Sequence record: PZ452612.1
DNA length: 64,000 nt
Reading direction: 5' to 3' (one strand)
From: a phage
Below the pieces are notes generated by a model, which was not told the DNA's origin, did not search any database, and saw nothing but the letters and a program-made list of their open reading frames with translations. Both the position numbers and the translations under genes were made by a program. Shown piece after piece: positions 1 through 64,000 of the stretch (positions within the stretch are counted from its first letter, which is position 1; every line of letters starts with the position of its first letter).

Positions 1-826
1 CTGTGCTACCTGTACGTCCTGAAACTTTGAATTGAGTGATACCAATATCATTATAAAGTTTCAAATCTTGAGGACGAACAAAACGAGTTCTCAACCAGTT
101 AAATGGGTCTGTATCACGAGCTTTAATACAGTGCTGCATAGGATATCCGTTTAAGGATTTAGCATCATCAGCTGTAACATCAGTACTATGGAAAATATAG
201 CAAGAGTCACGATAGCTACAATGTGTTGTATACCCTTTACCAGCATTAGAACAGAACTCATTTACAAGAACTTCAAATATTATATTGTTCTTATTGCAAA
301 ACTCTGCTGCACGCTTCAGGAAAGAAACTGAACGGTTCTTATGAATTCCACAGCAGACCTTTTTGATATTATACTGGTCATGCAAGTATTTGATTTGAGT
401 TACAGCATCGACATGTAGAATTGTTGAAACTTCAATCTCAATGTCTTTATTGACTTCACGAACAATTTCCATAACAACAGGGTTAGCGATAGTAATACGC
501 CATACGCCTATTGACCAAAGATACTGAACATAATCCTGAATAGCTTTCTTCTTCCACCCAACTAGTTCTCTTTTTGAACCAGGATTTATCGTGTTGAGTG
601 TATAGTTAAAGCAAATACCTAATTCGTTACAACGTTTAACGTAATCTTCTAACATCTTTTTGTCAACGTCAGGAAGCCTAAAATCAGGTCTGGCTGCTAC
701 AAAAGCCATTTCTCTTGTAGAGCCGTATACTTCGTTTATCAAGCTATTAGGATAAGTTTTATTGAGCTCTACGATTTTATCAAGAAGAGCTAAATCAAAA
801 TTCGTTCCAATTTTAAAAGTATTCAT
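1..826 (-). CDS. Peptidase-U32-family-like protein, N-terminal ~275 aa (3' end lies beyond window start)
   Basis: Minus-strand ATG at 826 with open frame to position 1 (MNTFKIGTNFDLALLDK...). Motifs resemble U32 family: YTLNTI, Cys-containing EVLVNEFCSNAGKGYTTHCSY, FKVSGRTGS. Called from memory only. Confidence 0.45.
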   Translation of the reverse strand, partial: MNTFKIGTNFDLALLDKIVELNKTYPNSLINEVYGSTREMAFVAARPDFRLPDVDKKMLEDYVKRCNELGICFNYTLNTINPGSKRELVGWKKKAIQDYVQYLWSIGVWRITIANPVVMEIVREVNKDIEIEVSTILHVDAVTQIKYLHDQYNIKKVCCGIHKNRSVSFLKRAAEFCNKNNIIFEVLVNEFCSNAGKGYTTHCSYRDSCYIFHSTDVTADDAKSLNGYPMQHCIKARDTDPFNWLRTRFVRPQDLKLYNDIGITQFKVSGRTGST

Positions 827-882
827 TTTTTTGCATCTCACGTTAATTGATGCGATGGTTTTTGCAGGTCTTACTTAAATTA

Positions 883-1269
883 TTATAGATTCGGTTTATA
901 TGATTTAAATGTTTCGAATTCGCCTTTATTCATAAGAGCTTTGAATTCGTCAGGACGCATAGCTTTGTCGTCGATAATCCAATCATATACTGGTTTATGT
1001 GTTAGCAAATTATGGTACTTCAAACCAATGTTTTCCAAGTTCTGAATCAGACTTGGGAGAATGTCAATTGCTATACGACCAGGACCTACTGACTTCATAC
1101 CGCGAGCAGTGTAAAGCGTTATGGTATGCCCTGCATCATACAGGGCATTAATAGCAGTCACCATTTCGACGTCTGGTTTGAAGTTCACGTAATCACGATT
1201 GTTATTCCACTCTGTTATACAATCATCGACATCAAAACAAAGATTAAGCATGTTTTCTACACGGTGCAT
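883..1269 (-). CDS. HAD-superfamily phosphatase (putative sugar-phosphate phosphatase)
   Basis: HAD motif I DxDxT (FDVDDCIT) near N-terminus; ATG at 1269 overlaps the stop of the upstream gene (TAATG). Track ORF 883..1284 trimmed to this ATG. Confidence 0.6.
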   Translation of the reverse strand: MHRVENMLNLCFDVDDCITEWNNNRDYVNFKPDVEMVTAINALYDAGHTITLYTARGMKSVGPGRIAIDILPSLIQNLENIGLKYHNLLTHKPVYDWIIDDKAMRPDEFKALMNKGEFETFKSYKPNL

Positions 1270-2954
1270 TAGATTCGTTCCCATTGATGAGTGATATCGC
1301 CACCGATTGGACGATAAGAAACACCAGTTTCTTTATCAGTTAGTACCCATTTACCAGGATTTTTTGTAATCAGAGTAGCCGTTACAGGTTCTGCTACGTC
1401 ATAACTAATAGAGCCGTCCTGAAGTACACGGCCCATGTTACGTAATTGCTTAGTCAGAAGTTCCATACCTTTATAATATGCGGCTACCGCTTTAAGTGGA
1501 TTATTCTTGAAATAACCACCTAATGCAATCCAGATAATTGCTACAGCCAAATGATGATACTCGTTAAACGAACTCATCTTTCCATATTTGTAAACTAATG
1601 GATTGATGTTAATAGTCACATTACAAGTTGTTTCGTCAATAGTAAACTGTCCCCAGGTCGGATTAGCGTTGAATTCATCATAACCTGAAACAGCATAAAG
1701 CACTTTAGCTTCATCATACAATTTTGGCCCGTAAATCTTGGTTTCGCCAAAATATCCACGAGGGTCGATAAACTTGACTTCGCCGTTATCAGTAATCATA
1801 GTATTACTGAAGTTCGGGTCACCGTGAATAACAGAGTACTGTCCCTGAGAACGGGTATGATAACGAATAAGATGTTCTAAAGCTTGCTTCAGCATTGGCT
1901 TCAGACGTCCAATCTTAGTGTAGTTCACGTGTGTGATTTTACCAAATGAATCAATCAATGGCTGAATGCTTTCACAACGATCAATAACTTTCGTATAGAA
2001 CTCTTTAGTGAAATCACGGCGAACAGTTTCAGGACTTACAAAATAAGTGTCTGTGCTGAATTTCAGTGCATCTAAAATTGCATCAACAATTTGTGGACGA
2101 GCAAGACTTGATTTGGATTTAATATATTCAAATGCTGGCTTACCTTTAATACGTTCCATTTCAAAATTATTTTCATTTACCGAAACTAACTGAGGAACTG
2201 AATCTGATTTCACTTTCAAATACCATGAAATCTCATCTTTTTGAAGAGCTCGACCTTGTTCGGTTAACGCGAATTTAGTTACAGTTTCTTCGCCAATTTC
2301 AACTGCATTAAAACTACGATTAAGTTCACGAACTTCATGAGCTTTTTCAAGTTTAGGCATATCACCTAAATCAATTAGATTCATAAGCTCTGATTTATTG
2401 AATGCACTGCCGTAAAGGAATTCTACGAAATCACGTCCTTTGCAGTATTCATGAATTTCCTCATCAGTAGAACCCATGTAGAATTCCCAGTCTTTGAACT
2501 GATAAATTCCTACAACATTACCGCCTGTTGAACCTACGTTAGTGATATTTTCACCATCGAAATTATATCGACATTCATCACCCTTAACATAGATTGCGTT
2601 AACATTCCAAGACCATGAACCAAAATCAGGAATAATATCACACCAGTTAACAATTACGTTATGGCCATCTAAATCTTTGTATAATTTAGCAAGAGCATAA
2701 GCAGAACCATACGCTTCATCAACTGTACGAATAGTCACATTGAACCCTTCTTGCTCGCAATAAGCTCGAACAGTTTCAGCAAATTTTGAATGAACTACTA
2801 CAATAATTTCATCTGCGCCAAGGTCAGAATAAATTGTATACAAATTGCTCAGAATAGTGTCTTGTTTATAGTTAACAAGAACTTTTGGAATATGATGCGT
2901 TATTGGATACAAACGAGTTGCCAGTCCAGCACCAAGAATAACAGCTTTTTTCAT
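1269..2954 (-). CDS. Bifunctional sugar-1-phosphate nucleotidylyltransferase (N-term) / APH-fold anomeric sugar kinase (C-term)
   Basis: 561-aa ORF. N-terminus MKKAVILGAGLATRLYPIT resembles RmlA-type G-x-G-T-R-L motif; C-terminus HGDPNFSNTMITDNGEVKFIDPRGYFG resembles APH/choline-kinase-like HGD..N...D motifs. SD GAGGA upstream. Confidence 0.7.
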   Translation of the reverse strand: MKKAVILGAGLATRLYPITHHIPKVLVNYKQDTILSNLYTIYSDLGADEIIVVVHSKFAETVRAYCEQEGFNVTIRTVDEAYGSAYALAKLYKDLDGHNVIVNWCDIIPDFGSWSWNVNAIYVKGDECRYNFDGENITNVGSTGGNVVGIYQFKDWEFYMGSTDEEIHEYCKGRDFVEFLYGSAFNKSELMNLIDLGDMPKLEKAHEVRELNRSFNAVEIGEETVTKFALTEQGRALQKDEISWYLKVKSDSVPQLVSVNENNFEMERIKGKPAFEYIKSKSSLARPQIVDAILDALKFSTDTYFVSPETVRRDFTKEFYTKVIDRCESIQPLIDSFGKITHVNYTKIGRLKPMLKQALEHLIRYHTRSQGQYSVIHGDPNFSNTMITDNGEVKFIDPRGYFGETKIYGPKLYDEAKVLYAVSGYDEFNANPTWGQFTIDETTCNVTININPLVYKYGKMSSFNEYHHLAVAIIWIALGGYFKNNPLKAVAAYYKGMELLTKQLRNMGRVLQDGSISYDVAEPVTATLITKNPGKWVLTDKETGVSYRPIGGDITHQWERI

Positions 2955-2995
2955 GTTGTGGTCCTCATTGGTAAGTAGGTGTATTGTACACTATT

Positions 2996-3139
2996 CTAGT
3001 TAAAGCATTCATACTTTGCTTGTAGTCCAATCATAATCCATCCAATTACAAGTGTTGGAATCATTACTGGAGCCGTTAAGCTCCAGTAGATAGTCATGAC
3101 AAGCATCAATAGTAAAAGTCCTATTGTTATTGCTTTCAT
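2996..3139 (-). CDS. Candidate small hydrophobic membrane peptide (47 aa), not in ORF track
   Basis: ATG at 3139 overlaps the isomerase stop (ATGA); translation MKAITIGLLLLMLVMTIYWSLTAPVMIPTLVIGWIMIGLQAKYECFN is strongly hydrophobic. Confidence 0.3.
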   Translation of the reverse strand: MKAITIGLLLLMLVMTIYWSLTAPVMIPTLVIGWIMIGLQAKYECFN

Positions 3140-3771
3140 TGTTCGCCTCGTAACATGGCACCTAGTGCACCGCCTGGATGGAACTTAAGAAAGTCATTAG
3201 AGGTAAATCCACGTTCAGACGAAAGGTTGATAGCAAACGTATCGATAAGCGCTAACAACAATGTAGTGGACATAGTCGGAGCCAGAGAATTCTCATCAAC
3301 CTCTACCGCGATGCCTGTACAGAAAGAGTAATCAAAAAGGGCTTCATTTTCTTGCGGAATGTCTGGGTTACAATGCAACAGAATCTGTTTGACATTTGGA
3401 CGAATCATTTTAAGATGCTTAGCCACGCCTATCATTTCTTCAGTCTTACCAGAACGACTAATATGAATCAACACATCATTAGGCGCAATGAATCCTGCAT
3501 CACCGTGAGAATAATGCCCAGTGTTCAAGTACATACTCGGGATACCGAGTGAAGCAAATGTCTCAGAAGCTTTAGTTGCAATATTAGCATTCTTACCAAC
3601 ACCTGTAATAATTACTCGGCTTTCATAATTACTAAGTCCAGGGCGTCGAAGAGTTTCTAGAATAGCATTATAACGAGCAGGGTTTTGACTAATTACTTTG
3701 GCCATAGCGGCCAAAGAAGAAGCTTGTTTTATGATTGCGTCAATAGCGATAGTAATAGGAGTAGTTTTCAT
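3136..3771 (-). CDS. SIS-domain sugar-phosphate isomerase, KdsD/GutQ-type (arabinose-5-phosphate isomerase-like, no CBS domains)
   Basis: 211 aa; motifs ITGVGKNANIATKASETFASLGIPS, HISRSGKTEE, LAPTMSTT and FHPGGALGAML resemble KdsD SIS domain; lacks the GNGGS pattern I associate with GmhA. Confidence 0.7.
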   Translation of the reverse strand: MKTTPITIAIDAIIKQASSLAAMAKVISQNPARYNAILETLRRPGLSNYESRVIITGVGKNANIATKASETFASLGIPSMYLNTGHYSHGDAGFIAPNDVLIHISRSGKTEEMIGVAKHLKMIRPNVKQILLHCNPDIPQENEALFDYSFCTGIAVEVDENSLAPTMSTTLLLALIDTFAINLSSERGFTSNDFLKFHPGGALGAMLRGEQ

Positions 3772-3811
3772 ATTTCTCTCATTTAATTAGTTTACCGTCC
3801 ATGACATTATA

Positions 3812-6523
3812 TCAAAAATCGAACATATCGAACAGAGATGCTTTCTTCTCGTAATCGAGTTTCGCTGCTGATGTGAATCCTTCAAGTGGTTTAATAAATG
3901 TCTTCTCAAGGAGAACAGTGTAGTCCATCCAATGAAGTACGTCATCTTTAATTAAATCTGTGATTTCAGTACCAGAAGGCCATGCGATACATTTATCACC
4001 GAACGGGTTTCCTTCACGTAAAGGCAGAACATATACTTTTTCACCTTCTACAACTTGTGGAGCATCAATATTACCTTTGATAGCTCTGTTATATGTCAGA
4101 ATTCCACGAATATGGAACGGACATTTAGGACCAGGGAATCCACCTACATCATATTTAGCAATGTTATTCGCAGAAGATACCGACGCGATGCTAATATAAT
4201 TCAATTGACGGAATTCTTTTTCAAACTCTTTAAAATATTCTTGTAATGATTCTTCACCTTCTTGAAGCATACGACGAATACATTCTTTAAGAGCTTTCTG
4301 TACTGCTTTAGGGGTCGAAGATTTCTGAGTCTCTAGACCCATGATTTTGAGTTTAGGCTCAGCGTAACGAGTACCTTCCATATCCCACACGTTTAATGCG
4401 TAACGTTTCTTACCAGTCCAGAATCCACCAATACCTTTAGAACCGAGCGGAGGACCAGCGATAGCTTCTCGGTCCATGAACATTAAGTGTTGTTTATTGT
4501 TCATGTATTCACACATTTCACGGAAACCTCTATCAATAGCAGGTTCCATACGTTCACGAGCGAACTTATCTAAGAAGTCTACCCAATGGTTGGTATCACG
4601 GAATTTAGATTCACCAACCTTATCGATAATTTTATCAGCAGATACGTAAATAGAGTCTGTATCACCATAAAGAACGAAAGCTTCACCTTCTGTACCACAA
4701 ACTTCGTTCAGATATTCATTAACTTTACGTTCAATCCACTGTAAAGCCATTTGACCAAATGTTGTGATTGCAGTAGCATTACGCAAATCGTAATAACGGA
4801 ACCAAACGTTGCCAAGTGCACCATAAAGTGAGTTGATAAGCAATTTACGGTTAATTTGTGCAGTCATACCTGCAACTTCAGTACGTTGAGCTCTAAACAA
4901 CATTTCATTAAGAGATTTAGCAGACAACTTTTTAATCTTTTCTTTAATCTCGTCAGTGAAGTCGAAACGATAATCAACATCTAATGGTTCGTCAACAGAA
5001 AGATTAGGATTATGCAACGCCTCTTTAATTATTTCACCATTACGTTGAGCCGCAAGCATATAACCTTTATGTTCTTTACGTTGATTAAAGACCTTAGTGA
5101 TTTCAGTTGGAACTACACCATCACGGTCTTTATAATACATCATGCCATTAGGAGAACAACTGTACACATCTGAAGGACGTTCAGCGATTGCGTTAATATA
5201 ATCATGCAGTGGAGCTACTTTAAACGTTCCTGCTATTGTTTCCGGGCTAATATTCACTTGGCGAATAATACTTGGATACAGAGATGTAAGGTCGAAACTC
5301 ATTACATATTTGTATCGATTTGGAATAGGTTCCTTAACAAAAGCGCCAGGATAAGGTTGAACCGGGTGAGAACGACCTTGTGGAATCACCTTGTTCTGCT
5401 CTTTAAGGCTATTAAAAATAATAGCATCCCATGTTTTAATTGGGCTAAACACAGATTGAATCTGTATCTTAGCATAATAACCCATGTCCAAACTCAAGTT
5501 GATGAACTGACGCTTAGCATCAATTTGCAATACACGATACACGTCGATAATGTTATAAGAAATATATCGTTGGTGATTGCTTTCACGAAGCTTAGAAATA
5601 GGGCCGTCATATTTCAGTTTACCAACGTTCAATTCAAATTCTGAAATGTAATCTAGAGAATACGACGGTTGATTGGTAAAAGAGAATTTTTTGTAAAGGT
5701 CGATATAATCAAGAACAGAGATACCGAACAATGTAATGATTTCACGAGAACCATACATGTTTTCGATAACTTTAACACGAGTTTTACGATGCGGTGATAA
5801 ACGTTTCGCAGTAGATTCGCCAAAAATATTCTTGATTCGGTTATACACATATGGAATATCAAATGACTCAACGTTCCATCCAGTCAAAATGACAGGAGTT
5901 TTCTGTTGCCAGAAGTTGAGATATTCCATCAACAATTCTTTTTCGTTATCGAACGGCATATAAATGATTTTATCGATAATTTCAGATGGAACTTCATCAC
6001 CGCCTTGTTCTTGAAGCTTAGCAGCGATTTCAATAGACCATTCTTCTACATTACCATATGGAGAATTCAATAGATCAAATACGTAGAACCTGTCGTCAAT
6101 TGAGTCATAATGGGTGATAGCATCAATCGGATGTTTTGCTTGTGATGGCTCAGGGAACCCATCCGGAGATGTTACTTCGATGTCGAAGTTAGCCACACGA
6201 ATTTTTGTATGGTCGTATTTGATTTCATAGTTATAAGTGTCAGACAAATACGCCAATTTGAAATCGTCCATGCCAAGTGCTTCAAGTCCGATATCTTCCA
6301 TGCGTTTAATCCATTGGGAGGCATCACGCATATTAGCGAACAACTTACGAGTACACGGCTTACCGTAGATATCGAAATATTTCGTAGCCTGACTTTCCGG
6401 ACAATGAGCAAACAGTGATGGTTTATATTCTACTTCACGAGTACGTTCACGGCCATTAGAATCGATGTAACGTTCAAAAATTGAATCACCAATCTGTTCA
6501 ACCGTTAAGTAAAATTCTTTCAT
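3812..6523 (-). CDS. 43: DNA polymerase gp43 (family B, with 3'-5' exonuclease)
   Basis: 903-aa ORF; motifs FDIEV (exo I), YGDTDS (pol motif C), KLLINSLYGALG; sequence matches my recollection of RB69 gp43. Confidence 0.97.
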   Translation of the reverse strand: MKEFYLTVEQIGDSIFERYIDSNGRERTREVEYKPSLFAHCPESQATKYFDIYGKPCTRKLFANMRDASQWIKRMEDIGLEALGMDDFKLAYLSDTYNYEIKYDHTKIRVANFDIEVTSPDGFPEPSQAKHPIDAITHYDSIDDRFYVFDLLNSPYGNVEEWSIEIAAKLQEQGGDEVPSEIIDKIIYMPFDNEKELLMEYLNFWQQKTPVILTGWNVESFDIPYVYNRIKNIFGESTAKRLSPHRKTRVKVIENMYGSREIITLFGISVLDYIDLYKKFSFTNQPSYSLDYISEFELNVGKLKYDGPISKLRESNHQRYISYNIIDVYRVLQIDAKRQFINLSLDMGYYAKIQIQSVFSPIKTWDAIIFNSLKEQNKVIPQGRSHPVQPYPGAFVKEPIPNRYKYVMSFDLTSLYPSIIRQVNISPETIAGTFKVAPLHDYINAIAERPSDVYSCSPNGMMYYKDRDGVVPTEITKVFNQRKEHKGYMLAAQRNGEIIKEALHNPNLSVDEPLDVDYRFDFTDEIKEKIKKLSAKSLNEMLFRAQRTEVAGMTAQINRKLLINSLYGALGNVWFRYYDLRNATAITTFGQMALQWIERKVNEYLNEVCGTEGEAFVLYGDTDSIYVSADKIIDKVGESKFRDTNHWVDFLDKFARERMEPAIDRGFREMCEYMNNKQHLMFMDREAIAGPPLGSKGIGGFWTGKKRYALNVWDMEGTRYAEPKLKIMGLETQKSSTPKAVQKALKECIRRMLQEGEESLQEYFKEFEKEFRQLNYISIASVSSANNIAKYDVGGFPGPKCPFHIRGILTYNRAIKGNIDAPQVVEGEKVYVLPLREGNPFGDKCIAWPSGTEITDLIKDDVLHWMDYTVLLEKTFIKPLEGFTSAAKLDYEKKASLFDMFDF

Positions 6524-6536
6524 TTAATTTCCTTTA

Positions 6537-6550
6537 GACGAGTTATTGTC
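6537..6550 (-). promoter_or_regulatory. Gene 43 translational operator-like hairpin (GAC-AAUAACUC-GUC) just upstream of SD AAGGAAA
   Basis: Minus-strand GACAATAACTCGTC, 3-bp stem with 8-nt loop AAUAACUC, about 10 nt upstream of SD. T4/RB69 gp43 autoregulates via a hairpin operator at this position. Confidence 0.4.
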
Positions 6551-6581
6551 TTTTGTTTGTTGATGAACTTATTATACTCCA

Positions 6582-6601
6582 AATGGGACCGAAGTCCCAT
6601 T
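6582..6601 (-). other. RNA stem-loop with UUCG tetraloop between regA and 43, followed by TATAAT
   Basis: 8-bp perfect inverted repeat AATGGGAC/GTCCCATT around cgaa (UUCG on minus strand), 3 nt after regA stop; no U-run follows. Confidence 0.45.
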
Positions 6602-6604
6602 GCT

Positions 6605-6973
6605 TTAATTACCAATTGTATATTTTGCTTTCAAAGTCCAGTCATCTTTCTGTTTAAAAGAGATAACACGGAAGTTATTAGTCAGGCCAAACAGATCTTC
6701 ACGAGCAGAGTCTTCAATAACAATCAATCCCCAGTCTTCAAGCAACTGAGCAATCGAATCACGTCGCTGATAGTCTTCACCATCAATATCAACCTGACGT
6801 CCGTCCATACGCAGCATTTCTTTAAAGTGGACGATGTAATATTTACCTTGCTTTTGGAGGATATGACAAGACTGGTAAAGGACTTTATCCTTGTTATTAG
6901 CGATGCCCATACGGGTTAGAGTCTCTTTGACTTTCAGAAAATCTTCAGGGTTCTTCAATTTAATTTCAATCAT
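6605..6973 (-). CDS. regA: RegA translational repressor
   Basis: 122 aa from internal ATG (MIEIKLKNPEDFLKVKETLTRMGIANNKDKVLYQSCHILQK...); position between 62 and 43; overlaps gp62 stop. Confidence 0.9.
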   Translation of the reverse strand: MIEIKLKNPEDFLKVKETLTRMGIANNKDKVLYQSCHILQKQGKYYIVHFKEMLRMDGRQVDIDGEDYQRRDSIAQLLEDWGLIVIEDSAREDLFGLTNNFRVISFKQKDDWTLKAKYTIGN

Positions 6974-6975
6974 TT

Positions 6976-7539
6976 TTACCATTCCAATGCTAATTTTTTA
7001 AATTGTTTTTGTTCTTTTACGTTTTTAGTAACTTCTTTGAGAAATTCATCAGTGACCATGGCCTTCAGTTCTTTAAGGACTATTGGCAGCTTGTTATTTT
7101 TTTCAAGGAGCCGCTTATACTCGGTAGCATCATTCATGTTGATTGTGTAATGTTTCATCAACAGTTTGATAACTAGTAACTCTGAAGTGTCTTCGACTAG
7201 TTTAGCCCATTTAGAGAATCGACGACCACGCGGAATTGCCGCCATCATATAGTTGAAGTGCGCTTCATCACTTAATTCAGAACCGACTAAGTTCATCATG
7301 TAAACGGCTGGCATACATTCTGGAAACTGGGATAACGAGTTCTCAACCATAAATTTTGAGTAGTCGACCTGAGCAATTGACATAGATTTCTTTTCATTAA
7401 TAGCATTAATGATTTTAAAGAATTCATTCTCAGGTTTTTCTTTAAACATATCAGCACATTTTTGAATCGCATCAGCGTCATTAGACTTCCATGCAATTTG
7501 GTGCTCGTTAAGCTGGACGTCATCATCGAATAAGTTCAT
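6976..7539 (-). CDS. 62: Clamp loader small subunit gp62
   Basis: 187 aa, T4 order 44-62-regA; start overlaps gp44 stop. Confidence 0.9.
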
Positions 7540-7540
7540 A

Positions 7541-8503
7541 TTATTTCCAAGTCAGTTCACAGGTCAGTTGAAGAAGCATATACATAACATGTAATTCAAT
7601 ATTACTTGCTAGTCCATGAAACTTATTATTTTCGCCTGCAATTTCGTAAAGCGAAATAATACTTTTACCAGGTGCAACTTGGTCATAACATTCTGAAACT
7701 AATTTATCTATGAACCATGAATAATCTGCAGCATATTTTGGAGCTAATGCACGAAGTTGTTTGATATCTTTGTTCTTCATTGCTTCGATAACATCAGAGA
7801 CTGTGCCACGGTCATTAGTTACGATAGACAGAATACCTGCATCAAGAACACCTTTAGACGAGTACTGGTCTAATTGGCCAATTGTACGACGAAAGTCTGG
7901 GAAGTTCTTTTTAACCAGAGCTGCAACAACTTTCATATCAGCGATTTCGATATTTTCGTTCTTACAGATTTCAACCATACGATGAATCATTTTCTTCATC
8001 ATCGAGATTTTATCTTCTTCAGTCGGACGACCGAATTCTATAACTCGACAACGGCTACGTAATGGTTCAATAATTCCATCAATGTTGTTGGCAGTAATAA
8101 TAATAGAACAGTTACTAGAGAATTCTTCCATAAACGTACGAAGGTGACGTTGTGATTCGGCGAGGCCACTACGGTCAAATTCATCAATAACAATAACTTT
8201 AGGCTTGCCTTCCATTGAGACTGAACGAGCGAATGCAGTTAACGGACCACGCACAAAATCAATCTTACAATCAGAACCGTTGACGAACATCATTTCGGCA
8301 TTGATATCATTACATAATGCTTTTGCTACGGTTGTTTTACCTGTACCAGGAGAAGGAGAGTGCAAAATAATATGAGGAAGTTTTCCTTTAGATACTAAAG
8401 ACTTGAATGTTTCATGGTCATACGCAGGCAGAATACATTCGTCAATGGAAGAAGGACGATATTTCTGTTCTAGAATGTGTTCTTTGGAATTGATAGTAAT
8501 CAT
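7541..8503 (-). CDS. 44: Clamp loader ATPase gp44 (AAA+)
   Basis: 320 aa; Walker [11 protein letters not shown], Walker [12 protein letters not shown] motif (LRSRC). Confidence 0.95.
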
Positions 8504-8578
8504 GTAATTTTCCTCATTATCATTAAACTGGAGGATTTCTCCTCCATAATCGTATCACATTAAACGTAAATCTTTGTC

Positions 8579-9265
8579 TTAGAAGTCGTGAGTAGAATCG
8601 GCTTCCATTGCAATAACATAACTTACTTGAGAGCTTTCAAACTTGGCTGCAACTTTATCACCAGCTCCCCACAACATTACTTTATAGTTACCTGGCTGGA
8701 TTTTCATATTAGCCATATTGATTACAAAGTTAAAGTTATTAGAACCATCATAATCGGTAAGAGTCAAAGAATACTTAGGACGAGTTAGTCCGGAATCTTC
8801 AACTTTATTGTAACCGTTGATAACAATTTTACCATCTTTATTTGTAATAGCAATTGTATCAATCTGGAGACCACGTGAAACTCGAAGCAATTGTTGAAGG
8901 TCTTCAGCTTTAATTTCAGTAATCACAGAAGCCACCGGGAATTGAATTGGCTTATTAGGAAAAACAATGGTGCTCTTGTCGGCAGCAGGCCAATAAACTG
9001 TGGAACGTGTATCTGCAATTTTAATATTGCCATCGGTGTGCATTGAAATTTCAGCATCATCAGACACTAGACTCAAAATGCTTAAGAAGCTATTCAAATC
9101 ATAAAGTGCTACGTCAAAATCAATTTCATCGGAGATATTTGCTTCTGCATAAGTGGTGCCATTAACTGCACGGGTCATAATAAATTTACCTTGACTCAGC
9201 AGAATGCCGGAGTTAATAGAGGCAAAGTTTTTCAGAATAGCGATAGTATCTTTAGACAGTTTCAT
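8579..9265 (-). CDS. 45: Sliding clamp gp45
   Basis: 228 aa from internal ATG (MKLSKDTIAILKNFASINSG...), ends ...EADSTHDF; T4 gp45-like. Confidence 0.95.
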   Translation of the reverse strand: MKLSKDTIAILKNFASINSGILLSQGKFIMTRAVNGTTYAEANISDEIDFDVALYDLNSFLSILSLVSDDAEISMHTDGNIKIADTRSTVYWPAADKSTIVFPNKPIQFPVASVITEIKAEDLQQLLRVSRGLQIDTIAITNKDGKIVINGYNKVEDSGLTRPKYSLTLTDYDGSNNFNFVINMANMKIQPGNYKVMLWGAGDKVAAKFESSQVSYVIAMEADSTHDF

Positions 9266-9307
9266 TTTATTTCCTTTCAAGACAATTCAAAGTTTATAAC
9301 AAATTTA

Positions 9308-9724
9308 TTATGCAGCAACCATCTGCTTTTTAATAGCTTCAGGCAGTGATTCAATATATTCTGGAATTTTAGAAGCAACAATTTCGCCAGCTGCAATTAA
9401 TTGTTCATCGGCATCAACACAGTAGAAATCTTCCAGACGCTCAGAACCATCTTTATCAAGAACGATTTTTCCACCTGCTTCAATAGAATCTTTATAGTGC
9501 TTACGCATCAGATGAATCCACATATCAGATACATCGTTATCAATAAAACCATAAATCATAAAACGAGTTTCTTGTGGCAAAGATTGAAGCTTTTTAGCAC
9601 TTGCGTCATCACAATGCAGGACCCATGCTTTACGAACACGATTATGGTTATGCGGGTTAGCGTCAGTACGGATAGAAGTAACTTTCAGATCAGCAGCAGT
9701 GAAACCTTTAGCAGTAGTAAACAT
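9308..9724 (-). CDS. rpbA: RNA polymerase-binding protein RpbA-like
   Basis: 138-aa ORF at the T4 rpbA position between 45 and 46; assignment by synteny and size. Confidence 0.55.
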   Translation of the reverse strand: MFTTAKGFTAADLKVTSIRTDANPHNHNRVRKAWVLHCDDASAKKLQSLPQETRFMIYGFIDNDVSDMWIHLMRKHYKDSIEAGGKIVLDKDGSERLEDFYCVDADEQLIAAGEIVASKIPEYIESLPEAIKKQMVAA

Positions 9725-9736
9725 ATTATTTCTCTC

Positions 9737-9937
9737 TTATTCGTAGAAGTCAGTAACTGTCCATGCGGAATTGCGATTAGACATTATTTTATTATACTCA
9801 TCTTTAAAAGCAGATTTGAGCATTTGTTCAGTAACAATATGTTCTTCACCTGAAAACGTATTGGTCAAAACATATTTTTTAATTTCAGGGACAACAAGAA
9901 GATGTTGTCCGGTTGAATACTCCATGTTGTTCTCCAT
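9737..9937 (-). CDS. Hypothetical small protein (45.2-like position)
   Basis: 66-aa ORF between rpbA and 46. Confidence 0.5.
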   Translation of the reverse strand: MENNMEYSTGQHLLVVPEIKKYVLTNTFSGEEHIVTEQMLKSAFKDEYNKIMSNRNSAWTVTDFYE

Positions 9938-9979
9938 TTAATTTGATGTGGTCATTATAACCACATCGTGTTAAAGCGT

Positions 9980-11668
9980 TTATGAAACAGTCATTACAGT
10001 AAATCGTCCAACTTTGCTCATTTGAAGATGTTGTCCATAACGTTGAGGGTCATGGTCTCTATGAGAAATAATGAACACGTTAGTATTTTGTAAACTTCCA
10101 AGAATGGTATCTATAGCCTTAACAGCCTCAGAATCTACAGCGCCGTCAAAAACTTCGTCAAGAATAAGAGTGTTGATTTTAACACCAGAGACCTTTTCAG
10201 CAATATCTCGCCATGTAAACAACAATGCGATATCGATACGTGCCTTTTCACCTTGACTAAATGAAGCATAACTAAAATCTTCACGACCACGTGATTTTAT
10301 AGATTCATTGAATTCTTCATCAATAGAAAACACGTAATCGGCTTCCATGATTTTAAGATAATGGTTAATCTGCTTGTTGAACAGAGGCACATATTTTTTA
10401 ATGATAGCACCTTTAATACCAGAATCTTTTAACATATCTGTGATAATACCACGATGGTATTTTTCAAGAACGATATCCGATTTTGTTTTAATGATTTTAT
10501 CAAGTTCTTTTTGAAGCAAAGCTATCTCATCGGCATGGTCGATAAATTCCGCCGAGGCTTGTTCTATTGCAGCTTTAACTTTCTTAGCTTTATCAATAGT
10601 GGCAATCATTGCTTGTTTCTTGGTACGAATATCAGATGCAAGGTCCTGCTTAGTCTTAACATTAGCTCTATATTCGTCCACTAGGACACTCAGATTATCT
10701 CTGTGGCAGGTAAGTTGCTCGAATGAGTGATTACATTCATGAAGCTTATCGGTAATCTTAGAGACAATAGGGTCACCCTGGTGCAACTGTGATGCGCAAG
10801 TAGGACATGTACCGCCATCATGATACATCTTAATAACTTTGTTATATGAGTCAATTTTAGATTTAATCAAGAATGCTTCTTGTCCTATCTTGTTGAATGC
10901 CTCAGTAGGGTCTTCGTCAAGAACGATATTAAGTAGACGCTCGTTAGCTTCTTCGATTTCTGCTTTTAATGACCGAGCTTCTTTGGCTAGGTCGTCGTAC
11001 ATATTCTGTAGACGCGCTACATTATCACCAGATAATTTCTTTTGACGTTCGATGTTCTCATTATAAATCTTAATTTGTTGGATAATACCATCTTTCTTGG
11101 CATCGAGAACTTGTCCCTGGGAATTAAGTTCTCGAACTTGAGACTTATTGATTTTATCCATTTCAGCGAGTGTGCCAACTTCTAATAAGTCTTCAACAAG
11201 CTTTCTGCGAGCAGGGGTGCTAAGAGCCATGAAAGGGGTATACCCTGCCGTCCCAAGCACAACGATTTGTTTAAAAGACGCGTATGACATTCCGATGCTA
11301 CGTTCAAATTCTTCTTGGAAGTCACGACTGCTGGCAGATTCATCAAGACGAACACCGTCAACGGAGATTTCGAAAATATTGGGCTTTTGGCCACGTTTAA
11401 TGAAGTATTTTTTACCATCGAATTCCATCCAAAGCTCAACTAAGAGCTCTTTCTTGTTCGTGCTATTAATGATTTGTCCTTTCTTAACATCACGAAATGG
11501 TTTACCGAAAAGTCCGAAAGTGATGGCTTCTAACATCGTAGATTTACCACCGCCGTTTTTACCAGTGATTAATGTCTTTTGGACTTTATCTAATTGGATA
11601 TCAATAGGATTCCCACCTACCGACATGATGTTTTGATAACGAACACGATTTAATTTAAATGATTTCAT
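9980..11668 (-). CDS. 46: Recombination endonuclease subunit gp46 (Rad50/SbcC-like ATPase)
   Basis: 562 aa; Walker A GKNGGGKST, central coiled coil, CPTC zinc hook-like motif, C-terminal ILDEVFDGAVD. Confidence 0.95.
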   Translation of the reverse strand: MKSFKLNRVRYQNIMSVGGNPIDIQLDKVQKTLITGKNGGGKSTMLEAITFGLFGKPFRDVKKGQIINSTNKKELLVELWMEFDGKKYFIKRGQKPNIFEISVDGVRLDESASSRDFQEEFERSIGMSYASFKQIVVLGTAGYTPFMALSTPARRKLVEDLLEVGTLAEMDKINKSQVRELNSQGQVLDAKKDGIIQQIKIYNENIERQKKLSGDNVARLQNMYDDLAKEARSLKAEIEEANERLLNIVLDEDPTEAFNKIGQEAFLIKSKIDSYNKVIKMYHDGGTCPTCASQLHQGDPIVSKITDKLHECNHSFEQLTCHRDNLSVLVDEYRANVKTKQDLASDIRTKKQAMIATIDKAKKVKAAIEQASAEFIDHADEIALLQKELDKIIKTKSDIVLEKYHRGIITDMLKDSGIKGAIIKKYVPLFNKQINHYLKIMEADYVFSIDEEFNESIKSRGREDFSYASFSQGEKARIDIALLFTWRDIAEKVSGVKINTLILDEVFDGAVDSEAVKAIDTILGSLQNTNVFIISHRDHDPQRYGQHLQMSKVGRFTVMTVS

Positions 11669-11913
11669 ATGTATTCTCTTCGAATGAAGTCCTCTACATA
11701 TTTTAACATGTCATCTCTATCAGCAAAATACTCATCTAGTTCTGCATACATAACAACACCCGGTGCGTACTCACAGGTAACATACATTGTTCCAAAGAAA
11801 CGAGGAGTTGTCTCCTCATAATTCTCAGTCCATTCAACGATACCAATATAACCGTCACCAATACTAAATTCGTGACGATGGATTTCATAGTCAGTCTTCG
11901 TCATTATACGCAT
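11665..11913 (-). CDS. Hypothetical protein (46.1-like position)
   Basis: 82-aa ORF overlapping the gp46 start; synteny. Confidence 0.55.
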   Translation of the reverse strand: MRIMTKTDYEIHRHEFSIGDGYIGIVEWTENYEETTPRFFGTMYVTCEYAPGVVMYAELDEYFADRDDMLKYVEDFIRREYI

Positions 11914-12148
11914 CCTCGATACATGCTTCAGCCATTTTAAGAATAGAGCCAGGAGTATCGTTGTCCATTATATTAAAGCTAAATTCAATAGCCCAGTCGG
12001 TACAGACATGAACGGCTTTAACTTCATTGCCTTCAACGCGTAATGGCTCAATCCAATACTTGATAGTGTTCTCGAATCCATCATCATCTTTAACGTCTAT
12101 TTCAACTTCAAGCCCAAGCCCGGCATTGTTAAATTCATCTAAAGTCAT
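11891..12148 (-). CDS. Hypothetical acidic protein (46.2-like position)
   Basis: 85-aa ORF between 46.1-like and 47. Confidence 0.55.
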   Translation of the reverse strand: MTLDEFNNAGLGLEVEIDVKDDDGFENTIKYWIEPLRVEGNEVKAVHVCTDWAIEFSFNIMDNDTPGSILKMAEACIEDAYNDED

Positions 12149-13164
12149 TGTGTTGCCTCAATATAAAGTTCGTTAGAATATTTGACCAGCGCTTCTCTGT
12201 CTTCGTCTGAGATATCTGGAATCGCGTCAATATATTCTTTAATGATATCTTGAAGTGATTTAATCTCGATTTCCTGGTCGTCATCAGATTCAACACTGTT
12301 ATCAACTTTAGAAACCATACGAAGAGAGTGAACTACTTTTTCAAGTTCAGATTCAAACTTAGTCAACTCTGAATCAATTTCTGATACTATAACACGTACG
12401 GCTAGATTAGTATAATCAGAATAATTGATTTTGCCTTTAAACGGATAAGTGATTCTTCGATGCCATGTTGTTTCATTAGGAATAAATTCCATACGTTCAA
12501 CATCAGTGTCAAATACCCAGAATCCACGCGGGTCGTTCTCATCACCTGCAGTAAGGGTCCACGGTGTTCCAATATATTTGACGTTAGCAGCTTCAGAGAT
12601 TGTGTGGAAGTGGCCTGACCAGACTTGTTTATAAGTCTTTAAGAAATCAGGTTCAAGCCCATGAGACTTCATCCCTTTATAGAAATAAAAGCCGTTCAGT
12701 TCCCAGTGCCCAACACAATACGCAGCAGAAGAAGTCTTGATGTGCTCTAAGATTTCACCTGTATTTTCTTCACACATCCATGGAACGATATCAATCAGAC
12801 ATCCGTCAAAATCTACAGTAGTCGGATGCTCATAAATAGTAAAGTTTTCAAATTGAGTTAACAATTCAGAAACAGTGTTAGGTGTTATTGTATTCTTAAA
12901 CGCCATGTCATGGTTTCCTATCGTGACATGAACGTGAATGCCTGCTTTAGAAATCATATCAACGATTTCACGATTGAATTCCATTGTACGATGTGTTATT
13001 GCTTTACGGACGTCAAACCAATCACCGTACTGAATCCAAGTTTTAATCCCGTGTTTCTTAGAGTATTCAATTGCTTGTCGAATACCATCACGTTGAATAT
13101 CTTGAACCCATGGGTCGTCTTGTTTGACTCCGATATGGAAGTCGCCTAAGTGCAAAATTTTCAT
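12145..13164 (-). CDS. 47: Recombination endonuclease subunit gp47 (Mre11/SbcD-like phosphoesterase)
   Basis: 339 aa; calcineurin-like motifs HLGDFH, GDWFD, GNHD, GHWE. Confidence 0.95.
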   Translation of the reverse strand: MKILHLGDFHIGVKQDDPWVQDIQRDGIRQAIEYSKKHGIKTWIQYGDWFDVRKAITHRTMEFNREIVDMISKAGIHVHVTIGNHDMAFKNTITPNTVSELLTQFENFTIYEHPTTVDFDGCLIDIVPWMCEENTGEILEHIKTSSAAYCVGHWELNGFYFYKGMKSHGLEPDFLKTYKQVWSGHFHTISEAANVKYIGTPWTLTAGDENDPRGFWVFDTDVERMEFIPNETTWHRRITYPFKGKINYSDYTNLAVRVIVSEIDSELTKFESELEKVVHSLRMVSKVDNSVESDDDQEIEIKSLQDIIKEYIDAIPDISDEDREALVKYSNELYIEATQ

Positions 13165-13208
13165 ATTATTTCCTCATTAGTTAATTCATTTTATCATCCG
13201 TTTATAAA

Positions 13209-13235
13209 GCAAAAAAGGAACTCCGAAGAGTTCCT
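13209..13235 (-). terminator. Rho-independent terminator (minus strand), UUCG tetraloop plus U6
   Basis: Stem AGGAACTC/GAGTTCCT around cgaa; minus strand reads hairpin followed by TTTTTTGC; lies between a small ORF and gene 47. Confidence 0.6.
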
Positions 13236-13407
13236 ATCCACATAGTACACCGTACAGAGGCTCATTTGAACTTTTAAATCGAATTGGCTTGTACGTAATA
13301 GTTCCTTCGGCTTTAGCTTTATCATAAGACTCTTTAAAACGTCTCATTCTTTCTGCTTTGCCTTTACGGATTTTATCGAAATTTTCAGAAGTCGGGATGT
13401 TCGTCAT
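13234..13407 (-). CDS. Candidate small basic protein (57 aa), not in ORF track
   Basis: ATG at 13407 preceded by GAGAGGTG SD-like; MTNIPTSENFDKIRKGKAERMRRFKESYDKAKAEGTITYKPIRFKSSNEPLYGVLCG; stop inside terminator stem. Occupies the T4 alpha-gt region. Confidence 0.35.
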   Translation of the reverse strand: MTNIPTSENFDKIRKGKAERMRRFKESYDKAKAEGTITYKPIRFKSSNEPLYGVLCG

Positions 13408-13446
13408 GCATAAGCACCTCTCAGAAAATGCCTAAATCAATTTCTC

Positions 13447-13653
13447 TCATCGTTTCCACCATTTCTTAACTTGAAATGAATCGGCCCACACGAGTTGTTT
13501 TGGGTCTGCCTTTACAATAGGCGGACAAATTTCTGTAATAGAACCGTCGTGATATTCCTTTTCAGAAATTTTAACACAAAGAGGACCTCCCAATTTAAGG
13601 GTGAACCCTGCGTTCAGCTTCAGACGTTTAAACTTTGTTTGAACTAGCGCCAT
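13447..13653 (-). CDS. Hypothetical small protein
   Basis: Track ORF 13447..13668 trimmed to second ATG; start uncertain. Confidence 0.4.
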   Translation of the reverse strand: MALVQTKFKRLKLNAGFTLKLGGPLCVKISEKEYHDGSITEICPPIVKADPKQLVWADSFQVKKWWKR

Positions 13654-13951
13654 TAATGATGTCCTCAATAGCCTGACGAGTAGTAACCCACTGGATTTTA
13701 ATTAACTTGTCATTGTATGGTTGTCGTAGAATATCCCGAGATTTCTTAATAGCATATTCGTAAGCTTCGAAGTTGTTTTGAATTGCTGCTTCTTGAGCAT
13801 GAGCATAAAGACGGTTTAGTTCAAAACGATTCTTTTTAAGAATCTTTTCGGATTTTTTACGTGCTTCAGCTTCATTTTTCTTTTGGATTTCTTGTAGCAT
13901 TTTAGCTACTGCATCTTCTGCTTCTTTATTTTCAATAATCTCGGTAGTCAT
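13628..13951 (-). CDS. Hypothetical protein (107 aa, Lys/Glu-rich)
   Basis: ORF track; located between 47 and 55 where T4 has alpha-gt. Confidence 0.5.
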   Translation of the reverse strand: MTTEIIENKEAEDAVAKMLQEIQKKNEAEARKKSEKILKKNRFELNRLYAHAQEAAIQNNFEAYEYAIKKSRDILRQPYNDKLIKIQWVTTRQAIEDIINGASSNKV

Positions 13952-13952
13952 A

Positions 13953-14168
13953 TTATCTCATTAAATTAAAATAAAAACGTCCATCCTCTTCAATACAGAA
14001 CTCATACTCAACTGGAGTCCCATTTATCGAAAATGACACGTCATGTGGGTTCAAAGGGTCGATGTCAAAATTAATTTTAAATTCACGACCCAACAGTTTT
14101 ACCAAATAAGGGATTGCTTCGTCAAAAGGTTCTTCTAAGTAGTTAGAGATGTCAATTGTCATCCTCAT
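13953..14168 (-). CDS. Hypothetical small protein downstream of gene 55
   Basis: Track ORF 13953..14246 overlapped gp55 by ~95 nt; trimmed to internal ATG just after the gp55 stop. Confidence 0.4.
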
Positions 14169-14709
14169 ATAAAAAATCCAAACTAGGCGAATCGCTAACA
14201 ACTTCCTTCTTTTCAGCCCCAGGAGCTTTATAAGCGGATTCTTCATAATGCGTCATTTTATCGTAGATGTCTTGAATAAACGTTTCATCTACTAACGCTA
14301 CCATATCATCGTCATGACTGTCGTAGACATTATGAACGAAGTAACTATATTTCTTTGCAACTTCCTTACGTTCTTTTTTGATACGTTGGACAAAAGCATT
14401 AAAACAAGCTCGAGTTATGTATGCATGTGGGTTATTGTACTTAGTTTCGTCGAAATTATGAAGTCCCTTAATAGAGGCTTCAATCCCATCTGCAATCATC
14501 TCCTGCTTCCAAGACTGGGTATATCCTGAAAAGTTGAAACGTTTGGACAGGCCTTCGGCGATAAGCATAATTGCTAAACCGATGGTATCATTCTGACGAA
14601 TAATTTTGTTTGGGTCTTTATTATTTAAGAGCTCCTTTTTCCACTCGATTATAGCGGCGAGAAGCTCTTTATTATTCACATAGTTATTTTTAGGTTTTTG
14701 TTCAGTCAT
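14152..14709 (-). CDS. 55: Late-transcription sigma factor gp55
   Basis: 185 aa from internal ATG ([35 protein letters not shown]...); T4 gp55-like. Confidence 0.95.
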
Positions 14710-14781
14710 AAGTACCTCTTGGCTCAATTCATAGGTCTATTATATCATAATATTTAGAGACCTATCTTAAAGCACGAGATA

Positions 14782-15051
14782 CTATCGGAGCAAACAATAA
14801 GCCTGAAACACTTTTTCCATTAAACGTTTGAACTCATGGATATCGATATAAAGCTCAGTAAGACCTGCATTATAAAGAAAATCTAAAAAGTTCTCATGTG
14901 TTTCGTTATAGTCGCCTTCGTTTAATTGAGATACATGAGTTTCCCAAAAACCAACACCTTTAACGAATGGAAAATACGTGACTTTCATGTATTCGTCAAC
15001 ATAAAATTCGCCCAGCTTTTCTTCAGTTATACTGATTCGAGTTAATTTCAT
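14782..15051 (-). CDS. Hypothetical protein
   Basis: 89-aa ORF in the 55-nrdH small-gene cluster. Confidence 0.5.
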   Translation of the reverse strand: MKLTRISITEEKLGEFYVDEYMKVTYFPFVKGVGFWETHVSQLNEGDYNETHENFLDFLYNAGLTELYIDIHEFKRLMEKVFQAYCLLR

Positions 15052-15275
15052 TCTAGTTCCTTTGCTGCTTCAAGAGCAGCATCCAGCGAATCAAATTGGT
15101 CAACGAAATCAATATTCAACGCATCGTCAACCGTAGCATATAACCACCATTGTTTGAATTCGTATTCAAGAATAAATCCAGGACCTTCAATCTGAGGAAG
15201 ACCTAGGCTATTTGTACCAACTTCGTAACCAGCTAGACGCAGGTCATTAATCAAAGTTTCTGTTAATACGCTCAT
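15048..15275 (-). CDS. Hypothetical protein
   Basis: 75-aa ORF, 4-nt overlap with neighbours. Confidence 0.5.
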   Translation of the reverse strand: MSVLTETLINDLRLAGYEVGTNSLGLPQIEGPGFILEYEFKQWWLYATVDDALNIDFVDQFDSLDAALEAAKELE

Positions 15276-15604
15276 TTTGCCGCCTTAACAATTTTCAGGT
15301 CAACGAATTTTTTCTTACGTTGATTTTTCATACGACGGATAGTCTTTTCAGAGATTTCATGTTTCTGATAAGCTTTAGATTCAACACCAAATGCAGCAAC
15401 GTCAAATTCAGAAAGAATATATTGTACTAGAATTTCACGAATAGAATTACGTCCAATTTTCTGGTCGTGTTTTTGCATGATTTCATAAAGACGGAATTCC
15501 CACGCATCAAGAACTTGAGGAGTAACAATATTGCCAGATTCCAGAAGAGCAACAACTTTATCGAAAGCGAAAGAATTAACTACGTTTTTGATTTTAGTAG
15601 ACAT
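15272..15604 (-). CDS. Hypothetical protein
   Basis: Track ORF 15272..15643 trimmed: its first ATG is part of the TATAATG promoter element; internal ATG (MSTKIKNVV...) has SD GAGGAAAA. Confidence 0.5.
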   Translation of the reverse strand: MSTKIKNVVNSFAFDKVVALLESGNIVTPQVLDAWEFRLYEIMQKHDQKIGRNSIREILVQYILSEFDVAAFGVESKAYQKHEISEKTIRRMKNQRKKKFVDLKIVKAAK

Positions 15605-15641
15605 ATTATTTTCCTCGGTTATTTTATTATCCAACGAGGGC

Positions 15642-15670
15642 ATTATACTCTGCTCTCAAGAGTCTGTACA
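15642..15670 (-). promoter_or_regulatory. Early (sigma70-type) promoter: TGTACA-17 nt-TATAAT on minus strand
   Basis: Minus strand reads TGTACAGACTCTTGAGAGCAGAGTATAAT about 37 nt upstream of the ATG at 15604. Confidence 0.5.
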
Positions 15671-15910
15671 CTATTTTTTAAGCATGAAAAGCAAGTAATT
15701 TGTATCGCGTGGGCTGATATCGACACCCATATCAAAGATACCTTTATATATTGGGTATTTGTTTTCGGTTGTATCGAAGCTGAAACTATTTCCATCACAA
15801 CTAACAGTAATAGCATCTGTTAAAATGTCATACTCAATCCTAACAATTGAATCCCCAATTTTAACGTCGAGGTGTTTTTTGAATTTGATAAAATCTAATT
15901 CTTGGGCCAT
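15671..15910 (-). CDS. Hypothetical protein
   Basis: 79-aa ORF. Confidence 0.5.
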   Translation of the reverse strand: MAQELDFIKFKKHLDVKIGDSIVRIEYDILTDAITVSCDGNSFSFDTTENKYPIYKGIFDMGVDISPRDTNYLLFMLKK

Positions 15911-15973
15911 GATATTTTCCTCATTTTAAGACGATAGGAAGTCATGTTATTATCTTCCTATCGTTGTATATTA

Positions 15974-16174
15974 TTAACCGAACTTTTTAGCGCCTTTCCA
16001 GCCTTCGTACATAACTGCGCAAGTCAATAGCACGGCATGTTGGCATTCTTTGTATTTGTAAATCCAGAACCAGCGTAAAAAGTCTTCATCCTCAACACCG
16101 TTGAGTTTCATATTGGCAAAGAATTCGGCACGTTCTTCACGAAGTTGCCATGACACAATATTTTCAGGATTCAT
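15974..16174 (-). CDS. Hypothetical protein
   Basis: Track ORF trimmed to internal ATG (MNPENIVSWQL...) that overlaps the upstream stop (ATGA). Confidence 0.45.
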   Translation of the reverse strand: MNPENIVSWQLREERAEFFANMKLNGVEDEDFLRWFWIYKYKECQHAVLLTCAVMYEGWKGAKKFG

Positions 16175-16305
16175 TTTGTGTTCCACGCCCCATTTTCATC
16201 GATGAACTTAATCCAGTCATTTACAGACCATTTAGTTGTATCACCCTTTGGATTAACATTTAAAGTATATAATCCCTGCTTAAAAAGCATTCGTTTGATA
16301 TTCAT
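16171..16305 (-). CDS. Hypothetical small protein (44 aa)
   Basis: Track ORF 16171..16398 trimmed to internal ATG after the upstream stop; weak. Confidence 0.3.
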   Translation of the reverse strand: MNIKRMLFKQGLYTLNVNPKGDTTKWSVNDWIKFIDENGAWNTK

Positions 16306-16312
16306 AATTTCC

Positions 16313-16606
16313 TCAACTGTAACGATAACATTCGTTAGCTTTACGTTTGGCTTCAGTATGAGAAGTATTATAATCATACTCTTCTTTACTGTAAACATCT
16401 TTTTTCAACTTACGAACTTCTTTGCGGAGTTGTCGATTCATTTCGTTCTTGACTTCAGAATCAACGCCTTTCATACGCTTCCATTTATCAGAGCGGAATA
16501 TGTTTTCAACCATGTCTTTGTGGCTAACACCGTCAGGAGCTTTACGTTTACCAAAATAGTCATAATCGCGAACTTTCAAATCTTTACGACGATACGTTTT
16601 ACCCAT
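16313..16606 (-). CDS. Hypothetical highly basic protein
   Basis: 97 aa from internal ATG; Lys/Arg-rich (MGKTYRRKDLKVRDYDYFGKRK...). Confidence 0.5.
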   Translation of the reverse strand: MGKTYRRKDLKVRDYDYFGKRKAPDGVSHKDMVENIFRSDKWKRMKGVDSEVKNEMNRQLRKEVRKLKKDVYSKEEYDYNTSHTEAKRKANECYRYS

Positions 16607-16613
16607 AAGTACC

Positions 16614-16862
16614 TCAGAGGTTGATTGATACAACGCGTTTGATAAAATTCACTTCACTTACTGAAAGGTCTTTAAGACCGATTGATTCTAAACGCTGAGT
16701 AAGCGTCAACATCGGGATATAATCCCAATGAGTTTTATTTGCTTGATAAGTACGAACGCCATTAGCAATTTCAACATGCAAATCGGAAATGGTAACGAAT
16801 ACCGGACGTTCGTCATTAACTTTAAGGGTTAGAACAACTTTCTTTGAATCTAAACTAATCAT
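16614..16862 (-). CDS. Hypothetical protein
   Basis: 82-aa ORF. Confidence 0.5.
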   Translation of the reverse strand: MISLDSKKVVLTLKVNDERPVFVTISDLHVEIANGVRTYQANKTHWDYIPMLTLTQRLESIGLKDLSVSEVNFIKRVVSINL

Positions 16863-17080
16863 GACTTAATTTCCTTCGCAATTGAACAGAAGATACCACG
16901 GTCACAAAGCATTTCACCAATTTCTGGATATTTGATTGAACGGTACCAAACATCCAGGCTTGAAACTCTGGTTATCTGTACTGCATTACCGTTGACAGAA
17001 TAGTACTGGTCAACCTTAATTTCTTTATCTTCAATTGTCATTTTATTTTCCTCTGTGGTAGATGGTGTTAATCTTAACAT
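16859..17080 (-). CDS. Hypothetical protein
   Basis: 73-aa ORF; GTTTAC...TAAGAT promoter-like element upstream at ~17085-17102. Confidence 0.5.
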   Translation of the reverse strand: MLRLTPSTTEENKMTIEDKEIKVDQYYSVNGNAVQITRVSSLDVWYRSIKYPEIGEMLCDRGIFCSIAKEIKS

Positions 17081-17191
17081 ATCTATCGAGGATGTAAACT
17101 GGTTTTATGAAAATATTTTTGATTTGAGAGGGGCACAAGGAGATAGTGAAGTGAAGATTCCAATGGATTATATTAGAAATGAGATAAAGAA

Positions 17192-17210
17192 GACCAGGCG
17201 GCACCTGGTC
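17192..17210 (-). terminator. Terminator-like hairpin overlapping nrdH-like stop
   Basis: GACCAGG-cggca-CCTGGTC 7-bp stem; minus strand is followed by a T-rich run (TTCTTTATCTCATTTC). Confidence 0.45.
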
Positions 17211-17532
17211 AATCTTCTATGATATCAGAGTCGTATCCTAATGAAATCAAGGACTTTTTAAACTCTGCAATATTCTTTTGTTTCTTATCATTTAAAAATA
17301 TGACAGGATAACGAATATTAAGTGAAGTGAATCCTGCACGTTTAGCAAGAGATACGATTAAAGGTCGGTCATATTCAATCTTACCATTATTAGTGAGGAC
17401 TTTATAAAATGTATAAGGAGCATTGAGCTCCTTTAAAAGTTTTGTAACAGTATAACATCCTGGACAACGTCCTACTTCTTCAGGGATGCCATAAATTTCA
17501 ATCTTGTTCTTTAAGTTCGAGTTTTGTTCCAC
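17209..17532 (-). CDS. nrdH: Glutaredoxin/NrdH-like redoxin
   Basis: CPGC active-site motif in KIEIYGIPEEVGRCPGCYTVTKLL; position upstream of nrdG; proposed GTG start at 17532 with SD AAGGAA; the track N-terminal extension is out-of-frame overlap. Confidence 0.55.
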   Translation of the reverse strand: MEQNSNLKNKIEIYGIPEEVGRCPGCYTVTKLLKELNAPYTFYKVLTNNGKIEYDRPLIVSLAKRAGFTSLNIRYPVIFLNDKKQKNIAEFKKSLISLGYDSDIIED

Positions 17533-17815
17533 GAGAAATAATTCCTTGGTAAGCCCAATAAGGAGGATTAACAGAATCCTCGCCAGAGTTTTCTTCAGGA
17601 AAATAAACCTGGATAACAAATCCAGATGCATCAAAGGTAAAATAAACCGTAGGCAGTTCACCTAACAATTCGGCACGAGCATTAATTTCTTCGAGATCTC
17701 GTTCACGTCCAGCCCAAAAACTAGGATTTAGATTACATTCGTAAAAATAATAGTCATTACCGAACATATCAAACCCCTTCCAACTCTCTACCACATACCG
17801 CTCAAAACTAATCAT
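17498..17815 (-). CDS. Hypothetical protein
   Basis: 105-aa ORF upstream of nrdH-like. Confidence 0.5.
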   Translation of the reverse strand: MISFERYVVESWKGFDMFGNDYYFYECNLNPSFWAGRERDLEEINARAELLGELPTVYFTFDASGFVIQVYFPEENSGEDSVNPPYWAYQGIISRGTKLELKEQD

Positions 17816-17817
17816 AA

Positions 17818-18033
17818 TTAAGCCTTTTTATCAAGAACAGAATTCAGTTTATTAGTAATTTTGTCCAAACGTTCATTGAATTCGCTGGAGGATAAACCCT
17901 TTTCCGGAGAAATTAAACTAATCACGAAAAATACACCAGTAAAAGGAATAAGAAAAATAGCTCCAACTGCCATAAACAAAAAGAACGTTACAGTTGTAAG
18001 AAAATCAGCTAAACCTTTACGAAATTTATACAT
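17818..18033 (-). CDS. Small membrane protein (predicted TM helix)
   Basis: 71 aa; hydrophobic stretch TVTFFLFMAVGAIFLIPFTGVFFVISLI. Confidence 0.5.
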   Translation of the reverse strand: MYKFRKGLADFLTTVTFFLFMAVGAIFLIPFTGVFFVISLISPEKGLSSSEFNERLDKITNKLNSVLDKKA

Positions 18034-18144
18034 ATTTACCCTTAATTAATTAACCAAGCATTGATAAGCAAACCATATTGCGAATAAAATTCTGGACCAA
18101 AATGAAAAATCATATCATTTATAGTATCCATAATGTAGTTCAAT

Positions 18145-18615
18145 TTAATCATGTTTCCACACCCCATTGGTATTCGACCAAAGTCGCTGATTATCTGATC
18201 CTCGCCACAGTTTTTTGGTCGGAAGATTTTTCTCATACTTCCCATCAATAATAACATCAACATATTTAAGCATTTCTAGTTGTTTAATATCTTCAAACTT
18301 ATATCCTGTCCACAACCAAATGCTTTTATTGGGATAAATATTTTTTACTGTTTGAACAATGCAATGAACAACATCTCTATTATCAGGATAGAGAGGGTCG
18401 CCTCCGGTTATAGTCAATCCTTCTATATAATCATTATTCAAACATTCAATTAATTGTTCTAGTGTCTCTCCAGTGAATGGAGCACCATTTCTAGCGTTCC
18501 ATGTTGATTTATTATAACACCCTTCACATTTATGCAAACAACCTGTAACGAAAAGAACGACCCTGCAACCAGGGCCATTCACAAAATCGCAAGGATAAAA
18601 TCTATCATAATTCAT
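18145..18615 (-). CDS. nrdG: Anaerobic ribonucleotide reductase activating protein NrdG (radical SAM)
   Basis: 156 aa; Cys cluster GCLHKCEGCYNK; immediately downstream of nrdD. Confidence 0.9.
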   Translation of the reverse strand: MNYDRFYPCDFVNGPGCRVVLFVTGCLHKCEGCYNKSTWNARNGAPFTGETLEQLIECLNNDYIEGLTITGGDPLYPDNRDVVHCIVQTVKNIYPNKSIWLWTGYKFEDIKQLEMLKYVDVIIDGKYEKNLPTKKLWRGSDNQRLWSNTNGVWKHD

Positions 18616-20429
18616 TGGTGTTTAACCCTATGCATGATTTCTTTATTTTTACCGAGATTAAATCCGCGTTCGTTCGGATTTCCCAAATAACCGCATGTTC
18701 TTCTTATGGTGTTCATCTTTTTAGGATCAGTTTCTCCGCAAACTGAACAAACAAATCCGTTTTCAGTAGGAGTCATTTCATGGGTACTTCCACATGTAAA
18801 ACATTTATCTACTGGCATATTAACACCAAAATAATCTAAATGTTGTGCAGCATAATCCCAGACAGCCTCAAGTCCCTTTAAATTGTTTTTCATATCTGGA
18901 AGTTCAACATAAGAAATGTGACCACCTGTCGCAATGAAATGATATGGCGCTTCACGAGAAATCTTTTCAAACGGAGTAATATTTTCTTCTACTGAAACAT
19001 GGAAACTATTAGTGTACCAGCCTTTATCTGTAACATCTTTTACACTTCCATATTTTTCTGTGTCTAGTTTACAGAAACGATAACAAAGGTTTTCAGCAGG
19101 TGTAGAATACAAGCTAAAAGCAAACCCAGTTCTTTCAGTCCATTGTTTAAGAAGAGCATTCATTTTAGTTAAAATTTCTTGTCCAATATCACGTCCGACA
19201 AGAATATTCAATTCGTGGATACCAATGTATCCTAAAGACACTGAACTTCTACCGTTTTTAAATAACTCAATTATGTCGTCATCAGGTTTAAGACGAACCC
19301 CGAATGCACCTTCTTGGTAAAGAATAGGAGCAACAGTCGCTTTAACTCCTTTTAAGGAACTAATTCTACACATCAAGGCTTCAAAACACAGATCCATACG
19401 TTCATTGAATAATTCAACAAATTTCTGTTCATTGAACTGTGTTCCAATATAAGAATCTAATGCGATACGAGGAAGATTCAGTGTTACAACACCGAGATTA
19501 TTACGTCCATCAAGAATTTCATTACCAGTCGAATCTTTCCATACGCTCAAGAAACTACGGCAACCCATTGGAGAAACTGGAACTGAAGAACCAGTAATAG
19601 CTTTATTATTCTTAGCTGAAATAATATCAGGATACATTCTTTTGCTTGCGCACTCTAGAGCAAGCTGCTTAATATCATAGTTCGGATCGTCTTTATAAAG
19701 ATTAACACCTTCTTCAACGAACATAACAAGCTTAGGGAAAATAGGAGTTATTCCATCACGACCAAGACCTTTAATGCGGTTTTTAAGAATTGCCTTCTGA
19801 ATCATTCGTTCAGTCCAATCGGCCCCCGTACCAAATGTAATTGTTACAAAAGGCGTTTGTCCGTTTGAACTAAAGAGAGTATTTACTTCATATTCATAAG
19901 CTTGGAACGCGTCATAGACATCTTTTTCTGTTTTGGATTGAGCATAATTCAACGCATCAGCGATTTGCCATTTTTCCGCATCTTCAACATGTTTAGCGTA
20001 TGTGCGTTTAACATAAGGAGAAAGAACTTTATCGACATTTGCAAATGTAGTTCCGCCATACTGATGTGAAGCAACTTGTGCAGTAATTTGTGCCATAATT
20101 GCAGTAGCAACACCAATCGATTTAGGCGTTTCAATTTGAGCATTGCCTAATTTAAATCCGTTCTCAAGCATCCCCTTTAAATCGACTAAACAACAATTAG
20201 TAAACGGAAGAGCAGGAGAATAATCAATATCATGCATGTGGATAATTCCACTTTCATGCGCATTCATAATAAAAGACGGGACCATATTTTTGGCAATGTG
20301 CTTAGACACAATACCAGCCATAAGGTCCCGTTGAGTTGGAAAAACACGAGAATCTTTATTAGCATTCTCGTTTAAAAGGTCTTTATTAGTTTTATGAATT
20401 AATCCTTCAATTTCTTTTTCAATTTTCAT
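18612..20429 (-). CDS. nrdD: Anaerobic ribonucleoside-triphosphate reductase NrdD
   Basis: 605-aa uninterrupted ORF; C-terminal Zn-ribbon cysteines (CFTCGS...CSVCG) and glycyl-radical motif RRTCGYLG. Confidence 0.95.
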   Translation of the reverse strand: MKIEKEIEGLIHKTNKDLLNENANKDSRVFPTQRDLMAGIVSKHIAKNMVPSFIMNAHESGIIHMHDIDYSPALPFTNCCLVDLKGMLENGFKLGNAQIETPKSIGVATAIMAQITAQVASHQYGGTTFANVDKVLSPYVKRTYAKHVEDAEKWQIADALNYAQSKTEKDVYDAFQAYEYEVNTLFSSNGQTPFVTITFGTGADWTERMIQKAILKNRIKGLGRDGITPIFPKLVMFVEEGVNLYKDDPNYDIKQLALECASKRMYPDIISAKNNKAITGSSVPVSPMGCRSFLSVWKDSTGNEILDGRNNLGVVTLNLPRIALDSYIGTQFNEQKFVELFNERMDLCFEALMCRISSLKGVKATVAPILYQEGAFGVRLKPDDDIIELFKNGRSSVSLGYIGIHELNILVGRDIGQEILTKMNALLKQWTERTGFAFSLYSTPAENLCYRFCKLDTEKYGSVKDVTDKGWYTNSFHVSVEENITPFEKISREAPYHFIATGGHISYVELPDMKNNLKGLEAVWDYAAQHLDYFGVNMPVDKCFTCGSTHEMTPTENGFVCSVCGETDPKKMNTIRRTCGYLGNPNERGFNLGKNKEIMHRVKHQ

Positions 20430-20899
20430 TTTAAACTCTTTCTAAGCTGCTTTTTGAATGAAGCTATTAATTGTGTTTTAGTATCAGATTCATTATATTC
20501 AAATCCTCTTTGAAGCATCTCAGTCATCATTTCCTCTTTACCTAGTCTTGAGAACTCTTTAGTTTTGTCTGGAACAAAATTAGGATGGATATTATTATCA
20601 GAATAATCTTGTTTCAAATAAGCAAGAAGAGCTTCAAGCCATTCGAGGTAATCAACGTTTTGACCTTTAAGACCAGAACGGTTGAACTTATGCTTCATTT
20701 GACCTTCTGCTGCATTGCACAGGTTACATAGTAAACCACGAACCTTACCAGCTTTTGGCCCGTTTAATTCATGGTCGTGGTCAAGATGGTTACCTTGAAC
20801 ATCAGGGTCTAATTCACGGTGGCAAATAGGACACTTACCATTCTGTGCATCATAAAATTTTTGTTTTTCTTCTTTATATTTTGCGCCTGATAATAACAT
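20426..20899 (-). CDS. 49: Endonuclease VII (Holliday junction resolvase) gp49
   Basis: 157 aa; MLLSGAKYKEEKQKFYDAQNGKCPICHRELD...HLDHDHELNG matches T4 endo VII as recalled. Confidence 0.95.
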   Translation of the reverse strand: MLLSGAKYKEEKQKFYDAQNGKCPICHRELDPDVQGNHLDHDHELNGPKAGKVRGLLCNLCNAAEGQMKHKFNRSGLKGQNVDYLEWLEALLAYLKQDYSDNNIHPNFVPDKTKEFSRLGKEEMMTEMLQRGFEYNESDTKTQLIASFKKQLRKSLK

Positions 20900-20928
20900 G
20901 ATAAACCCTTACCTTAAATAGATAAGGG

Positions 20929-20936
20929 TATTTATA
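20929..20936 (-). promoter_or_regulatory. T4-type late promoter TATAAATA (minus strand) upstream of gene 49
   Basis: Plus-strand tatttata = minus TATAAATA, ~30 nt upstream of the gene 49 ATG. Confidence 0.5.
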
Positions 20937-20938
20937 AT

Positions 20939-21031
20939 TTAGTAAACGTTATAAAAGTCTCGATGGAAACGCTTATACTGACGAATCATTCTTTTAGTAG
21001 GACGAGTTTCTGAAATAATTGAAGTCCTCAT
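20939..21031 (-). CDS. Candidate 30-aa basic peptide, paralogous to C-terminus of ORF 21542..21739
   Basis: MRTSIISETRPTKRMIRQYKRFHRDFYNVY; shares the RPTKR..R..KR.HR.FY..Y pattern with the other ORF. Confidence 0.3.
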   Translation of the reverse strand: MRTSIISETRPTKRMIRQYKRFHRDFYNVY

Positions 21032-21126
21032 ATTTGGATTGTTTGGGGCCCAATCATAATAAATTTCCAGGATTTTTGCCCATTTTTTCTTTCGCCATAA
21101 AATAGTTCAGTTTTCATAATAAGCCC

Positions 21127-21540
21127 TTAACTTAAACGTCTTTCTAAATATTCAATGTATTCCGCGGCGGCTTGCATCAGATTACCTTCATAACCGTCAT
21201 TATTTTCTTGACCGGCTAATTTAGCTAAAGCATAAGAAATACGTTCACCTTCGAATTCGCCAAGACCACCATCACAAACTACTTGGTCAATTTCTTCGAG
21301 TTCATCTATTGAATGGGATTCCCAGAAGCACCAAAGAGAAGTATCACGGTCATAGATGCAAAGTTTCTCACCTGTGTTCAACATCACTTCGATAATGCCA
21401 TGGTCGCCATAACCATCTTCGGTAGTAGTACCAATTACCTTGATGATTGTTCCTTTCTTTAATTCAGGAAACTTGACTTGTAGTTCTTCATCTTCTTTAA
21501 CAATCTTGAACCATTTACCGCGAGTTTCAGAAATATTCAT
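21127..21540 (-). CDS. Hypothetical protein (at the T4 pin position; identity not established)
   Basis: Track ORF 21127..21678 trimmed to internal ATG (MNISETRGKWFKIV...) adjacent to the upstream stop; acidic C-terminal half. Confidence 0.4.
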   Translation of the reverse strand: MNISETRGKWFKIVKEDEELQVKFPELKKGTIIKVIGTTTEDGYGDHGIIEVMLNTGEKLCIYDRDTSLWCFWESHSIDELEEIDQVVCDGGLGEFEGERISYALAKLAGQENNDGYEGNLMQAAAEYIEYLERRLS

Positions 21541-21541
21541 A

Positions 21542-21739
21542 TCAATATTCTCTATAAAAGTTACGATGAGAACGTTTAGCTTTGCGAAGCTGACGTTTAG
21601 TAGGACGAACTGTAAATGGTTGTCCAGAGAAAAAATTCGGATCGGTTTTAATAAGCAAATACCAATCATGTTTGCCATTTTTTAATAAACGGTACAATAA
21701 TTTAACTTGCATAATAATCTCTTCCCATTTCCATATCAA
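21542..21739 (-). CDS. Small basic protein
   Basis: 65-aa ORF ending ...RPTKRQLRKAKRSHRNFYREY; start may be the internal ATG (MQVKLLY...). Confidence 0.4.
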   Translation of the reverse strand: MIWKWEEIIMQVKLLYRLLKNGKHDWYLLIKTDPNFFSGQPFTVRPTKRQLRKAKRSHRNFYREY

Positions 21740-21840
21740 TTAATTCATTTATTGAAGGTTCATCATAACACGTTTCTTCGTCGTTGTAAACTGTTTCGAC
21801 GTCTGGCTCGACCGTCTCCCATCGAGCCGAATACCACGGT

Positions 21841-22197
21841 TTAACCGCGGAGTTTATTGATCTCTTCATAATCAACCCAGGATTCTAGCCCAGATGGCAA
21901 ATCAGATTCAATTTCCCAAAGAAGCTCTTCAATGGCTTGCAGGCGATTATATTCTTCAACGGTAATGGTAACCATTGGTGCAACCGGTTCTGCCTTTTTA
22001 ACAATCATATCGTTCATCAGGATGTAAAGGTCATCACGAACGACAGTGTCGTTCCAACCCCATGATTTGGCTTCATAAGCTAATGATGAAGGGAGCACAT
22101 TTAAAACTTCAATAATAGTTGGAGCATCAGGACCAAGTTCATTGGCACAAACTTCGTATACATCTTGGAAATCTTTAAGATTTAATGAATATGTCAT
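21841..22197 (-). CDS. Hypothetical acidic protein
   Basis: 118-aa ORF upstream of nrdC. Confidence 0.5.
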   Translation of the reverse strand: MTYSLNLKDFQDVYEVCANELGPDAPTIIEVLNVLPSSLAYEAKSWGWNDTVVRDDLYILMNDMIVKKAEPVAPMVTITVEEYNRLQAIEELLWEIESDLPSGLESWVDYEEINKLRG

Positions 22198-22457
22198 TTA
22201 AAATATTCTCGTAGTTGGTCAAAGCCACCGATCGAAGTTCCATCAGGAGCAAACACTTGAGGCATAGTCAATCCAACTTGTGATTCACGTCCAAGCTTAA
22301 CCAGAAGCTCAGCAATTTTCTCATCATCAAAAACACCTTTTTCTGGCATAACGTTAATGAATTCGAATGGTTGTTTCTTAACAGTCAGCAATCGTTTCGC
22401 ATTATCACAATAAATGCATTTATGAATAGTAGAGTCATACCCGTACACTTTAAACAT
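22194..22457 (-). CDS. nrdC: Thioredoxin/glutaredoxin NrdC
   Basis: 87 aa from internal ATG; MFKVYGYDSTIHKCIYCDNAKRLL with CxxC motif. Confidence 0.9.
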   Translation of the reverse strand: MFKVYGYDSTIHKCIYCDNAKRLLTVKKQPFEFINVMPEKGVFDDEKIAELLVKLGRESQVGLTMPQVFAPDGTSIGGFDQLREYFK

Positions 22458-22863
22458 TATTTTTCCTTTCATCGATTAAATATGCAACGCCAAATACAAT
22501 ACATGTAATAAAACCTGTGATACAGATAGAAACCAACAACACTGTACCAAAGAACCAAATCAGGTTATCTTTAGTAGTTTGTTTTATATCCATCTCACGA
22601 ATTTCTATAGCTATAGTATCACCTTTATTCAGAAGCGTATAAAACGACGGTGATACATGCCTGTCAAAAACTCGTCCTTGCTCATCTTTATAGACTGCAA
22701 TAAATTCTAATTTAGAATATTTTCCTGTAGATTGACCTGAGATTAATTCCACTACCTCCACAGGAATTACTTTAGTTTCCATGTAAGTATTCTGACTGTT
22801 CCAAATGAATGGAATAATAGCAAAAACTAAAGCTGCGATAAAACAACGAAGGCTATATCTCAT
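22450..22863 (-). CDS. Membrane protein (N- and C-terminal TM segments)
   Basis: 137 aa; hydrophobic N-terminus CFIAALVFAIIPFIW and C-terminus FFGTVLLVSICITGFITCIVFGVAYLI. Confidence 0.5.
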   Translation of the reverse strand: MRYSLRCFIAALVFAIIPFIWNSQNTYMETKVIPVEVVELISGQSTGKYSKLEFIAVYKDEQGRVFDRHVSPSFYTLLNKGDTIAIEIREMDIKQTTKDNLIWFFGTVLLVSICITGFITCIVFGVAYLIDERKNNV

Positions 22864-23168
22864 TATAATGTTCTCTCAAATTTGTGGAAGCATTTACGGC
22901 ATTTCAATTTCAAGTTATCACTGGTCCAGTTAACCAGTTGGACTTGGATAGTTCCACATTCCGGACATGGATGTTTTGCTGCCGATTTGGCAGCATTTTC
23001 ACGTCGTTCAACCATTTTCATGATTTCGTTCCATGCTGGAGGAACGAACTCTTCTTCACCGTGGATTTTATCTCGCTGAACAAATTCAATCTTTGAACTA
23101 TCGTCAATAAACTTAACCAAGCGGTGATTAGTGTTCATATCAATATCCTCTAAAAGACGTAGTTTCAT
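22863..23168 (-). CDS. Zinc-ribbon protein
   Basis: 101 aa; CPECG...CRKC four-Cys motif. Confidence 0.5.
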   Translation of the reverse strand: MKLRLLEDIDMNTNHRLVKFIDDSSKIEFVQRDKIHGEEEFVPPAWNEIMKMVERRENAAKSAAKHPCPECGTIQVQLVNWTSDNLKLKCRKCFHKFERTL

Positions 23169-24112
23169 TATAACACCTCAATGGCATTTCGTAAACCATC
23201 CGCTTTCGCATTCAGAGCTTTTAACGATTTAGTCTGTTCTTTAATCTGGGCTTCGACTTCTTTCAGACGAGATTTGAGATATTCGCGTTCTTCGGCCATG
23301 ATATCGACCTTTTCTGCTTTAGGTTCTTTAATAGGCTTAAACACATTAGGGTTCTTCAGTTTAATTTTAATTCGAGAACTGAATAACATTGAACCGTTAT
23401 CTTCGGTTTCGTCGAACATTTCAACAACATCCATAGTCTGTAACATCATGCGAAGTTTATAAGACAGAGAACGAATGGTTTTGTTGCGCTTATTAATTTC
23501 TTCGGCTTTCATGGTACCGAGATTACGTGAGTAATAATAAGGAACCTGGATATCAATTGATAACGATGCGTTACCATTACCAGTTGGTTTGAATACTGCA
23601 GTAACCCAATCTTTAACATGAACTTTATTTGTACGACCATCGCCGCCTGTGAATAATTTACGTGAATGTTTAAAAAGCATATTCACTTGGTTATTGAATT
23701 CACAAGCAAATTTATCAGCAAATTTAGTTTCAGGAATGGTGGAGAACCAATCAGCTAAATGAGTCTTTTTAACATCATTAACAATAGTGAATTCAACCAA
23801 ATCGGTTTTAGATGTCACAGATTTAATAAAGCTCGGTTTCATAAAGTTTTTAATGTTATCACGAGCCACAGTAGAAGATAATAAACGAGAACGTTTGAAC
23901 CATTGAAGCAACGTCCCTAATGAATGAGAATATGCATTTTGAGTATCTTTACAGATATGATTTTCTTGGCCTGTGTATGTACCAAAATCGCGAAGAATAC
24001 CACTTACTACATCTCGGTGTGGAACATCAAATCCTAATGAACCAGAAGCACGTTGGGCATGAACGTTAGCGATAAGACCTGCAAAGTATTCAATGTAATG
24101 TGAACGTGTCAT
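23168..24112 (-). CDS. Hypothetical protein with C-terminal coiled coil
   Basis: 314 aa; C-terminal ~60 aa heptad-like (EEREYLKSRLKEVEAQIKEQTKSLKALNAKADGLRNAIEVL); own promoter. Confidence 0.5.
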   Translation of the reverse strand: MTRSHYIEYFAGLIANVHAQRASGSLGFDVPHRDVVSGILRDFGTYTGQENHICKDTQNAYSHSLGTLLQWFKRSRLLSSTVARDNIKNFMKPSFIKSVTSKTDLVEFTIVNDVKKTHLADWFSTIPETKFADKFACEFNNQVNMLFKHSRKLFTGGDGRTNKVHVKDWVTAVFKPTGNGNASLSIDIQVPYYYSRNLGTMKAEEINKRNKTIRSLSYKLRMMLQTMDVVEMFDETEDNGSMLFSSRIKIKLKNPNVFKPIKEPKAEKVDIMAEEREYLKSRLKEVEAQIKEQTKSLKALNAKADGLRNAIEVL

Positions 24113-24140
24113 AATATTTTCCTCTCGTTAAGATAGATTC

Positions 24141-24170
24141 ATTATACTCCAACCATCCTTGGTTGTAAAC
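24141..24170 (-). promoter_or_regulatory. Early promoter GTTTAC/TATAAT with palindromic spacer CAACCAAGGATGGTTG
   Basis: Minus strand GTTTACAACCAAGGATGGTTGGAGTATAAT; 27-nt core identical to copy at 25161..25187. Confidence 0.55.
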
Positions 24171-24174
24171 TATT

Positions 24175-25134
24175 TTATGATTTTAACGCATTCATTGCGT
24201 TAAAAAGTTTAGAATACTGCAACTGGAGATTCGTTACAACACTTTGAGCATCACGAAGCTTAGCTTGTGCTTTGTCAAGTTCAACAGACAGTTGGTCCAT
24301 AGTGGCCTTGATTTGATTGTAATGGTAATCTTCGGCCGGAAGAAGGTCATTAGAAACATTTAGTTTTACTGCAGACAGTTTGCACACATTTGGCAAACCT
24401 TTAAACATTGATTTACCCGAAGTAGAATAAGCACTTAGGACTTCGGCCTGTTCAATTGGGGTCCCAGTAAGCGATGCTTCAAACAATGCATTTTCCTTTT
24501 TAAGATTTTGATAATATTCGGAGTCTTTGTGCCACCATGGCGCAGGAACCTTTTTACCAATAGATACACGAGCCTGGATAGCGATATGGCCCTTATTCTT
24601 GATAAGGTCGATAATATTAAGCTCACGAGAATAAATCGCTTTAATCTGGTGGATATTATCACCTAAAACTTCCAACGCTTGGTGGAATACACGAGCGACA
24701 TTATCATTCTTAGGTTTATACGTAAGAGTGAACTCATTCTCACTGATAACCATGATTTCCAACTTATCGTAAGTATATTTCAAATGTTTCATGTTAATTG
24801 CTTGAGGACGAATACGAGAAGCAATGGCCATCAGATTGTTAAGGTTATTCCGGAACTGCTTAGCGAAATATTGTCCTTCACCGCCAATACAAAAATTACG
24901 AAGTTTCTGTTTGGCCAATAAACGGCTGAACTCACCATTTTTAATGAACTCTTTAACGGGTGTGTTAGTAACGCATTCAAATTGAGTAAACTTACGAGAA
25001 GTAATCCCATAATATGAACAGATTTCCTCAATCTCTTCAGGAGTCTTTACAGGCATACGGATAGGATTAGGTCCTGGAGTATATGCGTTCGAGGTAAATT
25101 CTTTGATAAGTTCTCTACGTGTAATAAAAGCCAT
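24175..25134 (-). CDS. Hypothetical protein with C-terminal coiled coil
   Basis: 319 aa; coiled-coil-like C-terminus (MDQLSVELDKAQAKLRDAQSVVTNLQLQYSKLFNAMNALKS). Confidence 0.5.
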   Translation of the reverse strand: MAFITRRELIKEFTSNAYTPGPNPIRMPVKTPEEIEEICSYYGITSRKFTQFECVTNTPVKEFIKNGEFSRLLAKQKLRNFCIGGEGQYFAKQFRNNLNNLMAIASRIRPQAINMKHLKYTYDKLEIMVISENEFTLTYKPKNDNVARVFHQALEVLGDNIHQIKAIYSRELNIIDLIKNKGHIAIQARVSIGKKVPAPWWHKDSEYYQNLKKENALFEASLTGTPIEQAEVLSAYSTSGKSMFKGLPNVCKLSAVKLNVSNDLLPAEDYHYNQIKATMDQLSVELDKAQAKLRDAQSVVTNLQLQYSKLFNAMNALKS

Positions 25135-25160
25135 TTTATATTCCTCATGTTGAAAAATTT

Positions 25161-25190
25161 ATTATACTCCAACCATCCTTGGTTGTACAT
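25161..25190 (-). promoter_or_regulatory. Early promoter, second copy of the palindrome-containing 27-nt element
   Basis: Identical 27-mer attatactccaaccatccttggttgta (plus strand) as at 24141..24167. Confidence 0.55.
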
Positions 25191-26185
25191 CATTCCTTAA
25201 GAAGTTTTACTACCTGAATAAGATTAGCTCGTTCTGTTTTATTTTTACCGTTTAAGCCTGCTAATCGTGAGATTTCATCGTCAGTCTGTTGAATAGTTAC
25301 ATTAAGTTCGTTAATCAAAGCTTCAAAGTATTTGATTTGCTCAGCATGTTTTGATTCAAATTTCTGAACCGGAATAACGTCTTGGTTCAGTTCATCAATA
25401 AGGTCTTTAAGAGCATCTTCTTGGTTGATATCATATTCAACTTCTTTTATTTCTTCAACGAGCTCGTCTTTATATCTAACGTCTTTTAGTCCTGGAGCTG
25501 GTCCTGAAATCTCTTCTTTAAGAGTACAAACATACCCAATACGGTATCCAACGCCGTCTCGCTTGATATCAACTTCGTCGATAAATCCACAATGTTTAAG
25601 TCCAGAGCCGATTATGTCAAAATATCCTTGACGTCGTCCTTCAAACGTTACACGAACTACTAAGACGGTTTTGCCACCGACCTTTTGAAGCTCACATTTA
25701 TAAAAGTTTGTTGAACCTGAATAACATGGATGAGTTTTAAAGTTCATCTGACGATCTAGGCCCATTTGTAAACGTGCTGTTACGGCCATAAAACGTGTTT
25801 GGTTCTCGTTAAGATGAGCAACAATCCATTTCAAAGGCATTTTACCCTGTTCACGGCCGAACAAATCAGTACGTCCTAGATTACGCAGGATGTTGTTAGA
25901 GTTAATCATCGACAGAACGTTAAGTTTATTCAGCGCGCTGAAGATTCCATCAGCCATTGATTTTCCATAACCTTTACACGCTTTAATAAGTGCTCGCGGC
26001 AGATTAGTATAGATTTCAGACGGCATATGAAAATCAAATTTACTAGTCAGTAATTGATGAACTTGGATAGCAATTTGCTCATAATTAAGTGCTCTGCGAT
26101 CGTTATGGTCTTTAAACCATACTTTAATCTGTGAAGCACATAAACCGTTAATTTCATGTTTTACCGCATCAGATGTAATGCTCAT
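25190..26185 (-). CDS. Hypothetical protein with acidic coiled-coil C-terminus
   Basis: 331 aa; upstream element resembles a MotA-box (CGCTTTA) plus TATAAT middle promoter. Confidence 0.5.
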   Translation of the reverse strand: MSITSDAVKHEINGLCASQIKVWFKDHNDRRALNYEQIAIQVHQLLTSKFDFHMPSEIYTNLPRALIKACKGYGKSMADGIFSALNKLNVLSMINSNNILRNLGRTDLFGREQGKMPLKWIVAHLNENQTRFMAVTARLQMGLDRQMNFKTHPCYSGSTNFYKCELQKVGGKTVLVVRVTFEGRRQGYFDIIGSGLKHCGFIDEVDIKRDGVGYRIGYVCTLKEEISGPAPGLKDVRYKDELVEEIKEVEYDINQEDALKDLIDELNQDVIPVQKFESKHAEQIKYFEALINELNVTIQQTDDEISRLAGLNGKNKTERANLIQVVKLLKE

Positions 26186-26247
26186 AACTATTTCCTCGGA
26201 TTGAATTGGAACTCAAAACCATTATAACCCGTCCTTGGGTAAAGCGT

Positions 26248-26775
26248 TTATGCGTGAACCGACTTTAAACGTTCTTCAAATTTCCGAAGAGTACTAATAC
26301 GTTCTGCTTTCTGTTTTGTATAGTTTGCAATACGTTCTGAAGTGAGAGCGTATCGTTCGTTTACTGTTTCTTTCATGAAGTCAGGGATTTCACGAGAAGC
26401 TTTAATTTCATCAAACTTATCGAGTACTGCCTGGTCTTCAGCAATTAAATTTTCGTACATCTCGATATCTTTCTTGATGAAGTCGATATCTTCCTGGGTT
26501 ACTTTGGATAAACGAGATGCTTTATCCTTTTTGTACTGCTCGTTAGTTTCACGAGACCAGAATAATGTACGTTTTTTGTTAGTGTTTTTGTAGACTTCCA
26601 CAATTCCAACTGAATCGATGATAACAATCCAATTCCAGCGAGATTTGAAAATCTGACCTCCGTCCACGGTAATCTCGTTACCATAAGCAATGTCATTAAA
26701 GAACTTACTTTGTGCTTCGGATTTAAATTTACCGTCGTTATAATTTACCAGGTTGAAAATATCTTTAGCGTTCAT
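26248..26775 (-). CDS. Hypothetical protein
   Basis: 175-aa ORF. Confidence 0.5.
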   Translation of the reverse strand: MNAKDIFNLVNYNDGKFKSEAQSKFFNDIAYGNEITVDGGQIFKSRWNWIVIIDSVGIVEVYKNTNKKRTLFWSRETNEQYKKDKASRLSKVTQEDIDFIKKDIEMYENLIAEDQAVLDKFDEIKASREIPDFMKETVNERYALTSERIANYTKQKAERISTLRKFEERLKSVHA

Positions 26776-26833
26776 GTTTTACCTCCAGTAGTTGATAGGT
26801 CTATAATAACATAACCATAGACCTTGTAAACAA

Positions 26834-27121
26834 CTAAAAGAAACTTTTTTCGGTATTTTTTCCACTGAACCAAACAGACTTCGGGATTTTTTGTAATTTT
26901 TCAGATTTAAGTTTCTCTTCCTGTTCTTTCTTATATACACCCTTGTCGTACTGGAGCATCTCTATGACATTCTTTTGCAAACGATCTAAGGTAATTAAGG
27001 CTTTAGTTTTTCCTTTCAAGGAAGAGTCCTGGCGAACCTCCTCGCTATATTGCATTGTAGAACTAACCATACGATGAGCATAGAGTTCGACTGCGGCTTT
27101 AATTTTTTGCATAAAATCCAT
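26834..27121 (-). CDS. Hypothetical protein
   Basis: 95-aa ORF. Confidence 0.45.
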   Translation of the reverse strand: MDFMQKIKAAVELYAHRMVSSTMQYSEEVRQDSSLKGKTKALITLDRLQKNVIEMLQYDKGVYKKEQEEKLKSEKLQKIPKSVWFSGKNTEKSFF

Positions 27122-27259
27122 AACATATCCTCTTTGATTTGTACATCATTATTTTTAAATATTTCTATGCCCTCAGTAGGTTCCTGGTGTCCTTCTTTGA
27201 GGTAAGCCATATGATTATTCATCTTTATGGCTTTTGTTACCTCAGAACTTCCTATAAGC

Positions 27260-28261
27260 TTATTTCAGTAAAGTAACTTCCGAGATTTCTTCCCAACCAT
27301 CTTTATCAGTTGAAATAAAATCTGCTACATAAAGAGCCGTACGTAATGATACATTGCGAAGACGAGATACGTTAGCCTTCATCCAGGACAATGCTTTATA
27401 CGTTTCTGCATCCGTCAGACCACGTTTCTGCATCATGTCAGTAGATAATATTACATCTTCAACTCGAACCATAATCTCTTCATTAGAGTGTACTCCAAGG
27501 TCGAGATACACTGAACGAGATACTAAAGCTTGAAGGTGTGGAGCAAGTTTCGAACCCCGTTCTAACTCTTTATCGATATCAACGTTTGTAATGAAAACGA
27601 TAGTACCTTCAAACTCAAATTCTTTATCAATACCCTTATCCTCGAGATAAGATGACGCAGTGCTCCAACAAACTTTGCGTTTATCTCCGGTATCTAATGC
27701 TGCTTTAAGAAGGTTCAGGATGTCCATATCTGAGAATACGTCAACGTCATCGATTAAGAGAACGCTGTCTTCATCACGGTTGAGCCAAAGTTGTTCGTAA
27801 AGGCCAATACCAGAGATTTTACCATTAATGCTTTTGTATTTGATGAAACCATTATCATTAGCATTATTAAGTGCTTTATCCAGAGAATACGTCTTACCAA
27901 TACCAGCTGCACCTGAAATAATGAGTGAACGAATTTTGCCATCGATAATGCCATTCGTCATCATGTTCATTACTTTAAAGCGTTTGTTGATACGGGTTTT
28001 CATATCTTCAGTGCTTTCAACAACTGCAACTGGTGATGTCTCAACTCCTTCCATTACGATGTCTGATTTGAAGACCCATACTCCACGTTCAGAACCATCA
28101 ATCATAACGAAAATTTTACCATCACCTAAGTGGGAACATTCAGGATTAAGCTTTGCCGGGAACCAGGTCTTTGTGGCAACATAAGAACCAGAGATTTCGT
28201 TATTACGATAGATACCTTTTTTGATTTGAACGTTGAACATTTTATTCTCCAATTTACTCAT
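27260..28261 (-). CDS. P-loop NTPase (Walker A/B) of unknown function
   Basis: 333 aa; Walker A GAAGIGKTYS, Walker B VLLIDDVD. Confidence 0.6.
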   Translation of the reverse strand: MSKLENKMFNVQIKKGIYRNNEISGSYVATKTWFPAKLNPECSHLGDGKIFVMIDGSERGVWVFKSDIVMEGVETSPVAVVESTEDMKTRINKRFKVMNMMTNGIIDGKIRSLIISGAAGIGKTYSLDKALNNANDNGFIKYKSINGKISGIGLYEQLWLNRDEDSVLLIDDVDVFSDMDILNLLKAALDTGDKRKVCWSTASSYLEDKGIDKEFEFEGTIVFITNVDIDKELERGSKLAPHLQALVSRSVYLDLGVHSNEEIMVRVEDVILSTDMMQKRGLTDAETYKALSWMKANVSRLRNVSLRTALYVADFISTDKDGWEEISEVTLLK

Positions 28262-28337
28262 TTCGTTTCGATAGGTCTATAGTATCATATCCTAAAAGCA
28301 TGTACACTACTTTTTAAAAATATTTTAACCCCCTAAA

Positions 28338-28353
28338 GGGACCCGAAGGTCCC
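28338..28353 (-). terminator. UUCG-tetraloop hairpin downstream of the secreted-protein gene (minus strand)
   Basis: GGGACC-cgaa-GGTCCC perfect 6-bp stem; U-containing tail on minus strand. Confidence 0.45.
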
Positions 28354-28358
28354 CACAT

Positions 28359-28625
28359 TTACTTATCACACTTAGCAACATAATTAGGCATATCACAGAA
28401 TACAGAGCGAGTAACTACTCGACCCTTTGACCATGCTTCAGTTGCTTGTCCGGCCGTGCTATTAATATAGCTTGATTTAATGTTCTCAATACCCTGAGAA
28501 TGTGATGCATTTACCGAACCGTTAGAAGGCCCAGAAGACTGGTTACCACCAGCTCCTGCGCCCGTGGTAGCACCAACAGAGAATGCCATCATTACTGCGA
28601 ATAAACCAATTACTAATTTTTTCAT
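28359..28625 (-). CDS. Small secreted protein (signal peptide, Gly/Ser/Asn-rich, C-terminal Cys pair)
   Basis: 88 aa; MKKLVIGLFAVMMAFSVGA signal-like N-terminus; late promoter TATAAATA immediately upstream. Confidence 0.55.
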   Translation of the reverse strand: MKKLVIGLFAVMMAFSVGATTGAGAGGNQSSGPSNGSVNASHSQGIENIKSSYINSTAGQATEAWSKGRVVTRSVFCDMPNYVAKCDK

Positions 28626-28656
28626 ATTTACCTCAAGTTAATGGTTATTTATCTAT

Positions 28657-29646
28657 TTATTTATAGTAAGAATTATGATTTTCGAGATAGACTTGCTCAA
28701 GGAAGTCATCCCAGAAACTCATATCTACTTTTTGTTGCATACCGTTCTTAGCGGCTTGTTCTGACGCATGTTCAACTTGGTCAACGATATCTTCTAGGAA
28801 TTCTTGCACAGTTTTAAACGTATGTTTACCAAGCTTAACATCGAGAATAAATGGAGCATCCTGAAGTGGGTAAACCAGGTCGCCGGTTTTGTAAATTTCC
28901 AATAATTGAAGTCCACCACGACATGCATGACTCAATGCTTTCCAGTCAATACCTTCGTTAGCTTCTGCCTTACGAGCACGTTCGCCATAGTTCTCTTCCA
29001 GTTTAACCAGGATGGCATTGAACTCTTTATTGGTTAACGTATCTTGGAATTTACGGTCTAACAGATTATAGAATGTTTGCTTACCTGTTTTCTCGTTTTC
29101 GGTTTCAACCCATGAAGCAAATTCACCTACAGGCAGAACATTCTTCATATGTGATAAACGAATTACTGCACCATTATCAAAGTATTGTCCCCATTCATTA
29201 GAACGTTTAAGGGCTTGACGAAGAACAGCCAGTCGAGAACCCTTGACACCGTATTTAGAAGCTTGCTTACGGACATACCCTAAATAAGATTTCATGTTAG
29301 TGGTATAGAAACGAGACCTGTTATCTTGAATATACTTCCATACATCAGGCAAATCAGATTTAACTACTAGACTTTGTGGAGTGTGAAGCATATCTAATGC
29401 GACGGTTTCACCATCTGCAGCTAGTTTAAAGAAATATTTGAGACTATATAACTCATGGTCCACGTCGTCTTTTGTGTTCTTAGAAGATGTGTTATTAGTG
29501 TTCTTGCTCATGTGTTCTTTAACGTTACCGGTCAAGATATCACGAGCATGAGGGACATAAATTTCTTTAAAATCGACGTCAGATTCAGGAGTAGACGTTC
29601 CATAAAGGTGGCTACCAAAGTAGCCTTTCATAATTGTTTTCATCAT
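28657..29646 (-). CDS. Pol-beta-superfamily nucleotidyltransferase-fold protein
   Basis: 329 aa; N-terminal GSHLYGTSTPESDVDF fits the G[SG]x9-13Dx[DE] nucleotidyltransferase signature. Confidence 0.5.
   Translation of the reverse strand: MMKTIMKGYFGSHLYGTSTPESDVDFKEIYVPHARDILTGNVKEHMSKNTNNTSSKNTKDDVDHELYSLKYFFKLAADGETVALDMLHTPQSLVVKSDLPDVWKYIQDNRSRFYTTNMKSYLGYVRKQASKYGVKGSRLAVLRQALKRSNEWGQYFDNGAVIRLSHMKNVLPVGEFASWVETENEKTGKQTFYNLLDRKFQDTLTNKEFNAILVKLEENYGERARKAEANEGIDWKALSHACRGGLQLLEIYKTGDLVYPLQDAPFILDVKLGKHTFKTVQEFLEDIVDQVEHASEQAAKNGMQQKVDMSFWDDFLEQVYLENHNSYYK
28658..28665 (-). promoter_or_regulatory. T4-type late promoter TATAAATA (minus strand)
   Basis: Plus tatttata = minus TATAAATA, ~33 nt upstream of the ATG at 28625. 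Confidence 0.45.
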
Positions 29647-30116
29647 TTAGCCTTATATTCAAGAGTAGGACAGACTTTTTCTTTACGAGCTTTAAGGTAT
29701 TCGCCTATTAATGATTTCTTACGTTCAATAGGCTCAAGTCCATTTTTAATTCGTTCTTGGTTTTGCGCAATGAGCTCAATTTCTTTATAATATTTTCTGT
29801 CGTTATATTTGTCTAACAACCAAGACGGACCAATTACCAACCCGGTAGCAATAAAAGCCATGACTGCTACAATTAAAATGCCTACACCAATTGAGGCTGG
29901 AACTAATGTCCATAGACTGCTAAAAACAAAGAATTTAGTTAAAATTTCCTGGCCAATGATTGTGACTGCTGCTAAAATCGCAAATCCAATAATTGAAACA
30001 GCCAATACCGGGATTAACGTTTTCCAAAAATAAGCACACAACGTTTTCGGACGATTCCATGTACTATTGAACGCGGCATAAATTTTAAAGTGCCAAGAGT
30101 TTTCATTGATAATCAT
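29643..30116 (-). CDS. Integral membrane protein
   Basis: 157 aa with two long hydrophobic segments. Confidence 0.5.
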   Translation of the reverse strand: MIINENSWHFKIYAAFNSTWNRPKTLCAYFWKTLIPVLAVSIIGFAILAAVTIIGQEILTKFFVFSSLWTLVPASIGVGILIVAVMAFIATGLVIGPSWLLDKYNDRKYYKEIELIAQNQERIKNGLEPIERKKSLIGEYLKARKEKVCPTLEYKAK

Positions 30117-30125
30117 AATAATTCC

Positions 30126-30656
30126 TTATTTCAAAGTTGGGATAATAGAATCGAGATAAGCTTTAAGAGCAACTGCTTCATCTTTGTCTAATGTAACGAT
30201 ATGTTGACGAAGGTCATCAATTTGACGAATAACTACAACATCGCCATCTTCATAAGAAGGATTAACGCCTAGGACCGTTGTATAGTCAGGGCGGTCCTGA
30301 TTTGTAATAAAAGCATTACGGCATTTAGCCCATTGAAGTTTGGCCTTTTTGGCTATTTCAGATTCCATTAATTCTTTCACCTTAGTGACGAATGTTTTCC
30401 AATTATTGATAGAAAGGCATTCATCTTCTGTTTCGATATTAACCCCACTATAAAGACCGTGATAAAAACGAACTTGAAGGTCTTCATCGATGTTAATTAC
30501 AGATGCATGGCCTGGCGGATTGAGTTTCAAAATCTTGTCCAGTTCCATAGGAAGAATAGTAACAGAATCATCTTCTTGTGTCAGAACGTAAGCATAACCA
30601 CGTTTTTCGATACATAAATCACCAAACAACTCGGTTGTTTCAATTACAATTTTCAT
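30126..30656 (-). CDS. Hypothetical protein
   Basis: Track ORF begins with TTG; trimmed to ATG (MKIVIETTELFG...). Confidence 0.5.
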   Translation of the reverse strand: MKIVIETTELFGDLCIEKRGYAYVLTQEDDSVTILPMELDKILKLNPPGHASVINIDEDLQVRFYHGLYSGVNIETEDECLSINNWKTFVTKVKELMESEIAKKAKLQWAKCRNAFITNQDRPDYTTVLGVNPSYEDGDVVVIRQIDDLRQHIVTLDKDEAVALKAYLDSIIPTLK

Positions 30657-30657
30657 A

Positions 30658-30837
30658 TTATTCACCAATTAAAGTTTCAACAAAATTCACCAAAGCATTC
30701 TGGCACGCATCAACCTGATTTTCATAAAAGTCTCCGTTATCATTTACCGCGTGATAAGCTACATCATTCAAATCTGAATCGGCTTCACGTAGGTCACGGA
30801 TAAGGTCCATCAATTTATTAGCTTGTTCACGGGTCAT
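30658..30837 (-). CDS. Candidate small acidic protein (59 aa), not in ORF track
   Basis: MTREQANKLMDLIRDLREADSDLNDVAYHAVNDNGDFYENQVDACQNALVNFVETLIGE; stop abuts the next ATG. Confidence 0.35.
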   Translation of the reverse strand: MTREQANKLMDLIRDLREADSDLNDVAYHAVNDNGDFYENQVDACQNALVNFVETLIGE

Positions 30838-30944
30838 TTTACCATACTCGTTTCAATAAGATTCACTATGCCGTTTACCATGTTATAAGTAAACATCGGA
30901 TAATTGTATTGTACTACAACATAAGCGATAAGCAAAAGTTTCAT
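30834..30944 (-). CDS. Candidate 36-aa hydrophobic peptide
   Basis: MKLLLIAYVVVQYNYPMFTYNMVNGIVNLIETSMVK; SD GGAGAA; ATGA overlap with the next ORF. Confidence 0.25.
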   Translation of the reverse strand: MKLLLIAYVVVQYNYPMFTYNMVNGIVNLIETSMVK

Positions 30945-30963
30945 TTTGTTCTCCGTTTGTTTT

Positions 30964-31002
30964 GGTAGGACTACTATAACATAGTCCTACCAAGATGTAA
31001 AC
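30964..31002 (-). promoter_or_regulatory. Early promoter GTTTAC...TATAGT embedded in palindrome GGTAGGACT/AGTCCTACC
   Basis: One of three copies of the core aggactactataacatag (others at 41046 and 41374). Confidence 0.5.
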
Positions 31003-31208
31003 TACCGATTGTGTTTTAAATGTTGATAAAGTTCTTCAACTTGTTTTGGGTCTAAAACAATTAGGTCATTTTCTTGGCGAAGATAAATCCATCCCTTATC
31101 CCCAGGACCATTTTTACAAAACATTGCCACCATATCATCATCTTCAGCGCTTTCAGGTAAAAGTTCAAGCACACCGTCTTCAGATTTTCTAGTATAATCG
31201 TAAAGCAT
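31002..31208 (-). CDS. Hypothetical acidic protein (rI.-1-like position)
   Basis: Track ORF trimmed to internal ATG (MLYDYTRKSEDGV...). Confidence 0.45.
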   Translation of the reverse strand: MLYDYTRKSEDGVLELLPESAEDDDMVAMFCKNGPGDKGWIYLRQENDLIVLDPKQVEELYQHLKHNR

Positions 31209-31215
31209 AATATCC

Positions 31216-31395
31216 TCACATAATCTCGTTAACATACATTTGCAATTCAGTGTGGGCGTCGGCCATCTTTTTCATAGCTCTGTTAATGTCGATGTCTCCA
31301 TCTTCGCACCCATGAGCATTTTCCCAATCAGATACCGCATTAGCATACTCTTCAATCAAAAACATCAACTTAGAAATCTTTTCTTTACGTGTCAT
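31216..31395 (-). CDS. Candidate small protein (59 aa), not in ORF track
   Basis: MTRKEKISKLMFLIEEYANAVSDWENAHGCEDGDIDINRAMKKMADAHTELQMYVNEIM; SD AGGAGAA; GTTTAC-17 nt-TATAGT promoter at ~31411-31455. Confidence 0.35.
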   Translation of the reverse strand: MTRKEKISKLMFLIEEYANAVSDWENAHGCEDGDIDINRAMKKMADAHTELQMYVNEIM

Positions 31396-31460
31396 AGCGT
31401 TCTCCTATAGTAAGTAAGGACTACTATAACACAACCTGAGGAGAAGTAAACTGATAGATG

Positions 31461-31490
31461 CCAAAAAGCCCCAACCATAAGGAAGGGGCT
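31461..31490 (-). terminator. Rho-independent terminator after rI (minus strand)
   Basis: AGCCCC-12 nt loop-GGGGCT followed by TTTTTGG on minus strand. Confidence 0.55.
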
Positions 31491-31496
31491 AGTAAA

Positions 31497-31799
31497 TTAG
31501 ATAGATGTAGGCTCTAATTTTATTTTCATGAACTCGGCAAATTGTCTGGCAGTTTTTATGCCTTGTTCATGACATTCAAATGCATCATCACAGGGACTAT
31601 TTTTGTAATGCTTTGCCATATACTTATAGAATTTTTCAGAATTCTCGACATTTTGAATTTCAAACAAAGTATATACGTTTTTAATCCCTGATTCCATAAA
31701 GTTATCAAAATATGGGTCGATATATGCAGTACCAACGATAGGAGTTGTTGCTGCAAAAAACCCCAGCATCGCCATGACAGCTATCGCTCTTAAGGCCAT
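31497..31799 (-). CDS. rI: Antiholin RI (lysis inhibition)
   Basis: 100 aa; signal-anchor N-terminus and motifs DPYFDNFMESGIKNVYTLFE, SPCDDAFEC match T4 RI as recalled. Confidence 0.8.
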   Translation of the reverse strand: MALRAIAVMAMLGFFAATTPIVGTAYIDPYFDNFMESGIKNVYTLFEIQNVENSEKFYKYMAKHYKNSPCDDAFECHEQGIKTARQFAEFMKIKLEPTSI

Positions 31800-31811
31800 A
31801 TAGGCCTCCTG

Positions 31812-32024
31812 TTAATTTTGGCCAGTATTTATTTTTCGCCTTTGGACGGCCTTAACATCTGTGAGGTATTTTTCCAGCTTGCGCTTGCGTGTATAATCAG
31901 CTTTAGAACCAGTTTGACGGATATCCTCGTTTAAATGAGAAATAGAATGTCCTAATTCTCTTCGGATTTCATCCAATTGGGTTACAGTAAGATTACGAAG
32001 TTGTCTTTCGTTTAATTGCTGCAT
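31812..32024 (-). CDS. Hypothetical basic protein (rI.1-like position)
   Basis: 70-aa ORF between tk and rI. Confidence 0.5.
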
Positions 32025-32051
32025 ATATACCTCTTGGTTAGATATTAGTAT

Positions 32052-32633
32052 TTATAACAACCCTGTCAAATCATTCCAATGCTTCCGGCATAATGACACG
32101 TATCTATCGGTATCACCAATTTCAATTTGACTGCCATCTGTAATTGGAAGTCCGTCTTCCGTGACTCTAGCTACCATTGTGGCCTTTTTACCGCAATGAC
32201 AGACACCTTTAAGTTCAACAAGCTTATCGGCAATAGCCATTAATGCTTGAGAACCTTCAAATAGATTACCTTTAAAATCTGTTCGTAGTCCATATGCCAT
32301 TACTGGCACATTGTATACGTCAACAATACGACTAAGTTGATACACCTTTTCAGTAGTTAAGAACTGAGCTTCGTCAACAAATACACAGTGAATATCCTTT
32401 TGTGCTGCAGCCCATTTATAGAATTCAAAGATATCCATGTCTTTTGTAATTATATTGGCATCCTGACGAATACCAATACGAGAGACTATTTCACCTTTTG
32501 AATCACGAGTATCAATAGCCGGTTTAAGAACTAATACACCCATGCCACGTTCTTTATAGTTATGTGCGGCAGTAAGTAATGAAGAAGACTTACCAGCGTT
32601 CATAGCGGCATATGTAAAAATTAAACTAGCCAT
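32052..32633 (-). CDS. tk: Thymidine kinase
   Basis: 193 aa; P-loop NAGKSS, zinc-ribbon cysteines, typical TK length. Confidence 0.95.
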   Translation of the reverse strand: MASLIFTYAAMNAGKSSSLLTAAHNYKERGMGVLVLKPAIDTRDSKGEIVSRIGIRQDANIITKDMDIFEFYKWAAAQKDIHCVFVDEAQFLTTEKVYQLSRIVDVYNVPVMAYGLRTDFKGNLFEGSQALMAIADKLVELKGVCHCGKKATMVARVTEDGLPITDGSQIEIGDTDRYVSLCRKHWNDLTGLL

Positions 32634-32642
32634 AAGAGTCCC

Positions 32643-32825
32643 TTATAGTGAATTCACGTAGTCAATGAGTTCTTGTTCTTTCCTGTCAAATGATTCCAAC
32701 AATGCTTGATATTCTTCATCTGTTAAAGGAGCATATTCATCGTACGCATTGGTGGCTGCTTGCTCATCCAATAGGTCATGGATAAGTTCGAATAGTTTAG
32801 CTTTCTCTTCTTTAGTTAATTTCAT
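32643..32825 (-). CDS. Hypothetical small acidic protein
   Basis: 60-aa ORF. Confidence 0.45.
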   Translation of the reverse strand: MKLTKEEKAKLFELIHDLLDEQAATNAYDEYAPLTDEEYQALLESFDRKEQELIDYVNSL

Positions 32826-33049
32826 TTAGGTTCACCTTCTTTAACGAAATCTGGGTAAGGGTAAAATCCTGAGTAAAACCCTTCACCTTTATGATTGCTA
32901 CAACCTTTGTTCGAACAGTAACACCAATAATCAAAATCACAAGCCATTTCGTCATTGCATAAAGCAAAAACTACAGGCCATTCGCATTTTTCGCATTTAG
33001 CACCTGTAAGAATTTTTGTTTGACTCATAACCATGTCACCTTTAAGCAA
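32822..33049 (-). CDS. Cys-rich small protein
   Basis: 75 aa with 9 Cys (CEKCEW...CNDEMACDFDYWCYCSNKGC). Confidence 0.5.
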   Translation of the reverse strand: MLKGDMVMSQTKILTGAKCEKCEWPVVFALCNDEMACDFDYWCYCSNKGCSNHKGEGFYSGFYPYPDFVKEGEPK

Positions 33050-33252
33050 TATTCTTCTACATGTTGTTTACGGCCTTTCTTATCAATAAAGGTATATTCA
33101 ACGAATGTTCCGATGTAGTCTTTATCTACATCATGTGGACTATTAATTGGACATTTGGTACGACAAATGCGTTCCCATTGACGAATAATTACTGCCTTAT
33201 TCTTTGGGTCATATGGATGTGGATAATGTATATTCATAATAACGGTTCCCAA
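33025..33252 (-). CDS. Hypothetical small protein
   Basis: 75-aa ORF. Confidence 0.45.
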   Translation of the reverse strand: MGTVIMNIHYPHPYDPKNKAVIIRQWERICRTKCPINSPHDVDKDYIGTFVEYTFIDKKGRKQHVEEYCLKVTWL

Positions 33253-33731
33253 TCAACAATCACAATTTCTAGTTTAGTGGAATACGTATCTAAAATCTCT
33301 TCGATGACATCCCAGTTTCCGCCACCGATACCTGCACCAATTCTTGGCATATAAATTACAGGCTTTGTTATCTTATTCTTTCCGAATTCATTTAATTCTA
33401 TTATACAATTCATTAAAGCAGAGTACTCAAAATTAGGTCCCGGCTCAAACTGCGTATAAAGATTAAAGCAATAAGCTTTATGGGTCTTAAAATATTTTTC
33501 ATAAACCGAATAAGTCCCGAGTTTAGACTCGTCTCCGAATTCGGTTTGAAGTTTATCGGCTTCCAGAATTTTTGGATAAGCCTTTGCTAATTGTCCTGCC
33601 ACACCGGCGCCCATTGTATGAAAACAATTACACCCATGAGCAATATTATTACCTTTAGAAAACAGGGCGACAATATCGCCCTTGATATAGTTTTTAATCA
33701 CTTGCTGCAAGTCCTCTAGTATAAGAGTCAA
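33234..33731 (-). CDS. Macrodomain protein (putative ADP-ribose binding / ADP-ribosyl hydrolase)
   Basis: 165 aa; GDI...NIAHGCNCFHTMGAGVAGQLAKAYP and PRIGAGIGGGNW resemble macrodomain motifs (cf. YmdB-like NAAN..GGGV and ISTGVYGYP). Confidence 0.6.
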   Translation of the reverse strand: MTLILEDLQQVIKNYIKGDIVALFSKGNNIAHGCNCFHTMGAGVAGQLAKAYPKILEADKLQTEFGDESKLGTYSVYEKYFKTHKAYCFNLYTQFEPGPNFEYSALMNCIIELNEFGKNKITKPVIYMPRIGAGIGGGNWDVIEEILDTYSTKLEIVIVDWEPLL

Positions 33732-34041
33732 CTAGACGGTCCACCATAGAATTGCATGCTGCCTTATCTTTAGGTTCCGCCACCGAGCATTCTAATATTT
33801 GCCATTTTTTATAGTATCTTTTAATTAAGGTAGACGCCTTGAACCTACTAGACGCCCCATCTTTTTCTCCGTCTTTATACGCGTATAACAATTTTTGTGA
33901 AAAATCTACTTTACACTCTTGACTTTTACCACAATAATCAGACGCCGTTCTGTTTGTATACTCCGTTACATCAGTATATGTAGTATTAGCAAGAGCGTTA
34001 AATGAAACCAAGCTAACTATTAAAGCCAACATTTTGGTCAT
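33694..34041 (-). CDS. Small secreted/periplasmic Cys-containing protein
   Basis: 115 aa; signal-like N-terminus MTKMLALIVSLVSFNALA; 4 Cys; ATGA-coupled to the upstream transglycosylase gene. Confidence 0.5.
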   Translation of the reverse strand: MTKMLALIVSLVSFNALANTTYTDVTEYTNRTASDYCGKSQECKVDFSQKLLYAYKDGEKDGASSRFKASTLIKRYYKKWQILECSVAEPKDKAACNSMVDRLVDSYTRGLAASD

Positions 34042-34580
34042 TCTTTTATTTCCAGTAGTTTATTTGATTTAAGGTAATTAGCCTTTTCTAGGACTTCAGA
34101 AGCATATTTACTTCCAGCACTTGTCTTCCATCCCGCATTATATGAGGATATGGCTTTTCTTATATCCCCGTTATGTATATTTAACCAATAAGAAAATTCG
34201 ATATAAGCCCATCTGGCTGAATTAGACCGCTTAGATAGCATTTTCTTAATTTGGGCATCAGTCATATTATAACCAAGCTGGTTAATTCTTGCCCTCATTG
34301 TTGGTAGATAGTTTTGGAACATTCCATACGCATGGTGACCTTTCTTATCTTTAAGATTAATACCGGCAGATGATTCTTGCCATAGTATTGCGGCCATTAT
34401 GTATCCAAGTCCTTTCTTATGCATATTTTCATGCGTTTTAAATTTTCCATCCTTAGAAAACTGTTCCCCAAACTGATAAGCATAATTCAAGTTATCGAGT
34501 TGGACATTACTAAAAGTATGCTCGGAGCTATGTGCTGATAACGAAAGAGCAAATAGACCAGCGAGTAGTGCTTTTCTCAT
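34038..34580 (-). CDS. Secreted lytic transglycosylase (SLT-domain)-like protein
   Basis: 180 aa; signal peptide MRKALLAGLFALSLSAHS; motifs LWQESS, GMFQ, SSYNAG resemble SLT family. Confidence 0.55.
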   Translation of the reverse strand: MRKALLAGLFALSLSAHSSEHTFSNVQLDNLNYAYQFGEQFSKDGKFKTHENMHKKGLGYIMAAILWQESSAGINLKDKKGHHAYGMFQNYLPTMRARINQLGYNMTDAQIKKMLSKRSNSARWAYIEFSYWLNIHNGDIRKAISSYNAGWKTSAGSKYASEVLEKANYLKSNKLLEIKE

Positions 34581-34588
34581 GTTTACCT

Positions 34589-35047
34589 CTAGATTTTAAT
34601 CACTGCTTTAGAAGCTTTTCCTGGTAGTCGTTTACTGTTAATAATAGCCATTCTGCATTGAAGAGTCTTCATTTTGAATGCTGGATTTTCGCGACAAACT
34701 GTAAGTCCTAACCAAAGATTTCCATCAGTTATTTCTAAACGGCCTGGGCGATATTCGACACCTTCGACAAAATCTTCATCAACATCTGGACGGGCTGGCA
34801 TTGATAAAAATTCTGCAACTTCTTTAACATGATTTTTTACTTTATGAAATAATTCAAAAACGTAATTCTCATCTATTTCTCTCTGGATGGCACGATCTAA
34901 GAGATGTTGAGAATACTTGATATGAAAGCCTGGTAGTCCAAGAGACTTTGCAGCATCTTTTATACTGGCATTTATTTTGCGGAACTCCGTTTCAAAGATT
35001 CGACGGAGTTTATTGCGGCGGATAAAAACGTCTGAATTGATAGTCAT
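34589..35047 (-). CDS. regB: Endoribonuclease RegB
   Basis: 152 aa; MTINSDVFIRRNKLRR...HIKYSQHLLDRAIQREID...RPGRLEITDGNLWLG matches T4 RegB as recalled. Confidence 0.85.
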   Translation of the reverse strand: MTINSDVFIRRNKLRRIFETEFRKINASIKDAAKSLGLPGFHIKYSQHLLDRAIQREIDENYVFELFHKVKNHVKEVAEFLSMPARPDVDEDFVEGVEYRPGRLEITDGNLWLGLTVCRENPAFKMKTLQCRMAIINSKRLPGKASKAVIKI

Positions 35048-35055
35048 TTTGATTT

Positions 35056-35104
35056 CTCCTCTAGTTGACAGGTCTATAGTAACACAACTAGAGGAGAAGT
35101 AAAC
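35056..35104 (-). promoter_or_regulatory. Early promoter (GTTTAC...TACTAT) inside a 12-bp inverted repeat whose 3' arm contains the regB SD
   Basis: Arms ctcctctagttg (35056-35067) and caactagaggag (35085-35096) are perfect reverse complements; gtaaac at 35099-35104. Confidence 0.5.
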
Positions 35105-35403
35105 TACTCTTTGAAAGGAATTAACTTTTTAACTGCTTTAGATACTTCGTCACGAACCTGGTGGAAGTTCTTGAGCTGTTCAAGGCGTTGTTCGTAATAC
35201 GCAATCTCATCTTCTTCAAGACAATCGTCAGCGTCTTCTTTCAGATATGCCTTGTACTCATTAAAGAGGGCCCATAGGCGGTTCTCAAAGTCATCAAGGC
35301 TTTGAATTTTCTTGTGCTTCGGAACAAGGCCAAAAGGATTGCTTTCAGTTATGCGTCGAGATGCTTCATAATGAGTTCCAAAGCCTGATAGGATTTGAGC
35401 CAT
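35104..35403 (-). CDS. Hypothetical protein
   Basis: Track ORF trimmed to internal ATG ([13 protein letters not shown]...) overlapping the upstream stop. Confidence 0.45.
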
Positions 35404-35648
35404 TAGTATTTTTCCTCTGGTTGAAATACCGCACGACAAGCCCACATACTAGCTTCCTTTAGGCGTTCTTTAGCACAGTTCAATTGGGACAAAGCTGTCA
35501 AAGCTTCAGGAGTATTCGCAGACAACGCTTCTTCCGCCAAGGCATCGAAAATAAGCCCTAATCGAACTTCTGCATCTTTAATAGCGTTCACTTTACCGAT
35601 TTTATCATCGGTATGCGGCTTGTAGCCTTTGATGTCTTCAATCGACAT
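35403..35648 (-). CDS. Hypothetical protein
   Basis: Track ORF 35403..35816 trimmed to internal ATG ([12 protein letters not shown]...) just past the upstream stop. Confidence 0.45.
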
Positions 35649-35862
35649 AAGGAATTTCCTCATCGGTGGCAAGGTCATATTCGACCAATTGGATAGGCTC
35701 ATTAATACCATATCCACGTACAGTGATATCGGTTGTCGGATATTTTCCAGTAATATCACCCATTCTAAATGCTTCAGTGAATGATTGCTCGCCTGAGCAA
35801 CTAAACCAGGCGGCAAAACATTTTAAAACATCTTCAGACCCTTCTATAATCAATTTAGCCAT
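35638..35862 (-). CDS. Hypothetical small acidic protein
   Basis: 74-aa ORF. Confidence 0.45.
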   Translation of the reverse strand: MAKLIIEGSEDVLKCFAAWFSCSGEQSFTEAFRMGDITGKYPTTDITVRGYGINEPIQLVEYDLATDEEIPYVD

Positions 35863-36224
35863 TATAGACTCTCAGTAAAGGTACGAGCGATAACGTCGCG
35901 CTGCTGTTCCGGGGTCAGAGAGTTAAAGCGAACTGCATAACCGGATACACGGATGGTCAGCTGTGGATATTTTTCCGGATGCTTAACTGCATCTTCCAGA
36001 GTTTCGCGACGCAGAACGTTAACGTTCAGATGTTGACCACCTTCAATTTTAACTTTAGGTTGATGTTCAATTTCAATTTCACGGGCATTCAAACCGTAGA
36101 AAATTTCCGGGTCTACAATAGCGTCTTCTTTAAAAGTCTTAGAGACGATAATCCGGGCTTGAGTACCGTCTTCAAAATAAATAGTGCCTTTATGTGCACC
36201 TTCAAGAATTTGATATGCTTTCAT
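35862..36224 (-). CDS. Autonomous glycyl radical cofactor GrcA/YfiD-like protein
   Basis: 120 aa; C-terminal ~64 aa ([61 protein letters not shown]) carries the RVSGY glycyl-radical motif and matches E. coli GrcA as recalled; this part is visibly GC-rich. Confidence 0.8.
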
Positions 36225-36230
36225 ATAACC

Positions 36231-36539
36231 TCAATTAGAAAATAAATTTATCCAAGTTTTTTCTTTAATCAAAAATGGGTCAGAACTAAACGCCATTAAA
36301 CTTTGAGTGATTAATCCCTTAAATGGCCCATCAATAAATTCCATTTTGAAATGCGGAATACTAGTCATCAACCGTGCGTTAGGAGCAGTACAAAGAACCT
36401 GCTGCCCTGCGAACGGACCTTTAGTCAAACGGTATCGTTTAGGTTTAAAATGGTAAATCTCGTAATTTTCTACAAGAGCCCTTTTATTGCATACTGGGCT
36501 GTTATAACAATATTCAAAAACTTCAATAGTGGTCATCAT
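36231..36539 (-). CDS. Hypothetical protein
   Basis: 102-aa ORF. Confidence 0.45.
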   Translation of the reverse strand: MMTTIEVFEYCYNSPVCNKRALVENYEIYHFKPKRYRLTKGPFAGQQVLCTAPNARLMTSIPHFKMEFIDGPFKGLITQSLMAFSSDPFLIKEKTWINLFSN

Positions 36540-37075
36540 TGCATTCCAATCACAAAAAATTGAGGACGAGCATTACCGCCGATGCAATATTTGCTTTTGC
36601 AGCAGTACTGTACTGTTTTAATATGGACATTGTAAATCTTATCCATATCAGGAGCTTTAATAGGCTCGTCAATTATATACAGAATACGAGAAAGCGTTAA
36701 TCCACGGAATTTAGAACCTTCATTGCCAATAAAACTACGAACAGAATCAGTAAATAAACGGAATCGAATATCATCGCTAGAATAACGAGAAAATTCTTTT
36801 TCAATGTTACCAGCAGAAATTTTAGCATAAGCTGAAGTATTAGAAAGAACAATAACTGTTCCGCCATCATACAGCCAATTAGCAGCAAAGTTAGTCACAG
36901 CAATTGATTTACCGGATTGTCTGCCACCGTCTAAACGAAGTGTACAGTACTGCTTGAGTACGTCTTCAAACGGTGGGATATAACCGTTCTTACAAATTTC
37001 TTCTACTCTAGCATCAGAATGGTGTGTAAAAGCATTCATCAGGGATAGATAAGGTCCAGTTAAAAATGTTCTCAT
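36536..37075 (-). CDS. Hypothetical protein
   Basis: 179-aa ORF. Confidence 0.5.
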   Translation of the reverse strand: MRTFLTGPYLSLMNAFTHHSDARVEEICKNGYIPPFEDVLKQYCTLRLDGGRQSGKSIAVTNFAANWLYDGGTVIVLSNTSAYAKISAGNIEKEFSRYSSDDIRFRLFTDSVRSFIGNEGSKFRGLTLSRILYIIDEPIKAPDMDKIYNVHIKTVQYCCKSKYCIGGNARPQFFVIGMQ

Positions 37076-37248
37076 TTAGTTTCTCTTTTATGTTGGGCCA
37101 TTCCGTGGCACATGTTAGGTCCTTCGACTCGCTATGTAAACCCATTACCGCACTTGGGCTCGACATTATTACAGGTTGGAAAAGGTACATCACTCAGAGG
37201 ACTCGACGTTCATGAGGAGAGGTTGCGTTTCCCTTTATTAGGCAAGAA

Positions 37249-37578
37249 TTATACTCTAGGCTTTTGAGCTTGTTTGGTATTGGATTCCCATGCGGCTTTG
37301 GTAATTTTGTTAGTGGCATAACCAAAGGCATTAGATAGAACACCTTTAGAGTTGAATACATCCAATCCAATAAGTACACCGGCTGTGTTAAATTTAGGAG
37401 CAAAGTACGCATTAGTTTTAGAAAGAGCTTTTTTCAATTCAGGGTCTTGAACCAAACCATCAAAAACGCCTTTACTATTTACTTTATATGTTACTTTGGG
37501 ATTTTTACCTTCTTCGATAGCAGCTTTCTGTTCCGCAGATAATGTAACTTCAGTGATAAACTCCTGATATGTTTTCAT
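37249..37578 (-). CDS. Internal-protein-like (capsid-targeted) protein, ipII position
   Basis: 109 aa; N-terminal MKTYQEFITE matches the T4 internal-protein capsid-targeting leader; Lys/Ala-rich. Confidence 0.6.
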   Translation of the reverse strand: MKTYQEFITEVTLSAEQKAAIEEGKNPKVTYKVNSKGVFDGLVQDPELKKALSKTNAYFAPKFNTAGVLIGLDVFNSKGVLSNAFGYATNKITKAAWESNTKQAQKPRV

Positions 37579-37586
37579 TTTGTTCC

Positions 37587-38000
37587 TTAGTAAATTGATT
37601 TACCATAGTATTTGTACCAAGTCGGACGTTGAGCAATTTTTTCATCTAAGCGTGCTTGACTTATCGCAATGGACGCTTCGGACGGGACGTAATTATTACG
37701 AAATTCTACAGGAATGTCGGAAATATCCTGGACTGTCGTGTCCTTGATTTTGAAACCACGTTTCAAGCATTCGGCGATTAGCTCGATTTGACGTAAACGT
37801 AAAAATTCGAGTTTGTCGTAAAAGAATGTTACGTGACCTGTGCCTAAGATAAATGTTGGAGAGATTTTAAAATCCTTTACACGTTTACCGTTTTGAACAT
37901 GTTTACGGACTGCACCAAATACGCGTGGTAATTCACGATACTCAGCCATAAGATGTTGGTCGGACAGTTCAGAAACAAGTGTTAAATTGATACGAGTCAT
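37587..38000 (-). CDS. denV: Endonuclease V (pyrimidine-dimer DNA glycosylase) DenV
   Basis: 137 aa from internal ATG; [35 protein letters not shown] matches T4 DenV as recalled. Confidence 0.9.
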
Positions 38001-38005
38001 AATTT

Positions 38006-38057
38006 CCTCCAAGTAGTTGATGAATGTATAGTATCAAAACTCTTGGAGGAAGTAAAC
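38006..38057 (-). promoter_or_regulatory. Early promoter GTTTAC with inverted repeat CCTCCAAG/CTTGGAGG; 3' arm contains the denV SD
   Basis: Arms at 38006-38013 and 38042-38049 are perfect reverse complements; gtaaac at 38052-38057; the -10 lies in the loop. Confidence 0.45.
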
Positions 38058-38058
38058 A

Positions 38059-38340
38059 CTATTTTTCTGAAGCGCCTGAAATATATTTTTCAAGACGTTG
38101 TTTCATCAGCGAGCCGTTCTTAGCGATTTCTTCCGGTTTATCGCACATACGCAACAAGGCTTCAAGCTTAACGATATCACTGGTGCGCTCAAATTTGCGA
38201 GTATCTATCTTACTGGCAAGTTCAGAAATACGTGCTAATAGACTTTCAGCTTCAACCAAAGCTGCACCTAGCTTAGTTGCAAATGTGTCAGTAGCTTCGT
38301 TAAGAATAGATTCTGATAAAAATTCACTATATGTTTTCAT
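38059..38340 (-). CDS. Internal-protein-like protein, ipIII position
   Basis: 93 aa from internal ATG; [10 protein letters not shown] leader; ATGA overlap with the e stop. Confidence 0.55.
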
Positions 38341-38825
38341 ATATACGCTTTCCAAGTTCCTGTTTTAAATGTTGAGATTACGCGTTTCGCTCGATTAGGT
38401 GTCTGACGGTACCATTTAGATTGGGCTAGATTTACTGCCGCTTCATCCCAACGTTTCTGTTGAAGCATACGAAGAGAATTAGTAAAACCAGCGACGCCTG
38501 CTACACCCATTTGGAAGACCATATTGACCAATGCACATCGACGAACCGCATCTAAAGAATCATATACCGGTTTAAGTTTAGCATTACCCAAGATTCCGCG
38601 AACGGCTTTATCAACGTCTTCATTAAATAGCTTTTCAGCCTCATCAAGGGTAATTGTACCGTTGCATTTACGTCCGATCATTCTGTCAAGTTCAGCTTTA
38701 GCTACGGCTAAAGACGGGTTCTTTGTTACTAAATGGCCTATGCCAATCGTCCAAAAGCCTTCAGTGTCTTTGTATAAAGTCAGTCTAAGACCTTCGTCAT
38801 TACGAAGCATTTCAAATATATTCAT
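38337..38825 (-). CDS. e: Endolysin (T4 lysozyme, gene e)
   Basis: 162 aa from internal ATG; [32 protein letters not shown] with catalytic E/D/T context as in T4 lysozyme. Confidence 0.95.
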
Positions 38826-38828
38826 AAT

Positions 38829-38857
38829 ACCTCCCACGTTTATAGGAGGTATTTATT
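38829..38857 (-). promoter_or_regulatory. SD-sequestering hairpin upstream of e (ACCTCC-10 nt-GGAGGT) with adjacent late-promoter-like AATAAATA
   Basis: 3' arm GGAGGT is the SD; mirrors the known T4 e arrangement. The AATAAATA (minus 38857-38850) deviates from TATAAATA at position 1. Confidence 0.45.
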
Positions 38858-38859
38858 AC

Positions 38860-39318
38860 TTATAGGATGGTAGTGAGCACCTTATATAATGATTTACCCA
38901 TTACATATTCCCATTGAGAAGGTTTAATTAAAGCGAATGCATCAAATTCAGGAATCTGTCGTCCGTCTGGGAATGTATGATAGGAATTACAAACACTGTT
39001 TCTGAATTGCTCGTGCTCTACAGGGATGGTATATAGGAACAGATGAATATTCTTATTGTCTGAGTAATGATGTTCACCTAGGTCTTTCAGGAAGGCAGGG
39101 TCATATTGTGTAAACCCAGTTTCTTCTTCGCATTCACGAATAGCGGCTTCAATAGGAGATTCGCCAGGTTCGACACGGCCTTTAGGAATATCCCACCGAT
39201 GAGTTAATGCACCTTTAGGACGAGAACCAGTTACACGCCCCATGAATAACTCTTTATCTTCGGTAAGGAAAATAATACCGGCTGATAGCTCTTTCACTTT
39301 ATTTTTCTTACTCATCAT
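38860..39318 (-). CDS. nudE: Nudix hydrolase NudE
   Basis: 152 aa; Nudix box GRVEPGESPIEAAIRECEEETGF. Confidence 0.85.
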   Translation of the reverse strand: MMSKKNKVKELSAGIIFLTEDKELFMGRVTGSRPKGALTHRWDIPKGRVEPGESPIEAAIRECEEETGFTQYDPAFLKDLGEHHYSDNKNIHLFLYTIPVEHEQFRNSVCNSYHTFPDGRQIPEFDAFALIKPSQWEYVMGKSLYKVLTTIL

Positions 39319-39559
39319 CTCGGTCCCATGATTTGGCCATTAATTCGGACATAAATTCTTCAATGCGCGTTTCTTTAGATGGACTTTCACTATTAGAGAC
39401 CGCAAGTTTGTAATCTGCAATAGGACAGAACATATCAAGGTCCGTATTAAGGTCGTCTTTGATTTTTTCTTCTGACACATCTTTATCGTATGTGTACAGA
39501 TAACTATCACATGATTCTGATTTAATGTAAATTGCTATACTCATCTCAAATTCCTGCAT
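39308..39559 (-). CDS. Hypothetical acidic protein
   Basis: 83-aa ORF. Confidence 0.45.
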   Translation of the reverse strand: MQEFEMSIAIYIKSESCDSYLYTYDKDVSEEKIKDDLNTDLDMFCPIADYKLAVSNSESPSKETRIEEFMSELMAKSWDRDDE

Positions 39560-40032
39560 TCGGTAATAAAACGTTCAACTTCATTATTCTTGGCCTTTAT
39601 CTTGTCTTTATGTTCTTGTAAACTACTTTTAATAAGATTAATAATGATGGCGGCGGTACCGCCGCCAATGATGCCACCAACAACACTTATGATACTAGAT
39701 GCTAATAAGATAGCAATAATATCAACAAAACTGAAAGAACTCACCTTAGTACTAAAAAACCATACCGACGGTGCAAATATAATCCATCCTGTTATCCATT
39801 GGCACTTATTGAAAAACTTTTCAAGATCAGCTTGAGTTGTTCGTATTACTTCATCGATAGGTTGATATCCATTAATGTATCTGTTCACAATAATACCTGC
39901 TGGCTGGTCGATTTTAAATTCTTGGCAAATACGTTTCACTAAGTAGGATGGACATCCTGTCCAATCTACTGAATAGTATGAAATACCTTCATTGCCATCG
40001 TCTATATTAGACCAATATGTTTTGTTAATCAT
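39541..40032 (-). CDS. Membrane protein (C-terminal TM helices)
   Basis: 163 aa; hydrophobic WITGWIIFAPSVWFF and IIAILLASSIISVVGGIIGGGTAAIIINLI. Confidence 0.5.
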   Translation of the reverse strand: MINKTYWSNIDDGNEGISYYSVDWTGCPSYLVKRICQEFKIDQPAGIIVNRYINGYQPIDEVIRTTQADLEKFFNKCQWITGWIIFAPSVWFFSTKVSSFSFVDIIAILLASSIISVVGGIIGGGTAAIIINLIKSSLQEHKDKIKAKNNEVERFITECRNLR

Positions 40033-40718
40033 TACCAGCCTTCCATAGGGAATTCCAGATAAACTTGGGTATTGACACGAATTTCATTGGTAATCTTTTT
40101 AACTCGGTCTGTATTACGAGATACACGTCCGAACCAACGCCATCCATTACTAATTGCACGAGAACCAGTGTGCCATGTTTGCCAATCAAACTGAAGAAGA
40201 GTACGATCTGGAGCTTCCCATTTCTCTAGTTCGCCTTTTTCGATTTTTTCGAGGACTTCTTTGTGCCACTGGCGATAGATAAGTTCGCCATCAGGAATCT
40301 GACTGAACTCTGCAGTTCCTGTTGCAAAATGAGTAGGACACACATCAGCGTTAACAAGACCAAGAATATGTTCAGACAAATAGCGAGGATTGTCATAGTC
40401 AGGTTGTCCTGCAGTAATAAAATGTTGACCAACCGGAATATCCGGGCGTGGTACGTCATCATGGTGATAACCAGGAATAGCAGGATACCAACCAGGCATC
40501 AGCATATGGACTCGTGAATCAAATACTACATCCGAGTCTTTCCAATCGTCAGGGAGATTTTGGATAAAGCTACGAGTAATTGGACCGCCGTTATCAAAAG
40601 CAAAATTCAAATCGCAATTAAAGAACATAGGCTCGTTTTTAATCTGGTCATTTTTAATCGCATGAGCAAAACCACCTACTGCACGAGCTTGACTATTAAA
40701 CACTTTAGAACTATTCAT
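40032..40718 (-). CDS. Hypothetical protein (228 aa), His/Trp-rich
   Basis: ORF track; GYHHDD and later His residues; no confident family assignment. Confidence 0.5.
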   Translation of the reverse strand: MNSSKVFNSQARAVGGFAHAIKNDQIKNEPMFFNCDLNFAFDNGGPITRSFIQNLPDDWKDSDVVFDSRVHMLMPGWYPAIPGYHHDDVPRPDIPVGQHFITAGQPDYDNPRYLSEHILGLVNADVCPTHFATGTAEFSQIPDGELIYRQWHKEVLEKIEKGELEKWEAPDRTLLQFDWQTWHTGSRAISNGWRWFGRVSRNTDRVKKITNEIRVNTQVYLEFPMEGW

Positions 40719-40719
40719 A

Positions 40720-41025
40720 TTATTTTCCTCGACATTCTTTAATGAAATTTTCTAGATTGGTAGATTCAATAGCTTTTTTACGAGCTTCTGCGTGTTCTTC
40801 TTCAGACAATTTACATTTATAATTGACCCAGACGTTATGGTCGAAACTAGTCGTGGCATATAATAACAATGCTCCAACGAATAGCAAAAACGGCGATAAG
40901 AATACAAAACCAGGAACACCATCCATACTGTAAGCCTTTTGTAATACTGCAACAGAAAGAGCTGCGTAAAAAAGTGATACAAATATTGTTAAAAGACCAA
41001 TTCGGTTGGTTTCGCCTAATTTCAT
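40720..41025 (-). CDS. Small membrane protein
   Basis: 101 aa with two hydrophobic helices; own GTTTAC promoter upstream. Confidence 0.5.
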   Translation of the reverse strand: MKLGETNRIGLLTIFVSLFYAALSVAVLQKAYSMDGVPGFVFLSPFLLFVGALLLYATTSFDHNVWVNYKCKLSEEEHAEARKKAIESTNLENFIKECRGK

Positions 41026-41045
41026 AATATTCTCCTCATGTTTTA

Positions 41046-41083
41046 ATAGGACTACTATAACATAGTCCTATCATCATGTAAAC
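41046..41083 (-). promoter_or_regulatory. Early promoter GTTTAC...TATAGT within palindrome ATAGGACTA/TAGTCCTAT
   Basis: Repeat copy 2 of core aggactactataacatag. Confidence 0.5.
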
Positions 41084-41085
41084 TA

Positions 41086-41349
41086 TTAAATACCAGCTTC
41101 GCGTTTAACATAATCGACGTAAGCTTGGATAGCTTTCTTGCTGGTAATTTTTACCTGGCCACGACCATTGCCTTCTTTAGAGTTTTTCTTAACAACTACA
41201 TTACCATCTTTAACACCCCATACATGGACGTAAGTACCGATGTTTCGGTCGTAGAACATTGCATGGTCATTGTTGTAAGAGAATGATTCATAGTTCTCTG
41301 TCAAAGCAAAAGATTCGGATTCTGCGATAAATTCTTTATACGTTTTCAT
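41086..41349 (-). CDS. Internal-protein-like (capsid-targeted) protein
   Basis: 87 aa; MKTYKEFIAE leader; own promoter. Confidence 0.55.
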   Translation of the reverse strand: MKTYKEFIAESESFALTENYESFSYNNDHAMFYDRNIGTYVHVWGVKDGNVVVKKNSKEGNGRGQVKITSKKAIQAYVDYVKREAGI

Positions 41350-41373
41350 TTATTTTTCCGTTTGGTTGTTTTG

Positions 41374-41411
41374 ATAGGACTACTATAACATAGCCCTATC
41401 AAGATGTAAAC
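41374..41411 (-). promoter_or_regulatory. Early promoter, repeat copy 3 (one mismatch)
   Basis: ataggactactataacatagccctat plus gtaaac at 41406-41411. Confidence 0.5.
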
Positions 41412-41414
41412 TAC

Positions 41415-41702
41415 TTACAGAAGAGTTTTTGCAATAATTTTAAGCTGAGCTACAGAAATATGCTTAGCTTTAAACAGTGCGGTCTCTTCAGCCGGAGAGA
41501 TAACAATAGTAGCGCCATCTTTCTTAGCAGACCATCCATCCCCTAAGTAAACAGTACCTTTTACTTCTTCGCCGTCAACCAGACTAATCATTGGTTTACC
41601 CTCACGTCCTTTATTTGCTTTAATAACTTCGGAAGTAAGGGTTGCTTCGGTCAGAGTAGAAACGTTAGCAACAGGTGATATAAATTCTTTATAGGTTTTC
41701 AT
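41415..41702 (-). CDS. Internal-protein-like (capsid-targeted) protein
   Basis: 95 aa; MKTYKEFISP leader; own GTTTAC promoter upstream. Confidence 0.55.
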   Translation of the reverse strand: MKTYKEFISPVANVSTLTEATLTSEVIKANKGREGKPMISLVDGEEVKGTVYLGDGWSAKKDGATIVISPAEETALFKAKHISVAQLKIIAKTLL

Positions 41703-41779
41703 TTTATTTCCTTGAGGTTGTTTATTTGATAGGATGATAGTATCACACCATCATACTTATGTAAACTGTTTTGTGAAAA

Positions 41780-42465
<686 letters not shown>

Positions 42466-42469
42466 TTTA

Positions 42470-43204
42470 TTACCTTAAGATTGTTTCAATTTTAGAATAA
42501 AGCTCTTCTAAAGAGCCGTCGTTTGTAATAACTAAATCGCCTTCTTCAATAGGCAACCCAGCTTCTGTAATATGTTTATCAGTGGATTCCGTACCAGAGC
42601 GAACCACATGAATAACTGTAGCACCCATCGCTCTAGCGGTTTCCATTTCATGGACTTGGCGTGTATCGGTTACAACATAGTAATCGAAATCACTTCCAAT
42701 ATAATCCATATAGTTTAATGCAAAAAGTTTAACCCAATACATACGGTCAAATAAATTAACGACAACATCCGTACCGAGGGCTTGCATAAGACGGCGGATT
42801 GACCATGTGTCGTTGATATTATTTATAGCTTCACGCAGGGCTTCATACGGTTTAATATCTAGATATGAATACCCACCTTCTAAGGATGATAATACTTTAA
42901 CATTATTAATTGGTAAATATTGACTTTGTAAATAAATTAGCGCTTCTTCCAATAATTCAATAACATCCAACTTATTGAGATTTAATGGTGTTTCACGGTC
43001 ATATCCGACACCTTCAAAGTATTCGTATTTCAACTCTGTGAATACATTAGGGTTTTCGGCATGTTTACGTCCCCAGGCTATTGCTAGAGCGTCTTTAATC
43101 GGATATGCCAATTGGTATTTTACGGATTTAAAGTTTGAATTGATGTAATCAGCAGTGGTGTCTTTACCACTACGTTTGACGCCACTTAAAAAGATTAGCT
43201 CCAT
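42470..43204 (-). CDS. 1: Deoxynucleoside monophosphate kinase gp1
   Basis: 244 aa; P-loop FLSGVKRSGKDT. Confidence 0.9.
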   Translation of the reverse strand: MELIFLSGVKRSGKDTTADYINSNFKSVKYQLAYPIKDALAIAWGRKHAENPNVFTELKYEYFEGVGYDRETPLNLNKLDVIELLEEALIYLQSQYLPINNVKVLSSLEGGYSYLDIKPYEALREAINNINDTWSIRRLMQALGTDVVVNLFDRMYWVKLFALNYMDYIGSDFDYYVVTDTRQVHEMETARAMGATVIHVVRSGTESTDKHITEAGLPIEEGDLVITNDGSLEELYSKIETILR

Positions 43205-43257
43205 AGGTTTTCCTCATATAATTTATGAGTGATTATAACATACGGAGCTAGAAGCGA

Positions 43258-43848
43258 TTAACGCAAGGAAGGGTGTCTAGAAATGGATTTAGATTCGACT
43301 GCTTGACGTGGTTGTTGAGATACAATGACTTCACCATCCTTTTCTATCGTCATATACGCATAGTGAATAGTTGCTACGCACGTAACGGCAGGGTCAGAAT
43401 CTTCAGTGTAACTAAATTCAATTTCGCTCAGATCGGAAATCCATGGTTTATAGAAATTTGCCGTCAAAACTACTTCTGTCTTATTGTTATTTAAAATGTG
43501 CAAAGTAACAAACTCAGGACCATCGGAGTGGGCAGTATTATGTCCGGTTATATAGTTATTAGTGCTGAGCATCCATTTATACATGTTCATCCAGGACGTC
43601 ATGTCTTCATCAACTATAAATCGTACAATAAAAGGGTCGTATTCAAATGTGGTGCCTGCACGCATTGCACGTCCTAACCCCATTGTGCCTGTCACAGTTT
43701 CAACAACAGGAATTCTCACACCTGGCAACGGTGCCGTTTGAGCATTGAGCACAAAACCCGAAGTTCGTGTACTATCTGGGATATCCACAACAAAGTTTGT
43801 TATATTTGTTTGGTTAAAAATCTGTCTCGTTGGACGAGTCATAAGCAC
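43258..43848 (-). CDS. 3: Tail completion / sheath stabilizer gp3
   Basis: 196-aa ORF at the T4 gene 3 position; start may be slightly internal. Confidence 0.7.
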   Translation of the reverse strand: MLMTRPTRQIFNQTNITNFVVDIPDSTRTSGFVLNAQTAPLPGVRIPVVETVTGTMGLGRAMRAGTTFEYDPFIVRFIVDEDMTSWMNMYKWMLSTNNYITGHNTAHSDGPEFVTLHILNNNKTEVVLTANFYKPWISDLSEIEFSYTEDSDPAVTCVATIHYAYMTIEKDGEVIVSQQPRQAVESKSISRHPSLR

Positions 43849-43944
43849 CTCAAAAACGCTTTAATAAAAATGCAGTATAATGGTTTTAGGTCTCTTCCAT
43901 TAATCTGGTTCAACAGAATATCAGAAGAACGGAAGAGAATAGAA

Positions 43945-44766
43945 TTAAGATTTCCAAACAGTATTCGCAGAGAAACGTTTTCCTTTTGACATAAATTGCT
44001 GAGTAGGTAACATGATTATGTTAGCCCAGTCTTTAGGAGCTATTTCTGTTATTGTTCCTCTAATGTGGCCTGGCAGGTATGCTTTAATCATTTTGTCCGC
44101 ACCTTGAAATCCTTTCACCTTGCTCCAGTCTATCTTCAACTTTGTGTTATTAGTAATAGTAGTTGTGCTAGCATATTGCTTCAGCAATTCTTCAAGAAAC
44201 TGTTGTCGTGCTTTAGGTGGGATATAGTGCAAGTTTAACCCATACATCAAATTATGTTTACCTAATCCTAAATAAATAATCAAAGGATATCTGTCCCAAT
44301 ACGGCAGAGTATCTTTATGTTTAGCATCATACACGTAAGTATAAATTTTGCCTGGCGTAGGCTTGACTACTTTATGACCTTTTACACTTTTCTTAATTGT
44401 TTCAACAAACCACTTAGATGATTTGTTGTTTACTGCTGCGCCTTCATTTCTAATCTTTTCTCGTATTGAACTGCGAAACGAGTTTATCATCAGAAGTTGA
44501 CGTTCTTGCTTATTGAGTTTATTTTTAGGTTTAGATTCAAGCGTTTCAATTTTCTGTGCAGTCTTAATAGATGATGCATATCTAGACATTGCAGATGTAA
44601 ACGACGAGTATTTTATTCCTTTTGATTCTGCAAATGCTTTTGCAGTGATTCCTTTCTCTTTAGCTTTCTTGTATTCTAATCCTATCTCAATCCATTTTCT
44701 TTCATTCATAGACTGAGCAATCTTAGGGGCTTGTACGCCTTCAGATATAATTTGGAATATGCTCAT
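43945..44766 (-). CDS. 2: DNA end protector protein gp2
   Basis: 273 aa; size and position match T4 gp2. Confidence 0.8.
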
Positions 44767-44768
44767 AA

Positions 44769-45218
44769 TTACCCCTTGTATCCGAGTTTTCTAAGACCAT
44801 CTTCGGTTAGAACTCGAAATTTTATATTTCTCTTTTCAGCAACAGCTGAGGCAGCTTTCCATTTGTCACAGTTCACAGACCAGGTATATATTTCATTCAT
44901 ATAACGTTTCTTTGCTGCGGTAGTAAGATTTGCGGGCTTAATAGGTGGTTGAGTTTCTTTCTTTGGTTTTATTTCTACAAAGAACTCTTGACCTGATGCA
45001 TCTTTCATCCATATGTCCATATAGTATCGACGTTTCTTACCTTCAGCATTACAAAAATATGGAATTACTGCTGTTTCACTACCCCATGCAATAATTTCTG
45101 GATTTTTATCCAACCATTCGAAAAAGAATTTTTCCCAGTTTGAACGATACGTTATTTTGGTATGGTCTCCACGGTATTTTTTTAAATTTTTTGGGACCCA
45201 TTTACCAGAGTAGGCCAT
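44769..45218 (-). CDS. 4: Head completion protein gp4
   Basis: 149 aa from internal ATG ([18 protein letters not shown]...); minus-strand late promoter upstream. Confidence 0.85.
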
Positions 45219-45229
45219 GTTGTCCTCCT

Positions 45230-45237
45230 TATAAATA
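45230..45237 (+). promoter_or_regulatory. Late promoter TATAAATA for gene 53 (plus strand)
   Basis: Exact TATAAATA ~43 nt upstream of the gp53 start. Confidence 0.55.
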
Positions 45238-45244
45238 GTATTAT

Positions 45245-45252
45245 TATTTATA
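45245..45252 (-). promoter_or_regulatory. Late promoter TATAAATA for gene 4 (minus strand)
   Basis: Plus tatttata; divergent from the gene 53 promoter 8 bp away. Confidence 0.55.
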
Positions 45253-45279
45253 CCAATTTCATATTGGAAGGAGACTATC

Positions 45280-45855
45280 TTGTTATTTACATTCTTCGAC
45301 CCAATAGGATATAGTGCTAAAACAGTTGATAAGAATGCACCTACTATTCCTATGACAGACATATTTCGTAACTATAAAGAGTACTTTAAGCGTGTGGCTG
45401 CCAATTATAGATTACGTTCTTATTATATTAAAGGCTCTCCGCGTCCTGAAGAACTAGCGAATATCATTTATGGCAACCCTCAATTATACTGGGTCCTTTT
45501 GATGTGCAACGATAACTACGACCCGTATTATGGTTGGATTACATCTCAGGAAGCAGCGTATCAAGCTTCTATTCAGAAATATGCTAATGCTGGCGGCGAC
45601 CAAGTTCTTTATCATATTAATGAAAATCGTGAGAAATTTTACAATTTGGTTTCATATCCGGACGAGCCTTTAGTGTGGTATGATAAAGGTGATGAAGCTC
45701 GTAAGTATCCGCAATATAAAGGACCTTTAGCTGCAGTAGATACTTATGAAGCTGCAGTATTAGATAATGAAAAACTTCGTAAAATAAAAATTGTTGCAAA
45801 AGAAGATATAAACTCGTTTATCACAGATTTGATTCGTGAGATGGAGATTGCATAA
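45280..45855 (+). CDS. 53: Baseplate wedge protein gp53
   Basis: 191-aa ORF; apparent TTG start with SD GGAAGGAG 7 nt upstream (first in-frame ATG is at codon 25). Confidence 0.8.
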   Translation: MLFTFFDPIGYSAKTVDKNAPTIPMTDIFRNYKEYFKRVAANYRLRSYYIKGSPRPEELANIIYGNPQLYWVLLMCNDNYDPYYGWITSQEAAYQASIQKYANAGGDQVLYHINENREKFYNLVSYPDEPLVWYDKGDEARKYPQYKGPLAAVDTYEAAVLDNEKLRKIKIVAKEDINSFITDLIREMEIA

Positions 45856-47588
45856 TGGAAATGATTAGCAGTAGCCTTAATTGGTTCGTGGGTGTTGTCG
45901 AGGACAGAATGGACCCATTAAAACAAGGGCGAGTTCGAGTTCGAGTCGTTGGTCTTCATCCAGCACAGAGAGCACAAGGTGATGTACAAGGTATTCCTAC
46001 AGAAAAACTTCCATGGATGACTGTTATTCAACCTATTACGTCTGCATCAATGTCAGGTATTGGTGGTTCTGTTACAGGTCCTGTTGAAGGAACTCGAGTA
46101 TATGGTCATTTCTTAGACAAATGGAAAACAAACGGGATTGTACTTGGTACATACGGCGGAATCGTACGTGAAAAGCCTAATAGACTTGAAGGTTTTTCAG
46201 ACCCGACAGGCCAGTATCCGCGACGTTTAGGTAATGATACGAACGTATTAAACCAAGGTGGTGAAGCTGGTTATTATTCAAACTCTAACGTAATTCAAGA
46301 TAACAACTTGGATTATGGTATAAACCCGGATGATACAGATTTAGCAAATATTCCGGAAGATGATGACCCTAATTTTACAATAACAGAAATGTTACGTCGT
46401 GACGAAGGTCTTCGTGATAAAGTGTATTGGGACCATCTCGGATATCCTACCGTAGGTATTGGACACCTTATAGTAATGGAAAAAACCCGAGATATGTCTA
46501 GAATTAATAAATTGTTATCCGATCAAGTAGGGCGTGAAGTAACAGGAAATCCTGGGACTATTACATTAGAAGAAGCAACAGCGTTATTTGAGAAAGACCT
46601 TGCTAAGATGCAGAAAGACATTCGTTCTAATTCTAAAGTAGGTCCTGTTTATGCTAAAATGAACAGATCTCGCCAAATGGCATTAGAAAACATGTGCTTC
46701 CAAATGGGCGTTGGTGGTGTAGCAAAATTCAATACTATGCTTAAAGCAATGGCCGAAGGCGATTGGAAAACTGCATACAAATCTGGACGCGATTCATTAT
46801 GGTTCCAACAGACTAAAGGGCGTGCTTCACGTGTAACAACAATTATTTTAACCGGTAACATGGAATCATACGGTGTTCCTGTTAAAACACCGCCTTCACC
46901 AGGAGTTGGTGCTGATTTAGTTACTAGAAATACCGATCCGGAAGACCCTGCTGGTCCTCCTGTTCCATTAGATTCACGTATCCTTTTTAAAGAACCTGAA
47001 TCAAGTTATCGTGGTGAGTATCCATACGTTCATGCTATGGAAACAGAAAGTGGTCATATCCAAGAGTTTGACGATACTCCAGGTAATGAACGTTATCGCT
47101 TAGTTCATCCAACAGGGTCATATGAGGAAGTTTCTCCGTCTGGGCGTCGTACTCGTAAAACTGTAGAAGACCTTTTTGACATCACTAATGGTGATGGGAA
47201 CTTCTTGATTTCTGGCGATAAGCTTGTTAACGTTGGTGCTAATGAAATATATTATAACATGGCAGACCGCCTCCATCAAATAGACGGCAATGACACAATC
47301 TTTATTCGTGGTAACCAATCTAAAACTGTTGAAGGCGATGGAACTCTTTACGTTAAGGGTAATATCAAAATAGTTGTTGACGGAAATGCAGATATTCTTG
47401 TTAAAGGTGATGCTAAAACTCAGGTCGAAGGGAATCATGATTACACCGTCAACGGAAACGTTAAATGGACTGTTAATGGTAATGTTGATATGACTGTTGC
47501 CGGTGATTGGGCAGAAAGAATGTCTACAATGAGCTCAGTAGCTTCAGGACAATACACTGTTGACGGATCTCGTATTGATATTGGGTAA
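45855..47588 (+). CDS. 5: Baseplate hub / tail lysozyme gp5
   Basis: 577 aa; OB-fold N-terminus, central lysozyme domain resembling gene e (MLRRDEGLRDKVYWDHLGYPTVGIGHL), C-terminal VxGxxxxx beta-helix repeats. Confidence 0.95.
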   Translation: MEMISSSLNWFVGVVEDRMDPLKQGRVRVRVVGLHPAQRAQGDVQGIPTEKLPWMTVIQPITSASMSGIGGSVTGPVEGTRVYGHFLDKWKTNGIVLGTYGGIVREKPNRLEGFSDPTGQYPRRLGNDTNVLNQGGEAGYYSNSNVIQDNNLDYGINPDDTDLANIPEDDDPNFTITEMLRRDEGLRDKVYWDHLGYPTVGIGHLIVMEKTRDMSRINKLLSDQVGREVTGNPGTITLEEATALFEKDLAKMQKDIRSNSKVGPVYAKMNRSRQMALENMCFQMGVGGVAKFNTMLKAMAEGDWKTAYKSGRDSLWFQQTKGRASRVTTIILTGNMESYGVPVKTPPSPGVGADLVTRNTDPEDPAGPPVPLDSRILFKEPESSYRGEYPYVHAMETESGHIQEFDDTPGNERYRLVHPTGSYEEVSPSGRRTRKTVEDLFDITNGDGNFLISGDKLVNVGANEIYYNMADRLHQIDGNDTIFIRGNQSKTVEGDGTLYVKGNIKIVVDGNADILVKGDAKTQVEGNHDYTVNGNVKWTVNGNVDMTVAGDWAERMSTMSSVASGQYTVDGSRIDIG

Positions 47589-47591
47589 TAT

Positions 47592-48107
47592 ATGGCACAA
47601 ATACTTCCTTTAAATACCGACTTAGGAGAAGACATGGAAGGGGCGTCTATTGACGTCCTTTTTACTCCACAGTTAGAAACAACCGAAACTTTAGTGTCAA
47701 TAAATATAACAGATTATGAACCGACACAAGGCATTACGGTAGACGGCAATCGTTTATATGGAACATATGAAAGTGTGTTTAGCTTTTCTTCGGATGCATT
47801 GAAATACCGATTAAATGATGATTTTGAAACAGCATCTTCATGGGATGATTTACCAAAAGATGAATCCACACAGTTATATTTGTGGAGAGCTCCTCAGAAT
47901 CTTCGTAAAGTGTTTAGTTATACGGTTGAAATGATTTATAACTACCAAGAAGAAAGTTCATCAGGCGGTTCTAGAAGTGACTCTGGTACAGAACCTCCAC
48001 CGGCTCCAGTACAAAAAACTCTTACTAAGGTTTATACAAAAACTATAGTAGGAAATTGGAGCAAATGGGCTCATCAATTACGAAACTATGTTTATGTGAG
48101 GCCGTGA
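47592..48107 (+). CDS. 5.1: gp5.1 baseplate-associated protein
   Basis: 171 aa; synteny after gene 5. Confidence 0.7.
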
Positions 48108-48109
48108 AA

Positions 48110-48403
48110 ATGTCTGGCTTAAGTTACGACAAGTGCGTTACAACAGGTCATGAAGCATGGCCTCCTACTGTAATAAATGCTTCCCAATCTAAAGTATTCA
48201 CCGGCGGTATTCCTGTTCTTGTAGCAGGAGACCAAATAACACCTCATACAGAAATTAAAAAACCATACGAGACTCATGGAGGTGTTACTGAACCTCGTAC
48301 ATCTAAAGTATACGTCACCGGTAAAAAGGCCGTTCAAATGGCTGACCCAATTTCATGCGGGGATACTGTTTCTCAGGCCTCGTCAAAAGTCTTTATAAAA
48401 TAG
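48110..48403 (+). CDS. 5.4: gp5.4 PAAR-repeat spike tip protein
   Basis: 97 aa from internal ATG ([14 protein letters not shown]...); conserved Cys/His; synteny. Confidence 0.75.
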
Positions 48404-48411
48404 GAATTAAA

Positions 48412-50385
48412 ATGGCAAACACTCCTGTAAATTATCAATTAACCCGAACAGCGAATGCTATTCCCGAGATTTTTATCGGGGGCACATTTGCCGAAATCAA
48501 ACAGAACATTATCGAATGGCTCCATGGACAGAATGAATTTCTTGACTATGATTTTGAAGGTTCACGCTTAAACGTATTGTGCGACCTTTTAGCATATAAC
48601 ACTCTTTACATCCAACAGTTCAGTAATAGTGCAGTGTATGAAAGTTTTATGCGCACTGCAAACTTGCGTAGCTCTGTTGTACAAGCGGCTCAAGATAACG
48701 GATATCTGCCTTCATCTAAATCAGCAGCACAAACAGAAATTATGCTCACATGTACGGATGCGTTAAATAGAAACTATATCACCATTCCACGTGGCACTCG
48801 TTTCTTAGCATATGCTAAAGATACTTCTGTTAACCCATATAACTTTGTTTCTACTGAAGATGTCATTGTAGTTAAAGACAAAAATAACCAATATTTCCCA
48901 CGTCTTAGATTAGCTCAGGGACGTATTGTTCGTACTGAATTAACATTTGATAAATTAAAACCTATCATTATTCGTGATAAGAACATTGACCGTAATTTAG
49001 TTAAGTTGTACGTTGATGGAGCAGAATGGATTAACTGGACTCGTAAGTCGATGGTTCACGCTGGTTCTACGTCAACAATCTATTATATGCGTGAAACAGT
49101 TGATGGGAACACCGAATTTTATTTTGGTGAAGGCGAAATCTCTATTAACACATCAGAAGGTGCGTTAACATCCAACTATATTGGTGGCCTTAAACCTGTT
49201 CAGGGTTCTAAAATCGTAATTGAGTATATTTCTACTAATGGCGCAGATGCTAACGGTGCTGTAGGATTTTCTTATGCTGATACATTAGCTAATATCACGG
49301 TAATCGATATTAATGAGAACCCTAGCAATAACCCAGACTTTGTCGGGGCCGATGGCGGCGGCGACCCTGAAGATATTGAACGTATTCGAGAATTAGGCAC
49401 AATTAAACGCGAAACTCAACAACGTTGTGTAACCGCTTCCGACTATGACACATTCGTCTCTGAGCGGTTTGGTTCTATTATTCAAGCAGTTCAAACATTC
49501 ACAGATTCGTCTAAACCTGGGTATGCATACATTGCTGCTAAGCCTAAATCTGGATTGTATTTGACTTCTGTCCAACGTGATGATATCAAAAACTATTTGA
49601 ATGATTATAACTTAGGGACTATTACACCTGTTGTTATTTCGCCTGATTATTTGTTTATCAAAATGAATATCAAAGTTACGTACGCGTTGAATAAACTCCA
49701 AGAATCAGAACAATATCTTGAAGGGCAAATTATTAATAAAATTGACCGATATTATATTGAAGATGTAGAAATTTTTAACTCATCGTTTGCAAAATCTAAA
49801 ATGCTAACTTATGTCGATGATGCAGATATTTCTATTATTGGTTCTTCAGCTACTATTCAAATGGTTCGCGAAGTACAGAACTTTTATAAAACGCCTGAGG
49901 CCGGTATTAAATACAATAATCAGATTAAAGATAGATCGATGGAATCTAATATATTCTCGTTTGATTCGCACAGACCTAATCCAGAAAATGCAAACGAAAC
50001 TATTAAATACGGTGTTCGCATAGTATCTTCTGACCGTAATGACCGTGGCATAGGTCAAGTTATTATTGGTCCATTTGCAGATGGCGATGTTGTTGAAAAC
50101 GAAAATATACAACCTTATACAGGTAATGATTTTAATAAACTTACTGTTACTGACGGACGAAACAAATACTATTCAATTGGTGAGGTGAATTATCCTGCCG
50201 ATTCGATTTATTGGAACATTGCTAAAATTGACCTCACTTCAGACCGTTTTGAAGTTCAGACAATTGAACTTTATTCCGACCCTGCAGATGATATTATTTT
50301 TACAAAGGATGGTTCTTTAATCGTATTCGAAAATGACTTACGTCCTCAGTACTTAACTATAGATTTGGAGCCTATTTCACAATGA
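48412..50385 (+). CDS. 6: Baseplate wedge protein gp6
   Basis: 657 aa from ATG at 48412 (MANTPVNYQL...). Confidence 0.9.
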   Translation: MANTPVNYQLTRTANAIPEIFIGGTFAEIKQNIIEWLHGQNEFLDYDFEGSRLNVLCDLLAYNTLYIQQFSNSAVYESFMRTANLRSSVVQAAQDNGYLPSSKSAAQTEIMLTCTDALNRNYITIPRGTRFLAYAKDTSVNPYNFVSTEDVIVVKDKNNQYFPRLRLAQGRIVRTELTFDKLKPIIIRDKNIDRNLVKLYVDGAEWINWTRKSMVHAGSTSTIYYMRETVDGNTEFYFGEGEISINTSEGALTSNYIGGLKPVQGSKIVIEYISTNGADANGAVGFSYADTLANITVIDINENPSNNPDFVGADGGGDPEDIERIRELGTIKRETQQRCVTASDYDTFVSERFGSIIQAVQTFTDSSKPGYAYIAAKPKSGLYLTSVQRDDIKNYLNDYNLGTITPVVISPDYLFIKMNIKVTYALNKLQESEQYLEGQIINKIDRYYIEDVEIFNSSFAKSKMLTYVDDADISIIGSSATIQMVREVQNFYKTPEAGIKYNNQIKDRSMESNIFSFDSHRPNPENANETIKYGVRIVSSDRNDRGIGQVIIGPFADGDVVENENIQPYTGNDFNKLTVTDGRNKYYSIGEVNYPADSIYWNIAKIDLTSDRFEVQTIELYSDPADDIIFTKDGSLIVFENDLRPQYLTIDLEPISQ

Positions 50386-53300
50386 CAGTAAAAGCGCCAG
50401 CAGTCACAAGTCTCAGAATATCCAAGTTGTCCGCTAACCAAGTTCAAATACGCTGGGATGACGTTGGTGCTAATTTCTACTATTTCGTAGAAATCGCTGA
50501 GACTAAAACGGCAGACGGGGAAATAATTCCCCCTGCCAGCTACAGATGGATAAATTTAGGATATACCCCTAATAACAACTGGTTCGAAAGTAGCTTAGAC
50601 CCATTAACTTCTTATATTATTCGTGTATCAACTGCCGCTGAAGGCTTCGAGAGATCTGATTGGGTATATACCGAAATATTTGAATCATTTCAGACTAACG
50701 CGTATACATTTCAACATATGATTGAAATGCAATTGGCTAACACTTTTATTAGAGAAAAATTTACAAATAACAACATGGCTTATGTCGATTTTAATAACGA
50801 CACTATAATGGCAGCTCTAATGAATGAATCGTTCCAATTTAGCCCTGCTTATGCAGATATTTCATCTATTAAAAATTTCATTATTGGCGAAAATGAGTAT
50901 CATGAAATTCAAGGTTCGATTCAACAGGTGTGTCATGATATAAACCGTGTTTATTTGATGGAATCCGAAGGAATTCTTTATTTGTTTGAACGGTATCAGC
51001 CTGTGGTTAAAGTCTCTAATGATAAGGGACAAACCTGGAAATCGGTTAAATTGTTTAATGACCGTGTAGGGTACCCTGTATCAAGAACAGTGTATTACCA
51101 GACAGATTACACCACGTATGTTCTTGGGTATGATAAATTATTTTACGGCCGTAAATCAACTGACGTTCGTTGGTCTGCTGATGATGTGAGATTTAGTTCT
51201 CAAGATATAACATTTGCTAAAATTGGTGACCAGTTAAATTTAGGATTTGATGTAGAAATATTTGGTAACTACGCATCATTACCTGCTAACGTGTCACGTA
51301 TTGCAGAAGCTATCGTTTGCAATGACGATTATGTGTACGTCGCTGCTCGAGATAAAGTTCGTTTTATTAAAACTAGTAATGCCCCTATCGATTCAGACCC
51401 GTTATCTCCGACGTATTCCGAACGTTTGTTTGAACAAGAAACATTTAACATCACAGGTAACCCTAAGGCAGTTTGTTATAAAATGGATTCTGTCGGCGGT
51501 AAAATATTTGCACTGATTATCGGTGAAGTTGTTAATCTTAATGACGACCCGAGGACCACTCCTATTGTTGATTCTGCTGATAAGGGTATTTACGTTCTAG
51601 ACCATGATGCTGGCACATTTAAACGTGTGTTTGGTAATACTGAAGAAGAACGCCGTCGTATTGAACCTGGGTACACCAGTATGTCTACTGATGGTGTTGA
51701 GTTATCTATTTCATCTAGTAATTTTAAATTTCTAGAATCGGATATTGTTGATGACCCAAAAACGCAAATCAAGTACGGTTTAATCGGTGCTGTTAAATAT
51801 GAGTATCCTCGCGAATGGTTGGCTGATAAACATTATCATATGATGGCATTTATTTCAACTGAAGACTCTCAATGGGAATCGTTCACTCCTCAACCGATGG
51901 AATACTATGCTGAGCCATTCTTTAGTTATTCTAGAAAGTCTGGTACTCGTTGTTGGATTAATAACTCAGACAAGGCCGTTGTAATTTATTCTGATTTACT
52001 TTACACTAAGGTTATTGAGAATCATCCACTTAGTTCTTCAGACCGTGAAGTTCATGAATATTGGAAGGACGGTGACTGTACAATAGTGATGCCTAACGTG
52101 GATTTCACCGGATTTAAAAAATATGCATCCGGCATGATTTTCTATAAATCATCAGGTGAGATTATTTCTTATTATGATTTTAGTTATCGTGTTAGAGATA
52201 ATGTTTCTATAATTTGGAAGCCTACTAATATATTCTTAACAGCATCATTACAAAACCAAGAAAAAGATACCACATGGACTCCTGTAGAAGAGAATGGTAT
52301 TGCAGACCCAGATTTACGTCCATTGCTCACTACAATGATGCCGGAGTCTTATCTTTTAGATAATACAAACTTTGAAGCGTTCTGCGAGGCTTATATTCAG
52401 TATCTTTCTGACGGTTATGGGACCCATTATAACAACCTTTTGAATCTTATTAAAAATCAATATCCGCGCGAAGAACATGCGTGGGAATACTTATGGTCTG
52501 AGATTTATAAACGAAACATTTACTTAAACGCCGAAAAACGCGATTTAGTGTCTCGTTTCTTTGAATCAAGAAGTTATGACTTCTATTCAACTAAAGGAAC
52601 TGAAGCATCATATAAATTCTTGTTTAAAGTGCTTTATAACGAAGATGTTGAAATTGAAATTGAATCTAGTTCCGGGACCGAATATGATATCATCATTGAA
52701 TCTGATTCGTTGACAGAAGATTTGGTCGGACAAACCATATACACCGCTACAGGACGTTGTAATGTGACGTATATCGAGAGAAGTTACTCTAAAGGTAAAT
52801 TACAATGGACTGTAACAATTCACAACCTCTTAGGTCGTTTAATCCAAGGACAGGAAGTTAAAGCTGAAAGACTCCCTGGTTTTGAAGGTGAAATTGTTCG
52901 TGGTATTAAAGGTAAAGAGCTTTCTCAGAACAACATCGATTACATAAATCGTGGTAGAGCATACTACGTAATGAAGATTAAATCTAAACTTCCGTCATCT
53001 CGTTGGAAATCAGACGTATTACGTTTTGTTCATCCGGTTGGATTTGGATTTATCGCAATTACCCTTCTCACAATGTTTATTAACACCGGATTAACACTTA
53101 AACATGTTGAAACCATTATTAATAAATACAAAAACTATAAGTGGGATTCTGGATTACCGACTAAATATGCAGACCGAGTGGCTAAATTAGACCCACAAGG
53201 AAATGTTGAGTTTGACCCTATTACAGGTAAAGCGATATATGAAATAGGCCCTATGGCTGGTCAAGATTATCCATTGCCTGAAGATTATAACGCTGAAAAC

Positions 53301-53480
53301 AATAACTCCATATTTCAAGGTCAACTTCCATCGGAACGACGTAAACTGATGAGCCCATTATTTGATGCGTCCGGAACAACATTCTCTAGATTTAGAGATT
53401 TGGTTGAACAACGGTTAATCGATAATGTAGGAAATCCAAGAGACCCCGTGAATCCACCACAGGTTAAATTAGATGAATGA
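50382..53480 (+). CDS. 7: Baseplate wedge initiator gp7
   Basis: 1032 aa, same length as T4 gp7; synteny. Confidence 0.9.
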   Translation: MTVKAPAVTSLRISKLSANQVQIRWDDVGANFYYFVEIAETKTADGEIIPPASYRWINLGYTPNNNWFESSLDPLTSYIIRVSTAAEGFERSDWVYTEIFESFQTNAYTFQHMIEMQLANTFIREKFTNNNMAYVDFNNDTIMAALMNESFQFSPAYADISSIKNFIIGENEYHEIQGSIQQVCHDINRVYLMESEGILYLFERYQPVVKVSNDKGQTWKSVKLFNDRVGYPVSRTVYYQTDYTTYVLGYDKLFYGRKSTDVRWSADDVRFSSQDITFAKIGDQLNLGFDVEIFGNYASLPANVSRIAEAIVCNDDYVYVAARDKVRFIKTSNAPIDSDPLSPTYSERLFEQETFNITGNPKAVCYKMDSVGGKIFALIIGEVVNLNDDPRTTPIVDSADKGIYVLDHDAGTFKRVFGNTEEERRRIEPGYTSMSTDGVELSISSSNFKFLESDIVDDPKTQIKYGLIGAVKYEYPREWLADKHYHMMAFISTEDSQWESFTPQPMEYYAEPFFSYSRKSGTRCWINNSDKAVVIYSDLLYTKVIENHPLSSSDREVHEYWKDGDCTIVMPNVDFTGFKKYASGMIFYKSSGEIISYYDFSYRVRDNVSIIWKPTNIFLTASLQNQEKDTTWTPVEENGIADPDLRPLLTTMMPESYLLDNTNFEAFCEAYIQYLSDGYGTHYNNLLNLIKNQYPREEHAWEYLWSEIYKRNIYLNAEKRDLVSRFFESRSYDFYSTKGTEASYKFLFKVLYNEDVEIEIESSSGTEYDIIIESDSLTEDLVGQTIYTATGRCNVTYIERSYSKGKLQWTVTIHNLLGRLIQGQEVKAERLPGFEGEIVRGIKGKELSQNNIDYINRGRAYYVMKIKSKLPSSRWKSDVLRFVHPVGFGFIAITLLTMFINTGLTLKHVETIINKYKNYKWDSGLPTKYADRVAKLDPQGNVEFDPITGKAIYEIGPMAGQDYPLPEDYNAENNNSIFQGQLPSERRKLMSPLFDASGTTFSRFRDLVEQRLIDNVGNPRDPVNPPQVKLDE

Positions 53481-54477
53481 TTCAAGTGTTATCTATCGTG
53501 CAATAGTTACATCAAAATTTAGAACAGAGAAAATGCTGAATTTTTATAATTCAGTTGGGGATGGAGATGATAAGAACTCCATTTATATTACGTTTGGACG
53601 TTCAGAGCCTTGGGCGTCAAATGAAAATGAGGTGGGCTTCGCCCCACCTTATCCTACAGATTCTGTTCTTGGTGTTACTGATATGTGGACCCATATGATG
53701 GGTACCGTTAAAGTTTTACCTTCAATGTTAGATTCTGTTATTCCTAGACGTGATTGGGGAGATGTGCGATATCCAGACCCTTACACGTTTAGAATTAACG
53801 ATATAGTCGCATGTAATACTGCTCCGTACAACGCGACAGAAGTTGGAGCTGGTTGGTTAATTTACCGTTGTTTAGATGTCCCTGACGTAGGGCTCTGTTC
53901 AATAGAATCTTTAGATAATAAAGATGAATGTCTTAAATTAGGTGGTAAATGGACTCCGTCTGTTCGTTCTATGTCTCCTCCTGAAGGCAGAGGCGATGCT
54001 AATGGGGTCATCGAAACAGGTGATGGATATATTTGGGAATATCTTTATGAGATTCCTGCTGATGTGTCAATTAACCGTTGCACTAACGAATATCTTGTAG
54101 TTCCATGGCCGGAAGAAATTAAAGAAGACCCCACCCGTTGGGGATATGAAAATAACTTAACTTGGCAACAAGATGACTACGGTTTGATTTACCGTGTTAA
54201 AGCTAATACGATGCGGTTTAAAGCATATTTTGATTCTGTTTATTTCCCTGAGGCAGCTTTGCCTGGTAACAAGGGTTTTAGACAGATATCAATTATCGCA
54301 AACCCGTTAGAAGCTAAGAAAAATCCAAATGACCCTAATGTTAAAGCAGAAAAGGATTATTACGACCCTAGAGACCTGCAACGTCATTCCGGTGAAATGA
54401 TTTATATGGAAAACCGACCACCTGTTATTATGGCAATGGACCAAACAGAAGAAATTAACATTTTGTTTATGTTTTAA
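53473..54477 (+). CDS. 8: Baseplate wedge protein gp8
   Basis: 334 aa, same length as T4 gp8. Confidence 0.9.
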   Translation: MNDSSVIYRAIVTSKFRTEKMLNFYNSVGDGDDKNSIYITFGRSEPWASNENEVGFAPPYPTDSVLGVTDMWTHMMGTVKVLPSMLDSVIPRRDWGDVRYPDPYTFRINDIVACNTAPYNATEVGAGWLIYRCLDVPDVGLCSIESLDNKDECLKLGGKWTPSVRSMSPPEGRGDANGVIETGDGYIWEYLYEIPADVSINRCTNEYLVVPWPEEIKEDPTRWGYENNLTWQQDDYGLIYRVKANTMRFKAYFDSVYFPEAALPGNKGFRQISIIANPLEAKKNPNDPNVKAEKDYYDPRDLQRHSGEMIYMENRPPVIMAMDQTEEINILFMF

Positions 54478-54480
54478 TTA

Positions 54481-54504
54481 GGGAGCCTTCGGGCTCCCAT
54501 TTTT
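54481..54504 (+). terminator. Rho-independent terminator after gene 8 (UUCG tetraloop)
   Basis: GGGAGCC-ttcg-GGCTCCC followed by ATTTTTG. Confidence 0.6.
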
Positions 54505-54509
54505 GTATC

Positions 54510-54517
54510 TATAAATA
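54510..54517 (+). promoter_or_regulatory. Late promoter TATAAATA for gene 9
   Basis: Exact TATAAATA ~33 nt upstream of the gp9 ATG. Confidence 0.55.
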
Positions 54518-54549
54518 GAATATAATATCGGACAACAAAAGGCAGAATT

Positions 54550-55422
54550 ATGGCATTTTTTAAGCAAACTCCTAAACAATTAATCGATACCGGCGAAATT
54601 GGTAATGCCTCAACAGGTGATATCTTATTCGACGGTGGTAATAAAATAAATGACGATATCAACGCTATTTACAATGCATTTGGCGATCAACGTAAAATGG
54701 CCGTAGCAGATGGAACCGGACCTACAGGTCAAACTATTCATGCCACAGGTTATTATCAAAAAGGAAAGGCAGCCGATTATCAAACTCCTATTAAACCCGG
54801 CACCATGCATGATATTGATGCTTCTGATGGCGGTGTGATTGTTATTATTGACCGTCCTGAATTAGGTGACTCTGTAGAATTCATAAACTCTAATGGGTCT
54901 ATTTCTGTTAACAATCCTTTAAGTATCCAAGTAACTGATGGTTCGATTAAAGGTGTTCTTAATAATCTTGTTATTTCCACCCCTTATACCCATGTTGTTC
55001 TTCGTTGTGTTGAACTTAATGGGCCAACTTCAGTATGGAATTATTCTACTGATAGCATGTTTGGGCAGAAAGAATCTCCTGTCGATGGGACTTGGAGTCT
55101 TACAGGAAACACAGTTTCTATTCCTCTGTTTTATCGCACGGATTATAACATGGCCAAATTGCTTGTTACATGCCAATCCGCCGACGGTAGAAAAATAAAA
55201 ACATGCGAAATAAATATTCTAATAGATACAATTAACTCAGAAGTTCTTTCTACCGAATTTGCAGTAATGCGAGTTGGTAATGTAGATGAAACCGACGAGA
55301 TTGCTAATATTAGCTTTAGTATTATTAACAACTTTGCTACTATGACGATTACATCCGATATTATTGGATTACGTTCGGCAGTTAAAATTATCTCAACTCA
55401 GAAAATTGGGGTCGCTCAATAA
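54550..55422 (+). CDS. 9: Baseplate wedge / long-tail-fiber socket protein gp9
   Basis: 290 aa; synteny. Confidence 0.9.
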   Translation: MAFFKQTPKQLIDTGEIGNASTGDILFDGGNKINDDINAIYNAFGDQRKMAVADGTGPTGQTIHATGYYQKGKAADYQTPIKPGTMHDIDASDGGVIVIIDRPELGDSVEFINSNGSISVNNPLSIQVTDGSIKGVLNNLVISTPYTHVVLRCVELNGPTSVWNYSTDSMFGQKESPVDGTWSLTGNTVSIPLFYRTDYNMAKLLVTCQSADGRKIKTCEINILIDTINSEVLSTEFAVMRVGNVDETDEIANISFSIINNFATMTITSDIIGLRSAVKIISTQKIGVAQ

Positions 55423-57227
55423 TGAAACAAAATATTAAAATTGGTAACGTCGTTGATGACGGACAAGGCGATTACCTTCGTCGAGGTGGTGAAAAAATAA
55501 ATGAGAACTTTGACGAAATCTATTATGAATTAGGTGATGGTGAAGTTCCTTATGCAGCTGGTGCATGGAAGACTTATGATGCGGCTGATGGTCTTAATCT
55601 TAAGGCTGCTTGGGGTAAATCTTATGCAATTAATACTACTTCTGGGCGAGTTTCGGTAAATCTTCCTAAAGGGACAATTGCAGACTATAATAAAGTTATT
55701 CGTGCTCGTGACGTATTTGCAACTTGGAACATTAACCCTGTTACTTTAATTCCGGCAAACGGAGACACGATTAAAGGTTCTTCATCTCCGGTAGAAATTA
55801 ACGTTCAGTTCTCTGATTTAGAATTAGTTTATTGTGCTCCTGGACGTTGGGAATACATCAAGAACAAACAAATTGATAAAATAGTTAGCTCTGACATTAG
55901 TAATGTTGCTCGTAGAGAATATCTTGTTGAAACCCAAGGTCAGACCGATTTCATGGATGTTTTTAACGGGACCTCTTATAACGTTAACAACATTCGCGTA
56001 AAACATCGTGGCAACGAATTGTATTATGGTGATGTATTCAGTGATAATAGTGATTTTGGTTCTCCGGGCGCTAATCCTGGTGAACTGGTTGCACTCGATG
56101 GATTTAATATTAGATTACGCCAACCATGTAATGTTGGGGACACTGTACAAATTGAGACATTCCTAGACGGTGTTTCTCAGTGGCGTAGTTCATATACTCG
56201 TCGCCAAGTTCGCATTTTAGATAGTAAATTGACTGCTAAAAAGTCTATTGACGGAAGTATTTACGTCACTGATTTGAGTACGTTCAGGTCTATTCCATTT
56301 ACAGCATTTGGTATTAATCCTACGGAACCACCTAACCCGAATTCATTAGAAGTTCGCTTCAATGGTATTCTCCAAGAATTAGCTGGTACTGTTGGAACTC
56401 CTATTTTCCGTTGTGAAGGTGTGGATGCTGATTCTGAAGAGTCATGCGCTAATCTCGGTGGGACATGGACTCAATCGTATACAGATTATGCGATTGAATA
56501 TACTGATAATATCCCTAGCGCAATTCTGTTTGACCGTCAATTTGAAGACCAAGACATTATTACCATAACATGGTTTAATAACGATTTAGGAACTCTTCTT
56601 GAAATGGAAGAAATTCTTGATGTCGCTGATGAGAAATATGTTTCTCAAGGGTCTAACATTGAAATTACTGGTGACGTTGCATTAACCGATTTCGATAAAA
56701 TTGGATGGCCTAATGTAGAACCTGTTCCTAAGTATGAACGTGAATTCTCGACTATCTCAGCAATATTTGACACAATTTATCCTGTTGGGACTATTTACGA
56801 AAATGCTGTTAACCCTAATAATCCGGCCACTTATTTAGGTTTTGGTTCATGGAAAATTTGGGGGCAAGGCAAAGTATTAGCAGGTTGGAATGACGACGCG
56901 TCGGATCCTAATTTTGCATTAAATAATAATGACCTTGACGTCAATGGTAACCCTACTCATACCGCAGGTGGTACCGTTGGTGTAACAACCATCACATTAG
57001 AAAATGCTGATTTACCGGCTACACAAACCGATGAAAAGGTTCTTATTTCTGATGATAATGGTACAGTAATTATAGGCGGCTGCCAATATGACCCGGATGA
57101 AGAAGGTCCTATTTACACTAAATATCGTGAAGACCATGCAAAGACTAATGGATCTCATGTTCCAGCGCGTTCTATAACTAATATTCAGCCATCTATAACT
57201 GTATACCGTTGGGTAAGGATTGCATAA
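55422..57227 (+). CDS. 10: Baseplate wedge protein gp10
   Basis: 601 aa; TAATG coupling with gp9. Confidence 0.9.
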
Positions 57228-57886
57228 TGACTGTACTTAATACAAAGGCGGGAGTTATTTCCCGTCATGCTGATTTTTTGAATTACAGAAAAAATCCAGA
57301 TCAAATTGATGTTTTAAACAACCAAGCTGTAGGTTCCGTGACTATTTCTCAGTTAGCTCGCGGTTTTTATGATGCTAACGTAGAATCTGCAATAAATGAT
57401 GTCCATAATATGGCACGAGCTGATATTGGTACTGTTGTCACAAACACTTCAGGCGTATCGCCTGAAGGTACAGCACAAGTTGATTATTGGACTTTTTCTG
57501 GTGATGTTCTCGACGATACTTTGGCCCCTGGAACGCCGGTCGTTATTAACGTATTTGGACTTGCTGTTAAAGCAACAATCGGTATGACTGATAACGAATT
57601 AACGGCACAAGTTCGTATAGCTTTACAAGAAGCCATTGCTAATCAAATCGCTATTTCTTCTTATAAAGACCATCCGTCCGAAGGTAATAAACTTCAGGTG
57701 ACATATTTAGATAACCAACGTCATGTGTTGCCAACATATGCTTCGTTTGGTGTAACAATTTCGCAAGAAATTTTGTCTGAAGCAAAATCCGGATACGGAA
57801 CATGGAATTTACTGGGTGCCCAAACGGTTACTCTTGATAACCATAATACTCCTACCGTTTTCTACCACTTTGTGAGAGCCTCATGA
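57227..57886 (+). CDS. 11: Baseplate wedge / short-tail-fiber-associated protein gp11
   Basis: 219 aa from ATG at 57227, matching T4 gp11 length; the track start 57209 is a TTG extension. Confidence 0.9.
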
Positions 57887-59466
57887 GTAATAACAATACA
57901 TACCAACACGTTTCAAACGAATCCATTTACGTTGAATTCGACCCTACGGGGTCGAATTTTCCAGATACAGTCACTAATGTCCAAGCCGCATTAGCTGCTA
58001 TTTCTCCTTCAGGTGTTAATGGTGTACCGGAAGCAACAACTACTACACCAGGAATTATTCAAATAGCTACTCCACAAGAAGTTATTGATGGACTAGATAA
58101 TAGTAAAGCTGTTACTCCGGCATCACTGAATGCTCGTCTACAATATCCTAATGCAACCGAAACTCAATATGGCTTAACTCGTTATGCTACTGAAGATGAA
58201 GCAGTAACAGGAACTATTGACGATGCATCAATTACTCCGCTTAAATTGAATCAAAAAATAGACAATGTATTCCAGACAAAAGTGTCAACAGAAGCATCAA
58301 ATGGTGTAATTAAAATTTCGACTTCTGCTGCGGCATTAGCCGGTTCTGACGATACGACGGCAATGACTCCGTTAAAAACGCAACAATTGGCAATTAAACT
58401 TATTTCGCAAATTGCTCCAAATAATAGTGACGCCACTGAATCTATTACCGGTGTTGTTCGTTTGGCTACAGTTGCTCAAGCGCAACAAGGCACCCTGCGT
58501 GAAGGCTATGCAATTTCACCTTATACCTTTATGAATTCAGTAGCATCAGAAACTAATAAAGGTGTCGTTAAACTAGGGACACAGACTGAAGTAAATAGTA
58601 ACAACTCTTCAGTTGTAGTGACCGGCGCAACATTAAACGGGCGTGGGGCTACAACTTCTTTACGTGGAGTTGTTCGTTTAACTACACAAGCTGGTAGCCA
58701 ATCAGGTGGTGATGGTTCTTCTGCCCTTGCTTGGAATGCTGATGTTATCCACCAACGAGGCGGACAAACTATTAATGGCACGCTTCGCATTAATAATACG
58801 TTGACTGTTGGTTCTGGTGGCGCTAATATAACGGGTAATGTCAATATGACCGGTGGTTATATTCAAGGCAATCGTATTGTGACTCAAAATGAATTAGACC
58901 GAATTCTCCCAGTTGGCGCTATTACAATGTGGGCTGCAGATAGTTTACCGAGTTCTGACTGGCGCTTCTGTCACGGTGGGACCGTTTCTGCTTCAGAATG
59001 TCCGGTATATGCTTCCAGAATTGGGACACGATATGGCGGTAGTTCTTCTAACCCAGGCTTGCCTGATATGCGTGGATTATTTGTTCGCGGCTCAGGTCGT
59101 GGCTCTCACTTAACAAATCCAAATGTTAATGGTAATGACCAGTTTGGTAAGCCTAGATTAGGTGTAGGTTGTACCGGTGGATATGTCGGTGAAGTGCAAA
59201 AACAACAGATGTCATATCATAAGCATGCTGGCGGTTTTGGTGAACATGATGATTCTGGAGCATTCGGTAATACCCGTAGATCAAATTTTGTTGGTACACG
59301 TAAAGGACTTGACTGGGATAACCGTTCATACTTCACCAATGACGGATATGAAATTGACCCGGCATCACAACGAAATTCCAAATATACATTAAATCGTCCT
59401 GAATTAATTGGAAATGAAACACGTCCATGGAACATTTCTTTAAACTATATCATTAAGGTAAAATAA
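57883..59466 (+). CDS. 12: Short tail fiber gp12
   Basis: 527 aa, same length as T4 gp12; Ala/Thr/Gly-rich repeats. Confidence 0.9.
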
Positions 59467-60914
59467 TGGCTGATATAACTCTGGTAGATTTACCATATGT
59501 TGACGGCCCGCCAGACGCGGGTCAGAGTCGTATTGAATGGATTAAAAACGATGAAGAAATAACAGGTGCTGACACAAAATACGGTTCTGAAGGTGTAATG
59601 AACCGTCCTATTGTTGAAGTTCAACGTAACGTAGAAGCGTTAGATGTTAATATTAAAACTATAGCATCTTCTTTGAATACGGCCAATGAAGATATCAAAG
59701 CTATTCAAGGTATTTTAGATGTTTCTGGGGATGTTGATGCTCTTGCACAGATAGGCCAGAACACCCAAGATATTGATGTCATTAAAGTCACAGTTCAAAC
59801 CCATGCTAGTGAATTGAATGATTTGAATGAACATATTGATGCGAATACTGATGATATTGGTGTTTATAATCAGGAAAAAGATTCAGTTTATAGAACGGTT
59901 CGTAACGACCTGCTTTGGATTAAAAATGAATTAGGACAATATACTGGTCAAGATATTAATGGGGTTCCTACTCCAGGAAATGATAGCACTGGTATGAAAC
60001 GCCGTATTATGACTAATAGCTCCGTAATTGTTGACCACGGTGTTCGATTAACTGATCTAGAAACTAAATTTGCTGATTCTGACGTCGGCTCTTTAACTAC
60101 TGAAGTCGAACACTTGCGCGAAGAAATGGGACCTCGCACTTCTTTCACTACTCCAGTGTTTAGTCGTCTTTCCAGTATTGATTTAACTTTGTCGCGTCAA
60201 AATGCTGACTTGGATGGCATTAAACAGTCTATTGGGTATCCTAATACGACTTCTATTATTACTACCACTAATGCAAATAGTTCAGCAATAAACGACATTA
60301 ATCTTGAGCTCAATCAATCAGGTGGTATTAAACCTCGTTTGACTACAGTAGAAACTGCCATTGGCGCTGATGATTTGCCTACTACAATCCAAGGACGTAT
60401 TAAACTCAATACTGATGCTATCGGAGCATTGAACACTGTTGTCGGCTCTGATTCTTCGTCAGGACTGCGTTTTAATGTGTCATGGTTAAATAACGTAGTT
60501 GGTGTTGACGCTTCAGGCGGAAAACCGGAACCAGACGGCTCTTTGCTTTATCGTACTCGAGAGCTTGAAGGAACTATCAGTGGGATGAGTAATGACATTC
60601 AGAACATTCAAACTGATGTTGGGACTACTTCCACAGGAATTAAGGGTTCTGTAAACACATTAAATACTCTTATAAATGGCACCAACCCAAATGGTTCGAC
60701 TGTTGAAGAACGCGGTATATTGCCTACAGTTAAAAGTCATGATACGACAATTAATGGTTTAACTTCTAGAATTGCTACTCTTGAAACTGACTTGGCCGCT
60801 GCAGAAGCTGAAATCCAAACTCTTAAGGACGCTGGATATATTGAAGATGCTCCTTCAGACGGTAAATTCTATGTTCGCAAAGATGGTGCATGGGTTGAAC
60901 TTCCTACAGCTTAA
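59466..60914 (+). CDS. wac: Fibritin (whisker antigen control, wac)
   Basis: 482 aa; long segmented coiled coil; C-terminal foldon-like GYIEDAPSDGKFYVRKDGAWVELPTA. Confidence 0.9.
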   Translation: MADITLVDLPYVDGPPDAGQSRIEWIKNDEEITGADTKYGSEGVMNRPIVEVQRNVEALDVNIKTIASSLNTANEDIKAIQGILDVSGDVDALAQIGQNTQDIDVIKVTVQTHASELNDLNEHIDANTDDIGVYNQEKDSVYRTVRNDLLWIKNELGQYTGQDINGVPTPGNDSTGMKRRIMTNSSVIVDHGVRLTDLETKFADSDVGSLTTEVEHLREEMGPRTSFTTPVFSRLSSIDLTLSRQNADLDGIKQSIGYPNTTSIITTTNANSSAINDINLELNQSGGIKPRLTTVETAIGADDLPTTIQGRIKLNTDAIGALNTVVGSDSSSGLRFNVSWLNNVVGVDASGGKPEPDGSLLYRTRELEGTISGMSNDIQNIQTDVGTTSTGIKGSVNTLNTLINGTNPNGSTVEERGILPTVKSHDTTINGLTSRIATLETDLAAAEAEIQTLKDAGYIEDAPSDGKFYVRKDGAWVELPTA

Positions 60915-60920
60915 TGAAAA

Positions 60921-60934
60921 GGGCCTTCGGGCCC
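60921..60934 (+). other. UUCG-tetraloop hairpin after wac
   Basis: GGGCC-ttcg-GGCCC, 6 nt after the wac stop; no U-run. Confidence 0.4.
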
Positions 60935-60946
60935 TAAAGGATTTAT

Positions 60947-61873
60947 ATGTCAGGTTATAATGCACAAAACCCTAAAGAATTAAAGGATGTAATATTACGT
61001 CGTTTAGGCGCTCCTATTGTAAATGTTGAATTAACTACGGACCAAATTTATGATTGTATTTCACGAGCGTTAGAACTTTATGGCGAATACCATTTTGACG
61101 GGTTGAATAAAGGTTTCCATGTATTTTTTGTTGATGACGAAGAAAAATACCGTCACGGCGTATTTGATATGCGTGGTTCTAATGTATTTGCCGTAACAAG
61201 AATTATAAGAACAAATGTTGGCTCTATTACTTCAATGGATGGTAATGCAACTTATCCATGGTTCACCGATTTCCTTTTAGGAATGGCTGGTGTTTCAGGT
61301 GGTATGGGTAGTAATTGTGGTAAATTCTACGGTCCGAACGCTTTTGGCGCTGACCTCGGGTATTATTCTCAATTAGTATCTTATATGGGTATGCTTCAAG
61401 ATATGATTGCTCCTCTTCCAGATTTTTGGTTTAACTCTGCAAACGAGCAATTAAAAGTAATGGGTAACTTTAGACAAAAAGATGTCATTATCGTTGAATC
61501 GTATGTTCGCTCTTATATCGAGACCCATAAGATGGTAGGAAATACAGTAGGGTACGGACAGGTCGGTCCTCGTGATTCATGGTCTATTTCTGAACGTTAT
61601 GATAATCCAGACCATAATTTGGTCGGACGTCGAGTTGGTGAAGATCCTGCAACTAAACAAGGCGCATATAACAACCGCTGGGTTAAAGATTATGCAACTG
61701 CATTAGCTAAAGAGCTTAATGGACAAATTCTTGCTAAACATCAAGGTATGATGTTACCGGGTGGCGTCACTGTTGATGGTGTTCGATTAATTGAAGAAGC
61801 TCGTTTAGAGAAAGAAGCTTTACGAGAAGAGTTATATTTACTGGACCCTCCTGCAGGTATTTTGGTAGGTTAA
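60947..61873 (+). CDS. 13: Neck protein gp13
   Basis: 308 aa; synteny. Confidence 0.9.
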
Positions 61874-61874
61874 T

Positions 61875-62639
61875 ATGGCAACTTATGATAAAAATCTTTT
61901 CGCCAAACTAGAAAATCGTGGTGGGTATTCTAAAACTAATGAAACCGAGATTTTAAACAAATATGTGAATTTTAATAATTACGAGAATAGTCAGACATTA
62001 GCTGATGTTCTAGTGGCAGAAAGCATACAGATGCGCGGTATTGAATGTTTTTATGTTCCACGTGAATATGTTGCCGTGGACCTTATCTTTGGTGAGGACC
62101 TTAAAAATAAATTTACTAAAGCATGGAAATTTGCTGCATATCTGAACTCTTTTGAAGGTTATGAAGGAGCGAAATCGTTCTTCAGCAACTTCGGAATGCA
62201 AGTTCAAGACGAAGTTACATTATCTATTAACCCAGGTCTTTTCAAACACCAGGTCAACAATCAGGAGCCCAAGGAAGGTGATTTAATATACTTCCCAATG
62301 GACAACAGTTTGTTTGAGATTAACTGGGTTGAACCATATGACCCATTCTATCAAGTAGGTAAAAATGCGATTCGTAAAATTACTGCAGGCAAGTTTATTT
62401 ACTCTGGCGAAGAAATCAATCCGGTGCTTCAGAAAAATGAAGGTATCAATATACCTGAATTTAGTGACTTGGAACTTAACCCTGTTAGAAATCTTGACGG
62501 TATCCATGACATTAATATCGATGAATATTCTGAAGTTGAGCAAATCAATTCAGAGGCAAGTGAATACGTTGAGCCGTATGTAGTAGTTAACAACCGTGGT
62601 AGACAAAATTCACCATTTGACGATGGGTTTATGAATTAA
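61875..62639 (+). CDS. 14: Neck protein gp14
   Basis: 254 aa; synteny. Confidence 0.9.
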
Positions 62640-62691
62640 TAAATAGATAAGATAAAGCAAACACCGGTCGAAAGGCCGGTTAGGAGAAATG

Positions 62692-63513
62692 ATGTTTGGT
62701 TATTTTTACAACTCGTCGTTCAGGCGATATATCACAATGATGGGCGATTTGTTTTCAAATATCCAAGTTAACCGTCAATTGTCTACAGGCAATAAATTAA
62801 TTAGAGTTCCTATCACGTATGCATCTAAAGAGCACTTTATGATGAAACTTAATAAATGGACCTCTATAAACTCACAAGAAGATGTGGCTAAAGTCGAAAC
62901 TATCCTACCACGTATAAATCTCCAAATGGTAGATTTCGTTTATAACCCGACGTTTAAAACGAATATATTGAATAACTCTCTTTTGAGTAAATCGACTAAG
63001 GATATTGTAGACCAATACAACCCATCACCAATTAAAATGATTTTTGAACTGAGCATCTTTACTCGTTATGAAGATGATATGTTCCAAATCGTTGAGCAAA
63101 TTATTCCATATTTTCAGCCACATTTTAATACGACTATGATTGAGCAATATGGGCAGGATATTCCATTTGAAAGGGATATTAAGGTCGTATGGATGGCTGC
63201 GGCAATGGATGAACAAATAGATGGTGATAATTTATCCCGTAGACGTTTAGAGTGGTCATTAACATTTGAAGTAAATGGATGGATGTATCCTCCGGTAGGC
63301 GCAGCAGAAGGTCTTATTAAAACGACTTATCTTGATTTTCATGCTAATGAACGAGACCTTCAAACAGCCGAAAGCGTTTTTGAATCAGTTGATACAGAAA
63401 TTAAACCGAGAGACGTTGAAGTACAAGATTGGAATGGTGAAGTTGAACAAACTTATACTCATGATATTCCAATTCCGACTCCACCAACCCCTCCTGGTCC
63501 TAGAAAACAATAA
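62692..63513 (+). CDS. 15: Tail sheath stabilizer / tail terminator gp15
   Basis: 273 aa from second ATG (MFGYFYNSSFRRY...); synteny. Confidence 0.9.
   Translation: MFGYFYNSSFRRYITMMGDLFSNIQVNRQLSTGNKLIRVPITYASKEHFMMKLNKWTSINSQEDVAKVETILPRINLQMVDFVYNPTFKTNILNNSLLSKSTKDIVDQYNPSPIKMIFELSIFTRYEDDMFQIVEQIIPYFQPHFNTTMIEQYGQDIPFERDIKVVWMAAAMDEQIDGDNLSRRRLEWSLTFEVNGWMYPPVGAAEGLIKTTYLDFHANERDLQTAESVFESVDTEIKPRDVEVQDWNGEVEQTYTHDIPIPTPPTPPGPRKQ

Positions 63514-64000
<487 letters not shown>

Follow-up and report, generated by a model that had tools for sequence, protein, structure and literature searches.

Sugar-activation genes of an arabinosyl-5-hydroxycytosine cluster in an RB69-like phage, with a U32-family neighbour as candidate cytosine hydroxylase

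The closest described counterpart of the locus analysed here is the arabinosylation cluster of phages RB69, HY126 and DLP3 (gp45-gp55 in RB69; AfhE and AfhF in HY126), and the arabinose reading of such clusters is already known (Thomas 2018; Mahler 2025; He 2026, in the form in which others report it; Lee 2026). Synthesis of UDP-arabinose by ORF055c and ORF53_52c was proposed earlier, together with a report of ara-hmC (Thomas 2018); the hmC assignment was later called erroneous, and NMR and MS identify the modified base as arabinosyl-5-hydroxycytosine with a direct C5-O ether (Lee 2026). In the account of Lee 2026, the donor is now identified as D-arabinofuranose with UDP as carrier. The route runs from Ara5P via Ara-1,5-P2 and Ara1P to UDP-Araf, and in HY126 AfhE phosphorylates Ara5P to the 1,5-bisphosphate, after which AfhF dephosphorylates it (He 2026 as given in Lee 2026, from which we take the biochemistry of both enzymes); Table 1 of Lee 2026, unlike its text, keeps the older route via free arabinose. 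The ThyA homologue gp48 is an FMN- and O2-dependent 5-hydroxy-dCMP synthase which, together with a dNMP kinase, is enough for 5hoC in aerobic E. coli (Lee 2026). The glucosyl-hmC system of T4 (gp42, alpha-gt, beta-gt and host UDP-glucose) occupies the same gp43-uvsX neighbourhood and is similar in that a ThyA-family enzyme yields dCMP carrying a hydroxyl group, which a dNMP kinase and the polymerase bring into the DNA, where GT-B enzymes glycosylate it. In T4, however, the hydroxymethyl group is made with folate and the sugar is glucose, whereas here the hydroxyl sits directly on C5, is made with FMN and O2, and receives arabinofuranose from a donor that the phage has to make itself, since Enterobacteria lack NDP-arabinose.

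We analysed positions 1-3771 of the window, by which we mean the whole 64,000-nucleotide stretch of phage sequence record PZ452612.1, and conclude that this region is very probably one half, the one devoted to sugar activation, of the cluster with which Mosigvirus (RB69-like) phages hypermodify their DNA to arabinosyl-5-hydroxycytosine. The locus DNA is 100% identical to that of E. coli O157 typing phages 3/6/13 and 98.5% identical to RB69 (26827-30638), which bears out the RB69-like affinity recognised in a preliminary description of this DNA. As also described there, co-directional genes and a 47-aa peptide directly follow gp43, all five ORFs lying on the minus strand in the order SIS isomerase, 47-aa peptide, 561-aa fusion, HAD phosphatase and U32 protein (Table 1). 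The translational coupling claimed for them holds at the SIS/peptide (ATGA) and fusion/HAD (TAATG) overlaps, but at the remaining three junctions the genes are separated, by 40, 41 and 56 nt. The complete cluster of the source genome reads gp43, SIS, 47-aa ORF, fusion, HAD, U32, 79-aa ORF, ThyA-like, GT, Tmk and UvsX; genes and gene order are identical to the RB69/HY126/DLP3 cluster without material difference, except that DLP3 and other Acinetobacter phages have no U32 gene. Positions 1-3771 contain no glycosyltransferase, in keeping with the earlier suggestion that the transferase lies elsewhere: the nearest is about 1.3 kb past the left edge of the window, and the ThyA-like gene (gp48) is about 1 kb past that edge. 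Because the U32 gene runs off the left edge, only 275 of its 386 residues fall in the window, and its C-terminal cysteine cluster lies outside. There is weak evidence for a promoter ahead of the U32 gene, where the candidate site is the top scorer of the region (10/12 matches); promoter-like sites in the region are not above shuffled expectation (13 found vs 15.3 expected).

Table 1. Features in and next to the sugar-activation region (window coordinates)
Feature	Position	Strand	Remarks
gp43 DNA polymerase	3812..6523	-	903-aa ORF; polB in NC_041863; upstream boundary of module, context only
SIS arabinose-5-phosphate isomerase (predicted), 211 aa	3136..3771	-	RB69 ORF055c/gp55
Conserved 47-aa peptide, two hydrophobic segments	2996..3139	-	RB69 ORF054c
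Bifunctional AfhE-type enzyme (predicted), 561 aa	1269..2954	-	RB69 ORF53_52c
AfhF-type HAD phosphatase (predicted)	883..1269 or 883..1284	-	RB69 ORF051c
U32-family protein, residues 1-275 of 386	2..826	-	RB69 ORF050c/gp50
Promoter-like site (candidate)	882..909	-	TTTAAA, 16 nt, TATAAT; 3' end of HAD gene, ahead of U32 gene

A five-step pathway follows from near-identity to characterised enzymes. The SIS isomerase would convert ribulose-5-P to D-arabinose-5-P, the C-terminal kinase domain of the fusion would form arabinofuranose-1,5-bisphosphate, the HAD phosphatase would remove the 5-phosphate, and the N-terminal nucleotidyltransferase domain of the fusion would yield UDP-arabinofuranose; glycosyltransferases (RB69 gp46:47, just outside the window, and gp3, encoded elsewhere) would then add one or two arabinoses to 5-hydroxycytosine in DNA, with the acceptor 5-hydroxy-dCMP expected from the FMN-/O2-dependent ThyA homologue gp48. 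The logic of this module is identical to that of ADP-heptose synthesis (GmhA, HldE, GmhB), in which an SIS isomerase acts first, a kinase forms a bisphosphate, a HAD enzyme removes the distal phosphate and a nucleotidyltransferase acts last, the kinase and transferase being fused. The enzyme families differ, however, the arabinose module having a KdsD/GutQ-type isomerase, an APH/choline-kinase-fold kinase and an RmlA/MurU/LicC-like transferase.

Pfam and NCBIfam searches supported the domain assignments made previously for the SIS, HAD, nucleotidyltransferase/kinase fusion and U32 proteins. The single-domain SIS protein matches Pfam SIS (E=1e-10), phrog_5670 and PDB entries 3etn (2.6e-25) and 2xhz (3.5e-19). 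Its top NCBIfam matches (2e-32 to 9e-23) are KpsF/GutQ (2e-32), KdsD (7e-31) and GutQ, and GmhA is not among the best of them, which agrees with the KdsD/GutQ-type isomerase described before and not with a GmhA-type one; conversion of Ru5P to Ara5P is the role assigned to it by both Thomas 2018 and Lee 2026. The 561-aa fusion shows Pfam NTP_transferase over residues 3-99 (E=1.3e-9), weak Pfam kinase matches over residues 354-409 (Fructosamin_kin and Seadorna_VP7) and a match to PDB 1jyk (2.4e-5). By homology to HY126 AfhE, whose function is reported (He 2026 via Lee 2026), its RmlA/MurU-like N-terminal domain is predicted to form UDP-Araf from Ara1P and UTP, and its C-terminal domain of APH/choline-kinase fold to convert Ara5P to Ara-1,5-P2. 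The fusion is intact here as one ORF, whereas it is split in the RB69 GenBank record by a frameshift arising from a sequencing error, correction of which restores a single ORF (Thomas 2018). The HAD phosphatase matches NCBIfam TIGR01689 (E=2e-13) and, in AFDB, a heptose-1,7-bisphosphate phosphatase, and is about 98% identical to PDB 9IQW, a construct that begins at the position of the 128-aa start; the alternative start at 1284 gives 133 aa. The RefSeq name of this gene, 'phosphoheptose isomerase', is a misannotation. The ThyA-like enzyme of the same phage matches PDB entries 9IQC, 9IR2 and 9IQU (E=8e-161 for 9IQC).

The preliminary description had placed these enzymes in another order, with the HAD enzyme freeing arabinose from Ara5P, an anomeric kinase producing Ara1P, and NDP-arabinose then serving for transfer to hmC. 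The same domains are compatible with that order, its step labels survive in Table 1 of Lee 2026, and ara-hmC was the product reported by Thomas 2018. We nevertheless consider it very unlikely, since HY126 AfhE acts on Ara5P to give the 1,5-bisphosphate and AfhF follows (text of Lee 2026), so that the reported order is isomerase, kinase, HAD phosphatase and uridylyltransferase, and since the ether linkage makes 5-hydroxycytosine, not hmC, the acceptor base. A nucleotide-activated arabinose for DNA modification, as that description proposed, agrees with Thomas 2018 and Lee 2026; its remarks that the pathway was biochemically unverified and that sugar and carrier could not be determined have been overtaken by the HY126 work relayed in Lee 2026, by the PDB entries that the HAD and ThyA-like enzymes of this phage match, and by the donor named in Lee 2026.

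What we add to this otherwise published cluster concerns the U32 protein. GenBank, RefSeq and PHROGs annotate its gene as a peptidase, and the preliminary description listed the protein without assigning a role. RlhA (ho5C2501), TrhP (ho5U34) and UbiU/UbiV (anaerobic ubiquinone) share the U32 TIM-barrel domain with the phage protein, are independent of O2 and require prephenate and Fe-S clusters; according to the literature, in vitro hydroxylation has not yet been demonstrated for any U32 protein. From its sequence and gene context we lean, with modest confidence, towards the phage protein being an RlhA-like, O2-independent Fe-S cytosine C5 hydroxylase with prephenate as oxygen donor, which would most likely act at the nucleotide level; possible substrates are dCMP, dCTP, DNA or RNA. 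The protein matches Pfam Peptidase_U32 above the Pfam threshold (E=7.3e-11), and its nearest E. coli paralogue by hhalign is RlhA (E=1.4e-5, against 3e-3 for TrhP and 8e-3 for UbiU; 17-21% identity to the E. coli paralogues). RlhA E161, C169, C176, C580 and C611, all needed for ho5C2501, align with phage E185, C203, C209, C340 and C349; conservation does not extend to H165 and Q175, which are dispensable. The phage proteins, about 360-390 aa long, make up a subfamily of their own that has no DUF3656 and has six further invariant cysteines (ten are invariant among 54 members), and most of the 653-aa body of RlhA is absent. A true collagenase-type peptidase, as the database names and the top structural match (the U32 'peptidase' MK0906, PDB 5d88) would have it, is hardly credible: the family owes its name to a small number of reports of collagenolytic activity, for which no mechanism is known, the invariant cysteines and essential RlhA residues are kept, and a protease role would not explain the linkage to genes for chorismate mutase and nucleotide metabolism.

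That linkage recurs in several settings. In 56 T4-like phages an AroQ chorismate mutase (Pfam CM_2, 2.4e-10) is encoded between the U32 and ThyA-like genes, and in seven unrelated viral loci a DAHP-synthase/chorismate-mutase fusion adjoins U32; chorismate mutase is the prephenate-forming enzyme, and this adjacency points to prephenate chemistry. Mosigviruses, the source phage included, have no chorismate mutase and carry an unrelated 79-aa ORF in the same slot. All members of the phage U32 subfamily found so far come from phages or metagenomes and lie amid DNA-precursor and DNA-glycosylation genes; beyond the T4-like phages the subfamily occurs near modification genes on 34 uncultured IMG/VR contigs and in three metagenome loci. 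Neighbours across these 37 loci include homologues of the base-proximal GT, the fusion enzyme, SIS, Tmk-like kinase, MazG and dCMP deaminase. Homologues of the 5hodCMP synthase turned up on T4-like contigs alone: the 8 kb around U32 contained none in any non-T4-like locus, and scanning with patterns specific to close synthase relatives gave no match on the non-T4-like contigs.

It is also conceivable, albeit unlikely, that the U32 protein tailors the sugar or another heterocycle (as a reductase or epimerase-like enzyme), or serves as electron partner of the ThyA-like hydroxylase, instead of hydroxylating the base. RB69p050 (gp50) is labelled 'sugar or heterocycle reductase' in Lee 2026, the gene sits between the sugar and base genes, and U32 in T4-like phages never occurs without a ThyA-like gene. 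Against these readings, 12 non-T4-like loci combine U32 with Tmk, MazG or dCMP deaminase and have no SIS or fusion gene within 8 kb (six of the 12 also have a GT homologue), and over the same distance a ThyA-family gene is missing from 36 of the 37 loci, the one in the remaining locus being a canonical thymidylate synthase and not a 5hodCMP synthase; chorismate mutase adjacency and the retained RlhA catalytic residues also count against them. Hydroxylation of RNA (23S rRNA C2501 or tRNA U34) that tunes translation during infection, with the position in the cluster incidental, appears less probable still. The characterised nucleic-acid U32 enzymes all act on RNA, RlhA is the closest paralogue and T4-like phages encode tRNAs; against this stand the absence of DUF3656 and of most of the RlhA body, and a linkage to GT, Tmk-like, MazG, dCMP deaminase and sugar-activation genes that is kept across unrelated phage lineages.

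The hydroxylase assignment, which we prefer, would place the U32 protein beside an O2-dependent flavoenzyme for the same proposed chemistry, like UbiI/H/F with UbiU/V or TrhO with TrhP, and would supply the same acceptor base when the host grows without O2. If this is true, the U32 gene encodes an overlooked O2-independent enzyme for the hydroxylation step, mislabelled as a peptidase. We counted against it the literature position on in vitro hydroxylation by U32 proteins and the reductase label of gp50 in Lee 2026, and also that the gp48 route suffices aerobically, that Mosigviruses have no chorismate mutase, that U32 always accompanies a ThyA-like gene in T4-like phages, and that E. coli Dhakaviruses (JS10) have the cluster with neither U32 nor chorismate mutase. 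We counted in its favour that U32 and chorismate mutase are both missing from the Acinetobacter phages (DLP3 and others) that have the rest of the cluster, and that U32 is 81-89% identical across genera in which the fusion enzyme is 43-72% identical. The 47-aa peptide, whose two hydrophobic segments are seen in its hydropathy profile, matches phrog_3610 (E=7e-27) and has homologues in 11 of 15 T4-like loci at 47-66% identity; JS10 also has one.

The gene module immediately downstream of gp43 is, as first described, a known one whose pathway was published between 2018 and 2026; finding the sugar genes again adds nothing new by itself, and the interest lies in the final gene, which encodes a protein of the U32 'peptidase' family. 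Five ORFs occupy window positions 1-3811 on the minus strand, and the U32 gene is cut by the window edge at residue 275. The full order in the source genome is gp43, SIS protein, 47-aa ORF, fusion, HAD protein, U32 (386 aa), 79-aa ORF, ThyA homologue, 299-aa protein, Tmk-like kinase and UvsX; the window therefore holds the sugar half of the cluster, in keeping with the preliminary description, which had placed the glycosyltransferase elsewhere. The module DNA is 100% identical to that of E. coli O157 typing phages 3, 6 and 13 (genus Mosigvirus) and 98.5% identical to RB69 26827-30638, and it occurs at at least 95% identity in more than 150 sequenced phages. Translational coupling, claimed for the whole gene set, applies to the SIS/peptide pair (ATGA overlap) and the fusion/HAD pair (TAATG overlap), but the three other junctions have gaps of 40, 41 and 56 nt.

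Genes and sequence elements of the module and its flanks (window coordinates unless a locus is named)
Feature	Position	Strand	Matches and remarks
gp43 polymerase gene	3812-6523	minus	
TATAAT hexamer	3795-3812	minus	just past gp43 stop, ~30 nt before SIS start
SIS protein, 211 aa	3136-3771	minus	Pfam SIS 1e-10; NCBIfam (best) KpsF/GutQ 2e-32, KdsD 7e-31, GutQ 9e-23
47-aa peptide, two hydrophobic segments	2996-3139	minus	phrog_3610
Fusion, 561 aa	1269-2954	minus	N-terminal NTP_transferase; weak C-terminal kinase matches
HAD protein, 128 or 133 aa	883-1269 or 883-1284	minus	NCBIfam TIGR01689 2e-13
U32 protein, 386 aa in full	start 826, past left edge of window	minus	Peptidase_U32
79-aa ORF (RB69 ORF049c; phrog_8601)	locus L001:8430-8669, just left of window		between U32 and ThyA-like gene

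Much of the chemistry of this sugar half is on record. Arabinose was reported in RB69 DNA by Thomas et al. (2018), who also corrected the ORF052c/053c frameshift, giving one 561-aa protein, and suggested it, together with the isomerase ORF055c, as the source of UDP-arabinose. The base was subsequently identified by MS and NMR as mono- or di-arabinosylated 5-hydroxycytosine (5hoC) with the ether directly at C5, the ThyA homologue gp48 was found to produce 5-hydroxy-dCMP with flavin and to incorporate 18O from 18O2, and UDP-arabinofuranose was used in tri-arabinosylation (Lee et al., 2026). Arabinose had thus been correctly proposed as the sugar, whereas the proposed acceptor, hydroxymethylcytosine, gives way to 5hoC, the earlier assignment being termed erroneous in an independent 2026 study; likewise the sugar and its nucleotide carrier, held to be unreadable from sequence, are now reported as UDP-arabinofuranose (Lee et al., 2026). 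As relayed by Lee et al. (2026), the donor route of phage HY126 begins with Ara5P made by the isomerase, which the kinase domain of AfhE, the counterpart of the fusion, converts to Ara-1,5-bisphosphate; the HAD protein AfhF then takes off the 5-phosphate and the N-terminal domain of AfhE forms UDP-Araf, so that AfhE combines Ara5P 1-kinase and uridylyltransferase activities (He et al., 2026). On this account a bisphosphate replaces the free arabinose that had been envisaged, and the pathway is no longer an unverified one.

Our searches tie the window's proteins closely to this route, and the Pfam and NCBIfam results agree with the original domain calls for the SIS, NTP_transferase/kinase, HAD and U32 proteins. 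The HAD protein is ~98% identical to PDB 9IQW (3 differences over 129 aligned residues, E=1e-86) and the adjacent ThyA homologue matches the 9IQC, 9IR2 and 9IQU chains (E=8e-161), which makes the characterized phage essentially the same as that of the window. We take 9IQW and 9IQC to be HY126 structures and, because these neighbouring proteins are near-identical to them, infer from sequence that the fusion is also close in identity to AfhE. It has the architecture of AfhE, an N-terminal sugar-1-phosphate nucleotidyltransferase followed by a C-terminal APH/choline-kinase-fold domain, and where it recalls LicC and choline kinase (choline activation having been named as its competing assignment), the resemblance seems to be one of fold only. 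GmhA, the heptose isomerase family that had been named as the competing assignment for the SIS protein, is absent among its NCBIfam matches at E<=0.01. The matches of the SIS protein extend over positions 2-153 in a model of 268 and 47-202 in one of 328, with scores under the curated cutoffs, and it lacks the C-terminal tandem CBS pair of full-length KdsD and GutQ; among its PDB matches (3etn, 5uqi and 2xhz) it resembles 3etn, a single-domain arabinose-5-phosphate isomerase (API). In its pathway logic the module follows ADP-heptose synthesis, with enzymes drawn from other families.

The U32 protein is a different matter. On balance, and with modest confidence, we favor the view that it founds a phage-borne subfamily that hydroxylates pyrimidines at C5, in DNA precursors or DNA, depending on prephenate and not on O2. 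Its family membership, its conserved residues, its gene neighbours and its phyletic distribution are observations, whereas Fe-S binding, the use of prephenate, hydroxylase activity, the substrate and an anaerobic role are inferred. The characterized relatives are RlhA, which makes 5-hydroxycytidine at 23S rRNA C2501, TrhP, which makes ho5U34 in tRNA, and UbiU/UbiV, which hydroxylate ubiquinone precursors; all are independent of O2, require prephenate and Fe-S clusters, and are each paired with an O2-dependent counterpart, and no U32 enzyme has so far been reconstituted in vitro. The preliminary description gave the phage protein no role, and it was labelled only a 'sugar or heterocycle reductase' by Lee et al. 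(2026), who mention two known pathways of RNA pyrimidine hydroxylation without noting that both are based on U32 enzymes, and our full-text search of the open literature found no paper connecting U32 with phage 5hoC.

Family membership is clear from the Pfam score for Peptidase_U32, which at 42.2 bits (E=7.3e-11) clears the cutoff of 22.4. A sequence search of the PDB found nothing for this protein, and Foldseek comparison of the AlphaFold (AF2) model of an 87%-identical orthologue (pLDDT 92) with the PDB gave 5d88, itself a U32 protein, as the sole specific match, followed by generic TIM barrels. Ten cysteines are invariant in 54 family members, including C203, C209, C340 and C349, of which the latter two lie beyond the window. 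In a MAFFT alignment these four and E185 correspond to C169, C176, C580, C611 and E161 of RlhA, the residues required for ho5C formation, with C169 and C176 representing the two U32-motif cysteines of RlhA/UbiU, while H165 and Q175, dispensable in RlhA, are not kept. This pattern sits less easily with a true peptidase, the alternative that the family name itself puts forward. A further alternative is an RNA hydroxylase: the nearest E. coli paralogue in hhalign comparisons is RlhA (E=1.4e-5), ahead of TrhP (3e-3) and UbiU (8e-3), and the first two of these modify RNA. However, a Pfam search of the phage protein recovers the U32 domain only, the RlhA-subfamily domain DUF3656 being absent, and at 386 aa, compared with 653 aa for RlhA, it shares 17-21% identity with the E. 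coli paralogues. The missing DUF3656 and the low identity place it in a separate subfamily rather than among RlhA orthologues, and the genes that surround it point to DNA.

A protein search returned a large set of U32 homologues of ~360 aa that are 45-58% identical, and a scan of IMG/VR yielded 49 U32 loci, 15 of them T4-like. The other 34, together with three metagenome loci, were analyzed by ORF clustering, profile searches and Pfam annotation, which revealed three recurring orders: glycosyltransferase, SIS, fusion, sometimes a DAHPS-CM (DAHP synthase-chorismate mutase) fusion, a 200-aa ORF and U32; MazG, Tmk-like kinase, glycosyltransferase, U32 and Pol III alpha; and Tmk, Pol III alpha, dCMP deaminase and U32. 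The glycosyltransferase is homologous to RB69 gp46:47, with profile E-values as low as 1e-27, and matches to the fusion enzyme reach 1e-69. U32 keeps company with the genes needed to put a hydroxylated dCMP in place of dCMP and then glycosylate it: those for a dCTPase, for a dNMP kinase dedicated to the purpose and for a DNA glycosyltransferase. Were U32 instead a sugar or heterocycle tailoring enzyme, in line with its published label, its place beside the arabinose-activation genes of the window would be readily understood, but the linkage to the dCTPase, kinase and glycosyltransferase set holds with or without those genes. Moreover, U32 has twice, independently, acquired a prephenate-forming enzyme. 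In 56 T4-like phages, which include Entb_45 and the known arabinosyl-5hoC carriers LC53, 92A1 and Thanatos, U32 is separated from the ThyA homologue by the gene of a genuine AroQ chorismate mutase (Pfam CM_2 2.4e-10, over the threshold). In uncultured phages, the two Pfam domains of the DAHPS-CM fusion are matched at 3.9e-25 and 5.4e-20. Given this linkage and the two recruitments, a base hydroxylase is the simplest reading of U32, and the mutase or DAHPS-CM fusion in some phages would supply prephenate as a stoichiometric oxygen donor.

The phyletic pattern suggests how such a hydroxylase might be used. U32 occurs in 222 phage genomes, all at at least 80% identity by tblastn, and the host genera named are all Enterobacterales or Shewanella, which are facultative anaerobes. 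The fusion enzyme, by comparison, is found in 377 genomes, 57 of them from Acinetobacter phages; in one of the Acinetobacter phages, DLP3, the HAD gene directly abuts the ThyA-like gene and U32 is absent. U32 is 81-89% identical across genera, compared with 43-72% for the fusion. All 16 U32-bearing T4-like loci examined have the ThyA-like synthase next door. In enterobacterial T4-like phages, U32 would be the anaerobic partner of gp48, the 5hodCMP synthase that needs FMN and O2, mirroring the O2-independent/O2-dependent pairs UbiU/V and UbiI/H/F, and TrhP and TrhO. For many uncultured phages of low GC content, U32 may be the sole hydroxylase supplying cytosine glycosylation: a profile of the 5hodCMP synthase detected, within 8 kb of U32 in the 37 non-T4-like loci, one ORF, which is a canonical thymidylate synthase, and the IMG/VR scan with this profile gave 25 contigs, all of T4-like size, 15 with U32 and 10 without. 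The reach of these searches was 8 kb to either side of U32 or, where patterns were used, close relatives only. Against our proposal, JS10-like coliphages manage without U32, the cluster of the E. coli Dhakavirus JS10 itself lacking the gene, the window's phage encodes no chorismate mutase, and gp48 is enough for 5hoC in aerobic E. coli (Lee et al., 2026). We also considered a strict split of U32 presence between aerobes and anaerobes, which is not clean in view of the JS10-type E. coli phages.

If correct, our proposal would explain how gut phages achieve full DNA hypermodification in the absence of the O2 needed by a flavin hydroxylase, and thereby remain resistant to restriction and CRISPR. 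It would also provide the first U32 enzyme tied to DNA rather than to RNA or quinones, and possibly a small soluble protein, acting on a substrate as simple as dCMP, in which to study the hydroxylase activity of the family. Furthermore, the 'peptidase' annotation would be reassigned in more than 200 sequenced phages, and a set of uncultured phages with U32 would stand out as likely to have glycosylated hydroxy-pyrimidines in their DNA. By rough estimate, RB69 has ~63,000 cytosines per genome and a burst of ~100 or more, which together imply millions of prephenate molecules per infected cell, a demand for which phage-encoded chorismate mutase and DAHP synthase would make sense. The idea is directly testable by anaerobic infection.

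In Mosigviruses the mutase slot holds the unrelated 79-aa ORF, and the window's phage is without a chorismate mutase of its own. This ORF was considered as a diverged mutase and rejected, since it gives no Pfam, NCBIfam or PDB signal, bears no similarity to the Entb_45 enzyme, and coexists with a true mutase in Yersinia and Pectobacterium phages.

Several further observations concern the T4-like clusters. The 47-aa peptide is found at 47-66% identity in 11 of 15 T4-like loci, and also in JS10, always between the isomerase and fusion genes. Scanning for promoters and terminators turned up no more sites than the shuffled expectation, and we therefore make no regulatory claim; the TATAAT hexamer may be a candidate internal promoter of the module, and a GAGAG Shine-Dalgarno-like element is present at the SIS start. 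In RefSeq (NC_041863) and PHROGs the HAD gene appears as 'phosphoheptose isomerase' and the fusion as 'bifunctional protein GlmU'; these names are mistaken, and they recur in well over 100 phage records. Clusters of Klebsiella- and Proteus-type T4-like phages (loci L014, L015, L018 and L024) and of JS10 (L003) keep the fusion, HAD, ThyA-like and glycosyltransferase genes, with the Tmk-like gene relocated so that it follows the HAD gene and separates it from U32 or the ThyA-like gene; tblastn did not find the SIS isomerase in these five clusters, where Ara5P presumably comes from host KdsD or GutQ.

Among uncultured phages, the DAHPS-CM fusion adjoins U32 in 7 loci (L038:6411-7433, L039, L040, L041, L047, L029 and L058), and it is unusual for phages to carry entry and branch enzymes of the shikimate pathway. 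Next to U32 in 16 uncultured loci (within L035-L059, e.g. L052:14567-15169), and in many loci directly upstream of it, lies a family of ~200-aa ORFs, c3, which has no Pfam match and no counterpart in T4-like loci, and which might represent a partner protein or a replacement phosphatase. Finally, one bacterial-looking contig with dockerin GH43 and Glu-Cys ligase genes (L008; ENA ERZ28598223 scaffold_150, 8001-14360) carries two U32 paralogues flanking NT5C, NMN transporter, deoxynucleoside kinase, radical-SAM and nucleoside deoxyribosyltransferase-like genes, and could represent a nucleoside-modification island, either cellular or of a prophage.

Follow-up and report, generated by a model that had tools for sequence, protein, structure and literature searches.

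What would a phage gain from a U32-family protein encoded next to genes for an activated sugar? The window analyzed here, i.e., the whole stretch of phage DNA of 64,000 nucleotides, begins with a minus-strand open reading frame that runs from an ATG at 826-824 over 275 codons to the window edge, where the gene is cut. An earlier note on this DNA had assigned this partial frame to the U32 family and had placed it in the company of a sugar module, nrdD, nrdG, and a grcA-like gene; all of these neighbors were found in the window (Table 1). Our reading of the comparative sequence data is that the U32 protein has slightly better than an even chance of being a (deoxy)cytidylate C5-hydroxylase that uses prephenate, needs no O2, and acts side by side with an O2-dependent enzyme.

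Table 1. Features of the U32 gene cluster, with context genes, in the window
Feature	Position	Strand	Basis or remark
U32-family (predicted Fe-S) protein gene, 5' 71% (codons 1-275 of 386)	2..826	-	translation, Pfam, PHROG
Sigma-70-like promoter match TTTAAA-16-TATAAT (10/12)	882..909	-	just upstream of U32 start codon; weak
HAD-type sugar phosphatase, = RB69 gp51, analogous to AfhF	883..1284	-	TIGR01689 E=2e-13 (NCBIfam); PHROG 1238
NTP-transferase (N-terminal) + sugar kinase (C-terminal), = RB69 gp52:53, analogous to AfhE	1269..2954	-	Pfam NTP_transferase, NCBIfam
Small hydrophobic 47-codon ORF, hypothetical	2996..3139	-	between isomerase and NTP-transferase/kinase genes
Arabinose-5-phosphate isomerase (KpsF/KdsD-like SIS domain), = RB69 gp55	3136..3771	-	NCBIfam, Pfam SIS, PHROG 5670
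nrdG	18145-18615	-	Pfam Fer4_12, Radical_SAM; context, outside pathway
nrdD	18612-20429	-	Pfam NRDD E=1e-170, Gly_radical; context, outside pathway
grcA-like autonomous glycyl-radical protein, 120 aa, RVSGY motif near end	35862..36224	-	motif scan; context only

The full-length gene was recovered from flanking sequence in the identical phage record NC_041864 (L001:7666-8826, minus strand) and has 386 codons; the window's protein is identical to YP_009593058 and a homologue of RB69p050 (NP_861740). Against Pfam Peptidase_U32 (PF01136, gathering threshold 22.4 bits), the in-window fragment scores 31.7 bits (E=1.2e-7) and the complete protein 42.2 bits (E=7.3e-11, profile positions 2-192 of 233), i.e., the family assignment made from the partial frame stands for the whole protein as well, and the match is far above chance. 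The protein also matches PHROG 5757 (E=2e-192). Its TIM-barrel core is encoded within the window, and the last 111 residues, with a CX4CX3CX2C cysteine cluster among them, fall beyond the window edge and were read from NC_041864. Searches of PDB sequences, whether started from the single protein or from the family profile, gave no true homologue, and the phage family is linked to known U32 proteins only via fold comparison and profile-profile alignment (hhalign). The structure model was that of P0002, an 87%-identical homologue taken as a stand-in for the window's protein; it is predicted to have a U32-type TIM-barrel fold and matches in fold Mk0906 (PDB ID: 5D88), a U32 'peptidase' of Methanopyrus kandleri with 247 residues, at 12-13% identity. 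The gp48 family of 5hodCMP synthases is marked by a thymidylate-synthase fold with the catalytic Cys and a D169N signature; a profile search found no Thymidylat_synt similarity in the U32 protein, gp48 being a separate downstream gene (L001:6671-7387).

Conserved cysteines, for which the earlier note had suggested a check, are present. Ten are invariant across 40 sequences, six within the window part (C158, C177, C192, C203, C209, and C233) and four in the C-terminal cluster (C340/C345/C349/C352), and some of them may ligate a [4Fe-4S] cluster. The classical U32 signature, which we take to be E-x-F-x2-G-[SA]-[LIVM]-C-x4-G-x-C-x-[LIVM]-S, fits E. coli RlhA, TrhP, and UbiU. It was not found in the phage family, which reads E-[VL]-[LM]-x-N-E-F-C-(insert)-T-H-C-x-Y-R-D-S-C-Y, i.e., C-x5-C versus C-x6-C, with a 10-residue insert past the conserved Glu and without the G-[SA]-[LIVM] element. 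Because two cysteines and a Glu still align in hhalign, the sequence reads as that of a divergent U32 subfamily member and not of a non-member; 12 subfamilies of U32 are described. The phage protein is probably a compact single-chain Fe-S enzyme with two clusters, the members of the phage family being 360-390 aa long. Fe-S binding is here a prediction, which stands beside three observations, namely the U32 membership, the conserved cysteines, and the genomic associations.

In RB69, the window phage, Serratia phage 92A1, and Thanatos-type phages, the U32 gene lies between the gp51 and gp48 homologues in the same orientation. In the window phage, the ThyA-like synthase gene follows about 280 bp downstream with one 79-codon ORF between. 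RB69-type DNA carries arabinosyl-5-hydroxycytosine, as shown experimentally, and the full replacement of C in virion DNA in this pathway is pre-replicative (PMC13326640). On the sugar side, the AfhF-type role is the conversion of arabinose-1,5-bisphosphate to arabinose-1-phosphate, and the gp52:53/AfhE-type protein belongs to UDP-arabinose synthesis (PMC13326640). On the base side, RB69 gp48 and DLP3 gp80 are ThyA-like flavin-dependent 5hodCMP synthases whose oxygen comes from O2, as determined by 18O2 labelling; RB69p050 itself is listed, without test, as 'Sugar or heterocycle reductase' in Table 1 of the same paper (PMC13326640). Since O2 is the oxygen source of the known synthase, an O2-free route would answer a real unmet need, and the 'anaerobic' idea gains a concrete target because the hydroxylase of the published cluster needs O2. 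With nrdD and nrdG, the phage already has an O2-independent duplicate of another DNA-precursor step. Within the cluster, the isomerase matches the NCBIfam models KpsF/GutQ (E=2e-32) and KdsD (E=7e-31), and the kinase half of the NTP-transferase/kinase has weak Pfam matches only. The promoter match is the top-scoring one in bases 1-4000, where the total of matches is not above that of shuffled controls.

In our proposal, the U32 protein would convert dCMP to 5-hydroxy-dCMP, with the hydroxyl coming from prephenate and not from O2; dCTP, or cytosine already in DNA, would be less likely substrates. A reaction of this type has been proposed for RlhA (ho5C in 23S rRNA) and TrhP (ho5U in tRNA). The 5hodCMP would then be phosphorylated by phage kinases and built into DNA, and phage glycosyltransferases would arabinosylate the 5-hydroxycytosine with UDP-arabinose supplied by the neighboring genes. 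In RB69-like phages, this step would run parallel to the flavin/O2-dependent 5hodCMP synthase (gp48) and would allow the phage to go on making DNA in the anoxic gut, much as NrdDG complements NrdAB; in many uncultured phages, U32 may be the only hydroxylase. We infer the substrate, the use of prephenate, and the independence of O2 from the comparisons that follow. As of 2024, in vitro reconstitution had not been achieved for any U32 hydroxylase (PMC10990095), so the chemistry of the whole family is partly a matter of deduction.

About 100 related phage loci formed the base of our comparison. A ThyA-like synthase accompanies U32 in 15 of 47 viral loci, all T4-like, and none was detected in the other 32, where the absence in non-T4 loci refers to +/-10 kb and a motif-based contig scan, which a divergent or distant copy could escape. 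Conversely, no non-T4 U32 contig was present among 50 synthase-bearing contigs. A glycosyltransferase stands beside U32 in 22 of the 32 synthase-less loci, a count taken from phylogenetically non-independent loci; these 22 are non-T4 metagenomic phage loci, and their enzyme belongs to the same DNA glycosyltransferase family as that of the RB69-like cluster. Six loci have only a Tmk-like kinase, the glycosyltransferase, and U32 amid replication and nucleotide genes, without sugar-activation genes, and a profile made from RB69-type arabinosyltransferase 1 only finds its best non-T4 matches in the glycosyltransferases of these six loci (E 4e-15 to 7e-27). Elsewhere, U32 adjoins dCMP deaminase, Tmk, NT5C, and dNK genes. 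The comparative data favor a nucleotide or base rather than a sugar as the target, because U32 travels with a glycosyltransferase and a nucleotide kinase even where sugar genes are missing, and because it travels with chorismate mutase.

The product of chorismate mutase is prephenate. The gene occurs in 23 of the 47 U32 loci versus 0 of 35 synthase loci without U32 (Fisher p=1.4e-7, uncorrected for phylogeny, the U32 and chorismate mutase counts likewise coming from loci that are not phylogenetically independent). The phage chorismate mutases match Pfam CM_2 with E values of 1e-10 to 1e-18, keep the EcCM residues R11, R28, K39, and S84, and accompany U32 in at least four gene orders, among them DAHP-synthase+CM fusions. 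In 51 isolated phages, chorismate mutase adjoins the ThyA-like gene, and at every such locus inspected it sits between U32 and that gene. The window's own phage is without chorismate mutase and has an unrelated 79-aa ORF instead. RlhA and TrhP both require prephenate (PMC5727448, PMC6599085); as the oxygen donor, prephenate has been proven for UbiU/V only, by 18O labelling (PMC10990095). A CmoA/Cx-SAM route (PMC12783734) was weighed as another use of chorismate mutase and rejected for T4-like phages, whose cluster has neither a methyltransferase nor a CmoA-like gene.

The hosts follow a pattern of their own. The U32 gene was found in 222 phage records, and all host genera named are Enterobacterales or Shewanella. 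The synthase was found in 346 phage records, including 57 of Acinetobacter, a strict aerobe, and a search for U32 in these 57 synthase-bearing records gave no match above the search threshold. Among species genomes, the U32 subfamily is present in only 9 of 185,579, mostly MAGs of typically anaerobic lineages, and facultative-anaerobe hosts dominate among NrdD-bearing phage records. The cluster occurs with neither U32 nor chorismate mutase in an Acinetobacter phage and in DLP3, and DLP3 makes arabinosyl-5hoC all the same (PMC13326640). Dhakaviruses (e.g., JS10) carry the synthase, the glycosyltransferase, and the sugar genes, with U32 absent. Because DLP3 modifies its DNA without U32, and because the cluster is otherwise retained in Acinetobacter phages and Dhakaviruses, U32 is an accessory and not a core gene of the arabinosyl-5-hydroxycytosine cluster, at least in air. 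Dhakaviruses presumably came from human stool; if so, gut coliphages can do without the U32 enzyme. Every U32-positive phage in culture bears the O2-dependent synthase as well, and we assume that the U32 protein is redundant with it there.

Among known systems, RlhA (YdcP), the E. coli 23S rRNA 5-hydroxycytidine-2501 synthase, belongs to the same superfamily, and the base of the proposed phage product is likewise 5-hydroxycytosine. In the hhalign alignment, its essential C169 and C176 correspond to the invariant C203 and C209 of the phage protein, and both proteins have extra essential or invariant C-terminal cysteines; RlhA needs prephenate and Fe-S assembly (PMC5727448). However, RlhA has 653 aa and modifies a single residue in a precursor of the ribosome, whereas the phage protein has 386 aa and a proposed deoxynucleotide substrate, and it differs by its C-x5-C spacing, its 10-residue insert, its own CX4CX3CX2C tail, and the lack of a long C-terminal extension. 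The tRNA ho5U34 enzymes TrhP and TrhO offer a parallel for the pairing: O2-dependent TrhO would correspond to gp48 and prephenate-dependent TrhP, a U32 protein, to the phage U32, with the same C5-hydroxypyrimidine made by both members of each pair (as proposed for the phage pair). Organisms that live in both oxic and anoxic niches keep TrhP and TrhO together (PMC6599085). The redundancy is demonstrated for TrhP/TrhO, whereas it is presumed for the phage pair; moreover, TrhO is a rhodanese and the phage synthase has a thymidylate-synthase fold, and the substrates are tRNA in one case and DNA precursors in the other.

UbiU/UbiV are U32 Fe-S proteins with a small aromatic substrate that serve as the anaerobic back-up of flavin/O2 monooxygenases, much like the pairing proposed for the phage. 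They form a heterodimer with one [4Fe-4S] per subunit and need UbiT, whereas the phage protein is a single chain with cysteines enough for two clusters, and its similarity to UbiU/V in hmmsearch is marginal. The gp48-type synthases (RB69 gp48, DLP3 gp80, and the homologous HY126 enzyme) share the product and the pathway proposed for U32, but their fold and cofactor are unrelated and their O2 requirement is proven; they occur in the U32-less Acinetobacter phages and Dhakaviruses and went undetected in the 32 U32-bearing viral loci. NrdAB/NrdDG of T4-like phages, i.e., aerobic and anaerobic phage enzymes for one essential DNA-precursor step, are an analogy only, with glycyl radical chemistry and other protein families. 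The phage CmoA/CmoX system for carboxymethylcytosine is a precedent for bacterial RNA-modification enzymes and prephenate being co-opted for cytosine-C5 hypermodification of DNA (PMC12783734), although its chemistry relies on Cx-SAM and on a homologue of C5-methyltransferases that acts on DNA, and the T4-like cluster has no CmoA-like or methyltransferase gene.

The likeness to RlhA and TrhP raises the question of whether the phage protein acts on polymers, either on residual unmodified cytosines in replicated phage DNA or on host or phage rRNA/tRNA, tuning translation in infection. Both characterized pyrimidine-C5 U32 enzymes act on RNA polymers (PMC5727448, PMC6599085), the aligned motif residues of the phage protein are those of RlhA, and a role at the DNA level would still account for the linkage to glycosyltransferase and chorismate mutase. 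We nevertheless regard a polymer target as unlikely. At 360-390 aa the phage proteins are shorter than RlhA (653 aa) and TrhP (453 aa), whose long C-terminal extensions they lack, a profile search of the full U32 protein detected no nucleic-acid-binding domain, the recurrent neighbors (Tmk-like kinase, dCMP deaminase, NT5C, dNK, and dUTPase) act on mononucleotides, and the replacement of C precedes replication; an RNA target would moreover leave the co-inheritance with a DNA glycosyltransferase unexplained. The isoelectric point of the phage protein, 6.1 versus 5.2-6.7 in E. coli U32 proteins, is uninformative on nucleic-acid binding.

A sugar-pathway enzyme, i.e., one that takes arabinose phosphate or NDP-arabinose through a redox, epimerase, or 'reductase' step and so tailors the DNA-attached sugar, is suggested by position and by name. 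U32 directly follows the arabinose genes in T4-like phages and ends a glycosyltransferase-isomerase-NTP-transferase/kinase block in at least eight metagenomic loci; the label 'Sugar or heterocycle reductase' points the same way, a second paper groups the region under 'putative sugar-modifying genes', and many of the TIM barrels that weakly match the predicted U32 model are sugar enzymes. It seems quite unlikely to us in view of the six kinase-glycosyltransferase-U32 loci that are without sugar-activation genes, of DLP3, which forms the same arabinosyl-5hoC without U32, of the RB69 sugar, which is plain arabinose by NMR, and of the Dhakaviruses, which hold the same cluster without U32. The chorismate mutase linkage would have no rationale in pentose chemistry, and the known U32 substrates are all aromatic rings (PMC10990095).

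Prephenate-dependent hydroxylation of another small molecule, such as dUMP (to 5-hydroxy-dUMP, for a thymidine-type modification that is minor or conditional) or some aromatic metabolite other than a nucleotide, would fit the uracil hydroxylation by TrhP (PMC6599085) and the several metagenomic loci where U32 comes directly after dCMP deaminase and near dUTPase, i.e., dUMP-feeding genes. One locus (L022) pairs U32 with a canonical ThyA, and a cellular cassette pairs it with a guanylate-kinase/methyltransferase fusion. This we consider distinctly improbable: the only chemically characterized relatives (RB69, Serratia phages, and Thanatos) have cytosine with an O-linked pentose, with no modified T reported, and the glycosyltransferase encoded alongside U32 is a homologue of the one assigned to 5hoC. 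That the protein is a collagenase-like U32 peptidase, with some phage or host protein to process, is hardly credible, since database labels ('peptidase', 'collagenase-like protease') are all that speaks for it, whereas the family's catalytic mechanism was never defined, hydroxylation is what its characterized members have been tied to, the ten invariant cysteines speak for Fe-S redox chemistry, and the genomic company is that of nucleotide, sugar, and prephenate metabolism, not of morphogenesis.

If the U32 protein is indeed a cytidylate hydroxylase, this would account for how RB69-type phages, in which every C is replaced and the known synthesis is O2-dependent, replicate in the anoxic intestine. 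It would be a second, evolutionarily independent route to 5-hydroxycytosine DNA, used alone, apparently, by uncultured phages of anaerobes, and would widen the search for hypermodified phage genomes, with a bearing on phage therapy, restriction evasion, and sequencing. Phage-encoded chorismate mutases would gain a function, namely to supply the U32 enzyme, and phage DAHP synthase would have the same auxiliary role. As a single soluble chain of 360-390 residues with a cheap small substrate, the phage protein would be the first U32 hydroxylase practical for in vitro reconstitution, far more tractable than RlhA (ribosome precursor), TrhP (tRNA), or UbiU/V (membrane lipid and UbiT), and such work would settle the mechanism of the U32 family. 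Taken to its full extent, our proposal is of the first O2-independent DNA-precursor hydroxylase (dCMP + prephenate to 5-hydroxy-dCMP), the sole entry to glycosylated cytosine in phages of anaerobic gut bacteria and, in coliphages, the anaerobic counterpart of the flavin/O2 enzyme, fed by chorismate mutase and DAHP synthase; we put this whole forward tentatively, as possible and a little short of probable.

A literature search that combined phage DNA modification with U32, chorismate mutase, or prephenate returned nothing relevant; its coverage did not extend to He et al. 2026 (Nat Chem Biol), reportedly on the HY126 Afh genes, and Mahler et al. 2025, which is said to treat Serratia phages and Bas46/47. 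Thomas 2018, the Durham-collection paper, and the Thanatos paper make no mention of the family of the U32 gene. Two U32 loci (L003 and L004) have radical-SAM/SPASM, dNK, and NT5C genes beside U32, and a ribonucleotide-reductase-like role suggested by these neighbors was rejected, as they are not conserved across loci.

Several annotations in this region deserve a comment. The PrtC-type protease label on the phage U32 protein is inherited annotation, the family having no defined catalytic residues. The RefSeq name of the sugar phosphatase, 'phosphoheptose isomerase', is a mislabel. The NTP-transferase/kinase is one intact ORF of 561 codons in the window, and it is split in the RB69 reference record.

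The window derives from a T4-like Mosigvirus. Over the first 4 kb it matches E. coli O157 typing phages 3, 6, and 13 at 100% identity and RB69 at 98.5%. The earlier note had described the gene cut by the start edge as a U32-family gene lying near a sugar module and near nrdD, nrdG, and a grcA-like gene, and all of these neighbors are present. The full gene, whose recovery had been proposed there, was obtained from the identical phage record NC_041864 (L001).

Features of the U32 gene and its neighbors (window coordinates unless a locus is named)
Feature	Coordinates	Strand	Remarks
U32 ORF, 275 codons inside the window	ATG 826-824, then off the window edge	-	ORF translation
Complete U32 gene, 386 codons	L001:7666-8826	-	Identical record NC_041864, labeled 'peptidase'
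HAD phosphatase	883-1284	-	
NTP-transferase/kinase	1269-2954	-	Intact 561-codon ORF
Arabinose-5-phosphate isomerase	3136-3771	-	
DNA polymerase	3812-6523		
nrdG + nrdD	18145-20429	-	
grcA-like 120-aa ORF	35862-36224	-	C-terminal GrcA/YfiD-like autonomous glycyl-radical domain

Family membership was evaluated with the Peptidase_U32 profile, as that note had advised; the Pfam cut-off of 22.4 bits is already passed by the in-window fragment (31.7 bits) and more clearly by the full protein (42.2 bits). Sequence searches returned no solved structure, either with the single sequence or with a 40-sequence profile, and the family profile retrieves only 1,670 of 1.84 billion representative proteins at E ≤ 1e-3; judged by sequence, the phage protein is very divergent within the superfamily. 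Profile-profile comparison (hhalign) with E. coli RlhA, TrhP, UbiU, and UbiV (96.2% probability, E = 2e-9, 211 columns) and the AlphaFold model of an 87%-identical homologue (pLDDT 91.3) place it in the U32 superfamily. The hhalign alignment pairs the invariant C203 and C209 with RlhA C169 and C176, both essential for making 5-hydroxycytidine (PMC5727448), and phage 'FKVSGRTG' aligns with the U32 'FKIEGR' strand. The classical U32 motif is altered, i.e., C-x5-C, not C-x6-C, with a 10-residue insert that carries an additional invariant cysteine, and an invariant C-terminal cluster (C340-x4-C345-x3-C349-x2-C352) lies beyond the window edge. With this cluster included, ten cysteines are invariant among relatives at 45-88% identity, which would suffice for two Fe-S clusters per chain if they bind metal as presumed.

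In RB69 and Acinetobacter phage DLP3, every cytosine is replaced by arabinosylated 5-hydroxycytosine (PMC13326640, 2026). Briefly, dCMP is hydroxylated by the thymidylate-synthase homologue RB69 gp48, a flavin-binding enzyme that takes its oxygen from O2 according to 18O2 labeling; kinases and two or three glycosyltransferases follow, and UDP-arabinose is made by an isomerase, a kinase/pyrophosphorylase, and a phosphatase (PMC13326640). The UDP-arabinose genes occupy window bases 883-3771, and a single small ORF separates the U32 gene from the gp48 homologue located downstream of it in this phage. The RB69 homologue, RB69p050, appears in that paper in Table 1 only, as 'Sugar or heterocycle reductase' with a structural match to 5D88 (Methanopyrus kandleri U32 'peptidase' Mk0906); it is not discussed or tested there, the word 'U32' is absent, and the Discussion mentions two tRNA pyrimidine-hydroxylation pathways only as unrelated to gp48 (PMC13326640). 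The Thanatos paper offers 'no valid hypothesis' on the source of the hydroxyl. The U32 gene is absent from DLP3.

Several annotations in this region deserve comment. The phosphatase gene is labeled 'phosphoheptose isomerase' in RefSeq and PHROG, probably a propagated misannotation, because it matches the HAD capsule-biosynthesis phosphatase family TIGR01689 and is the counterpart of the arabinose-bisphosphate phosphatase in the pathway as published. The NTP-transferase/kinase, one ORF here, is divided between ORF052c and ORF053c in the reference record of RB69 (L002:9268-10954), where the glycosyltransferase is likewise split (gp46/47), in agreement with the published view of sequencing frameshifts in the RB69 record. 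The best sigma-70-like match of the first 4 kb (TTTAAA-16-TATAAT, window 882-909, minus strand) sits inside the phosphatase gene at its 3' end, 56 nt before the U32 ATG, and might give the U32 gene its own promoter; the total count of such matches in the first 4 kb is not above that of shuffled sequence. Just outside the window, a 79-aa ORF (L001:7430-7669, RB69p049) without a Pfam match has a 4-nt overlap with the U32 stop codon and may encode a partner protein of the U32 enzyme. The grcA-like ORF is, with nrdD and nrdG, the third oxygen-related adaptation gene in the window.

A homology search gave 268 U32 relatives, among them phage copies at 76-87% identity and a large clade from metagenomes at ~50%. 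We fetched 47 viral loci with U32, 50 with the gp48-type synthase, and nine from cellular genome assemblies, and clustered all ORFs neighboring either gene. A glycosyltransferase of the RB69 arabinosyltransferase-1 family accompanies U32 in 37 of the 47 IMG/VR loci (15/15 T4-like, 22/32 others), counts that are not independent since the loci share ancestry. The 15 T4-like loci are the only ones with the ThyA-like synthase beside U32; a local profile search and a motif-based scan found it in none of the 32 non-T4 loci, the contig lists of non-T4 U32 and of synthase do not overlap, and the one weak match (L022) is a canonical ThyA keeping D169, N177, and L143. Two non-T4 gene orders recur, i.e., glycosyltransferase, isomerase, NTP-transferase/kinase, (DAHP synthase-chorismate mutase), unknown ~200-aa protein, U32; and Tmk-like kinase, glycosyltransferase, U32, which has no sugar genes and is surrounded by genes for primase, PolIII-alpha, dCMP deaminase, and dUTPase. 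Among non-T4 glycosyltransferases, those of the second order best match a T4-like-only profile (E 4e-15 to 7e-27). The order itself mirrors that of RB69, kinase (gp45), glycosyltransferase (gp46:47), synthase (gp48), except that U32 takes the slot of the synthase.

Chorismate mutase (CM) produces prephenate. Prephenate is genetically required for RlhA (PMC5727448) and TrhP (PMC6599085); for UbiU/V, isotope labeling has proved it to be the oxygen donor (PMC10990095). CM is present in 23/47 U32 loci versus 0/35 U32-less synthase loci (Fisher p = 1.4e-7, shared ancestry ignored), in at least four distinct gene orders, and the catalytic residues of EcCM (R11, R28, K39, S84) are invariant in these proteins. 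The stand-alone form, an AroQ protein of 79-132 aa, lies directly downstream of U32 in many T4-like phages of Enterobacter, Klebsiella, Serratia, Yersinia, Proteus, Edwardsiella, and Shewanella; it adjoins the ThyA-like gene in 51 isolate-database records, and CM stands between U32 and the ThyA-like gene at every locus inspected. In several metagenomic phages it is fused to DAHP synthase. These fusions of type I-beta DAHP synthase with a C-terminal CM (L032:8411-9433, L035:7302-8357, L036:8332-9387, L034:9-971; in L059 a 342-aa ORF adjoining U32) lie within one or two genes of U32 in uncultured phages, an apparent shikimate-pathway auxiliary gene. The window's phage and RB69 lack CM, its slot in these Mosigviruses being taken by the unrelated 79-aa ORF, and they would depend on host PheA/TyrA for prephenate. 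Both ORFs occur in Yersinia-type loci (L014, L016) and in L021, and in Serratia 92A1 this slot holds a 74-aa ORF.

U32 is found in 222 isolated phage records, the host genera named among the matches being Enterobacterales or Shewanella, and the synthase in 346, including 57 Acinetobacter phages; all cultured U32 carriers also have gp48. The ~50%-identity clade is in no isolated phage record. Among 185,579 species genomes, only 9 carry the U32 subfamily; most of them are MAGs from lineages that are typically anaerobic, and one is a Phocaeicola faecalis isolate. The clusters of one Acinetobacter phage and one Dhakavirus have no U32, and there the phosphatase is followed directly by the kinase or the synthase; U32 (plus CM) thus acts like a cassette that can be inserted. 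Dhakaviruses, whose cluster does without the gene, were presumably isolated from stool; this and the presence of gp48 in every cultured carrier speak against the hydroxylase reading set out below.

Considering the observed family membership, cysteine conservation, gene position, and co-occurrence statistics, we lean toward the U32 protein being a prephenate-dependent, O2-independent C5-hydroxylase of the cytosine pathway, most likely acting on dCMP; what it acts on, where its oxygen comes from, its independence of O2, and its metal content are what we infer. The pyrimidine would be oxidized by two electrons via the Fe-S cluster(s), and hydroxide would then be delivered, coupled to prephenate decarboxylation to phenylpyruvate, as proposed for the U32 family (PMC10990095), of which no member's hydroxylase activity had been reconstituted as of 2024 (PMC10990095). 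The hydroxylated nucleotide would be phosphorylated, incorporated into DNA, and arabinosylated. In coliphages the U32 enzyme would duplicate the O2/flavin enzyme gp48, a pairing that follows the logic of TrhP/TrhO, UbiUV/UbiIHF, and NrdDG/NrdAB; in phages of strict anaerobes it would be the only hydroxylase.

Hydroxylation of DNA or RNA at the polymer level seems unlikely to us; a mononucleotide substrate is preferred because the protein is compact, without the C-terminal extensions of RlhA and TrhP, because its recurrent neighbors are mononucleotide enzymes, and because the pathway is pre-replicative. Sugar genes are also common U32 neighbors, and a redox enzyme tailoring the sugar is somewhat less probable again. 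A hydroxylase for dUMP or another small molecule we hold to be improbable, and a true peptidase, whatever the database label, scarcely credible.

The gene and its U32 label are already in databases, and the cluster chemistry was published in 2025-2026. The literature searched, whose scope did not extend to He et al. 2026 and Mahler et al. 2025, holds no link of the gene, U32, prephenate, or CM to O2-free 5-hydroxycytosine DNA. If the hydroxylase reading is true, the protein extends the U32 hydroxylases to a new architecture, a new class of substrate, and a niche in viruses; the idea lends itself to direct testing, and the enzyme could make U32 chemistry tractable in vitro for the first time.

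Other U32 contexts were also seen. On cellular or prophage-like contigs (Phocaeicola faecalis, L066:3044-7137; a BRC1 MAG, L062:5975-11089; L004, L060, L065, and part of L061), the same U32 subfamily comes last in a conserved four-gene cassette, after a GP88-family protein (PF17338), a ~425-aa guanylate-kinase and SAM-methyltransferase fusion, and an unknown ~267-aa protein; in BRC1, a Cas4-like nuclease precedes it. Together these genes may form a module, so far undescribed, that modifies nucleotides or DNA; a hydroxylase paired with a methyltransferase would resemble the ho5U to mo5U step in tRNA. In L004:10001-17428, and the same in L005 and L060, U32 is followed by an NT5C 5'-nucleotidase, a PnuC-like transporter, a deoxynucleoside kinase, AlaX-like and radical-SAM/SPASM proteins, a second faint U32 paralogue, and a nucleoside 2-deoxyribosyltransferase, by gene content a dense deoxynucleoside-metabolism island. 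A 230-kb viral contig (L022:5509-9975) combines canonical ThyA, glycosyltransferase, HD-domain protein, kinase, NTP-transferase/kinase, and U32, a ThyA combination from which some such phages could possibly modify a uracil-derived base rather than cytosine. In a megaphage-sized 466-kb JGI contig (L003:944-11086), MazG-like, radical-SAM/SPASM, a GT-B-like 402-aa protein, Tmk, UDG, PolIII-alpha, and dCMP deaminase precede U32, which overlaps the deaminase gene by 4 nt and is therefore part of a nucleotide-metabolism operon in a very large phage.

Follow-up and report, generated by a model that had tools for sequence, protein, structure and literature searches.

The window, as we call the whole 64,000-nt stretch of phage DNA under study (record PZ452612.1), carries genes 47 and 55 on its minus strand, and the interval between them holds four small minus-strand genes and one hairpin with a UUCG loop, a predicted terminator, and nothing else. 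The features of the locus, all on the minus strand, are as follows.

12145-13164, minus: gene 47, SbcD-like recombination nuclease subunit, 339 aa (PHROG 100, E 1.6e-135), the downstream boundary of the interval
13188-13211, minus: putative MotA-box middle-promoter motif for gene 47, TGCTTTA-N11-TAAAAT (pattern scan and conservation)
13210-13235, minus: predicted intrinsic terminator with an 8-bp stem, a UUCG tetraloop and U6, beginning within the a-gt.2 stop codon
13234-13407, minus: a-gt.2 ortholog, 57 aa, DUF5486 (Pfam PF17588, E 4.5e-28; 76% identity to T4 a-gt.2 by tblastn, 95% to RB69 a-gt.2)
13447-13653, minus: a-gt.3 ortholog, 68 aa (PHROG 1648, E 2.9e-34; 69% to T4 a-gt.3 by tblastn)
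13628-13951, minus: a-gt.4 ortholog, 107 aa, DUF2654 (Pfam PF10849, E 1e-27; 58% to T4 a-gt.4 by tblastn)
13953-14168, minus: a-gt.5 ortholog, 71 aa, DUF5491 (Pfam PF17595, E 5.8e-13; 47% to T4 a-gt.5 by tblastn)
14152-14709, minus: gene 55, late sigma factor (PHROG 234; 91% identity to T4 gp55), the upstream boundary of the interval

The initial annotation of this DNA had described the interval as a 57-aa basic ORF, a UUCG terminator and three ORFs of 70-107 aa, with no alpha-glucosyltransferase gene (a-gt), which in T4 lies between genes 47 and 55. The RefSeq annotation of typing phage 3 (see below) agrees on genes 47 and 55. This description proved accurate throughout: the interval ORFs measure 57, 68, 107 and 71 aa only, none of them is a-gt-like, the 57-aa product is basic (13 K+R vs 7 D+E), and the T4 order (47, 47.1, a-gt, mobB, a-gt.2, a-gt.3, a-gt.4, a-gt.5, 55) bears out the comparison. 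T2 has the T4 order without mobB. The window shares with both loci the flanking genes 47 (76% identity to T2 at the protein level) and 55, the four small genes, and the hairpin with a MotA box after a-gt.2, but relative to T2 it lacks 47.1 and a-gt, and relative to T4 it lacks 47.1, a-gt and mobB.

What did not survive is the further idea that small ORFs have come to occupy the a-gt site. All four are orthologs of T4 a-gt.2 to a-gt.5, which are neighbours of a-gt in T4 too, and there has thus been no replacement of a-gt by them. Their family matches are significant and their order beside gene 55 is the one seen in T4, T2, JS98 and RB69; for RB69 it is already in the 2003 reference annotation (NC_004928), which uses the names a-gt.2 to a-gt.5 for the genes of the 47-55 interval. 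The a-gt.3 ortholog has no Pfam family match and reaches 73 aa when started at an upstream TTG, and the a-gt.5 ortholog and gene 55 have 17 nt in common, at the 3' end of the latter. A PHROG match that labels the 57-aa ORF a 'head maturation protease' was set aside as an annotation artefact, since it covers the profile of 62 positions only in part. Our literature search on a-gt.2 to a-gt.5 found no published function, and these names should not be taken as evidence for glucosylation.

By megablast the window is 99.97-100% identical to the E. coli O157 typing phages 3, 6 and 13 (Mosigvirus), and over its first 17 kb it has 97.2% nucleotide identity to RB69; it is an RB69-type (Mosigvirus) relative of the T-even phages. 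Compared with the typing phage 3 genome it has a few substitutions, and a single deletion of 8.1 kb lies at a place remote from the 47-55 interval. As to this gap itself, the 54 nt at window positions 41020-41073 match the typing phage 3 record twice, at 83639-83692 and at 75469-75522, and the window lacks the 8.1 kb that separates these two matches and carries tRNA-Met, tRNA-Arg and some 20 small ORFs. Recombination between direct repeats looks like the cause of the deletion, and the gap marks the window as the shorter genome type of typing phages 6 and 13.

Such a strain-specific deletion demonstrates that deletions do occur in these stocks, and one could ask whether the missing a-gt is likewise an artefact or a laboratory deletion of one strain. 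We consider this hardly credible, since the 987-nt interval, with 47, a-gt.2 to a-gt.5 and 55, is uninterrupted at a coverage of at least 80% in 148 independent phage records, RB69 and typing phage 3 among them, and since JS98 (Dhakavirus) is likewise without a-gt at the site. The arrangement is therefore a property of the lineage and not an accident of assembly.

The junction where a-gt would be expected is sharp. In pairwise blastn, homology between the window and T2 runs from a-gt.2 to 6 nt past the ATG of a-gt and restarts 2 nt before the ATG of gene 47, which makes it a clean replacement bounded by the two start codons, and the start codon of gene 47 in the window stands at the position of the a-gt start codon in T2. 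RB69 has the identical gene order between 47 and 55, the identical junction and the identical terminator sequence, with proteins 95-100% identical to those of the window; it also shares the sugar module, the thymidylate-synthase-like 5-hydroxy-dCMP synthase and both GT-B proteins discussed below, and it differs only by about 3% nucleotide divergence. JS98 also lacks a-gt, has a-gt.2 to a-gt.5 and carries a hairpin, a MotA box and a -10 element after a-gt.2, but it keeps 47.1 between this element and gene 47, and its loop is UUAG.

The sequence that precedes gene 47 combines a predicted end and a putative start of transcription. Read on the minus strand from 13235 to 13216, the hairpin is AGGAACUC-UUCG-GAGUUCCU, after which U6 extends to 13210; its folding energy is -12 to -14.6 kcal/mol, with z-scores of about -3. 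With a GC-rich stem and an adjoining U tract, placed after a stop codon on the transcribed strand, it is a predicted rho-independent terminator, whose activity we infer from these features. A simple terminator scan gave 2 sites in 2 kb vs 1.1 expected, a count that is not significant alone, and the support for the prediction comes from its conservation across relatives: a hairpin is kept at the position after a-gt.2 in five genera with differing stems (GGAACUC, GGAGC, AAAGGGC), and such retention despite the differences in sequence argues for a function. A terminator-like site on the plus strand at 13504-13526 was discarded, as it is antisense within a-gt.3 and at chance level.

The motif TGCTTTA-N11-TAAAAT follows the Mot-box arrangement of middle promoters, in which TGCTT(T/C)A stands at such a distance from TAnnnT (PMC4122927); the spacer of 11 nt found here falls in the usual range of 11-13 nt, and the typing phage 3 record has a MotA-like activator annotated at positions 156423-157055. 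Scanning the window for TGCTTYA-N11-13-TANNNT gave 10 sites vs 1.64 expected by shuffling, eight of these on the minus strand, which is the early/middle one. We regard the motif as a putative promoter for gene 47. Further sites of the same pattern are found, for example, at 2983-3007, 10494-10518, 20492-20517 and 33395-33420.

Alignment of the window, RB69, T2, T4 and JS98 reveals a conserved composite element, namely the hairpin, TGCTTTA, 11-12 nt, TAAAAT, a leader and a ribosome-binding site, and a MotA-box motif after a-gt.2 is found in Klebsiella phage Roth79 as well; with the similar elements that flank a-gt in Roth79 and Cronus, conservation of the composite extends to five genera. The gene downstream of the element is a-gt in T2, 47.1 in JS98 and gene 47 in the window. 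T2 and T4 have a second, similar module after a-gt, composed of a hairpin, AGCTTTA and TATAAT; in Roth79 and the Erwinia phage Cronus a GC-rich hairpin stands on either side of a-gt, and the loop is UUCG in three of these four. Two similar modules flank a-gt in T2, T4 and Roth79, one is present in the window, and the copies have only short motifs in common. In T4-type phages, cassettes that join a terminator to a promoter have been described at the edges of variable genes and named PeSL and PmSL (Arbiol et al. 2010, PMC2839356; Comeau et al. 2014, PMC4122927). The window element resembles the PmSL type in being a terminator hairpin fused to a Mot-box-type promoter, and elements of this kind likewise border a gene that is present in some relatives and absent from others; the difference is that the described cassettes come mainly with early sigma-70-type promoters and from hyperplastic regions of RB49/phi1, PST and nt-1. 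Recombination may have taken place between two module copies flanking a-gt.

The tail of the hairpin after a-gt.2 is UAUAUU in T2 (L009 3030-3068) and T4 (L002 2998-3034), a poorer terminator tail than the U6 of the window, RB69 and JS98, the phages without a-gt at the site. Judged from this difference, the hairpin may terminate less efficiently in those phages where a-gt is located downstream.

If a-gt is absent from its usual place, it could still be encoded elsewhere, and the initial annotation had named a homolog of a-gt or b-gt at another position of the genome as the observation that would speak against a non-glucosylating phage. In the whole typing phage 3 genome (168,733 bp, four pieces joined) none is found: tblastn with T4 a-gt gave at best E 1.4 over 16 aa, and with T4 b-gt at best E 3.1, both of which are noise. 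The 60 a-gt matches listed, out of 657 phage records with such matches, all belong to Tequatrovirus-type, Klebsiella, Raoultella or Erwinia phages, and there is no Mosigvirus among them. As to GT-B folds, for which a search of the whole genome had been proposed at the same time, the genome does encode two other GT-B proteins, both outside the window; not being orthologs of a-gt or b-gt, they leave the non-glucosylating reading intact.

One of the two sits in the b-gt slot, between 42 and uvsX, where an unrelated 299-aa protein is encoded together with a nucleotide kinase; it has a GT-B fold and is 99-100% identical to RB69 gp46:47. The other, of 366 aa, adjoins rIIA; it is a homolog of RB69 ORF003c/gp3 and has about 98% identity to the glycosyltransferase of phage HY126 (PDB 9iqz/9ir0). 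An AlphaFold model of the 366-aa protein was put aside (pLDDT 58, alignment of 5 sequences), as the solved structures 9iqz/9ir0 are of a near-identical protein. We consider both proteins candidate arabinosyltransferases. In RB69 the genes 46:47 and 52:53 are split by sequencing errors; here each is one unbroken ORF, of 299 aa and 561 aa respectively.

Every window ORF of at least 200 aa is either a T4-type gene (43, 44, 45, 46, 47, nrdD, nrdC.3, nrdC.5-like, nrdC.6-like, nrdC.10, nrdC.11, genes 1 and 2, baseplate and neck genes), or a part of the sugar module, or a single 228-aa ORF without assigned function. The last is too short for a GT-B enzyme. The large ORFs of unassigned function in the nrdC region were considered as hidden transferases and rejected, as they match T4 nrdC.3, nrdC.5, nrdC.6, nrdC.10 and nrdC.11 or families other than glycosyltransferases, the nrdC.5 and nrdC.6 matches being weak (24-29% identity to T4).

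The DNA chemistry of RB69 offers a reason why a-gt would not be missed. The sugar module of the window, identified with the Pfam families NTP_transferase and SIS, consists of three genes.

883-1269, minus: HAD-type phosphatase
1269-2954, minus: bifunctional nucleotidyltransferase/kinase
3136-3771, minus: arabinose-5-phosphate isomerase

The products are 98-100% identical to RB69 gp51, gp52:53 and gp55, the proposed enzymes of UDP-arabinose synthesis, leading from ribulose-5-phosphate to UDP-arabinofuranose (PMC13326640). Just before the window start, at L003 25325-26041 of typing phage 3, the gene 42 homolog encodes a protein with 25% identity to T4 gp42 (dCMP hydroxymethylase) and 99% to RB69 gp48, a thymidylate-synthase homolog for which the synthesis of 5-hydroxy-dCMP was confirmed by experiment (PMC13326640). 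Hydrolysates of RB69 DNA contain arabinose and no glucose (Thomas et al. 2018, PMC6024577), and BlastP and HMM searches of RB69 found no homolog of a-gt, b-gt or ba-gt (PMC6024577). The modified base of RB69 is 5-hydroxycytosine in mono- and di-arabinosylated form (Lee et al. 2026, PMC13326640), and by NMR and MS arabinosyl-5-hydroxycytosine fully replaces cytidine (PMC13326640). The genes of the RB69-type modification are all present here, the UDP-arabinose module in the window and the 5-hydroxy-dCMP synthase and the GT-B enzymes outside it. With pathway proteins 98-100% identical to those of RB69, we extrapolate by analogy that typing phages 3, 6 and 13 probably have the same DNA chemistry, the enzyme roles being those assigned in the RB69 literature. 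A gene for a DAHP synthase I family protein (330 aa; PF00793, E 5e-75) adjoins that of dCMP deaminase at L005 16211-17203 of typing phage 3.

The conclusion of the initial annotation, that the sugar module together with the missing a-gt points to a non-glucosylating phage, is thus supported by the module and by RB69 chemistry, with the correction that such a phage would still glycosylate its DNA, and would do it with arabinose. One may object that the phage still adds glucose by means of a divergent transferase beyond sequence recognition, for instance a GT-B protein using UDP-glucose: there are two proteins of this fold in the genome, the donor sugar is not readable from a fold, and the DLP3 glycosyltransferases, taken individually in vitro, had no activity on 5hoC DNA, so that the first transfer step was not reconstituted (PMC13326640). 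We find this very improbable in view of the arabinose, and not glucose, of RB69 hydrolysates (PMC6024577), the NMR and MS evidence for complete replacement of cytidine in RB69, the near identity of the pathway proteins and the dedicated UDP-arabinose module of the window.

Whether a-gt was lost from this lineage or never belonged to it can be approached by comparison of the genera that have it. Tequatrovirus, Klebsiella phage Roth79 and Roskildevirus Cronus all have a-gt in the identical slot and orientation, next to gene 47 and separated from gene 55 by four small ORFs, and its identity between these genera, 56-69%, tracks that of the adjacent gp47, 66-71%. By gp47 and gp55 identity Mosigvirus is nearer to T2 and T4 than either is to Roth79 or Cronus. 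Since a-gt is found in a common slot in distant genera, its absence from Mosigvirus, and from Dhakavirus as well, is most likely due to loss, an argument of parsimony built on a handful of genomes and their pairwise identities.

The opposite history would be that a-gt was never in Mosigvirus, that the RB69-type arrangement is ancestral, and that the gene was inserted independently in T4/T2, in the Klebsiella-phage lineage and in Roskildevirus by means of repeated terminator/promoter cassettes. The slot is certainly plastic, for T4 has mobB in it, 47.1 is present in JS98, T2 and T4 but not in RB69, Roth79 or Cronus, and a GIY-YIG-like ORF lies there in Mosigvirus AV116; besides, cassette-mediated shuffling is documented for T4-type phages (PMC4122927). 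We nevertheless hold independent gain to be unlikely, because the parallel identities of a-gt and gp47, the constant position and orientation of a-gt in all three groups and the nearness of Mosigvirus to T2/T4 make one or two losses more parsimonious than three gains at the same site.

The AV116 locus is peculiar in its own right. Between a-gt.3 and gene 47 (L014 1383-2186) a 267-aa ORF stands in place of a-gt.2 and matches GIY-YIG weakly (E 0.004, which falls short of the Pfam cutoff); gene 47 is diverged at its 5' end. The slot of this ORF matches the one occupied in T4 by the HNH endonuclease mobB, and homing endonucleases appear to have a hot spot in the a-gt slot.

Returning to the reading which we prefer, we consider it highly probable that this is an RB69-type phage with a conserved a-gt.5-a-gt.2 block, without a-gt and with arabinosylated DNA, the absence of a-gt being most likely a loss. 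The locus would then operate as follows. The minus-strand block of a-gt.5, a-gt.4, a-gt.3 and a-gt.2 would be read from gene 55 toward gene 47; the UUCG-loop terminator would end this block, and the fused MotA-dependent middle promoter would restart transcription into gene 47. In T2 and T4 the equivalent element would drive a-gt, with the second, similar element following that gene, and in the window gene 47 would begin at the place of the T2 a-gt start with a-gt, the second element and 47.1 all missing. The thymidylate-synthase homolog would make 5-hydroxy-dCMP, the module at 883-3771 would make UDP-arabinose, and the two GT-B enzymes encoded outside the window would transfer the arabinose. 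No glucosyl-hydroxymethylcytosine would be made, and a-gt would be dispensable because its substrate, hydroxymethylcytosine in DNA, would not be produced; the gene, being of no use to the phage, would have gone through lineage-specific loss.

As a possible course of this loss we may tentatively suggest, with somewhat less than even confidence, that the a-gt cassette was excised in the Mosigvirus ancestor by recombination between the flanking hairpin/MotA-box elements at the time of the switch from glucosyl-hmC to arabinosyl-5-hydroxycytosine, the genes a-gt.2 to a-gt.5 being kept. If this is true, the retained genes act independently of glucosylation and are misnamed by their position only.

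The absence of a-gt and b-gt and the arabinose-based hypermodification of cytosine in RB69-type phages are already known from publications of 2018 and 2026. To this our analysis brings small additions only, namely the junction between the two start codons, the conservation of the hairpin/MotA-box element and the reasoning in favour of loss, and its value lies little beyond correct annotation. The window can nevertheless be labelled with confidence as Mosigvirus with arabinosylated DNA, a label that predicts behaviour toward restriction systems, type IV nucleases and CRISPR.

A separate trace of exchange with T4-like phages is possibly retained in nrdD. Its 3' two-thirds (window positions 18595-19891) has 94.4% nucleotide and 99% amino acid identity to exon 2 of T4 nrdD, with neighbours at 70-83%, and the boundary of the high-identity tract is the site of the T4 nrdD intron with I-TevII; the tract may have arisen by co-conversion from intron homing or by a recent exchange with a T4-like phage.

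What the first reader, a model, noticed from the sequence alone, without database searches (positions are those of the whole stretch)
23168..26185. Three tandem ~315-330-aa genes with C-terminal coiled coils, each with its own promoter; two share an identical 27-bp palindrome-containing promoter element
The three proteins are unrelated in sequence but share architecture (a ~250-aa globular domain plus a ~50-60-aa coiled coil). They sit in the nrdC-tk hyperplastic region. The upstream elements at 24141-24167 and 25161-25187 are identical, and the 17-nt spacer contains the palindrome CAACCA-AGGA-TGGTTG, suggesting a shared regulator site or recombination-mediated module shuffling.
Basis: seen in the sequence. 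Interest (0 to 1): 0.5.

Follow-up and report, generated by a model that had tools for sequence, protein, structure and literature searches.

The report
Repeated hairpin promoter flanks swappable phage gene
Three accessory early genes of an RB69-like phage each follow a copy of a dispersed early promoter with a small conserved hairpin, and recombination between the two identical copies has removed (or inserted) the middle gene, whose T4 relative blocks a bacterial defence, in 21 of 154 related phages.

Summary
The window is from a Mosigvirus (RB69-like). The three minus-strand genes are the orthologues of T4 nrdC.3 (23168-24112), nrdC.5 (24175-25134) and nrdC.6 (25190-26185). The 27-mers at 24141-24167 and 25161-25187 are identical. 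Each lies inside a sigma-70-type early promoter, with the palindrome in the -35/-10 spacer.

What tools added:
- The palindrome is a conserved hairpin. Across four T-even genera the stem covaries (four of six pairs compensatory) and the loop AAGGA is invariant.
- A third, degenerate copy precedes nrdC.6.
- The hairpin promoter is dispersed: 8 copies per Mosigvirus genome, all on the early strand.
- The exact product of recombination between the two 27-mers exists in 21 of 154 Mosigvirus records, which have nrdC.6 next to nrdC.3 and no nrdC.5. One phage carries the reciprocal-type junction.
- T4 NrdC.5 is a published inhibitor of the Dsr1 defence.
- nrdC.3 and nrdC.5 families are probable distant paralogues, so "unrelated" is partly wrong.

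This is a variant of the published PeSL "mobile regulatory cassettes". A dimeric-operator reading is not supported. What the hairpin itself does remains inferred.

The parts
23168..24112 (-). g1, orthologue of T4 nrdC.3 (314 aa). Family phrog_1435 / PF26897, which also holds T4 nrdC.4. Has a C-terminal heptad helix.
   Evidence: 58-60% identity to T4 NrdC.3. PHROG E 4e-101. PF26897 on all homologues. RB69 annotation names it nrdC.3. Heptad signal. AF2 helix 273-313.
24141..24169 (-). Hairpin early promoter, copy 1, upstream of g1. -35 TTTACA at 24164-24169; hairpin CAACCA-AGGA-TGGTTG at 24150-24165; GGAG at 24147-24150; -10 TATAAT at 24141-24146. The exact 27-nt repeat is 24141-24167.
   Evidence: The homologous position is annotated 'promoter' in phage NBG1. 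The RNA minimum-energy fold contains the hairpin.
24175..25134 (-). g2, orthologue of T4 nrdC.5 (319 aa), Pfam DUF7235 (PF23882). This is the cassette gene flanked by the two identical 27-mers. Its T4 homologue counteracts Dsr1.
   Evidence: Pfam E 7e-124. phrog_2351. 95% identity to RB69 nrdC.5. 25% identity to T4 NrdC.5. Function of T4 NrdC.5: PMC9391042. Absent from 21 Mosigvirus records.
25161..25189 (-). Hairpin early promoter, copy 2, upstream of g2. -35 TGTACA at 25184-25189, abutting the g3 stop codon; hairpin at 25170-25185; -10 TATAAT at 25161-25166. The exact 27-nt repeat is 25161-25187.
25190..26185 (-). g3, orthologue of T4 nrdC.6 (331 aa). Family phrog_2257 / PF26899.
   Evidence: PHROG E 4e-127. 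PF26899. 33-37% identity to T4/T2 NrdC.6. RB69 annotation. AF2 model of low confidence.
26221..26243 (-). Degenerate copy 3 of the hairpin element, upstream of g3. TTTACC at 26238-26243; hairpin ACCC-AAGGAC-GGGT at 26227-26240; TATAAT at 26221-26226. The spacer is only 11 nt, so a functional -35 is doubtful.
   Evidence: Motif search gives 3 hits in the window against 0.03 expected. Comparison with the T4/VR7/Dhakavirus version TTTATACCAAGGATGGTATAAT, which carries an extended -10.

Best explanation
The region is a string of accessory early genes (nrdC.6, nrdC.5, nrdC.3) in the nrdC-tk hyperplastic region of an RB69-like phage. Each gene is packaged with a copy of a dispersed promoter cassette.

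Shown:
- Each cassette is a sigma-70-type T-even early promoter. Its -35/-10 spacer holds a 4-7-bp hairpin with an invariant AAGGA(Y) loop.
- The stem is kept by compensatory changes across Mosigvirus, Tequatrovirus, Gaprivervirus and Dhakavirus.
- The same element precedes other early genes elsewhere in the genome.
- The two copies flanking nrdC.5 share 27 identical bases.
- The precise product of homologous recombination between them, with nrdC.5 gone, is what 21 of 154 sequenced Mosigviruses carry.

The element therefore works as a portable promoter and also as a portable patch of homology. That homology lets one gene cassette be lost, gained or duplicated without disturbing its neighbours. 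This is the PeSL model of Arbiol et al. 2010.

Inferred:
- The hairpin most likely acts at the RNA level. It is transcribed only in read-through transcripts from upstream promoters. It lies directly after the upstream stop codon, and in most copies GGAGUAUAAU follows it, a near match to the RegB/S1 cleavage site. It probably marks and stabilises the 3' end of the upstream cistron, or directs processing.
- The genes are probably host-range or counter-defence factors, because T4 NrdC.5 neutralises Dsr1.
For: - Identity and promoter matches.
- Motif enrichment in the window: 3 hits against 0.03 expected.
- Related elements at the same gene junctions in T4, T2, RB69, VR7, AnYang, EcWhh-1, LQ5, moha and Manna.
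- Covariation: 90.9% of cells paired. Four of six pairs have changes on both sides, and one pair shows all four Watson-Crick types. 0 of 500 shuffles reach the observed score, and slid controls give 18-42% paired.
- Genome-wide: 8 hairpins in Mosigvirus mar005p1 and 6 in Tequatrovirus BCH953P2, against about 1 in shuffles. All those in promoter context are on the early strand, just after a stop codon. They lie upstream of alc-like, motB-like and other early genes.
- Recombination product: the synthetic junction is matched at 100% coverage, in one piece, at 96-99% identity in 21 records. Gene order in p000v is nrdC.3 then nrdC.6. The junction alignment shows chimeric flanks.
- 133 records have g2, and 133 + 21 = 154.
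- Reciprocal-type junction in moha.
- T4 recombines at 6-10-bp microhomologies (PMC9391042).
- PeSL concept and circle formation: PMC2839356 and PMC4122927.
- RegB site consensus GGAGRAYARAA and the motB substrate GGAGUAUAAAA: PMC1702504.
- T4 NrdC.5 counteracts Dsr1.
Against: - No transcript data were available, so promoter activity and the RNA-level role of the hairpin are unproven.
- The hairpin is thermodynamically modest, about -7 kcal/mol, with z-scores near -1. No U-tract follows it, so it is not a classical intrinsic terminator, unlike the RB49/phi1 PeSL stem-loops.
- GGAG follows the stem in only some copies. It is absent from the T4 nrdC.5|nrdC.4 copy and from several dispersed copies.
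- Non-Watson-Crick cells do not clearly discriminate the strand. G.U on the sense strand occurs at outer pairs, but A.C occurs at the loop-closing pair.
- The direction of the event, deletion or insertion of nrdC.5, cannot be told from the junction.
- g2 is only 25% identical to T4 NrdC.5, so its target may differ.
Confidence: 0.8

Rival explanations
1. The palindrome is an operator. A dimeric host or phage DNA-binding protein binds the two half-sites and co-regulates the two genes.
For: - Perfect 6+6 palindrome, placed where a repressor would block RNA polymerase.
- The central CAAGGAYG is invariant in all copies.
- The mechanism of early-promoter shut-off in T4 is still unexplained (PMC3014915).
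Against: - The arms are not conserved. At one pair all four Watson-Crick combinations occur, and stems range from 4 to 7 bp.
- The invariant part (AAGGA) is itself not palindromic.
- The loop-closing base varies T/C in three independent contexts.
Confidence: 0.08
2. The repeats are passive leftovers of tandem duplication of one ancestral gene-plus-promoter unit. The three genes are diverged paralogues, and neither the hairpin nor the repeat has a function of its own.
For: - nrdC.3 and nrdC.4 are clear paralogues: 97% HHalign probability and the same PHROG.
- nrdC.3/4 against nrdC.5: 83-89% probability.
- Similar lengths, N-termini and C-terminal helices.
- Similar secondary-structure order in the two low-confidence models.
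Against: - The same hairpin promoter stands in front of unrelated early genes at five other places in the genome.
- Compensatory changes show purifying selection on pairing.
- nrdC.6 shows no detectable homology to the others.
- The 27-nt identity contrasts with protein identity too low for BLASTP to detect between g1 and g2, which implies recent conversion or recombination rather than ancient duplication.
Confidence: 0.1
3. The hairpin acts at the DNA level. It would be a small cruciform or single-strand hairpin that tunes promoter strength or supercoiling response, or a structure-specific target that stimulates recombination, as Arbiol et al. speculated for PeSL stems.
For: - Fixed position between -35 and -10 in every copy.
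- Recombination in RB49 was mapped inside a PeSL loop (PMC2839356).
- Crossovers here lie within the repeat.
Against: - Stems of 4-6 bp with 4-6-nt loops are poor cruciform formers.
- The spacer is not melted in open complexes (established knowledge).
- The crossover cannot be placed within the 27 identical bases.
- T4 recombines at any short homology, so no special structure is needed.
Confidence: 0.15

Closest known systems
PeSLs (promoter-early stem-loops), the 'mobile regulatory cassettes' of T4-type phages (Arbiol et al. 2010, PMC2839356; Comeau et al. 2014, PMC4122927)
   Same: - Repeated composite elements in hyperplastic regions, made of an early promoter plus a stem-loop, sitting between small accessory genes.
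- Recombination between neighbouring copies deletes, inserts or swaps single-gene cassettes.
- The 2014 paper shows PeSLs and degraded PeSLs in the 43-51 kb region of PST/T4, which includes the nrdC genes.
   Different: - In published PeSLs the stem-loop lies upstream of the -35 and acts as a terminator: GC-rich in RB49/phi1, AGNA-loop-TCNT in PST.
- Here the stem-loop lies inside the -35/-10 spacer, has a fixed AAGGA(Y) loop and covarying arms, and lacks a U-tract.
- Circle formation was not tested here.
T4 early promoters (UP/-35 GTTTAC/TGn/-10 class; Hinton 2010, PMC2988021)
   Same: -35 (G)TTTACA, 17-nt spacer, -10 TATAAT, location right after a stop codon on the early strand, and a TGn extended -10 in some copies (T4 nrdC.4 and nrdC.7 copies).
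   Different: The review mentions 'additional regions of consensus' but no spacer hairpin. Only about 6-8 promoters per genome carry it.
T4 NrdC.5, inhibitor of the Dsr1 sirtuin defence (Srikant, Guegler and Laub 2022, PMC9391042); Pfam DUF7235
   Same: g2 is the syntenic orthologue and a full-length member of DUF7235 (E 7e-124). Like T4 nrdC.5 it is a dispensable early gene that is lost by recombination at short repeats.
   Different: Only 25% identity to the tested T4 protein. No assay exists for the RB69-type protein. nrdC.3 and nrdC.6 have no known function.
RegB/S1 cleavage sites (GGAGRAYARAA; Durand et al. 2006, PMC1702504)
   Same: GGAGUAUAAU(A/G) directly after the stem matches the consensus at 9-10 of 11 positions. 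It also matches the motB minimal substrate GGAGUAUAAAA at 10 of 11.
   Different: The match arises from GGAG plus the -10 hexamer. It is absent in several copies, and cleavage at these sites is not documented in the text available to me.

Membership tests
PeSL (promoter-early stem-loop cassette) | Contains an early, sigma-70-type promoter | tested here: met
   11/12 and 10/12 consensus matches with a 17-nt spacer. This is a sequence match only, not transcript mapping.
PeSL (promoter-early stem-loop cassette) | Stem-loop adjacent to and upstream of the promoter, acting as a terminator of upstream transcription | tested here: not met
   The stem-loop lies between -35 and -10. No U-tract follows it, and neither the palindrome nor its flank appears among the 11 terminator-like sites that the scan listed. 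Terminator activity itself was not testable.
PeSL (promoter-early stem-loop cassette) | Repeated in the genome, preferentially in hyperplastic regions next to variable accessory genes | tested here: met
   8 copies in a Mosigvirus genome and 6 in a Tequatrovirus genome, against about 1 expected. Three lie in the nrdC-tk region.
PeSL (promoter-early stem-loop cassette) | Recombination between copies produces indels or replacements of the intervening gene | tested here: met
   The exact crossover junction is present in 21 of 154 genomes. A reciprocal-type junction is present in moha.
PeSL (promoter-early stem-loop cassette) | Formation of mini-circles during infection | not testable with these tools
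   Needs inverse PCR on infected cells or virions.
Pfam DUF7235 / NrdC.5 (anti-Dsr1) family, for g2 | Full-length match above the Pfam gathering score | tested here: met
   413.7 bits against a cut-off of 30, covering residues 15-318.
Pfam DUF7235 / NrdC.5 (anti-Dsr1) family, for g2 | Restores infection of dsr1-carrying hosts | not testable with these tools
   Shown only for T4 NrdC.5.
Coiled-coil C-terminal domain | Heptad periodicity of hydrophobic residues in a Pro-free helix of at least 28 residues | tested here: met
   g1 and g2: 0 of 300 shuffles reach the score. g3: weaker, 7% of shuffles. g1 AF2 helix 273-313. Oligomeric state was not tested.
Intrinsic (Rho-independent) terminator | GC-rich stem followed by a run of U | tested here: not met
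   The stem is followed by GGAGUAUAAU. The hairpin is not among the terminator-like sites listed by the scan.
RegB/S1 cleavage site | Single-stranded GGAG followed by an A-rich heptamer (GGAGRAYARAA) | tested here: inconclusive
   9-10 of 11 positions match in copies 1 and 2 and in T4 nrdC.3, VR7 and Dhakavirus copies. The match is absent in others. Cleavage was not tested.
Palindromic operator for a dimeric regulator | Two conserved, symmetric half-sites | tested here: not met
   The arms covary through four pair types, and only the asymmetric loop is conserved.
Any Rfam RNA family | Match to a curated covariance model | tested here: not met
   No match at E <= 1 in 22000-29000.

The most novel reading that the evidence does not exclude
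The spacer hairpin with its invariant AAGGA(Y) loop may define a distinct, functionally specialised subclass of T-even early promoters. It would be recognised, as RNA in read-through transcripts or as DNA, by a specific host or phage factor. Candidates are the 30S subunit/S1 through the Shine-Dalgarno-like loop, feeding RegB; or a factor involved in the still unexplained shut-off of early promoters. The 6-8 genes behind it, several of them takeover or counter-defence genes, would then be co-regulated as a set.
Probability: 0.15. Interest if true: 0.7.

Novelty: new variant of a known kind. Interest (0 to 1): 0.45.

Why it matters
This gives a clean natural example of how T-even phages gain and lose single counter-defence genes. 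A 27-bp promoter repeat brackets the homologue of the only known anti-Dsr1 gene, and one in seven sequenced relatives carries exactly the recombined, gene-less version. That links the PeSL model of modular shuffling to the phage-host arms race. It also predicts which natural Mosigviruses should be sensitive to Dsr1-type defences. The covarying hairpin with a fixed loop inside the promoter spacer is a small, testable regulatory signal, and I found no description of it in the papers I could read.

Tried and rejected
1. AlphaFold2 on g3 (4 sequences) and g1 (9 sequences) gave mean pLDDT 46 and 50. Foldseek against BFVD returned only each protein's own family, at TM-scores 0.2-0.3. No fold assignment is possible, and the third fold search was not used.\n2. 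An HMMER profile of the g1 family against 1.84 billion representatives found only 5 proteins, all of the same family. This gives no link to g2 or g3 and shows how narrow the family is.\n3. The search for related loci in IMG/VR with the g2 family returned only 4 loci.\n4. Only five of the loci it fetched were T4-like.\n5. PDB sequence search, NCBIfam and Rfam all returned nothing.\n6. Intrinsic-terminator reading: rejected, because there is no U-tract.\n7. 'Fragments of a single gene': rejected. All three are full-length members of separate families conserved across genera.\n8. Search for the moha-type reciprocal junction in other phages: found only in moha itself.\n9. I could not establish from the text of Durand et al. 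2006 whether the T4 nrdC.3 upstream GGAG is among the RegB-cleaved sites, because Figure 3A is not held.
Full report
**Identity of the window and the genes**

The 3.4-kb region is 100% identical to E. coli O157 typing phages 3, 6 and 13 and 97% identical to many RB69-like phages. RB69 and its relatives are classified in Mosigvirus.

All genes here are on the minus strand.
- nrdC (glutaredoxin) is at 22194-22472 and tk at 32052-32633, so the nrdC-tk location is right.
- g1 (23168-24112) is 58-60% identical to T4 NrdC.3.
- g2 (24175-25134) is a full-length member of Pfam DUF7235 with T4 NrdC.5 (E 7e-124).
- g3 (25190-26185) falls in phrog_2257 with T4 NrdC.6.
- The RB69 record names the three genes nrdC.6, nrdC.5 and nrdC.3.

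These phages lack nrdC.4, and their nrdC.7 sits between nrdC.2 and nrdC. The genes are therefore known, conserved T-even ORFs, not gene fragments.

**The repeat**

Positions 24141-24167 and 25161-25187 are identical. Similarity extends to 43 nt at 86%. On the coding strand the two copies read TTTACA-ACCAAGGATGGTTGGAG-TATAAT and TGTACA-ACCAAGGATGGTTGGAG-TATAAT. These match the promoter consensus at 11/12 and 10/12 with a 17-nt spacer.

The palindrome CAACCA-AGGA-TGGTTG occurs only at these two places in the window. A looser motif, CAAGGAYG followed within 14 nt by TATAAT, hits three times against 0.03 expected. The third hit, 26221-26237, lies upstream of g3. That copy has only 11 nt between TTTACC and TATAAT, so g3 probably depends mainly on upstream promoters.

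**The palindrome is a conserved hairpin**

The same gene junctions in T4, T2, RB69, VR7 (Gaprivervirus), AnYang, EcWhh-1 and LQ5 (Dhakavirus), moha, Manna and several metagenomic contigs all carry an element with the core C-AAGGA-Y-G. Its flanking arms differ but stay complementary: CAACC/GGTTG, ACCC/GGGT, CCAC/GTGG, AGCC/GGCT, TATACC/GGTATA, CTTCC/GGAGG, CATCC/GGATG and TATC/GATA.

I counted pairs on the 11 distinct variants, which were chosen without regard to pairing.
- 90.9% of cells pair.
- Four of six pairs show changes on both sides, and one pair shows AU, UA, CG and GC.
- No shuffle of 500 reaches the observed score.
- Sliding the partner by 1-3 columns drops pairing to 18-42%.

A dimeric operator would keep its half-sites. 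Here only the asymmetric loop is fixed. The RNA minimum-energy folds contain the hairpin in most contexts, but it is weak (about -7 kcal/mol, z near -1) and has no U-tract. No Rfam family matches.

**The element is dispersed**

In a complete Mosigvirus genome the octamer CAAGGAYG occurs 13 times on the early strand, and 8 of these have at least 3 further complementary pairs. It occurs 5 times on the other strand, and none has a stem. Shuffles give about 1 hairpin.

Five copies lie outside the nrdC cluster. Each sits between a -35-like and a -10-like hexamer, directly after a stop codon. They lie upstream of alc-like, motB-like and other early genes. A Tequatrovirus genome has 6 copies. This is a subclass of T-even early promoters, not something private to these three genes.

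**Recombination at the repeat**

I built the sequence that a crossover between the two 27-mers would leave: the g1 start and leader, the 27-mer, and the g3 end (358 nt).
- Megablast finds it as one piece, at 100% coverage and 96-99% identity, in 21 phage records. The other 133 of the 154 matching records split it.
- g2 is found in 133 records, so the numbers add up.
- Phage p000v has nrdC.3 directly next to nrdC.6. Its junction is the left flank of the nrdC.6|nrdC.5 junction, then the 27-mer, then the right flank of the nrdC.5|nrdC.3 junction.
- Phage moha carries the other kind of junction upstream of nrdC.5: the last ~25 nt of nrdC.5, the core, then the nrdC.5 leader. This follows an inserted small membrane ORF and is unique to moha.

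T4 is known to recombine at 6-10-bp microhomologies, and it lost nrdC.5 that way in the laboratory. Whether nature deleted or inserted the cassette cannot be told from the junction.

**Comparison with what is known**

Arbiol et al. 2010 and Comeau et al. 2014 described PeSLs. These are repeated early-promoter-plus-stem-loop cassettes in the hyperplastic regions of T4-type phages, and they mediate exactly this kind of shuffling. The 2014 paper includes the 43-51 kb region of PST/T4. In those elements the stem-loop lies upstream of the -35 and terminates transcription. Here it lies inside the spacer and is not terminator-like. I therefore file this as a variant, not a plain member.

**Likely role of the hairpin (inference)**

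Transcripts started at the embedded promoter lack the hairpin; only read-through transcripts contain it. It sits 0-15 nt after the upstream stop codon. In most copies GGAGUAUAAU follows it. That is close to the RegB/S1 consensus GGAGRAYARAA and to the motB substrate GGAGUAUAAAA. The loop AAGGA is also complementary to the anti-Shine-Dalgarno sequence (established knowledge).

A role in 3'-end protection or processing of polycistronic early RNA is my preferred reading. GGAG is missing from several copies, however, and no transcript data were available.

**The proteins**

- T4 NrdC.5 restores infection of cells carrying the sirtuin defence Dsr1 (Srikant et al. 2022). g2 is its orthologue but only 25% identical, while neighbouring nrdC.8 is 83% identical. 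That pattern fits fast-evolving counter-defence genes.
- Paralogy: nrdC.3 and nrdC.4 are paralogues (97% HHalign probability). nrdC.3/4 against nrdC.5 gives 83-89% probability over 100-144 collinear columns. nrdC.6 shows no link.
- Coiled coil: heptad periodicity supports a C-terminal coiled coil in g1 and g2, and less so in g3.
- Family breadth: the g1 family is tiny, with 5 representatives among 1.84 billion proteins.
- Structure: the predictions were of low confidence and the fold searches uninformative. There are no PDB relatives.

**Verdict**

It belongs to a published kind of element, but in a new form, and it now has direct comparative evidence involving a counter-defence gene family.

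Noticed in passing
L001 8005-8120 (T4 NC_000866 52004-52119), minus strand: The T4 reference nrdC.6 (275 aa) is frameshifted near its 3' end. The coiled-coil tail (...DDEIFRLSGLSSKAKSEREKLIKIVDLLKS*) continues in another frame. T2 and other Tequatroviruses encode an intact 295-296-aa protein.
   Followed up: partly
L130 4203-5240 (Salmonella phage Manna): A chimeric gene joins NrdC.6 residues 1-258 to NrdC.4 residues 251-333. nrdC.5 and most of nrdC.4 are deleted. This recombinant swaps the C-terminal helical module between two of these proteins.
   Followed up: partly
L006 5403-5526 (RB69 NC_004928): The RB69 reference nrdC.5 is annotated as 300 aa followed by a 122-nt 'gap'. The gap holds the normal 3' end of the gene, and the tblastn match needs 3 pieces. 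The reference appears frameshifted and would lose the coiled-coil tail.
   Followed up: partly
window 30973-31001, 41054-41082, 41382-41410 (minus strand); also 26794-26850 and 28270-28326: A second family of early-promoter-like sites carries a different embedded inverted repeat, for example GGTAGGACTA...TAGTCCTACC. Its 10-bp arms enclose the -10 hexamer (TATAGT). This suggests that promoter-embedded hairpins are a general theme in this genome.
   Followed up: no
window 22450-22863 (minus strand): The nrdC.7-type membrane protein lies between nrdC.2 and nrdC in Mosigviruses. In T4 it lies between nrdC.8 and nrdC.6, directly behind the hairpin promoter. This is a relocation within the hyperplastic region.
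   Followed up: partly
L132 4199-4399 (phage moha); homologues at L007 4233-4448 and L008 4230-4433: A small (66-71 aa) predicted membrane ORF lies between nrdC.6 and nrdC.5 in moha, VR7 and Dhakaviruses. It is absent from the window phage and RB69. Its loss places the g3 stop codon directly against the -35 (TGA-TGTACA).
   Followed up: partly
L139 (Mosigvirus mar005p1 record positions about 167964 and 168523), outside the window: One distant copy of the hairpin promoter is identical over about 43 nt, including the leader CTTTCTATCTTAA, to the RB69 nrdC.5|nrdC.3 copy. It stands upstream of a phrog_2333 gene (weaker phrog_1671, MotB-like match) next to the motB-like gene. This points to copy-and-paste or gene conversion between loci about 126 kb apart.
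   Followed up: partly
window 27260-28261 and 28657-29646 (minus strand): The neighbouring genes are nrdC.10, with weak P-loop/AAA matches, and nrdC.11, an RlaP-type nucleotidyltransferase (PF10127). Like the three genes studied, they are accessory early genes with no function assigned by these searches (nrdC.10 only sub-threshold AAA matches; nrdC.11 only a family assignment).
   Followed up: no
fold search of g3 model: Weak Foldseek hits (E 2e-4 to 1e-2, TM about 0.2) to 300-350-aa uncharacterised proteins of Citrobacter phage Merlin, Serratia phage CBH8 and Acinetobacter phage Acj61. They might be distant NrdC.6-like proteins in other T4-like genera. The model is too poor to tell.
   Followed up: no
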